A DNA stretch of 64,000 nucleotides from Mytilus californianus (taxonomy: Eukaryota): contig NW_026262668.1 of the NCBI RefSeq assembly GCF_021869535.1, positions 91,574,001 through 91,638,000 on the forward strand, written 5' to 3'. How positions within the stretch are numbered: position 1 is the first letter of the stretch; each line of letters starts with the position of its first letter. A program made the translations under genes and the position numbers. Shown in pieces: positions 1 through 64,000 of this stretch. Below the pieces are notes generated by a model, which did no database searches, was not told the origin of the DNA, and saw nothing but the letters and a program-made list of their open reading frames with translations.

Positions 1-262
1 GTTAAGCCCTTTTGAACTTATTTTTATAGTTTGTTCTTTTGCTTTGCTGTTACACCACTGTCCCAGGTTAGGGGAGTATTGAATGTCCACAAACATGTTT
101 AACCCCACACATTCTGTTTGTGCCTGTCCCAGGTCAGGAGCCTTTCATACAGACCTTGTCATTTGTTGTGGTATATCATAATTGTTTTTCGTTTATTACA
201 TAAATTAGGCTGATATTTTTCTATTTTGGATTGTTTTACATTTGTTGTGTGGGGGACTTTTA
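1..262 (-). repeat. Abundant dispersed SINE-like repeat family with core agatgtggtatgattgccaatgagacaact; other copies about 1805-2040, 8940-8985, 18500-18595, 31122-31210, 36455-36525, 38720-38880, 57682-58918
   Basis: Same core and flanks recur in both orientations across the window; class not determined. Confidence 0.6.
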
Positions 263-269
263 TAGCTTC

Positions 270-600
270 TTATCCAAAATCTAAGTACATTGTTAGAATC
301 AGCATATCAAAGAACCCCAAGAATTCAATTTTTGATGAAATCAAACAAAAGTTTAATTTAGGACCCTTTGGACCTCAATGTGGACCAAGTTGATAAAGGA
401 GCCCAAAATCCAAAATCTCTAAATACATGGTTAGATTAAGCATTTCAAAAACCCCATAAACTCAATTTTTGTTGAAATCAAACAAAGTTTAATTTTGGAC
501 CCTGATTTGGACCAACTTGAAAACTGGGCCCAAAAATCCAATATTTAAATACAGGTTTAGATTCAGCATTTGAAAGAACCCTATATATATTTAATTTATG
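270..600 (-). repeat. About 130-bp tandem satellite units (reverse complement of the array at 60660-61270); further unit fragment at 811-870
   Basis: Repeated cagcatatcaaagaaccccaagaattcaatttttg...ggaccc units. Confidence 0.8.
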
Positions 601-1124
601 TTGAAATGAAACACAGTTTAATGTTATCCATATACGTATTAATTTTCTGTTCAAAGGGAAATAACTCAAACTGAATAAATGATAAACAAATAGTTCTCTA
701 AAATTAGATATGATTTAACCACTAAAAAATAGTTCTCTAAAATTAGATATGATGTTATATATTTTCAAATTATAATCAATAAAATTAGATATGAATTAAC
801 CCCTAAAATATTGTTGGAATCAGCATATCAAAGAACCCCAAGAATTCAATTTTTGATGAGATTAAACCAAAATCAGAAACCTAAATATATGTTTATTAAT
901 AGACAATATAAGCTTAGTTTTTAAAGGAGTTCATTTCATCAAAAAAAAAATATATATAGCATTCAGAAAATTAGTTTATACAGAATAACAAACAAACCTA
1001 CCACAAAATTCTTCAAACAATTTACCAAAGAAAAAAAAATCCAAAATGTCATTTATTATTAATACAATGTCTTTTAAAAATCTATAAATCTCATCTGTAA
1101 GTGTAATCAACCTTTATATATATA

Positions 1125-1401
1125 ATTAACCATTTCTGTTCAAAAGGAAATAACTCGATCACATAATAAGTACCACTTTTGACTATTGGAAAGGGATATA
1201 ACTCAACAACGAGAAAAGCTAAAATCCTGAAAATTGAACTTGACCTTTATTTAGTCACAGAAAATAACATATCTAAATTTGAAAAAATTTCGTCAAAGCA
1301 TTTTCATGTTAATGAAGGGACACTGTTTGGCAGCCGCCTGCCCGCCCGCCGTACATCCCCAAATCAATAACCGATTTTTCCTTAGAAAAATCTGGTTAAA
1401 A
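1125..1401 (-). mobile_element. HINE/Helentron-like non-autonomous element fragment
   Basis: Terminal hairpin taaccgatttttccttagaaaaatctggtta next to a (ccgc)n microsatellite; related end at about 2040-2085. Confidence 0.5.
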
Positions 1402-4400
1402 TATAACAGACAGATACTTTGCTCTAGAAACAGGAATGATATTGATAAAGTAATAATATCCATTTCAATTTCATTGCTCCAGTTACTGAAATGCATTCCA
1501 GGATAAAAAGACACCATAACCCTACAAGATATAACTTCATTTAAGGGGTGTTACTGCCTCCAACATAAATAAGTTCATTAGTTTACTTTTATCTGCATTT
1601 TACACTTAATTTACTAACATTTTTACATTGATCAGTTCTTATAGCTATATAACAGTTCCAATAAAATGATGGACATTAAGCAAGCAACAACCATTGAATA
1701 TAATAACTTTGACCTACATTTCATGCTTAAGTGACTTTGGTCAAGTTTACATCTGAGTTCTGTTGTCAGAACATACATTTTTATAAATTGATGTTAGCAT
1801 GCAAAAAAAGTCCATGTCTGTCATATTTGTTATCGTTAATTGTATTGTTATAAATTAGGTCGCTAGTTTACTCATTTTAATTGATATTGTTTCACATTTT
1901 TATTGTCAGGACCTTATATAGCTGACTATATGGTACAGGATTTTCTCATTGTTGAAGGTTGTACAGTGACCCAATTGCTTACTTCCACGTCATCTGAACT
2001 CGGGTACCTGTAGATATTGGCAATCATACCACATATCCGTTTTTTTAACTGGATTTTCGAAGGAAAAATCGGTTATTGATTTATTATATAAAATGTATTT
2101 TAAATTCTCATGGTCTGAAGGTCAATCTACTGATTTAATGTTTATGTAATGATATTTTACATGAAATACAATGAAATTTTTTTTGCAATTTATGTTACTT
2201 TTCCCCGTCTGGACCTGTTCTTTTAGTATCCTATCAAAACTAGAGTTTTCTAGTGATATTCTTAAATGGTCAATGTCAACTGTATATTATGATCCACAAC
2301 ATTGTCTTTAAATTCAAAAAGATTCTGTCATATCATTAAGTATTATCAAGAAATATAACCAAAACTGTTTCAAAAAATTAAGGGGCAAAACTCTTGGACA
2401 GTCAATGTCAAATCTGTGGAAATCACACTTCACCTTTTGTTTATGGTCCATGGCCTTATGTTAAAATTTAAAGAGATTTTGTCAAATAGAACATATGTAT
2501 CCTATTTTCATGACATTATGTAAAATCTAAAATATTTTGTCAAGTGGTATTCTCCTCCTCCCAAACATCTTCGCTAGCCAAGGGTTGCGTTCCAGTCCCT
2601 TCCTCTCCACCCTTGGCAGATTAAGATAGAATTTCGGATCCACGAGGAAATGATTTTCATTGGTCGCAGATGCCTTCCTAAAAAAATAAAATTTTAGGAT
2701 AAATAAGGGACATAAGTCTCATACCTGAAATGGCAAAAATTGTCAAAATGGAAATTATTTTGTATTTTATGGTCAAAGACATTGTGTACATTTTCAAAAT
2801 TTGGTCATGGTACTTTATTTATCATCTTGAAACCAAAAGTCTGACTGACAGACAGTGGAATGGATGTACAAAAACATTTTAATGGTTCTCAGATATTGAG
2901 TTTAAATTTGTCTTTTTTACTCATTAAGAAAAAGAATTTGGAACACATGTGAAATGTTTAATCTTGACATGTGTTTAGAAGTTCTTAGCATTGTTTTGAA
3001 ATATCATTGGTTTTGTTAAATCGTACTGCATTGAGTAGTATTTAGTAATAAACAGTAAAGAAACTGGATGTCTTCTATAATGTTTGCTGTTTAAGTGTTA
3101 AATTGTATTTGTTGCTTTCTTTCCATTTGTGAATAAGTTATGGTCTTTTTAATAGAAAAACAAAGGATATGGGGTATCCATTCATGACACAAAATCAGTA
3201 CATGCACAGCAAAAAAAAAACACATAATAAGCAAAGGAACAGCGCCTTTTTTTGCTGTTCTTCATCTTAAAGTCACAGTGAGGCCTTCAACACAGAGCAA
3301 AAAAAAAAAAAAAATACTCTCACCTCACCTCACTGCAAGTTTTTGTCAGTATGAATGATTTCACACTTCAGTGGCATTGTGCATATAAATATGCCTTTGT
3401 TATTCAATCAAGAAAATATCACAACTATAACAAAAGCATTATTTATCAAGAAAATATCATAATTATAACAAAGGCACTATTTAATCAATCTACATAAATT
3501 TATAACTTTACATAAATCATATACTGATACATATATTTATCAACAGTATATTTTCCCCAACTGACACCCTGTAAGTATAATGTAAAACTCCCATACATAT
3601 ATATATATATCACTCCCACTTATCAAATTCACCACATTCACATATACCTTAACATCCCCAAACAAATTTATATGAATATTGTCTCTTCAACAGCTATTAA
3701 AATCTTCAAGGAATGCATGATTTGGAATTTGTTACAAAGAATATAGAACACACATACCAACAAAACTCATATCATACATATATAATCGAGAATAAAACTA
3801 AAACATCAATCTTTAATTATAAACAGTTTCTAATACAATCATCAAGTTTTGAAGTACCAGTAACATAAAAATTGTACAAGAGTCAGATAAATTAATCAAT
3901 AAATGAATGACTTTTCAAGGAGAAATTTAAAGGTCAAATTGAATAAACACCACAGAGAACAATAGTTATTGTATATTTAAACAATGGGATAGGTGAACTT
4001 GCAAAAAATAAAATAGCTGGACAAAGAGGAACTCAATCTGGGGAAAGGTTTCATTTCTTTTGGCAATACATTTTTTTTAATAAAAAAAAAATCAAAGAAA
4101 AATGCATTTGATTAAGACTGAAAAAGTGAAAATTGTTGGGTTGACCACAATTTGGCCTGTAAAATATTATTTAAAACTATTAACTAAGTGCAACATCAAA
4201 TATGTTTACAAATACAGACTGATAGAGGATTTCTAGGAAGAGACTGCTATGAAAATCTTAAAAAAAATAAATGCCATGCATCAATCAGATAGAAGTACAT
4301 TAAAGGAATGAATATTTAGACTTTATAAGTATATTATATATACAAACAAAAATATGAAAATTAATTTTCAAATAACAAAGAGCATCATTTTTTATTTCAA

Positions 4401-4590
4401 ACACAAAAAAAATGGATAAAAAAGGGAAGGTAATTTTTTTTAATTGTAAAATATGGTAACAACCATGAATGCCCAAAGTATAAAATATTATACCATACTG
4501 TAAATAAATTTGTTAATAATTTGATTTTGATTCTAAATATTAATGTTTCTGTTTTTCTATAGTATTTAAGGTATTTGACATACTGTTACC

Positions 4591-4596
4591 TTTATT
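4591..4596 (-). terminator. Candidate polyadenylation signal AATAAA of the beta-galactosidase
   Basis: tttatt on + strand about 146 nt beyond the stop; hexamer is common in AT-rich DNA. Confidence 0.3.
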
Positions 4597-4741
4597 ACAC
4601 AGAATTTTACCAACTTCCCATAAATAAGAGCTATTATAACATATTATACATAAATAAGAGTGCACAAAAAATATTAGTTGCCTTCTAACACTATCTCATC
4701 TGAATGTAAAAAATAATATATATCACATAATGAAGAATGAC

Positions 4742-5023
4742 TTAATGAAATGAATGCCAGTTGTAATTATAACCTATTTCTTGAGACATCAGTTTATGAT
4801 AAGGTCCATGTGCTGTAGCATTGATTAAGGGTTCATCTTTAAACTCTACAGTACATCCAGCCTGTGTTTTACATGGTGCCATTTCAAGTTCAAACATTAT
4901 TACATTGTTTACAGTATTTGGAGCCAGGTAAGGCTTTGGTACAAACAGTCTTATTTGAGGTCCAGCAATAGGCCAATATCTTCCTATGTTATAGGCCATG
5001 TTACTTGTAATGATTGTCTGACC
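4742..5023 (-). CDS. GLB1: GLB1-like last coding exon (GQ...[18 protein letters not shown]...HSFH*)
   Basis: ctttcag|GGT, TAA stop at 4742-4744, 282 nt. Confidence 0.95.
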   Translation of the reverse strand, partial: GQTIITSNMAYNIGRYWPIAGPQIRLFVPKPYLAPNTVNNVIMFELEMAPCKTQAGCTVEFKDEPLINATAHGPYHKLMSQEIGYNYNWHSFH

Positions 5024-8000
5024 CTGAAAGTAAAAAACAAAAACATGAATCATATACTAGTAGGTTTATAATATACTGATTTAGCTTATCTGGAATTAAA
5101 GTAAATTGAACACAAAATTAAATTATTTTATGTGAAGTACAAAACCCTTGGTTTTCATCTTTCTAAAGCAGATAGTTTGGATAAGTTGAATCAAAAATTG
5201 TGCCATACTCATCAAAGTAAAGTCAATTTTAGATCAAACCAGTCACACTTACTGACCGATTGTTGCTTTCCCAATAAAGAAATTAATTTAATGAGAACTG
5301 ACTACATTATGTTATCAGCATCCTAACAATAAAATAAAGTCATCAGAAATTAACTTATTGATTATCTATCAATAGCCATTGTGGACTAAGTAGATATCCT
5401 AGGGCTTGGTTATTACTGGTCCTTTTATCAAGTGGTTACCTTTTATCAGCAAGTTGATTATAGATGTAAAGACAAGTATTAAGGAACTCTGCAACTGTAA
5501 GGAATAACCCAAGAGTATAATTGTGTTCAATTATTACCATTAACCAGAGCATAGAATCTTCATATGTATCTTCTGAATTGTTAGGAGTTATACCTGGTGT
5601 GTAAATTAATTACCTTTGACCAGGTAGTGGGATCTAGATAAGTATCTTGAGGGTCTGTAAGGGCTGGCATCTGTCCTACATAAATAGAGGGTGTCATAAA
5701 TCTACCATCCTTACTGTAATAAGGTGTTCCAGTACTGAAAAATATTAAATTAAGTATTAATTCATCTAAGTTCCACTTGTTTATACAAACAAGAATAAAC
5801 AGCTGCGCCATGAGCGCATGATACACCCGTCGTCTTGTATGTGAGGTTTTATGCAATAATCATTTATTTGTTTCTGAGATACGGCGCGACATGTGAAAAC
5901 CCCCCTTTTTTTATAACAAAAACAATAACTCTAAAATAAAATTTTGAATCATCACCAAAAAGTATACAGATCTTAAGATAAATATATATATAAGAAGTGT
6001 GTAAAGTTTTAAGCAATTATAATAAATCGTTTTTGAGATAGGGCGTGACATGTGAAACCCCCCCCCCCCCCCCCCCCCCCCCCTTTTTTTCTAAAGATTC
6101 TTCATTACAAAGCAGTAACTGCAGTCACTGATCTGGAAGAAGTTGCAGATACAAATGACTAAGAAATAAACAAATGGCTGATGAATGGACAAAGGAACAA
6201 ACAAGCACAACAACCACTACTTACCTCCCTTCAATAAGCAGTGGTATAATAATTATTAGTTTATCTTTCTTTTCAAAATTGTGCTTAAAACTGTTCCAAA
6301 TGAGCAAATGAGCAAAACAAAGCTTTCAACAATATTTTAAAAGCCTTTCCTATTAAAACTAACAGCAATATACTCATGGTTTCATATAAAAAGGTAAAAA
6401 TTCAACTTTTTTCCTAATGCATAATATGTTTAAATAATCCAATTGCCCCAAAGTTGGTCATCAGGTGCAAAAAGTGTCAATTTAGACGATTTTTCACCCT
6501 ATTTCTTGACCAGGAAGACCAAGGGATACTGATAGATGTATCACACTGTAGTCTGCATGTAGAGCGGACCCTAGTGAACACATTTATCACAACAAAGCTT
6601 AGGTCAGAGTCAAACTGATCTGGTTACAGCAGTCTAAAAGAAGGTCATTTGCTCCAAAAATCCGGAATTTCTCGATTATTCCTAATTTTTGGCTTCAACT
6701 GGACCTGCAACCGGAAGGTTCACTAAGTGGATTTCAATAATAAACACGATCAGTAGTTATATTCCAGCGGGTTTACACTATATTTGAAAGTTTTGGGCCT
6801 CTGAACTGCGTGTGTCAGATATCGAAGGGAAGCCTAACCCTCCAGAAAAACCAGTTTTATCCGATTTCAATTTTACAAGTTTGTATTTGAGCTCAAAATG
6901 CACCTTAAACACGAGAAACATGACAATAAATAGCCTCAGGTTGTGGGAACATGCATCAACTTCGAAATTAATGTCATAAAGTTGACCTCTAAAGTATGGA
7001 GAGCCATTGGAGCCAAATAACGGTAGTTTGGGTAAGACCGTCATATTAAGGTCACCGCATGGTAAGGGTTAATCAGTGAAAAATAGCATATAACTTCAAT
7101 ACTGATCAAAAGGAGATATATCTTTCATTAGTTGAACATGCTTAACACTACATGCACTTAATTAGAACTTGAATCAAAGAAATAATTTCAAGGTAGAAAA
7201 ATACTGAAACATAGCTGGTCATCCAACACATTCTCTGTCAGAAGACAAATTGATTGAATATCTTTCTTATCCTCTGTTTTTAATATGGAAACAAGACAGA
7301 ATTAATAGCAGTGGAAGTGATTGAAATAATATACTTTAAACGAGGACAACAAAGGTTAACTCCAACAATATTAAGTCTTGATTGTCTTATGGTCTGACTG
7401 TACTGTTTTATACCACTTTATATCTGTAGCAATGGAAGGTTAAAATCAATTTCTAGAATTTGGAAATCTATCAGCTTACATCAAAGTATATTGTCCCCAT
7501 CTTTCTCATCAATATAAAATTACCGGAGATATTTTCATGAAATGTAATGATGTCTAGCTTTTATTTTGCATTTATTCAGCTTAAATATATATATTCATTA
7601 TGTACCTTTTAACTGTATCTGTACTGGGTACATATAACTCTGGAGACACAGGATACATTTCCCAGTCTGTTAATATTGTGGTTCCTATGGTAACATTATG
7701 TATGATTCCCTGTAGAAATAACAAAAAACAAAGAGGTTTATATCATATGCTTTTTTGGTAAGGAACTTTTTATAAAATAATGACATGCAAAATCATTTTT
7801 TACAGAATGTAGCATTCAACAGAAAATTAGAAATCCATGCATATTTCCTTTTCAAGTTTTGTTCAACATGTTTTTAATTAAGACCAAATCGGGATAAGTA
7901 AAATATATATATTTATTTATTTATTTAGTTTTATTGAGTTTAACAGATTGATTGTTAACATCAATTTATGTCCATTTTCAAAACATAACAACAACAATAA

Positions 8001-11000
8001 TTTATGCACACAAACATATCTGAATTCACAGTACTTATGTATAGGTAGACTCAACTTGGTTTTGTAGATATATTACTGAAAAGACCATTTTTTATATTTT
8101 TTTGACTCAATTTATAATATTGTACTAACAATACGCATTTGAAAAGCCCTTATATATGAATAAAGAGCTGTGCCATGAGTGCATGATACGCCTGTTGCTT
8201 TTTCAACGAATAAAGTTTCATAACTCCGCAATGTCATATCAGAAATTTATAAAAAAACTAAAGGGAGGTTATTTTAATAGGTATAAACCAGTCACCAAAG
8301 TTTCATGAAAACTGCTCAAAACACTTTTGAGTTATTGTCAGAAAACTGGAAAATCTCCCCTTTTTCATGAATAAAATTCCATAACTCGAAAACGTAAAAT
8401 TTTAAATTGATAAATATCAAAAGGGAGCTTAAGTCAATAGATGTAAACAATTCATCAAAGTTTCATGAAAACTGCTCAAAGCATTTTTGCGTTATTGTCA
8501 GAAAACTGGGAAATCCCCCTTTTTTAATGAATAAAACCCTGTAACTCGGAAACGTATCATAGAACATTTATAAAAATCGAAAGGGAGCTTAAATTAATAT
8601 ATATAAACAATTCACCAAAGTTTTATGCAAATTGGTTAAAGTGTTTTTGAGTTATTGTCGGACATGTTGACGGCAGACGGACCACAGTATACCATAATAC
8701 GTCCTGTAAACGGGCGTATAAAAACTAATTCAAAAAGATAAAAAGATTTTTGTTCTATCTCAGATGAAAGTTGCAAACCCATATTTGATATCTGGATTAT
8801 TGAATTTCTAGGTTGACCTTTATAAATAGCAGCCATATCTAGTCTGGCAAATATGACATTTTTGGAAATGGTGACCTTAATTTTTGTTACTGATCTCTGA
8901 TAAAAAGTATGTTTAATTTTATAAATTGTAACTTGGATGGAGAGTTGTCTCATTGGCACTCATACCACATCTTCCTATATCTATATAACATAAACAGTAC
9001 CAAACCCTTGGTTCTCCAACAAAATGGAACTAATAATTTCTAGAGAAAAAAAGGCATATCATAGAAGTGTTGCTGATTTCTAGTCTGAATTTTATGTGCA
9101 GTTACTTATCCAACAACTAAATATATTTTCAATTTCAAGAGATACAAATATACCTTAGTATTGTTATTAATGCCAGCTCCAAAATTTATATGTCCCTGGT
9201 TCTCCACCAATATATCCAAGGTTTGACCTTTCTTTGCTGTGATACTTAAAGATAGATTGTGTATTCTTTCCCTAATCACCAGACCAACAGGAACCTAAAA
9301 AAAAAAAACATTATTTGCTAACACCAAATCATTTTCCAAAATTGGTTATTGAATAAAATATCAACAAAAAATATTAATAACAGCAAACATTTGACAGAAA
9401 AACACTATGCATATTCATATTATTATAGTCATCATTTACTGAGTTTTTCAAGTCATCACTGGTAAAACACTGCATGAATAAATTTCAGGGTCTCTTTTCA
9501 AATTCTGTTGTTTGACTGATACGCCTTTTTCATACATTCTTGTGTATAATATTATGTTCAAGGGACCGAAAACGGTCATATTTGCCAGTCATGTCCTAAG
9601 ATGAAAGCTATATGTCCTAAACAAGTAATTGGGATTTAGGACAAATTTTATTTTTTAACAGAAATAATTTCTGTCATTTCATTGACTTAATGTTTGAAAT
9701 CGGGTTTCTTAATCGCCATTTTCCACTTGTGATCACTTGTTTTTGTTTATAATCCCTTTCCTGTAATAAAACTGCCACTCCAGTAGTTTGATAATCCTGA
9801 GAGCCCTCCTAATATCTATATCAATGCCTCCGGGAAACATTGGCTAATGATCGCTAATCACTTTTTACCTGTGGTTTTAATTCACAACTGACAATTGGTC
9901 ACATTGATCACAAGCTCAGAATAATATCTTTAAGAAATTAAAATTCCCTTACAAGTGTATTCATTATTTAATTACTTACAGAAAAGACAATCATCAATTC
10001 TGATTTAAAAATAAACCTTACTTTAATTGACGTAGAAAAAAAGTATTTTTTCATGAGTAACACATGTGCTTTATTCACTATGTAATACGCATGCGTGAAA
10101 TTGTCTTCAGCAAATTAAATATTTAATCGTAAAATGCAAATTGATTTCATGCTAAAATAAACGAGTGCAACTATAATCTGTTATATTCAAACACTTTTAA
10201 AGGTAATAAAATAAAAAGAAGCCGGTGATTTCCTGTCAATTTCATAAACAAAACGAATCCCGGAAATGAATCCGGAATTATTCGTACTTTAATATTATCG
10301 CAAAACTTTCGGTTTTAATTTTGTCAAATCGAAAGAAACGTAAGCAATGTCTGAGAAATTAACCATTTTGAGTCATTAAAATCATTTCAAATTTTAAACT
10401 GTTGCCTTCCCTAAACTGTTCTTGAAGGTTTTAAGAAAAATGGTAAGAAATCTACTTAGTAAATGCGATGAAACATCAATACAAGTTCGTTGATGCTATG
10501 AATCTAGTTTGACATCAACAATTTGAATGGGGCATCAACTTTTCAATCATCTCAAAATGACTGAAATTGTGTGAAAAAATTTCCGGATCCTTGATTATGT
10601 TTATTATGTTTATTTGATTTTGAATATTGTACAAAAATGTGACAATCTCTTTTAAAAAAAGACAATGAATGAGCTATTTTTCAATAACATCTAATAAAAT
10701 AATGCAATCATACCTGGTCTATCATAACATATCCTCTGTCTCTGATACCAACCACTGACAGATTCTGGGCTGTGGGGTAATCTTGTTTGAATATGTGTCT
10801 ATATAAGGCATAACCTTGATACTGAAAAGACAGTGAGTTATATTATACTGAGTGAAATATCCCAGCTAATCCTGCAATTTTATCCTTCAACATATAATAT
10901 CTCAATTTACAATGCTGATCATTTTTGTCTTAAGGTAATCTTGATTTTAACTAAAAATGTACAGTTAATGGTTGTAAGTTTTTTTGTATTTTTTTTTTTT

Positions 11001-14000
11001 AAATTCTGTTTAATGAACAGGCAAAGTCATATATGTGTATGTTCCTCACACACCACACATCAAATTTGAAAAAATGTGAACATTCGAATACAAATCATAA
11101 TTTCAACCTGTCAGTTGCTCCACACTTTATGAACATGGATTTAGAATACATGTACTACTTTAATAGCAATACAGGAGAGTGACTATTTTTTTTTATATTC
11201 CTTATACACTGGTTTTCTGGACAATGTTACAGTGCCATCCTTAGTTTTTTATTCATACCTGACCAAATGCTTGCATATAAACAGGATAGGTTGCAGTCAC
11301 TGGTTTCTGGCTTGGTTTTCTCAATTTATCCAGTAAATCCTGAACTGTTCCTGCCTGTTCAAAACGAAATCATTAAATCTTCTCAATGTTAAAATGATTA
11401 AAAACTTCAGATTTGCTTTATTTAAATATAAAATCAAGAACTGTCCATTTAGGGATTAGATATAGGTCAAAGGTAACCAAAAAAATGCTCTTGACTTGGT
11501 AATTGTCAATATTCACATGCTGTTTAAGTTTAATATAACCTCAAAGATTGAGTAAAGAAGCTACAGGATACAGGTACTAAAGTATGATTGATAAATATAA
11601 ACATAGCAAAAGCAGGAAACCATAGGGATGTTACATTGCATCAGTTTATTTGTATAAAATAAAATGCCTGATTTATATAGGATTAATTTCTATTATATAG
11701 AACATATAAAAAGCAAGAAAACAACTGAAGAAAATAAAAGATGAAGTACTAATGTAGCTACCATTTTGGATTCAAATCTTTTTAACATAGAATGCACATT
11801 GTACAAGTATATAAACACCAATCATATCTTACTTACAAACTTCATTTCAATTTTCCCATAAGCCATCTTTGGGGTATTAGCTGGAATAGGCATGGGTGGT
11901 GTTTTCACATACTGTGGAAATATAATCATACAAAATTTGAATGTTATGGTAAAAATTAGAATTAACAAATAATAAACTACAATATGTAACCTCTAAATCT
12001 GGAGAGTTATATAGAGCAGATATAGAATATTTGTAAACAGAAGCTGCTTGACAGTTGTCTTACAACCATAAATGAAACTAAGACTGCTATCAATAATACA
12101 TTTCAATTACCAATTAAACCCTGTTAAATGTCAATGCACCTGTCCAATGTCAGAAATTTCATCTGTAGTTGTTCTTGTTGCTTTATATTATATTTTTAAT
12201 GTTTTGGTTGATATAGTGGAGTGTTCTGTTTGTTAGTTTTCATGAACTTGTAGTTTTTAAAAATGCATTTTGGAGTTTTTTTTTTTTTATTACATTTTTT
12301 AAGTCTTTGAGAATTTGGTGTTGGTGTCAGATATTTGGTTATTTCTGTTGAATTTATGGAAGATTTAGTACTTACCATACCATGTCAGTGCTTGTCAAAT
12401 GTCGAAGGCTGAATGAATAGCATTAATTGTTTATCTAGCTTACTAGTATTTTTTTTCTCTCATTGCATTTACTCTACATCTCTCATATTCATTTTATTTT
12501 TCAGTTTTGTCTGTCAACTTTCTCACCTCAGTTTATCCCATATCTTTTTTATCCCTAGTCAGAATAATGTGTTTGAGTAAGATGACATGTCTTCCTGCGG
12601 ACTGTTACCTTGTGAACTAGTGTTAAAAATCTAACTTTGAATATTGGTCTAGTACAAAGCAAACTAACATGTTCTCGTTCTGAATATCCATTTAAATATA
12701 AAAGATGAACAGTCCTCATTAAAGTATTTCCTATCCCTGATCCTACCTTTGAAATGACTTGTCTGAGTGCCAAATATTTATCAGTTACATCCCCTGCTTC
12801 CGTCAATGGACCATCATAGTCATAACTTGTAGGTACTGGCAAGAATGCTGGGTAATTTGCTCCTACAATGTTAAAGTTAACATCCTTTCATAAAATATAC
12901 AGTTCACGTCAAGTACTTTTTGTATACCAAGTTAATCTGATGAATAATTTTCCTATATTGATGCTTTAACATGGACACTGTAGCTAAAAAGAATCAACTA
13001 CCATTTAAAAAAATTAACACATGTTAAATAGATGTACTATTCCTCAAATTGGAATATCAAAATTCAATTTTTTGTATAACTTTATTCACAGTATTAAATC
13101 AAATGATCTTAAAAGTATACCCCGGTTATTTTAACCAAACTTCAACTTAAGCAAGATTACATTTGTAGCTTGGTACATTTTCTTACCTTCCTTCTGGCAT
13201 ATTTTAAATTAAACTCAGTAAGAAAATTCCACATTTTTGAAGCACTTAATTGAAAGTGTCCCCATGCAAAAATCTCCACATTAAAAACTAAACAGGAATT
13301 TAACATGATATGAAATGTTTTTTCTCCTATAGATTTATGATATGAAATGTTTTTTCTCCTATAGATTTATCTTTGCAAGTTATCGAAGTCCAAGAATATC
13401 ACATTAAATTGGTTTAAATGCATGCAACATATCAAAAGTACAAATAAATCATACTTATATAGTCTGCCCCTGTGTCAAATTTGAAGCACAAAAATACATT
13501 AATGTTATTTTTTCATTGTAGATTTTGAATCAAATTAAAGATGGAATGAATGAATCTGACTAACATAAAAGTTAATAAATAGAGATCTTGCCAAAAATAT
13601 TTCATTTAGAAAGTCTATATAATTGTCCGCCATCATTTATTATTCTTTGATTAATACATTCAAAGTATTTGTGTTATTCATTTTTTTTTTAAGACATAAG
13701 TTAGCAATAAAAATGTTCAACGTATAAAACTGATTTTGCTTGCTTGTGTTGACTTACCATTCCAGTAGCCAAAGTTGGTGCCACCTTCAAACATATACCT
13801 TTAAAAACATAAGAAACAGTTGATTAATACAATTTCAAAAGCATTTATATTGTAATTCTTAAAAACTATTTCATTTAAATCCTAGATTTCAAAATCTTGG
13901 TTCTCTCTGGGCACTCCAGTTTCTTCCACCAATAAAAACTGGCCGCCATGAAATAGCCAATAATGCTGAAAATGGCATTAAGGTAGATGGGGGGTCTAAA

Positions 14001-17000
14001 TTAAAATCCATAGAATTTTTTAATAATTTGTCAAAATGTAGTTTATGTCATACTTTTTTCAAAAATATAATAAAAAGTATGGGTCACCGTGCTTTTTTTT
14101 ACGCTACAGCTTGTGCAAAACTGTCAGATTTTGTATAGATTATGCATGGAAAATCCAATTGTGTGTGATAAAAAGAAAATTACGCCATAGAATTTTAAGA
14201 TCAAATATGAGAAGATAGCTCTAATAATATGCTTTCAGATAAGAAAAAGAAAAAATGGGTTCACCGGACTCATTTTCTCGCTACATAATAAAATAGGTAA
14301 ATTCACAACACATTCTATTATAAAAGTTACTTTATCTGAGTTATGTTCCCTTATATCTGAGTTATCTACCCTTATGTGGCAAAGTTGGAAAAAAGTGAAT
14401 CAAACAAAAATATTCTGTTTTTTGTAAACTACAGCCGTAAATATGATAAAACACATAATTTTCTATATTAATATGACAAGTCTTACACATAAATTACATA
14501 CTACTCCCGAAATTTGCACATTTCATTAAAGATCTAGACCGATTGCTATATGCTATTTCAAAATCCAAGATGGAGGAAGACACCCTAGCTACCTTAAATA
14601 GCAAAAATCAAACAATCAAACTCTTCTTCCAATAGTAAAACCTAGCAGGTCAGTACTTGTATCTTACTAAAAAAATTTGAGACAATCATTACTTAGACTT
14701 ATAGCTGTCACCAAGTAAATCATTCATGATTGTAAGTTTCTAGGTTCTATAATTTGCAAAACATTAAATCATTGTATATATCTGTTTCTCTTCTTGTACT
14801 GTTGACAAGCTTCCTTAAAATTGCTTATTTGCAACATTTACAGACCATCATATTTAAGATGAGACTACTATAACAGTAGTCTCAGACTTATGTGATGATT
14901 CTGTTGATATTAATGTTTATTATCTAAGTCTACTCACATGTTGATATTAGCACCATAGGCTAGTAACACATCTAAACTCTTGGCAACAATATCTAAACCA
15001 GTGGTTGAATGTTTGAATCCCCAATGATCTAACCAACCAGTGTAAAACTCAGAGTTAACCTGTAGAACAAGGTAAAAAAAAACACAATTAGTTTGTTGAA
15101 AGATTTTTTCTGTAAATTAAAAAGTGTGTGTTTAAAGCATGCTCTGTACCACTTCTGAACTTTTAATTGCTTTGTTGTCCTTCATGTGTCCTTTTTTGGC
15201 AATAAATTAACTTTTTTAAATTGAATTTTATCTTCAGTATTAAAGTCATATGAAACTTAAAATTTAAAAAAAAAAATGAATATTTTTATATACTTGAATG
15301 GCTAAGTTTTTACTTCAAAACAAGTGTACCTGAACTTTCTTGTGAATGAAAATCATTTATATTATCAAATCTTCATAAATGTACTACTATTGAATTATTG
15401 ACTTCCTTATTCTAATTTGCCGATATTTTCCCGTATGCAGTAACCTAAACTATGAGATCTCTCGTTAGAACTTCAGCCACCGCACAGCTCAAGTTTGAGG
15501 GAAAAACCTTGATGACAGAATGTAAACAAATGTGGAATGGAAGATAAATAGTATTATTATATACTTAGTAGTATATACAGATAAATTGTATGTGTAATAC
15601 AATCATTGGCAAGCGTGCTGTATCAGCCACCCGTGATGATATCGATATCAGCACGGTTGCAAAGGCTTTATCACACCTTTAATCTGTATGACGTCACGTC
15701 ATCGATTGCAGTCACTGTTGCAAAGGCTTTATCAAACCCCTAATCTGTATGACGTCATGTCAAACCTCTATTCTGTATGACGTCATTTCAACCCTCCCCC
15801 CCCTCCCCCCCCCCCCCCCCCCCCCCCCCCCCTTTATCTGTATGATGTCATGTCACATTAAACACATCTACGTGAGGTATATGTATATAATAAAGTGTAT
15901 ATGATATAGCTTTTTCAATATCACACACCGTATCAACCCTCAACCAATATAATCCCTCGAGCAGAGCTCTTGGGATTATATTGCTGTCTCGGGTTGATAC
16001 GGATGTGATATTGGAAAAGCCATATGATATTCTCTATATAAATTATCCTTAAAGAACAAATCTGATACAACAAATCATTTAATAACTGTAACTCTGTTAA
16101 GGAAAAGTTTAGTTATGGGAACGCATGGAAAATATAAAAAGTTCTATCAAATCACTTATTTGTCACATGCTCCTCATGTTCTGTGTTGATTGTTTATCAA
16201 TGTCATGATCTGGTAAACTTCATCAATGTCATGATCCGGTAAACTTTGGCAATGAACTCGAAAGTTGATTAGCTTGCAATCAACAATCACTGAATGAAAT
16301 ATTATTTCTTGATAATACATTATAGATTCGTAATACATAACTATAAAAATCATGCGTACGACACTTAGTTTAGTATATATGCATGCATTGAAATAATTAT
16401 TTCAATAACATTAAAATTACAAGAAACTTGTTTCATATGACCTTAAAAATGATGAACTGTCTATTCTATAACTAAAGAAAGTTTTGCAAAAATATTATTT
16501 TCACCAACACCTAATGAACTAAACCATCTAACAATAGCATCATATCAAAAATTTAGAACATGTGTTAAGTGTGACTTCTGAACTTTGAAAAATCTATCTG
16601 TTGATGAATTCAAACCCCACACCACTACTTAACACCAAGATACCTTAAAATCTGAACATTAACATACAACACCTCAATTATCATCTTTGCACCATAAAAT
16701 ACAAGTCACAAGTCTTTTAACATCTTTTTGGCATATATCAAATAGTTCAATTTTTTTTTATGAAATTCAGTGGTAATATTGTTTTTACTTTGTATCATAT
16801 TACCTTTTTATACCTTGGTTAGCATCTCTACTATGACCTTTTAACCAGTTAAATGGGTCAATATCCCTAATGCACCACAAAATGAGGAAGACAACAATTA
16901 ATAGTAATAAAAAACCTCTATACAATGATATTGGACATAATGCTGTTCTTAATAATTGACTGAGCTTACCCATCATCATCATTTGTGTATTTTGAAGAGC

Positions 17001-20000
17001 AGAAGACAGAACAATAAAGATGTAAAAACTTTGGAGTTATCAAATTTTTGTAAAGAACTGAATTTCCAGAGAATTTAACTATAAGAAAAAAGAGACTTTT
17101 TACTCGCTGTAGCCACATCAAATCGGGCCTTTTGGAGTTTTCCAATTTCTGAAAAATCTTACCACACTTTGTACCCAGAAAATTTAACAACATTTGTGAA
17201 AATGTCTCAACTTCGAAACATTTCCAAGTTAATGATATGGATAGAAGAATGGATGAAAAGGCTACCAATGTCACCTTCCTGTAATGAAATCCACATATTG
17301 ACCAAACTGAGATCAGGGCATCTATTGGAGTGCATGTAGTTCATATCTAGATCCATTCTTTGATATGATTTAAGACACATATTTTTTTACTTTTACTATA
17401 TTAACAAGGTCTGACACACAGACTTTAGCAGGATTTTCTTGTTGTGTTGAAGACCCATTGGTGGCCTTGGGCTGTTTTCTGCTCTTTGGTCAGGTTGTTG
17501 TCTCTTTGACACATTCCCCGTTTCCATTGTCAATTTTATTTACAATCAAGTTATCAAACATACATTTAGTTTTTACTGTACATACCAAAGGCCCTTTAGG
17601 TTCCCAGTCTCTTTGTGGTTGAAATGCTTTCTTAGGATCCACTACAAAAACATAAAGTAACATTAAAATGTCTAATTAAACTCTAAGTAGTCTGATCTTT
17701 TATACATTCCCTTCACTTTCAACTTTTTTTTTCTAAAAATATACAACCAATTGGAATTCTTTATTAAAGTAAACCCGTCATCTTTGTCATTAAACTGTAT
17801 AGAAAATTGGGGCATGACAAATAAAATGCAGATTTTTTTATTTGTTTATTGGAAGAAAAGTATGTTCGAAATATAAAGAAATTTTATCATGTCTAGTATG
17901 AACAACAGTATAGTGATGGGACGGGCTGGAGATGCAGGTTTGGTTGACATTGCTTCTAATAATAGGGTTTTGAAATAGATCATTCAGATATATTGTATAC
18001 TGTAAAATACTGAGTTGCAAATCCAGAAAAAAAACATGGTGAGGTCCATACCACACTAGCACTACACTTTGGTGTGAAAATGGAGAATTTTTTTTAATGA
18101 ATTAATATTGTGAAGTGGTTTATTTTTAAAGAAACAAAAGTTTGCAATTTTTTAGGACCAAAGCTGTTCATGAGGTTTTTATTTACATGTGTTCTTTGTC
18201 CTTGCATCTGATTTTGCCTTTAGATCAAATTTACCCCAATGGTTATTCTTCATGGTTTTATTTAAGTAACCAAATTAATGCAAATAAATCCTTGAAGAAA
18301 TATCTAACATCACAGTATCACCCCTCAATTATCCAGTCATTGACCCCCCCCCCCCTTTTTTGATTCAAAAATTAGATTTACCACTATTTCTTACCCACTA
18401 GTTTTATTGAGATATGTAAATTAGCTTATGTATAAGTGCAAAAAATAACATGTTAAAGCTTAAGACAATAAAATAATAAAACTAGAACTATGTAAATAAG
18501 AAGATGCGGTATGAGTGCCTATGAGACAACTCTCCATCCAAGTCACAATGTATAAAAAGTTAACAATTATAGGTCAAAGTACAGCCTTCAATATATGTGG
18601 TTATTTTCTGTATATAATAAATATTTCAGGATTTAGAGATGATTAGGATGAGGAAGCTGTGAATTATGTGCAAAATTATAAAGCAGGCAGAAAATATTGA
18701 AGATTGGTAGATCAATTAAGGGAAAAACTTACTAGTAACCCCAAAATCAACCGTAGCATATACACCCTCTAGGTTACCACACTTAAGATAGCCATCACCA
18801 CTCCCGTCAGTGGTTATTAGAATAACCTCATGACCTAGATGGGCCAAAGCCTTTTCACGTAGATATCGTAGGTAATCATAATCACAAGCAAAATAACTGC
18901 CATATTCATTTTCAATCTGAAAAGCAGACCACAGAATATCATCATAGATAATCATACAAGAAATAAGAGGAAAAAACAAACACTATAAATCTGACAGCAC
19001 ACACTTGTACCTAAGTAAAAGAAAAACAGAAGCAATAAAACCTGCCTTAGCAACCATTTTCCTGGTTTTCATCTGTTTTTACTTTACACATGATTCTTTC
19101 AAGAGATTGATAGAAATCCACAAACAAGTATTCTGTATGACAGTTTGGTTTTCAGAAAGATTAAAAAGTATGAGTATAAATACAGCAGTTTCTATGATAG
19201 GAAATATAGAAGTGGAAAGACAATGTTGAAGTAAAATTCTTCAAGTTGTTAGTTTTAATATTTTACATATTGATTTGTATTTCTGCAATTCAAATGTTAT
19301 GTTTCTACGAAATAATGTTTTCTACAATATTTTAAAGGTACCTTGAATAAAATATGCTTTGTATTTGAACAAATTTGATTTTTTTATCCATCTGGGCTCT
19401 CGGTCATAAAACTTTACTCAGTACTCGGAGTACAAAATTTGTGCTCGAAACACCAAATCCATGATTTTGATTGGTTGATTTCTGTGTCTGAGTACGAAAA
19501 TCGTGCTCGAAAGTTTTATGACCGCAAGGCCAGGAAACTAATTGCCTCCAGATTTTTACCAGGAAAAATTACATGTAGGTGTTACTGTACACTAATTGAA
19601 ATTAAATTGTGTACTAAATTACAGAAAAGTGTTTAATATTTATAATCTGAGGAAACATAATAAATTAATATAATGAAATAAAGCAAGCTGTGAAAGTACA
19701 GAAATGTTTTAGCCAATTTGTTGTGAGCGGTGTTATCAACAGATTAATTCAGGTAAATGATTGCCATATACAAATACATGTAATTGTGTTATTAGTTTTT
19801 AAAAAAAAGTTCTCCATTACATAGTATGCTTCTCATATTTTCTTCAAATATTCTACCAAGGAATTGACTATTGATTTAACATTTACAACTAAGCTGTTCG
19901 GTATTAATCAAACGAAAATTAAAAGCACCATTTTTGTGTGATTTGAATTACCAAAAGAAAAAAAAAAACTAAAAAAGCAACCATGCATACAGTTTTTCTT

Positions 20001-23000
20001 TTCATAATTTGTTTCTGACTTCGTTTTAGAAAGTTAGATATGTAAATTCAATATCAAATTTTATTTGGATTTTTGTTGGATTATTTTTTTATTAACTAGC
20101 ATAGAAAGTTCTATTAAATGATTATTAAATTTGCTATATGTGTAAATATGAATGAGAAACATACAATGCACATGTACACTATTGATAAAACTAGTTCCTA
20201 TAAAAACAACGTAAAACGCAATTGTTTCAAGGATATATATTCTTTCCATTTTTTGTCACTTCAGATCAGAAGTTAAATTTTTAAATTATACAATTTTTAA
20301 ATCTACACCTATGAAATATTCTTATTGCAAAGATAACATATTGAGATCAAACAGATAGAATCTATATCTAAAACAATTGCAAACAAATTGGCTATTTAAA
20401 GCTGCTGCAACAGTTGTCTCCACTTACAAGTAGGATGAAAATCTATTGTGGCATATACTCCTTCAATAGTGCCACACTTTAACTCAGGGCTGTCATGGTT
20501 ACCATCTGTGGTAAATATAACAGCATTTTTGCCTAAAAGTGAAAATGCTTTATTCCTCAGATGTCTAATATAGTCATGATCACAGTATCCCCCTGTTCTC
20601 TTATAACTACCATATTCATTTTCTATCTGAAAAATAATGTTCTTCTGTTATATCAGTTCTTTTTCTATGCTGAAAAAAAAGAATGATAATATTGTGTGGA
20701 TATAAACTGTTTGATACTGGTGTTAAATTCTTCTGTAGAATTTAAATGCAGTCACTAAAACGATAAAACATTCAAGTCATAATGTAGCTGACACTATAGC
20801 TATATATATGTGCATAATGAAATATTTGGCTGGTTTTGTTTAAGGCTTCAATAGATCAAATACAGTATTAAACAGTGTCTTTAAGAATAAAGTCAGTTGT
20901 GATAATATTTTTCTTCCTGTTTTGAACAAAGCAACCAGGTCAGCGTTTCTTCACAAAGAAAATGAGATGTGGGGTACCATGAGACAGCAACCAAATGACA
21001 AAAATAACCAAAAGAAATCTAGAGGGCAACATACAGTCTATAACAATAGACGAGTGTCTATACAGTTTGTCAGCTCTATTCTTTTGTGTAATTTTAAAAG
21101 GACAAGTATTATTAACAAGACACCACACGCTGAAATGTCTCGCCTGCTTTACTGACCATTGATTTTATTTTGAAAGTCTTAAAGATAAAGGTTTTACTAC
21201 AAGTATCACATAAACTTAACATTTTTACAGATCCATGACAATGAGGTCAAGGTCAGATAAAAACTGTCACACAGACATGTACACCTTACAATTATTCCAT
21301 ATATCAAATATAGTTGGCCCATTGCTTATGGTAACTGAAAAACAGGCCAAAACACAAAAACTTAATGTTAACCAATGAACCATGGAAATGAGGTCATGGT
21401 CAGATGAAACCTGCCAGACTGACATGTACCCTTACAATCATTCCATACACCACATATAGTTGACCTACTGCTTATAGTATCTGAGAAACGGACCTAATCA
21501 TGTGACTTTAACCTGAATCACTAGTCCATGAAATGATGTTGAGGTCAGGTTAACCATGTCTGACAGACATGTAGACATTGCAAGGAACCCATATACCAAA
21601 TATTGTTATCCTATTACTCATATTATTGGAGAAATTCACATGACAAAAAAAATATAATTTTTTTTCTCAAGTAGTTGCTGAACCATGAAAATGAGGTCAA
21701 GGACAATGGACATATGACAGACAGAAACTATAACATGAGGTATCTGCATACAAGGTATGAAGCATCCAGGTCTTCTTTCTTCTGAAATATAAAGCTTTAT
21801 ATAAGTAGTTTACAACGACGCCACCATCACAGCCTGAGCGGGATGGTAATCCCTATGTCTCGCATACTGCAACTTTCATCACAGACAAGACAAAAACCAT
21901 GCAACAGATGATTGGTCTCCAAAGAAAACTTTTTAGCTAACAAAATATAATAATGGGAAGATAATACATAATTTAAAAGTAAAAATTTCAAACCAAAACT
22001 TTAATATGACCTATAGTGTTCATGAAAATCAATATTATTTCAACTACTGTAAGTTCAGAAATTTTTGCATACATCTATTATTGTGATTTTTGAACAATTG
22101 ACAAAAATTTGAGATTAATTATCGCAATTACAGAGAATGGTGCATCCAAATAATGCTATAATGATTTAAAAAGTGATTTTTTTTTAGTTTTGCAAAATCT
22201 ATTCATCGCAATTTTCACTACAATATAATCATTGCAAAAATTTCTGAATTTAGTATTTTACAGTATTTGATTGCATTTGTAAGTGTCTTCATCTATTTAG
22301 TCATCTTAATAATAAGATTTTTCATAAAATTTCCATTAAAATAAGATCTGTATGAATTCTAGAAAGACTTATTAGTGAATTTGAAATACTAAAACAGACA
22401 CAACATTTTTGTGACAGCAAATATAAATATTACATACCTGAACCATTAACACTGGCCCACCATTTATGTACAGCAAAGGCTTTAACATTGGATACAACAC
22501 CTCTAACCACTTGTCAACATACTTGATATAGGCTAGTAAATTGAAAATGTAAGCATTTTATTCATTAAATAAATATTTTAAAAAATTAGAAATTATTGAG
22601 TAGATGCTTATATTGAACAAAATTCTACGGAAATGCATTTTTCAATCGTTCATAAAATGAAAAGTCTGCAGAAAAAAAGATAAAAGAAATATATGTTGAC
22701 TGTTATTTCTATTTTATCTTTTTTCTTTTAGTCATTATGTTGGTTTTTTTTTCAATGGTTTATATTTCCCCATTGGTATCAACTTACTTTTTCTTGTGAG
22801 AATTGTGAAGCTTTTACATACTTTTAAAAGTCTTAAAATTATTAACTTCAGTTATATACACTGCAAATTTTCTAGTAATTCTAAAGTGATTCATGGACTT
22901 TATTCAAGTTTTAAAAATCTTTTATACTAGGAATAATTGATAACAGAATTTAAAATTGCTGTGTCTGGCTTTTGTAATTTTTTTTGCTTGGAAGAAAATC

Positions 23001-24361
23001 TAACCTCAGTACAAAATGTAGGTACAACTTACTTGAATCCATGGTGCGGAATACTGTATTAGGGTTCTTGGCTAATATGTATGGAGGAAATCCACCCTGA
23101 AATATATTACAGTTCATTACAGCATATTCAAAGTATCATGTACTGTTTTCCTGTTATACTGAGACTATAGAACTAGGTCAAGTAATATTACATATAACTC
23201 AACTAACAAATGTACAGTGTAATCACACTACAAATTATTGGCATTAGATTCAACTTTAACAGTAATTTACAAATTGACCTCTGACATTGCAACATCTTTA
23301 TCTGAATTATCTTTACTTGTAGTAATTGTGAAAACAATCTAATACAAAGCAAATAAAGTCAACAAATAGACCAATGAAAATGAGATTTTTAAGCCAGGTG
23401 ACCTCTTTCAGACATGATTCCTTAAACCAAAAAAAAAAAAACGTTGACCTATACTTTTACAGAGAAACTTGTTAAAATGATAAAAACTAAACATGGATCA
23501 TTAAACAATAATAAAAGAAATCAAAGCCTAGTAACCTCGATAAAATAAATGGATTGGTGTCTTCATCTTACAATGATTATCAGAAAAAAGATCCAGCTAA
23601 AAGTGTAATTACTTACAAAGTCCCACTCTCCACAGATATAGGGCCCTGCTCTAAGTATTACAAACAAGTCAACTTCCTGTGCCTGCTTTATGAATCCAAC
23701 TAAATCCTTGTCTCCTTCAAAATTTAACTTGTTCTCTTCCATCTGATGGAAATTCCAAGGTACATATCTGAAAGTAACAAATTATTTCACCTTCTTTGCT
23801 CAGAAATCTGTATAATTTGCTAAAATTCAATGAGCAAGTATTTTGTTCATATGCTAATTGTTTTCAAATTAATAAGGCGATACAAAGGGGCAATTCACAT
23901 CATAAGTCAAATAAACACAGATAACACCTTACCTAAATTAAAGGTAATGGTACCAAGATATTTTTTGGTAATCATTTAAATCTTAGACTAGTTTCAATAT
24001 GCAATGATATCATCAATTCTAACATCCTGTCCTAATCTTCAATGTTAAGCTGAACCAATGATTCCCTTTGTAATAAGTATAGCAGATGATCACTATCAGC
24101 ACACTTCATACTTGTTTCTAGATTGAATAGATAAATTTTGGTAATTTATTTGGAAAACTTGGTAAATATACATCCTAAAGTCTAATGGACTACCTACACT
24201 TGTATGGCATTCAAGCCAGCAGCTCTCATTTTCTGTAATCTGTCTTTCCAGTAATACGAAGGTATCCTGCTATAATGTATACTGCCAGAGACATAGCGGA
24301 AAGGTTTTCCATCCATACGGAACATGTTGTTATCATAATCAATTGTAAATGTTCTGTTTGC
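4742..24361 (-). CDS. GLB1: Beta-galactosidase, glycoside hydrolase family 35 (GLB1-like); span of traced coding exons 2-17, first coding exon unresolved
   Basis: Hand-spliced exons sum to 1920 nt (639 aa + stop) with exon 6b or 1935 nt with 6a. Motifs [32 protein letters not shown] (acid/base Glu), NSEFYTGW (nucleophile Glu), [35 protein letters not shown]. Exon boundaries match those known for vertebrate GLB1. Confidence 0.96.
5614..5734 (-). CDS. GLB1: GLB1-like exon 16 (TGTPYYSK...[13 protein letters not shown])
   Basis: ttttcag|T ... AAG|gtaatt, 121 nt, phase 2 to 0. Confidence 0.93.
5783..6250 (-). mobile_element. HINE-like element with poly-C tract (6058-6083)
   Basis: End hairpin tgcgccatgagcgca shared with 8158 element; accact...agtggt hairpin at the other end. 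Confidence 0.55.
7606..7709 (-). CDS. GLB1: GLB1-like exon 15 ([20 protein letters not shown]...)
   Basis: ctacag|GGA ... AG|gtacat, 104 nt, phase 0 to 2. Confidence 0.93.
8158..8726 (-). mobile_element. Complete HINE-like element with about 3 internal ~125-bp tandem units; same family 5' part at 54108-54400 (+)
   Basis: 5' tttttatacgcccgtt..gacgtat sub-TIR/hairpin, (gtcc)-type microsatellite, 3' caggcgtat sub-TIR plus hairpin. Confidence 0.7.
9154..9294 (-). CDS. GLB1: GLB1-like exon 14 (VPVGLV...[22 protein letters not shown])
   Basis: ttttag|GTT ... AAG|gtatat, 141 nt, phase 0 to 0. Confidence 0.95.
9559..10593. mobile_element. Non-autonomous TIR DNA transposon (hAT- or P-type), copy 1
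   Basis: Termini caagggaccgaaa / ttccggatccttg; perfect 8-bp TSD attatgtt (9551-9558, 10594-10601); near-identical copy at 57770-58830. Confidence 0.9.
10714..10821 (-). CDS. GLB1: GLB1-like exon 13 (YQGYALYRH...[12 protein letters not shown])
   Basis: ttttcag|TAT ... CAG|gtatga, 108 nt, phase 0 to 0. Confidence 0.93.
11259..11354 (-). CDS. GLB1: GLB1-like exon 12 ([10 protein letters not shown]...[10 protein letters not shown])
   Basis: gaacag|GCA ... CAG|gtatga, 96 nt, phase 0 to 0. Confidence 0.9.
11837..11911 (-). CDS. GLB1: GLB1-like exon 11 ([25 protein letters not shown])
   Basis: ccacag|TAT ... TTT|gtaagt, 75 nt, phase 0 to 0. Confidence 0.92.
12747..12862 (-). CDS. GLB1: GLB1-like exon 10 ([38 protein letters not shown])
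   Basis: ttgtag|GA ... AAG|gtagga, 116 nt, phase 1 to 0. Confidence 0.95.
13758..13798 (-). CDS. GLB1: GLB1-like exon 9 ([13 protein letters not shown])
   Basis: tttaaag|G ... G|gtaagt, 41 nt, phase 2 to 1. Confidence 0.94.
13982..14593. mobile_element. TTAA-TSD MITE with GG...CC termini (Kolobok-type), inserted in a tRNA-SINE-like fragment (13899-13981, 14598-14630)
   Basis: ttaa|ggtagatggggggtct ... agacaccctagctacc|ttaa imperfect TIR. Confidence 0.75.
14938..15059 (-). CDS. GLB1: GLB1-like exon 8, nucleophile exon ([14 protein letters not shown]...GANIN)
   Basis: ctacag|GTT ... AT|gtgagt, 122 nt, phase 0 to 2. Confidence 0.96.
15555..16040. repeat. Dispersed repeat with internal ctgtatgacgtca units, C-tract (15792-15832) and terminal palindrome
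   Basis: Four (t/a)atctgtatga(c/t)gtca units; aatataatccc..gggattatatt and ccgtatcaaccc..gggttgatacgg inverted repeats. Confidence 0.55.
17586..17641 (-). CDS. GLB1: GLB1-like exon 7 ([18 protein letters not shown])
   Basis: tttgtag|TG ... TTG|gtatgt, 56 nt, phase 1 to 0; EPKGPL motif. Confidence 0.93.
18733..18916 (-). CDS. GLB1: GLB1-like exon 6b, canonical catalytic exon ([61 protein letters not shown])
   Basis: cttttcag|ATT ... A|gtaagt, 184 nt, phase 0 to 1; within ORF 18716-18979. Confidence 0.95.
20428..20626 (-). CDS. GLB1: GLB1-like exon 6a, divergent duplicate of the catalytic exon ([66 protein letters not shown])
   Basis: tttttcag|ATA ... T|gtaagt, 199 nt, phase 0 to 1, no stops; not in the ORF track because it lacks a start codon. 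Confidence 0.88.
21117..21895 (-). mobile_element. HINE-like element with repeated catga..atgaggtcaaggtca units
   Basis: atgtctcgc sub-TIR at both ends, internal ~135-bp degenerate repeats. Confidence 0.6.
22047..22263. mobile_element. TA-flanked MITE (Tc1/mariner-type); related copy about 63413-63601
   Basis: ta|ctgtaagttcagaaatttttgca ... tgcaaaaatttctgaattt...acag|ta. Confidence 0.6.
22438..22532 (-). CDS. GLB1: GLB1-like exon 5 ([31 protein letters not shown])
   Basis: tactag|CC ... CAG|gtatgt, 95 nt, phase 1 to 0. Confidence 0.95.
23033..23096 (-). CDS. GLB1: GLB1-like exon 4 ([21 protein letters not shown])
   Basis: tttcag|GGT ... A|gtaagt, 64 nt, phase 0 to 1. Confidence 0.94.
23617..23767 (-). 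CDS. GLB1: GLB1-like exon 3 (YVPWNFH...[12 protein letters not shown])
   Basis: tttcag|A ... TTT|gtaagt, 151 nt, phase 2 to 0. Confidence 0.96.
24198..24361 (-). CDS. GLB1: GLB1-like exon 2 ([54 protein letters not shown])
   Basis: tcttcag|GCA acceptor, GT|gtaggt donor, 164 nt, phase 0 to 2. Confidence 0.95.
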
Positions 24362-24769
24362 CTGAAGATAAAGAAAACTATTAACTCATTTCATAAGCAA
24401 ATAGCTTTTCCCTATTTGACTATGTACAATGGTTGCAGTATTGATTGGTTCGAAAGACACCTTAAAGTCTTGACGGTTTACTCATGAGAACTAAACATAC
24501 CTGCCAACCTCTGGAAGTAAAGATTCAGGTTTTAACTGCATTGAATAATAAAATATCTGCAGGGTCAAAATGTGTTTAAAAAATGGTGGCTCCTGAACGT
24601 GAATATTCTCTAGAACAGGACAATGGATAAAAAAACCTTCAAATTATGTATGCAGCCTATAAAAATATCTTTTAATATCTTTTAATGTGTTTAGTAATTG
24701 TTTTTTTTCCAAAAAAATTATTTTCAATTCTCTCAGAAATATTGATAATAAGCATGTGGGTAAGATTTT

Positions 24770-26395
24770 GAAGGTTGAATGAATACTTTATTTGCAAGAA
24801 GCATATACATGCTATGGCAAATGAAAAAATATGTACAATATATGACAAACAAAAGACAGCAGAGAACAGTAGTTACAAAGTATACAATAATATTATGACA
24901 ATATAGGTGATCTAATTTTCCAAGCTGCATTTAAATAGTTGCATAGTTTTACTGTCAGAGATTTACAATGAGCTTGTAATAAATTATCTAACTTGTACCG
25001 ATTTGACCAAGAATAATAAATTTTAGGTAAAAATTCTAATCGCACAGATCTATATGCTGGACATGATAAAACAAAATGATATTCGTCCTCTAAAACATTC
25101 ATATTGCAACATATACAAATTCTATTTTCTCTTTGAGTATTTAGATAACGACCAACTTCAACATTTAATTTAAGTGTGCCGCTACACAATTTAGTTAATA
25201 TCGATACATTACAATGGAAATCTAGGTATTTTTCAACACCAAATACTAGTTTATATCGTTTATAAATACATAATTTGTTACACTCTTCTAAAGCTGTATT
25301 CCAGCTTTGTAAAAAATGATCTTTAATACGTGTTTTAACACAATCAAATGATAATTTACTAGTATCTTGTGAAATCCATACATCATTAAATCCAAGGTTA
25401 CATAACAAATTTTTGACGTTAGACGCCCAATTAATTTTACCATTATTTGCATCTTCGTACAAAAGTTTATAAACTTCATATACAATATCAGGTTTATTAG
25501 TTACAATATGAATCCAATATTTCAGGATTTTAAATTTTCTCAAAATATGCAATGGCAAATGCCCAAGTTCACCATATAAAAAATTTGTAGGGACTTTCTT
25601 GCCAAGTTTCAAAACAAATCTACAAAATCTATTATGTATAAGCTCTATATCACCAGCACGATGAAAACCCCATATTTCAGCCCCATAACTTAAAACGGAT
25701 CCAACCATACTATCAAATAGAAAAATCTGTTGTTCAGTAGTCAGATACAATTGTTTCAAAGAATTTATTTGTGAAGACAACGCTCTTGATCCTTACTGAG
25801 ATAAACGCTTTTGAGTTTGCAAAAATTTTCCATTATAGTGGAGCAACACACCGAGGTATACATAGGAGTGGAGCAACACACCGAGGTATACATAGGAGTT
25901 CACAATTTCTAATTCTCTGTCATTGTAATAAAAACGGTTTACCACAGGCCTCCATCCATTTCGAAAAACAATAACCTTTGTCTTCTCCGTGTTCACTTCT
26001 ATGTTCCATTTATTACAATATAATAGTAATTTATCAAGTAAATGCTGCAACACATTCGGTGATTTTCCAAAAAGTACAGTATCATCAGCAAATAAGATCA
26101 AATATATTAAAAATCCACTTAAAGACACAATGTTATTATCTGATTCAACAGAAATATCTTGAATAATGTTGTTAATAAAAAACAAAAACAGCAGAGGAGA
26201 TAGAGGTTCCCCTTGTTTAACACCAAGAAAATTATCAAACGCATCTGACAGCACTCCTCCGGATCATACACGAAGACGCACTGAAGAATATAAAGTTTTA
26301 ACAATAGATACAAATTTATTACTTATGCCATTATTTAGCAGTTTGTATATTAAAATTCTTCTGTGTAGCTTATCAAAATATTAGAATATAACCTC
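24770..26395 (-). mobile_element. 5'-truncated CR1/L2-group (Crack/Daphne-like) LINE: RT domain plus C-terminal CCHC
   Basis: FDKLHR, GVKQGEPLSPLLF, LFADD, YVYLGV, C-x2-C..EDEYHFVLSC motifs; one reading frame from about 26390 to 24893 broken only by two nonsense codons; 3' tail aataaagtattcattcaaccttc. Confidence 0.92.
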
Positions 26396-27067
26396 TTTGA
26401 TATCAGGACACAGGTAGTCAAATTAGGACAAGTTCCACCAACAAACAGGTTCAAGAAATGAAGCATACAGGTAGAGTGTGTCATTAATAATCATGAAGGA
26501 AGTGTTTTATAAGTGTATGTATAACTGTGGATCTTTTCTAGTTGTGTTCTTTGTCCTTTCAGAGTAAATTCACAAGTGTAATAATTCCATGACAACTGTT
26601 CTCTAGGACTTTATTTTTGACGGAATAACAACACACTAGTGTGAAGACGATATATTATACTAGTACACTTTGACATTTTGTAGTGCAGAAAATCTACACA
26701 TCTGAATAAAAGAATGCTTTAACATAAAATTAAAAACTTATGGCTACTAAATTCTGCCTCAAATAGAAAGGAAAATACTATGAACACAAACATTGATATG
26801 AAAAAATATGTCCCTGACTGCTCTTCTTCATCATTTGTTCATATGATTTATTTCAGCCAGTTGTTTTAGAATTTTGTAAACAAATTTAAACAGGCAATAT
26901 ACTTCTACAGGTAGAGACAACATGGTATGGGATGAAATCTTTTAAATATTTTACAGGTTGAACATGAAATGATCCTACCTGACCACTTTAGAAGTGAAAC
27001 ATTTCAATTTCAAAATTTTATTAACTCATGGAGGGGCAGAACATGTCACTGCAATGCATACTCCTAA

Positions 27068-28616
27068 CAGGGATGGGGTAATCGTAATCTGTAATCGTAA
27101 TCGATTGTAATTGATTACATTTTCCCCAGTAATCGACAGTAATGTGTAATCGAAGACATTTTCGATTACATGTAATCGTAATTTAATCGATTACGGCAAA
27201 AATTATGATGTAATCATCGATTACTTTTCGATTACATTTCGATTACTTTGAGATATAACCTATTTTAAATAAAAATATGTATGTACATGATGTATTCATC
27301 ACTTTATAGTACAGATAAAATAGAATGTATTACATTGTAATATGACTTAAGAGTTTATCAACTGCCTTATTTCTATCTATTATCTCAAGCTGCATTATAA
27401 TCAACTAGATCCCCTACCAAATTTTACTTGATATTTAGGTTTTGAAACAAATGAACTTATGTGCTTGTCAATAATTCAAGACCTTTTATATTAAAATATG
27501 AAAATAGATTTAAGTTAAGAAATGAGTCTTAAGTTAATATCTGTTCTACATTAAAGTAGTAAGCTTATTTGTATTAAAATTGCTTTAGGCATAATTTTCA
27601 ATAAGAGTTGGAATTTTAGCTTTGAATAGATAAACAGTAACTGTTGATCTTACAATGTTATGATAAAAAAAGTTAAGAAAGTACACCAAATCCTTTTGAC
27701 AATGAACCAATGGGTATGCATCGAAATTCTTTTTTTCAGATATAGATACATGTATCCCTTTTTGACACAATAAATATATATTGTTTATAATTTGATTAGA
27801 GAATAAAAAATTTAACAAACTTCTTGTCTTTACTAATCAGAAGTTCAGACTTCTAATCAATAAGATGCAGACTTTGTTTTCATTTCAATTATGTCTAATT
27901 AAGAAGGAGATTTACATTATTTTTCCCCAGGTTATAAATTGTACTCCATTGACAGTTTTATAACCTGTAATTAGGGTGGTTATCCAAACATAAGGATTAA
28001 TTCATTTATGTCATTATAACTATAATTTCAATCTTTAAAATTTGCTGAACTAATTAATTATTCTATGGTTTTAAATTTTTTTTCAAAGGAAACTTACAAC
28101 ATTTTAATCATCTATGTTAAAATATACCTGTTTTAACAAGTATAAACAAAAAAGCTAACTTAAGTAAGAATGAAAGCAAATTTTTGAAAAAACTTACAAT
28201 ATAAATAACTGATTGATGCAATGCGATGTCATCTCTTATTTATCTTGACAGCCAAAATTTCAAGAAATTTTGAATATTTCTGACCTTCAGTATGATATTC
28301 CATCTAGAAAACAACTGTGAACTTAAAATTTGGTAACAATGCTTTAAATGCTGTTTTAGTAAAGTTCTAAATTTCGACTATAAAAAACGTTGAGCAACAT
28401 AATTGTGTATAACTTACTTTATTATTTTTTTTTGTAATTTTGTAGCATGTAATTGACAGTAATCGAAAAGTAATGTAATTACTTTTGATAAAGTAATCGA
28501 TTGCAATCGATTACAAACAAAAATTAGAGTAATCGATTATTAATCGATTACACAAAAATCCTTCATGTAATCGATTATTAATCGATTACATATGTCAGTA
28601 ATCGTGCCCATCCCTG
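27068..28616. mobile_element. Non-autonomous hAT element, 1549 bp
   Basis: TIR cagggatggg / cccatccctg; perfect 8-bp TSD actcctaa (27060-27067, 28617-28624); subterminal GTAATC/GATTAC arrays. Confidence 0.92.
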
Positions 28617-29997
28617 ACTCCTAACATCTATTTTATTCATTTATATGTTCTGCTTAATTTCAAAGAATTGATTTATAAACAGTGCTACAACAGATTGCTT
28701 AGCTATTTTTTATGTTTTTGTTGTCTGATTATTTTTTCATGCTTAGGATTTATGTTTTGCATGCATGTCATGTCTTCTCAATGACAATATATTAATTGTT
28801 TTATGTTAATATTTGCCAATGTCAATAATATAGCTCAGTAGAAGGTGTACTTTCTATGTATAATCATATATGTAATAGCTATTATATCTATGGCATAATG
28901 TTGTAAACATGTTCTACTTCAAAAACGCTTTTTTTATTGGTATTTTGTACACACAAACATAATGTGGATTATTTTTCTTTTAAAAGGGGATTACACACAG
29001 TACAATATTTTTAAAATAAAACTAGAGGCTCTAAAGAGCCAGTGTTGCTCACCTAGTTCTATATGCATATTCATCAATGGACACTTCTCCAACATTTGAG
29101 ACTAGAATATTCTTCAAGACTAAAATCTCTTTTGTTGAATCTGTATTGCAGATCATATTTTCTGTTTAAAGTTTCTATCTTCAATAGGTATTATCCAAAA
29201 AACAAAAAAGTGTTAAAACTGTCTTGAGAGCAATAAATCCAATAAAACAGACCTGCCAACTATCCTGATTTTGGCGGTATCATCCCCATTTTCATTCCTC
29301 AATCAGAATCCCTATATCAGGATCGTAAAACAAGTCAAAATCCAGATTTTCACAAAATCTACCCACAAAAATTGTTGGTTACCGATTTTGAAGTTTTTCT
29401 GATCAATTTCTATAAATCTATAATTTTACCTGGCAACATATTTATGACAAGTTTACGACCCCAAGTTAATCAATGGTCACAACAGGTGTCATAATCTGTC
29501 GTTACAGGTAATCTACTTATCCGATGGGTCATAATGATCCTCAAAATTAATTAATTTGTAAATAGAATCGGTCAGTTGACATTTCAATTTTAATCAATTT
29601 ATCATGCGATCACAATTTGCAACGTTTACCGTAGTATCATGACAAAAGCGTAATTAACTGAAAGACGAAAACTGTAATGAACTCATTATGAAACATCGCT
29701 TATCTTGAAATCTGTGAAAATTTTTGTAATCAGACGTGTTTCTGTCCAGTTTTGATTTAAAATCGACACCATATTGTATTCACTTCTACTATGTATAAGC
29801 CACAGCCGGTAGGAGCACCTTTGAATACCAAGAAAGGGGGGGTCTTCATTTTGTATCCTTTATTTTATTAGGCTATTTTTCTCTATTCTTAAGTTATTTT
29901 GCCAATTAATAAGTACAAGAATCATGCAAATAAAAGAAATCAAGGCTTGTTAGCTCATCATCAGTCTACCAAAAGAAAAAAAAAGAAGAATTAAAAA

Positions 29998-32283
29998 TCA
30001 TTTGTTCAGAGAACAATTGAAGGTCTTTCCACCCGAAACGATATATTTTGATGTGAAAAATATTAAAACTCGGTTAGAAATGTAATTTTCAGTGTCAAAT
30101 GATAGCTTATTATACGCTGAATTTAAAAATATATGGTTTCTAAACATTTTTGTTTGAAATATGGGGAATAATTTGTTACTTCCGGTTTGAAAAAGGTCAC
30201 TTCCGGTATCATTTGATAGTTTACTTGACACTGATTCCAAAAATATATGGTTCTATGTACTTTAACATTAAATATGGACAAGAAATAGCTACTTCCGGTT
30301 TACAAAAGGTCATTTCCGGTTGATTTTTTCAAGGTCATATGGCTTGCAACTTAATGCACAAAGTACCATAGCTTTATCAGGCATACATTAAAAGTTAAAG
30401 CAAAGGTCAAAATCTAGAACGTCAAATCAAACTTTGACCTTGACCCTAATTTCAAGGTCATGAAACAAGGGCCTCAAATCAAAACACTCTAGGTCTCTAC
30501 TATATATTGTTAATGAGTTATATTACCATACAGCTGATATTAGATATAAAAGGGGCGAAAACTCCCATTAAATGTCTATGTACCCTTTAAACTAAAATTT
30601 ACGTGTTACGACATGTCGCAACTAACAATTCTGTAAAAATATTTTGTCGATATTGTGTACAATCTCTGAAAATAAGAGATACAACATGTAACAAGCCAAA
30701 ATCAAAATTTAGAATATGACCTTGACCTTTGACCTTGACCTTACAGGCCTCTACAATAACTTTTTTTTCAACTTGTCCAGTAGGACAAGTACATACCAAA
30801 ACTTACTTGTCCGAATGAAATTGTAACTTGTCCAAAAAAAAAATCTTAATAATAACCTTTTTTGCAATTTAAGTTGATTGAATTAAAACAATAGAACAGA
30901 ATTTGATTTTAACATATATTTTGCAATACTTTTAAAAAATATAAGTCGTGAAGAACTTAATCTAGTAATGTCACAGGACTTAGGTTCTAGTTTTCATCAA
31001 TGCCAAAGTCTCATCAGACTCTGCACATGAGGCACCATCTGATAGGATTGCCAATGTACACTCGTTGGATTTGTATCCTGTTTTTTTAAGTTGAAAAAAG
31101 TTTATTCAAATGCAATCAATAAAAAAAAGAAGATGAGGTATGATTGCCAATGAGACAACTCTCTGCAAGAGATCAAATGACACAGAAATTAATAACTATA
31201 GGTCACCGTATTGCAAGTACTAGTACTGTTTTTTTCTACATATGATCAAATATGATTTAGTGAATTTTATGGTAAATAATTTCGTTATTTTTATTTAAAA
31301 AATATTTTTGTTAAAAAAATAACCGGTATGGTATTTATTATAAAGCAACAGAATAAGGTAGGAAAACGAGGTACTGATTTGTCTTGGTCCCAAAATGTCT
31401 CCTGCGTTACCAAACTGTCTATTAATTATGTCTATTAAATATGTCTCCTACGGTGCCAAACTGTCTATTAAACTTGGAAGGAATCGCTTCCGAGCTGGTG
31501 ACGAACTGTCTTGTAAAGTTACCTCATCTATAAAGGCAGGATCAGTAAGACTGGTTTCCGAGAACCTGTTAAAAAGTACCTGACAAAGAACCAGTTTTAA
31601 ATTATCGATTGCAAGTAAACATGTCAAATTAATACTTGTTTTTATCTTCTTTTCTTGATTTTTGTTTATAATTACTTTGTTCATCAAAGTTGGATTAAAT
31701 TTATTTTCTGCAGAATAATTTTACTTGTCCCGTCGGACAAGCTTGATATAGCTTTTACTTGTCCGACCTTTTTTTCCTCTGGTACCGGACAATCGGACAA
31801 GCGTTATTGTCGAGCCCTGCCTTATTTTCTTTTTTTGAACCGAGGACCTCAAATCAAAAGACTTCAGGTCTCTATAAGTTATGGTTTTTTAGTTACAAAT
31901 GCACATCATTTATATCAAATGCATAAGGGGAAATAACTCTCATATGGAGTCTCTGGATAGCTTCAGTCAAAATTAATCAAATCATTCTGAGGATATAATG
32001 AGCAATTTGGTAAAATAAATTAGTCGGTTTCTTATGCGGTTGCTACGTATAAGTAATAACAAGAAAAACAGTGTTCAGGGAGATAACTCTTATATGGGAA
32101 AGTATTCGGTTACGCGGTGTCAGTTTCAAAAGCGTATTAAACTGTTCAATATCATATACCATATGTCTAAGCGACATCTTACGAAACAAAAAAACAGCAA
32201 AGTAAAAAAATTAGGCGGAAGAAAAAAAATAATAATCAGAACAAAACCAATAGGTCTTTCCACGGAAAAGTGGAAAGACCTAA
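29998..32283 (-). mobile_element. HINE-like element (ggtctttcca sub-TIRs), split by the 30744-31819 insertion
   Basis: Hairpin taggtctttccacggaaaagtggaaagaccta at 32250-32283; ggtctttcca plus hairpin at 29998-30032; internal gaccttga repeats. Confidence 0.7.
30744..31819. mobile_element. TIR element with 5-bp TSD (hAT5-like)
   Basis: caggcctctacaataac / gttattgtcgagccctg 17-bp TIR (2 mismatches); cctta duplicated on both sides; removal restores gaccttgaccttattttc. Confidence 0.75.
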
Positions 32284-33048
32284 ATTTGAGACTATTTCAA
32301 GAGTATAAAACCGTGCACACAGAAACGCCGCAAAAATGTTAACCCTTAAAAATCTGGTCGCACACTAAATCCCCCATGGGGATTTTCAAAAGTTGGCAGG
32401 TCTGATGAGAAGACAACTGTCATATTCATCAACAACAAAAAATGTATATGTAAGCTAGATAACCTATTTGCATATTTTGTCTTGCTCATCATTTTTGCTT
32501 TTTGAAGTTTTTATCTATCTTTTATAGATTTATGATCTTTGTATAAGCTAACGTACGAGGAAGACGACGGACGCCAAGTGATGCCAATAGCTCACACTGG
32601 CCCTTTGGACCAGGTCAGGCAGTTAGAGTGTTCGAGGAATTAGCGTTGGTCAAAATTAAAATTTGATGAAAACGTTTTAAACCAAAAAATAAGTTATCTT
32701 TTGTAACAAATACCTTTGCTACATGCATGATCATTAATAAACAGATGAAAATGAAAGTTGGTAACATGTAGGTCGCCATTTTCAATTATATTGTTGAAGT
32801 CATGTGATTAGGTCATATGACTGTATTATGAATTCGTCCCTTTTGAAAGTCCGTCCCTGTAATTGATAAAGGATTTCAGTAAAGTCGGCATATACACTGG
32901 GAATAGTACACTATTGACAACAGAGACTTATATACACATCTCTCGGCTAACAATAAGATAAGATAAGACGAATCATTTTATTTCCAGTAGTGGACCCTTT
33001 ATGGGCAAAATCAGTATAATGATTATTATAGTAAACAATAACAATATA

Positions 33049-34280
33049 ACGTCACAGTACCCAAATTGCTCCGAGTATCCAAATTGCACCCATTTAAGCA
33101 AAAATGAAGCAGCGGAAATCTTACAAGTTTTCTTAAAGATTAAACAATTTGCATTTTTTATGATTTGACATTATGCACGTCTTTATAGCTAAATATATTC
33201 GAATATACATAAAACATTCACAGTTATGATAAGAAGGGCAAAAGATACCTAAGGGACATTCAAACTCATAAGTCGAAAATAAACTGACAACAGCATGGCT
33301 AAAAAAGAAAAAGACAAACAGACAAACAATAGTACACAAAACACAACATAGAAAACTAAAGACTGAGCAACACGAACCCCACCAAAAACTGGGGGTGATC
33401 TCAGGTGCTCCGGAAGGGTCAGCAGATCCTGCTAAACATGTGGCACCCGTCTTGTTGCTCATGTTAGCACAATCGGTAATAAGTCTAATTCGGTAGGTCA
33501 CATTCGGGAAAAGGGGACGGGATTGTAGTTACGACTTTAGGAACATATCCACTACCATCTGTGAAAAGGATATTTCGTAACGATCAACCAACTCGTGATG
33601 GCGTCCGTAAAATTTACGAAGGGATGATTTCAACTTCACCACTTGGAACTCTTGGTTTAATAGCTTCCTTGTGAGCAGCAACCCTCTATCAAGGAAATCA
33701 TGATAGGAAATACAAGCCCTAGAGTATCTTATCAACTGGGAGATATATACTCCGTATGCAGGCGCTGCTGGAATGTCACAGTGCTACATTAAAATGGATA
33801 GTTCACAATCGGGAAGCAGATTATCAACAGATTTTAAAAGTATACACTGGAAAAAGTAAAATCTACGGAAACACGACGTCCACAAAAAGTCAACTTTTTA
33901 AAATGATCAATTAAAATATGTTACAGACATCCATTTCTTAAAAAATGAAAATTAAGCATGGGCTATTGTCAAGATGTTCTAAATATTTAGAGAAATAAAA
34001 CAAAACATAAGCTAGTTATTCGAATTTTACGGAGGTGAATTTAAGCATGGATGCAATTTGGGTATTCCTCATTACAGAATCAATGTTCATGGATCGTTTG
34101 GAGCTCGGTACAAACCCATTTTTCTATGATTTGATATAGATTCAAAATTAAATTGGGGGACTATATAGTTAATAAGGATACATCTACAAAATAAACACAG
34201 AATGGAAACTTTTGTCTGGATCATAAATAAACTTAGGTGAAAAAACTGTCAAAATAGGTGAAATTTGGGTACCATCACGT
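33049..34280. mobile_element. TA-flanked TIR element carrying a retroelement fragment
   Basis: ta|acgtcacagtacccaaatt ... aatttgggtaccatcacgt|ta imperfect TIR; internal cccaaattgc repeats. Confidence 0.55.
33230..33780 (-). mobile_element. Penelope-like retroelement 3' fragment (RT C-terminus IPAAPAYGVYISQLIRYSRAC...KFYGRHHELV plus 3' tail); further tail fragments at about 37200-37500 and 43620-43672
   Basis: ORF 33529-33735 plus upstream codons; motif recognised from recall of PLE RTs. Confidence 0.7.
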
Positions 34281-34329
34281 TAGGTTATACAAAAGAAAAA
34301 CAGTTCAAACATGAAATATATTATGAGTT

Positions 34330-35470
34330 AATATAACCTATTATAAACTAAGAAAGTATTTTATAAATTTGTCTCCTGCAATAAAATCCTGTGTTCATAT
34401 TTTTTCAAACCCTTAAACCCATTCTGTTATATAATTCAGAGGTATGGGGAGGTTATAATGTTGCTTGTAATAAATTACAATCCTCCTTGTTTAATCTTGA
34501 AAATATTTATAAAAATCTGCAGTGTGAGAAACTTCATCTCAAGTTCTCCAAATTTATACTTGGTGTACACAAAAGGAGTGTAAATTTTGCTGTATTATCA
34601 GAACTGGAGCGTTTCCCCCTACATTACGATATTGTAAAGTTAATTGTTAAATATACTGGTATAAATCTTCCGACAGAATTCACTCTGTTGAAAGACGCTT
34701 ATAAATGCAGCCAAGAGCTTCACAAATCTAACATAACTTCTTGGTTCTCATTTGTTAAAAAATTATTAGAAGTTTTTGAAATTAAACAAGAAGTAAAACA
34801 TTTTGGACTATTTAAATTTTTGAATATATTTAACATATTAATTCATACTAACTATATTAACAATTGGTATTTTAGCAAAAAAAGGGTTCTGATGGAAAAT
34901 TGTTCAATTTTTTGAAATTTAAACAAAATTTTGGTTATGAAAATTATCTCTCTTTGGTTAAGAACTTTGATTTTAGAAGAGCTATTTGCAAATTACGTAT
35001 TTCTGCTCAGAAGCTTCAAATTGAATTTGGCCGTTTTTCAAATATTCCACGAAATGAAAGAATTTGCAAAAAATGCTCCTCTGGTTGTGATGACGATGAA
35101 ATCCATTTTTTAACTTCATGTGAAAAATTTAACTCTGATAGAGATGCTCTCTTTGACTTTGTTTGCCAAAAAATTCCAAACTTTTCTTTACTGGACAATC
35201 AGCAAAAATTCATTTTTTTATTAAGCTGTGAAGACAATCAGGTCCTTAATGCTGTTGGAAAATTTATTAAAGTCAATATATGACTTAGATCTATTTATTT
35301 TTCATATAACTATATTATATACTATAAACAAAGACTTTATTACAGTCTAATTGTATTGTGATTGTGTATTTAAATTCTATGTATGCTAATCAATGTTCTT
35401 TTTCCTTATACATGTATTTTCTATATGCCCCTTGTGGACCGGCCTTAATTGGTAATAAAATATGTTCTAT
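34330..35470 (+). mobile_element. 5'-truncated, frameshifted CR1/L2-group LINE 3' end
   Basis: ORFs 34391-34915 (KPILLYNSEVWG, KFILGV) and 34900-35283 (KLRISAQKLQIEFGR, CKKC..DDEIHFLTSC); aataaa tail near 35455. Confidence 0.85.
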
Positions 35471-35944
35471 AACCATATCAACCATAATGTTCCGAGTGTT
35501 TTTTTACCATGCACCAGAAACAGCACCATATCCATAATGAAATAAGCCTTTGTAAGTTAAGCCCTCCTCGTGGCCGATGCATATGAACAAATATTATAGT
35601 TGTCCAAATGCAGGAGTCACTAAGGGTAGGTGCATACAGGGCACTCAAGCAAAATAAACCGATATGAATATTTAAGCACTTAATACAATACATCTAAAAA
35701 CTAATGTTCAAAAAATTATTATCTAGTCCTCCTCCTTGCTGATGCACATGGACAAGAATATTAAGCAGTTATTCAAACGGAGGAGTCACCAAGGGCAGGT
35801 GCTCAAAAGACATTGTAATATGAAATGTAAAGATTAAGTGCAAACATTATTGGGATTTTGATGCAGCCTCTAGCACAACTTGTCCCAATACTCTGAGAGA
35901 ACAAAATTCACAAAAACAAAATTACAGACAAAGGTAGAAAGCAT

Positions 35945-36190
35945 AAGTAGTTTTCTTTATTTTTTATGAAAGCACACATTTCGTACGAGATATCATTGTT
36001 TTCATTACTTATTAACCAAGTTAACTGATCCTTAGTAGTCAACATATCAAAGTAAGCACAATACTTCCTAGCACAAAGTAGTAGTTTGCGTCTCTCATTA
36101 TTTAGTGAATTGCAATTAAGAAGAAAATGTAATCCATCTTCAACCTCATGCAGAGCTTGAGCATATAGGACAATTTAAGCTCTATCCAGA
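35945..36190 (-). mobile_element. Short LINE C-terminal remnant (CPIC..EVEDGLHFLLNC..ERRKL)
   Basis: Hand translation of the minus strand; same CCHC-type tail as the other two LINEs, with a frameshift. Confidence 0.65.
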
Positions 36191-37067
36191 AATAACCTGA
36201 TATCTCCCCTTTTCAATCTTAAGTCCGGGGGTTTGTGCTAACACACGCAACCTTGTCATATTTTTTCAATAATATCAACACTGCGGATAACAGATAAGTA
36301 TTATTACTGACAAAGTTATTTTTATAAAGTACATAAGAGCATAATTTGCTACTAGCATGCATTTGTAATGTCTGTTCCCACCTGCTTGTTAAAAAACCCA
36401 GTATATTATGTCCCAGATGTACAAAATAACAGCAAGACATGAGCTTTGACGCAAAAATAAGGAGATGAGGTATGATTGCCAATGAGACAACTATCCACCA
36501 AAGTTCAAATAAAGTGGATGTAGTGCTCTTTAACCAACTATATCATATACAGAAATCATGCAGCTTCATGCAAATATATGAAGTCATATATCACTTCTTT
36601 ACTGAAAAGGTTTCTGGTCAACACCTCTACGCGTGCACTGCTTGGCTGGGGATACTAGCAACCACTGAAATATGATTAAAAAAATACTAACAAAACTAAA
36701 AAGCATAAATATAATTCCTAAATGAGTAAAAATGAGACGTCATAGTTCTGGCCACATATGGAAGGTATTTCCATACTAATTTCAGATATGTTTTATACCA
36801 TAAGAGGTTTAAGTATCCACATATTATATAATAAAAATATTTGTACTTTTTCTATCATTTTCCCCGTTAAATTTTTCAAATGTCATTCCGCTATTGTGAT
36901 TCAATATAAACAATAAGGAGTATACGTATAAACGAAATAACAACCCAAATACACAATAACTTAGATCTAAATAAATACAAAATCTGACAATTGTAATTGT
37001 AAATAACTTTGAGAAGACTATAGCTGTGTTTTCCAACACTGCGCAAAGTTTTTGCGGGACCATATAC

Positions 37068-37160
37068 ATTCAATACTGAAGTTGGGTCCTTGCTTGGAAG
37101 AAGAGTTAGACAAACGACTAAAAAAGTAAACAAACAACTGACATCTATACGGGTCAACAT
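37068..37160 (-). CDS. Best candidate signal-peptide exon of the beta-galactosidase (MLTRIDVSCLFTFLVVCLTLLPSKDPTS[VLN])
   Basis: Hydrophobic core; two phase-0 donors (TCA|gtattg after 37077, AAT|gtatat after 37068) compatible with exon 2. Competing candidates exist and there is no homology support. Confidence 0.35.
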
Positions 37161-38099
37161 ACGGTGTCCAAAAACGGGGAGTATTCACTTACATAGAAAT
37201 AGGGCAATTAAAAAAACCATAAGTCGTAGAAATACATACAACAATAACATGACCAAAAAGATAAAAACGATGACAAATAATAGAAAATAAAACACCACAC
37301 AGAAGACCGTAAGATTAAGCAACGCAAACCACAGCTAAAACAGGCCGGGGTGAACTCATGCGCTCTGGAAGGGTAATCAGATCATTTTGTTGCATTAAGG
37401 ACACCTGTCGTGTTGCTAATGGCAAGTACAAATTCTATGATAAGATATAATCGAAGAAAGAGCCGGACGGAACTGTGACAACAACAAGTTGAACATAGCC
37501 GTGATCTTGTTTGATTTATAGTGTTTTTATAAAGTATGACTTGTCCCTTCCAAATAAAACAGTCCATTTGAGTGTGCGTTTGACATTTTTTTTAACCAAA
37601 GTTGGACTAATTTTTTCGATTTGTCGTTAAGATAAGAATGAGAAATACCGTTGAAAGTTTCAAACTATACCAATATCTGCTATTTACACCTAATTCCATA
37701 AACTATCCGGGCCAAAGGGAAAAAGCCATAGATATGACTTTTGTTCATCGCCAATCTATAAAACAGAAAAAAAAAGGAATTTAGCGATATCCAAATTGAA
37801 AAGAATAAAGGGAACTTTATATTTCAAGATAATCACCAACACAAATTCAAGTCTATCGTACTCGCTTACTCGTCTAACACAAATCTATATATATATTTAA
37901 ACTAGATTGAAGGTAAAAGCAAAAAAATATGGCTAAAATTGTTATTTCAGGGCAATAACTCTCATAAAGGAGTACATTGACTGATTTGCAGATCCCGAGA
38001 TTACTATTGCACACATTATTGTTGTGAAATAGTGGCCTCTTGTAGATCCTGGTTTGCTGATAATTTAGCTGCGAATAGTTTCTCACCATCTAATTAAGT

Positions 38100-40147
38100 T
38101 TTCACATAAAAACCACATACGGCAAAACTGAGAGCAAATTGTGTTTTGGATCGAGATACTTGAATTCCTATAACGAAAAGATTGACGATTTCGGGCATTT
38201 TGAGCTAATTTTAGATTTTGTGGTGCTGATTTTGGTGTTTACATTTTCTCTGTCTTGTATAGATACTATATAATATCGGAACTGACACAAATTGGGTTAA
38301 ATAGTTTTTAAAGGACAATAAATCCTGTAAAAAGTTGATTTGAGGTTTTGAAATGTATATAAGAATGGTAGATCATCACGTGCATGTTTATCTTTTTTAT
38401 GTGACGGATTTCTCTCATTCTGTTGTTATTTTTAAAATAAACGCAAAAAATAAGATTTGATCTATATATTCTATGCCAACATGGAAACATTTTTGTTTTA
38501 CCTGGCGGGAAAAGGCGAGATCAATTTTAAAACTAGATACCATTAAGATGATTGTATACTGATTGTGGCCAAGTTCGGTCCAGATCATATCTTTAATTCA
38601 CGGTGAGCGTAAAATTCACTATGCAATGAAGTCATGGATCAACCCATTTATTATTTTTTTGCATGATAAATTTAATGTTAGTTTCCGGAAAATCTATTAA
38701 ACGAAACGATTAATATCTGTATAAAAAGGGAGATGAGGTATTATAGCCAATAAGATTGTTATTCACTAGGGTCCAAATGACGTAGATGTAACTTGAGTAA
38801 CTATAGGTCACTGTACGACCTCCGTCAATGAGCATAACACATGTACATACCATATAGTCAGCTATAAAAGTTTCCTAGTTAGGCAAGACAAAATATGAAA
38901 CAATTAAGTCAAACAGAAAACCAACGGACTGATTTATAATTGATTAGTTACTGTGCTTGTCTTAAAGGTTTTGCCCTTTCACTATAGCAGAGACCTAGCT
39001 TGGACATGATATATTGACCATTCGCAGCAGAGACATATAATACTCTGACAATACCAATGAAAAAGAAATTCAAATAAAAATAGAAATAGATTTGCATTTC
39101 TTTTTAATTGGTATTTGAAATATTTTTATTTTCATTAAATATTTTGCCAAAAAGGGACTTCTTACATTTAACAAAGCATTACAGGTTAAACAAAAATGCA
39201 TTTCATCTTCTATTTCCTCATTACAGAGTGTGTATATTCCATTTTCTAGTTTAATATCAAAGTAACGACCTTTTCTACTTAGTTTATGAGCTCAAATTCT
39301 CCGACAATCTTGTTAAAATACATCTTTGATGGTATGATAATTTCAATAAGTATGGTTCAAAATTAAAGTTTAATTTGAATAATCGATAAGTTTAACAATC
39401 TGATTCCAAGAATATGTATTATTTTGTCTTTTGTTTTTTGTCCACATGTATTATTTTGTCTTTCATCAGAGACATATAATACATGCAATCAGAGGCATGT
39501 ATATGTCGTATATACGTCACTCGTATTAAAGAAAAGTATAAAACGGGAATTCAAAATTGGCAAACTCTCAGTTTGTAAATGTGTATTTCGAATGCATTTA
39601 AGGCCCTTGACTTTTCTTTTTTTTTCGTTGAATTTTGACGTCTTAGACACAAAATGTAAATAAATAGTTAAAATTAGAGCCGAACGAACATTCTTAACAC
39701 TAAATATTAACTCTCGTATATTCATTATTTATATAAAAACTTTTCGAGGTTAAGAGATATTCCGCGGGAAATACCTTTTCGGTTAGTATCGAGCTTTTAA
39801 ATGCAACCAAAGAAACGGTTAGAGGAGTTCGATAGCTCGCAAACGTCATTTCCCATCATTCAATAGCAATGATGGAAGAAGGAGGAGATTTTGTTCGGAC
39901 GTTATAAAAATATTGTGTTCAAGGCGATCGCCGTGTCATCCTACTACATTCTGCTCTAATTTCTGCTTAGTAATTCATTGATATATCCAAATCGCTTAAG
40001 ATATCTTTCTCGTAACTCTTTCATATTGCATATTCACTGTCTAATTTTCCGTTTAATTCAGCTCATGATAAATTCATGATGGTGTGATTCACATACATTA
40101 CATTATAAGCATTTGATGTTTACAAATTGAAAACTGTACCGTAAATA
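38100..40147. promoter_or_regulatory. Probable divergent promoter region between beta-galactosidase (-) and kinesin heavy chain (+)
   Basis: Genes point away from each other; CpG dinucleotides are visibly more frequent around 38.1-38.6 kb and 39.5-39.95 kb than in introns; TSSs not located. Confidence 0.45.
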
Positions 40148-63232
<23,085 letters not shown>

Positions 63233-63719
63233 GTATAAACTAGAATGTTTTAAGCCTTTAAAATATGAATTTATCTTGATTTTCAGAAGTTTTATATATG
63301 GATTAGGCAGGGTACAAAATCAAATAGCCATGCAATTTTGGTTATGCAGACTTTGATCATGTAAAGACATAGAAATGGAAAAATAGGTTATGTTTCAACA
63401 ATTAAAAAAGTTACTGTGAATTTAGATGTTTCTGTGTGCATTTATAATTTGCAATTGTAAAACCAAAATGGACACAAATGCAAGTTTAATTATTGTGATG
63501 TCAGGAAATGCTGGATGTAACACTCATAATGCTATCTAAAATACCCTGTCACAAGTTTTCGCAAAAATAAAAATATCGCATTAATTTCTGAATTAAAAGT
63601 ATTTGTAAAAATTTAGAAGACTATTACAGATCAGATTGAATAAATCTTTATAGTTATATCCATCTTTTGGTCATTGTATGGACAAGGATAGATCAGTATA
63701 TATGTGTATAGCTTTTTAT

Positions 63720-64000
63720 CTGTTTTTTCATTTATTATTAGTCCCCTACCGACTAAGTTGAAGGGGACTTTAGGTTTGCACTCCATCCGTCCGTCTGTCT
63801 ATCTGTCTGTCCGTCCGGCAAATCAGTTTTCCACCCCATTTTTTTTCTTCATGCTTGAAGATATTGATTTGATATTTGGTGTATTGTTTTATTATGACAA
63901 GTTACAGATCAAGTTCGAATTTTGTTCCTGTCTGATGATTTTGTGCAGAGTTATGGTCCTTGGACTTTGAAAATTCACTCAAATAATCAGTTTTCCTCAT
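63720..64000 (+). mobile_element. HINE-like 5' end, truncated by window edge; related reverse fragment at about 46230-46550
   Basis: Hairpin agtcccct..aggggact, (gtcc/gtct)n, shared gacaagttacagatcaagttc unit. Confidence 0.7.

What the first reader, a model, noticed from the sequence alone, without database searches (positions are those of the whole stretch)
18733..20626. Tandemly duplicated catalytic exon in beta-galactosidase: mutually exclusive active-site cassettes
Seen: two homologous exons, 6a (20428-20626, 199 nt) and 6b (18733-18916, 184 nt), sit between single-copy exons 5 and 7. Both have AG/GTAAGT sites, enter in phase 0, exit in phase 1 and contain no stop. Including both or neither shifts the frame, so only either/or splicing gives full-length enzyme. 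By hand alignment they share about 37/66 residues, clustered on ENEYGSY, CD, TTDG, LKCG, EGVYAT and DF, while the flanking introns show no visible similarity; this suggests an old duplication under purifying selection. Established: this exon carries the GH35 acid/base Glu (human GLB1 E188) and both cysteines of the C195-C230 disulfide, and both copies keep all three. 6b is the canonical form (SYFACD, DFG). 6a has a 4-residue insertion just after the catalytic motif ([10 protein letters not shown]) and DFG changed to DFH. Inference: one locus encodes two beta-galactosidases with different active-site loops, possibly differing in aglycone specificity, pH optimum or tissue (for example digestive gland versus housekeeping lysosomal). 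I do not recall mutually exclusive catalytic exons being described for GH35 genes.
Basis: partly seen in the sequence, partly recalled or inferred. Interest (0 to 1): 0.9.

Follow-up and report, generated by a model that had tools for sequence, protein, structure and literature searches.

The report
Alternative catalytic exons in mussel beta-galactosidase
A mussel lysosomal-type beta-galactosidase gene carries two tandem copies of the exon that holds its acid/base catalytic residue, and public RNA data show that each mRNA uses one copy or the other, giving two enzyme forms with different loops beside the active site; RefSeq already lists both forms, but I found no paper that describes them.

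Summary

- **Exons:** 6a (20428-20626) and 6b (18733-18916) lie on the minus strand. They are homologous, stop-free, AG/GTAAGT-bounded and both 1 mod 3 in length. Their flanking introns are no more alike than shuffled sequence.
- **Transcripts:** Two assembled mRNA contigs from public RNA-seq of a closely related mussel map as 5-6a-7 and as 5-6b-7. Neither carries both exons.
- **Reads:** RNA unitigs laid on the window stop exactly at the predicted exon ends. Stranded raw reads cover both exons at similar depth.
- **Identity:** The two spliced window models translate 100% identically to Mytilus californianus RefSeq beta-galactosidase-like isoforms X1 (666 aa, 6a) and X2 (661 aa, 6b).
- **Frame:** Including both exons or neither gives an early stop codon.
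- **Conservation:** The pair occurs in at least seven mussel species or contigs. dN/dS is 0.07 for 6b and 0.07-0.36 for 6a.
- **Oysters:** Oysters have an analogous pair, which a short exon tree suggests arose independently.

The differences fall in the two loops after strands beta4 and beta5, beside the acid/base Glu. Whether the two enzymes differ in function is untested.

This is a real, conserved case of a well-known mechanism. Databases annotate it automatically.

The parts
3613..32796 (-). Whole GLB1-like (GH35) beta-galactosidase gene. It has 17 exon positions, 16 of them used per mRNA. The coding sequence ends at 4745 and the 3' UTR runs to about 3613.
   Evidence: Two mRNA contigs were mapped to the window and refined to GT-AG boundaries. 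The translations are identical to M. californianus XP_052091799.1 and XP_052091800.1.
22438..22532 (-). Constitutive exon 5. It ends in phase 0 (...GGPVLMVQ).
20428..20626 (-). Alternative exon 6a (199 nt, 66 aa). It is the divergent form, with 4 extra residues after the catalytic motif, 1 extra residue after TTDG, and DFH in place of DFG.
20615..20617 (-). Codon of the acid/base Glu in exon 6a (E184 of isoform X1; human E188).
   Evidence: It is an invariant column. Its role in human GLB1 comes from PMC7504770.
18917..20427 (-). Intron of 1511 nt between 6a and 6b. It holds a high-copy interspersed repeat at about 19320-19530.
18733..18916 (-). Alternative exon 6b (184 nt, 61 aa), the canonical form.
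18905..18907 (-). Codon of the acid/base Glu in exon 6b.
17586..17641 (-). Constitutive exon 7 (56 nt). It enters in phase 1. Its first two bases complete a Leu codon after 6a and a Met codon after 6b.

Best explanation
The window carries the single-copy GLB1-like (GH35) beta-galactosidase gene of a Mytilus mussel. Its protein products are identical to M. californianus RefSeq models. An old tandem duplication of the exon that encodes the end of strand beta4 (with the acid/base Glu), helix alpha4, strand beta5, the following loop and strand beta6 produced exons 6a and 6b.

Each mature mRNA contains exactly one of the two, giving isoform X1 (666 aa, 6a) or X2 (661 aa, 6b). At the protein level, exclusivity is enforced by the reading frame. 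Each exon is 1 mod 3, so including both or neither creates an early stop codon far upstream of the last junction. I infer that such transcripts are removed by nonsense-mediated decay. Any further control at the splicing step is unknown.

The isoforms keep every catalytic and disulfide residue. They differ mainly in the two loops on the catalytic face of the TIM barrel, after beta4 and after beta5. I infer that they are two active beta-galactosidases that differ in substrate (aglycone) preference, pH or stability profile, or place of action.

Shown: the exon pair, its use in RNA, its conservation and its purifying selection. Inferred: nonsense-mediated decay, and any functional difference.
For: - **Exon structure:**
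- **Homology:** the exons are clearly homologous but the introns are not (z 12.5 against -0.3 and 0.9).
- **Full-length mRNAs:** contig L012 maps 5 -> 6a -> 7 with no 6b. Contig L013 maps 5 -> 6b -> 7 with no 6a.
- **Unitigs in run X1:** a 257-nt unitig (depth 15.2) covers exactly 20428-20626 and a 242-nt unitig (depth 20) covers exactly 18733-18916. Each carries 28 unlaid letters on the exon-5 side and 30 on the exon-7 side. That is what a k=31 bubble between shared exons 5 and 7 should give, because 6a and 6b share only their first 2 bases and differ in the last one.
- **Stranded raw reads (run X21):** depth is about 3.8x on 6a, 3.9x on 6b and 5.2x on exon 5, all in the orientation of a minus-strand RNA.
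- **Breadth of expression:** 6a is held by at least 20 RNA runs from at least 10 studies.
- **Match to RefSeq:** the window models are 100% identical to isoforms X1 and X2.
- **Frame:** including both exons gives a 247-aa ORF and including neither gives 208 aa.
- **Conservation:** the 6a+6b arrangement is present in L001/L002 and L008, and 6a is present in L007. All have intact splice sites and lengths of 1 mod 3. Only the exons align across these species. dN/dS is 0.07 for 6b and 0.07-0.36 for 6a.
- **Other annotations:** isoform pairs differing by 5 aa are annotated in M. edulis, M. trossulus, M. galloprovincialis and M. coruscus.
- **Structure:** both isoforms give confident AF2 models (pLDDT 87.8). 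The X1 model matches human GLB1 at TM 0.94. The two length differences (insertions in 6a) sit directly after strands E176-183 and E216-221.
Against: - No junction-read counts could be read.
- The full-length mRNA contigs come from a congener, 93-100% identical per exon, not provably from the window's own species.
- Tissue or condition specificity is unknown.
- No conserved intronic pairing elements were found.
- 6a replaces a Gly that is at least 90% conserved in the family (DFG to DFH), and its loops are modelled with low confidence. Reduced or altered activity of X1 therefore cannot be excluded.
- No enzymatic data exist.
Confidence: 0.92

Rival explanations
1. Exon 6a is a decaying or unused duplicate (pseudo-exon), and only 6b makes enzyme.
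For: 6a evolves faster than 6b: dN/dS reaches 0.36 against 0.07 and its branches in the tree are longer. It changes the near-invariant Gly of DFG. Its loops are modelled at low confidence. One run (X3) shows 6b sequence but no 6a.
Against: 6a is spliced at its exact boundaries in RNA, at depths comparable to 6b. It lies in a full-length mRNA contig. At least 20 RNA runs hold it. It is intact with conserved splice sites in four or more mussel lineages whose introns are no longer alignable. dN/dS stays well under 1.
Confidence: 0.03
2. The two copies are an assembly artefact, a merge of two paralogues or haplotypes.
For: None found.
Against: The same order, exon 5 then 6a then 6b, appears in independent metagenome and Logan contigs of other species (L001, L002, L008). 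It also appears in several independent genome annotations. The copies are only 65% identical, with unrelated introns. All other exons are single-copy.
Confidence: 0.01
3. Both isoforms are made but are functionally equivalent, so the pair persists without specialisation (neutral alternative splicing).
For: No functional data exist. All catalytic residues are shared. Usage looks roughly equal in two runs.
Against: Both copies have stayed under purifying selection past saturation of synonymous sites. The 6a-specific features (longer loops, the NHxxPEL motif) are conserved across mussel lineages. An analogous pair is kept throughout oysters.
Confidence: 0.15

Closest known systems
Tandem duplicated exon substitution (mutually exclusive homologous exons), as surveyed for human genes in PMC9741552 and PMC8373072; PKM exons 9/10 are a further example, recalled from memory
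   Same: Two adjacent homologous exons of the same phase, exactly one per mRNA. The isoforms are identical except for one homologous segment. Both copies are old and under purifying selection.
   Different: The gene family (GH35 glycosidase) and the clade (bivalves) are not among the described cases I could find. The swapped segment includes the acid/base catalytic residue itself.
Human GLB1 (lysosomal beta-galactosidase, PDB 3THC) and its alternative splicing to elastin-binding protein (PMC2631023)
   Same: Orthologous fold and catalytic residues: TM 0.94 and 48% identity. The homologous exon 6 is also the target of alternative splicing in human.
   Different: In human, exons 3, 4 and 6 are skipped and exon 5 is read in a different frame, giving the non-enzymatic elastin-binding protein (abstract of PMC2631023). 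Here exon 6 is swapped for a homologous copy and the full enzyme is kept.
Oyster beta-galactosidase isoforms X1/X3 versus X2/X4 (Magallana gigas, Crassostrea angulata, Saccostrea, Ostrea edulis; RefSeq)
   Same: The same exon is duplicated in tandem and used alternatively. The isoforms differ by 2 aa in length and the upstream copy is the more divergent one.
   Different: The oyster copies lack the 4-residue insertion. An exon tree rejects a common clade of mussel 6a and oyster 6a (AU p = 0.027), while within-lineage sister pairs are not rejected. This suggests separate origins.
NALCN alternative selectivity-filter exons (PMC3557258)
   Same: From the paper's title, NALCN channels have alternative forms of their functional core, the selectivity filter. 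The paper surfaced in my search for 'mutually exclusive' and 'exon duplication'; I did not read it.
   Different: It is an ion channel, not an enzyme, and there is no homology.

Membership tests
GH35 beta-galactosidase (GLB1-like) | Glyco_hydro_35 TIM-barrel catalytic domain followed by beta-sandwich domains | tested here: met
   PF01301, PF21317 and PF21467 hit the mRNA-encoded product. AF2 model of X1 vs human GLB1: TM 0.94, 48% identity.
GH35 beta-galactosidase (GLB1-like) | Acid/base Glu in the ENEYG motif (human E188), with the adjacent Asn | tested here: met
   Present in both 6a and 6b. N183 and E184 are invariant columns. The role of these residues comes from PMC7504770.
GH35 beta-galactosidase (GLB1-like) | Nucleophile Glu (human E268) | tested here: met
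   Invariant E269 (X1) / E264 (X2) in the SEFY motif of exon 8.
GH35 beta-galactosidase (GLB1-like) | Beta-galactosidase activity of each isoform | not testable with these tools
   Needs recombinant enzyme.
Mutually exclusive tandem-duplicated exons | Adjacent homologous exons with the same phase and compatible length | tested here: met
   Lengths 199 and 184 nt, both 1 mod 3. Exon alignment z 12.5.
Mutually exclusive tandem-duplicated exons | Mature transcripts contain one copy only | tested here: met
   L012 is 5-6a-7 and L013 is 5-6b-7. The unitig flanks are those of a bubble between exons 5 and 7. RefSeq X1 and X2 are identical to the window models. Rare transcripts with both or neither could not be counted.
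Mutually exclusive tandem-duplicated exons | Both copies conserved under purifying selection in related species | tested here: met
Mutually exclusive tandem-duplicated exons | A defined mechanism that enforces exclusivity (competing RNA pairing, steric hindrance or distant branch point, incompatible spliceosomes, or frame plus nonsense-mediated decay) | tested here: inconclusive
   Frame disruption is shown for both exons in and for neither in. Both exons have U2-type GT-AG sites. The intervening intron is 1511 nt, so simple steric hindrance is unlikely. No conserved intronic elements were found. The only inverted repeats found are short, most of them A+T-rich, and could not be tested.

The most novel reading that the evidence does not exclude
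The same catalytic exon of the GLB1-like gene was duplicated independently in mussels and in oysters. In both lineages it was fixed as a mutually exclusive pair, because swapping the loops after strands beta4 and beta5 yields two beta-galactosidases with different substrate range or compartment, for example digestive versus housekeeping lysosomal. That would be convergent evolution of an active-site cassette by splicing. Scallops instead carry three separate GLB1-like genes.
Probability: 0.3. Interest if true: 0.6.

Novelty: new member of a known kind. Interest (0 to 1): 0.45.

Why it matters
Mutually exclusive homologous exons are among the few alternative-splicing events whose protein products are generally accepted as functional. 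Here the swapped segment holds the acid/base residue and two loops on the catalytic face of a glycosidase, so one gene probably encodes two enzymes with different properties.

The pair is conserved across mussels, and oysters carry an analogous and possibly independent pair. That makes it a tractable natural experiment on how active-site loops tune GH35 specificity, and on splicing versus gene duplication as routes to enzyme diversification.

There is also a practical point for annotation. Several deposited bivalve gene models wrongly read both copies in tandem.

Tried and rejected
1. **Junction counts.** The 5-6a, 6a-7, 5-6b and 6b-7 junction rows were not shown. I used exact contig boundaries, flank arithmetic and mRNA contigs instead.
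2. **Short RNA fragments of the window's species.** Searching the protein database with 6a alone or with a 224-aa partial transcript found none.
3. **Docking/selector RNA pairing.**
   - Introns do not align to the more distant mussels.
   - The inverted repeats in the region are short, mostly A+T-rich and untestable.
   - No claim is made.
4. **Dating the duplication with an exon tree.** With 61 columns the deep nodes are unresolved. Only the monophyly of each copy within mussels and within oysters has support, together with a marginal AU rejection of a mussel-6a plus oyster-6a clade.
5. **Is the 6-residue SY...C loop of 6a an ancient type?** Similar loop lengths occur in scattered animal GH35 proteins. 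The tree gives no support for common descent with them.
6. **Identifying the samples.** Paper searches for the run and protein accessions found nothing.
7. **Two other contigs.** L010 has a gastropod-like exon 6 and L011 one like that of the freshwater mussel Sinanodonta. Each has a single exon 6 between exons 5 and 7, so the duplication is not general in molluscs.
Full report
**1. Observation**

On the minus strand, 20428-20626 (199 nt) and 18733-18916 (184 nt) each follow a pyrimidine tract plus AG and are followed by GTAAGT. They translate without a stop to 66 and 61 residues. Both begin IENEYGSY and contain TTDG, KCG, EGVYAT and DF.

Exon 5 ends at 22438 in phase 0 and exon 7 begins at 17641. 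The exons are 64.7% identical in DNA and 61% in protein. Their alignment score is 12.5 SD above shuffles. The 200 nt of intron on either side score at chance.

6b aligns to human GLB1 at about residues 186-245 (E = 7e-22). Human Glu188 is the acid/base, Glu268 the nucleophile, and Asn187 binds the 2-OH (PMC7504770). The Cys195-Cys230 disulfide is from my memory of the UniProt entry. Both cysteines are invariant columns in a 56-sequence family alignment, and both exons keep them.

**2. Gene and organism**

tblastn with GH35 proteins shows one gene on the minus strand in which only exon 6 is present twice. I mapped two mRNA contigs and refined the boundaries to GT-AG, which gives 17 exon positions between 32796 and 3613.

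The two spliced window models translate to proteins that are 100% identical to Mytilus californianus XP_052091799.1 (isoform X1, 666 aa, 6a) and XP_052091800.1 (isoform X2, 661 aa, 6b). The window is therefore from that species or something indistinguishable from it at this locus.

**3. Is 6a used, and is use either/or?**

- **Full-length mRNA contigs.** Logan contig L012 (2025 nt, run SRR13891812) maps exon 5 -> 20626-20428 -> 17641 and onward, without 6b. Logan contig L013 (3157 nt, run SRR13891796) maps exon 5 -> 18916-18733 -> 17641 and onward, without 6a. Both are 93-100% identical to the window exon by exon, so they come from a close relative.
- **Unitigs laid on the window.**
  - RNA run X1 holds a 257-nt unitig (depth 15.2) lying exactly on 20428-20626.
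  - It also holds a 242-nt unitig (depth 20) lying exactly on 18733-18916.
  - Each has 28 further letters on the exon-5 side and 30 on the exon-7 side that do not continue into the intron.
  - Because 6a and 6b share only their first two bases and differ in their last, 28 and 30 are the flank lengths expected for a k=31 bubble whose two arms start in exon 5 and rejoin in exon 7.
  - The flank letters themselves were not shown, so this step is an inference.
- **Run X4.** It shows a 1550-nt contig through 6b (depth 13.6) and a partial 6a contig (depth 5.9).
- **Stranded raw reads (run X21).** They cover 6a at about 3.8x, 6b at about 3.9x and exon 5 at about 5.2x, all in the orientation expected for a minus-strand RNA (the depths are my arithmetic on the bins).
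- **Breadth.** At least 20 RNA or RNA-like runs from at least 10 studies hold exon 6a.

The junction table itself was unusable, because high-copy intronic repeats filled it.

**4. Reading frame**

Including both exons gives a stop one codon into 6b, for a 247-aa ORF. Including neither gives a 208-aa ORF. In both cases the stop lies about 0.9-1.2 kb of mRNA upstream of the last junction. Those are the conditions for nonsense-mediated decay, which I infer but did not test.

**5. Conservation**

- Metagenome contigs from another mussel show exon 5, a 6a-type exon (190 nt) and a 6b exon (184 nt) in the same order (L001, L002).
- A Logan contig of a third species has 6a (199 nt) and 6b (184 nt) 597 nt apart (L008).
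- A fourth contig (L007) has 6a, and its 6a peptide is identical to the M. galloprovincialis isoform.
- All these exons have AG and GT[AG]AGT sites and lengths of 1 mod 3.
- A 775-nt transcript contig of the L001 species joins exon 5, the 6a-type exon and exon 7 directly (P0159).
- Only the exons align between the window and L001 or L008.
- dN/dS is 0.07 for 6b orthologues and 0.07-0.36 for 6a orthologues. Synonymous sites between 6a and 6b are saturated.
- In an exon tree, 6a forms a clade across the mussels (91/90) and 6b forms one in 91% of bootstrap trees. The duplication therefore predates these lineages.
- In the L001 species the 5' half of 6a resembles 6b much more closely (19/27 identical, against 11/30 in Mytilus). 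This is compatible with partial gene conversion.

**6. Already annotated**

Isoform pairs that differ by exactly 5 aa exist for M. edulis, M. trossulus and M. galloprovincialis (RefSeq), and for M. coruscus and M. edulis (community annotations).

Oysters (Magallana gigas, C. angulata, Saccostrea echinata, S. cucullata, Ostrea edulis) have an analogous pair that differs by 2 aa. The pair appears as PREDICTED Crassostrea gigas RefSeq isoforms X1, X3 and X4 in a third-party collection (eukprot), so it is not new to RefSeq.

The scallop and Mya arenaria isoforms I examined carry the same exon 6. Scallops instead have three separate paralogues about 60-66% identical to each other. Two further mollusc contigs have one exon 6 between exons 5 and 7.

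AU tests reject a clade of mussel 6a with oyster 6a (p = 0.027). They do not reject 6a+6b sister pairs within mussels (p = 0.53) or within oysters (p = 0.32). Independent duplications are therefore favoured, on only 61 columns.

Full-text searches found no paper describing alternative catalytic exons in GH35 or in bivalve GLB1.

**7. Structure and likely consequence**

AF2 models of both isoforms are confident (mean pLDDT 87.8; pTM 0.90 and 0.88). The X1 model superposes on human GLB1 at TM 0.94.

Exon 6 encodes, in order: the end of beta4 (E176-183, with the acid/base Glu184 immediately after it), a loop, helix alpha4, strand beta5, a second loop and strand beta6. The two length differences fall in the loops directly after beta4 and beta5, which is the catalytic face of a TIM barrel. 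These loops are modelled at pLDDT 84-94 in X2. In X1 they drop to 59-69 and 62, and below 50 for residues 190-193.

6a also changes the Gly of DFG, which is at least 90% conserved. It is H in Mytilus, R in the L001 species and R in Ostrea 6a. All catalytic residues are retained.

I therefore infer two active enzymes with different properties around the aglycone side of the pocket. Which property differs cannot be told from sequence.

**8. Verdict**

This is a real and conserved mutually exclusive exon pair in a GH35 gene. The mechanism is of a well-known kind. Genome annotation pipelines have already produced the isoforms, but the case seems undescribed in the literature I could search. The likely independent recurrence in oysters adds some interest.

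Noticed in passing
Proteins P0339 (M. edulis CAG2247378), P0341 (M. coruscus CAC5406777), P0001, P0351 and P0353 (Magallana gigas UniProt entries): Several deposited bivalve gene models read both exon-6 copies in tandem, either through a read-through bridge or through a shifted donor. This gives proteins with a duplicated catalytic segment. They look like annotation errors caused by the mutually exclusive pair.
   Followed up: partly
window 17350-17546, 18335-18728, 19320-19530, 21093-21880: These intronic segments reach depths of thousands to hundreds of thousands in RNA contigs of every run, on both strands, with many variant letters. They are high-copy interspersed repeats. The one at 19392-19533 has 24-nt terminal inverted arms and looks MITE-like. 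They swamped the junction table.
   Followed up: partly
window 25793-26254 (-), inside intron 1 of the gene: An ORF fragment matches reverse transcriptase RVT_1 (E = 2e-16). The adjacent 295-aa ORF at 24893-25780 has no Pfam hit. This is probably a retroelement remnant.
   Followed up: partly
Scallop proteins P0221, P0222, P0233, P0142, P0223, P0364: Scallops carry three GLB1-like paralogues. In Mizuhopecten all three lie on the same contig, in Ylistrum two share a contig, and one Pecten model fuses two of them. By eye, the TTDG...CG loop of two paralogues mirrors the oyster 6a/6b difference. The tree neither supports nor rejects a link (AU p = 0.235).
   Followed up: partly
Proteins P0034 (locus L010), P0046, P0073: These gastropod-like exon-6 ORFs share their first half and even the first intron-encoded residues, but differ in the TTDG...CG loop. 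They could be another exon or gene duplication in an unidentified mollusc. L010 itself shows only one exon 6.
   Followed up: no
L001 787-975 compared with window 20428-20626: In the metagenome-derived mussel, the 6a-type exon is 190 nt and has a 1-residue rather than a 4-residue insertion. Its 5' half resembles 6b, which suggests partial gene conversion between the two exons.
   Followed up: partly
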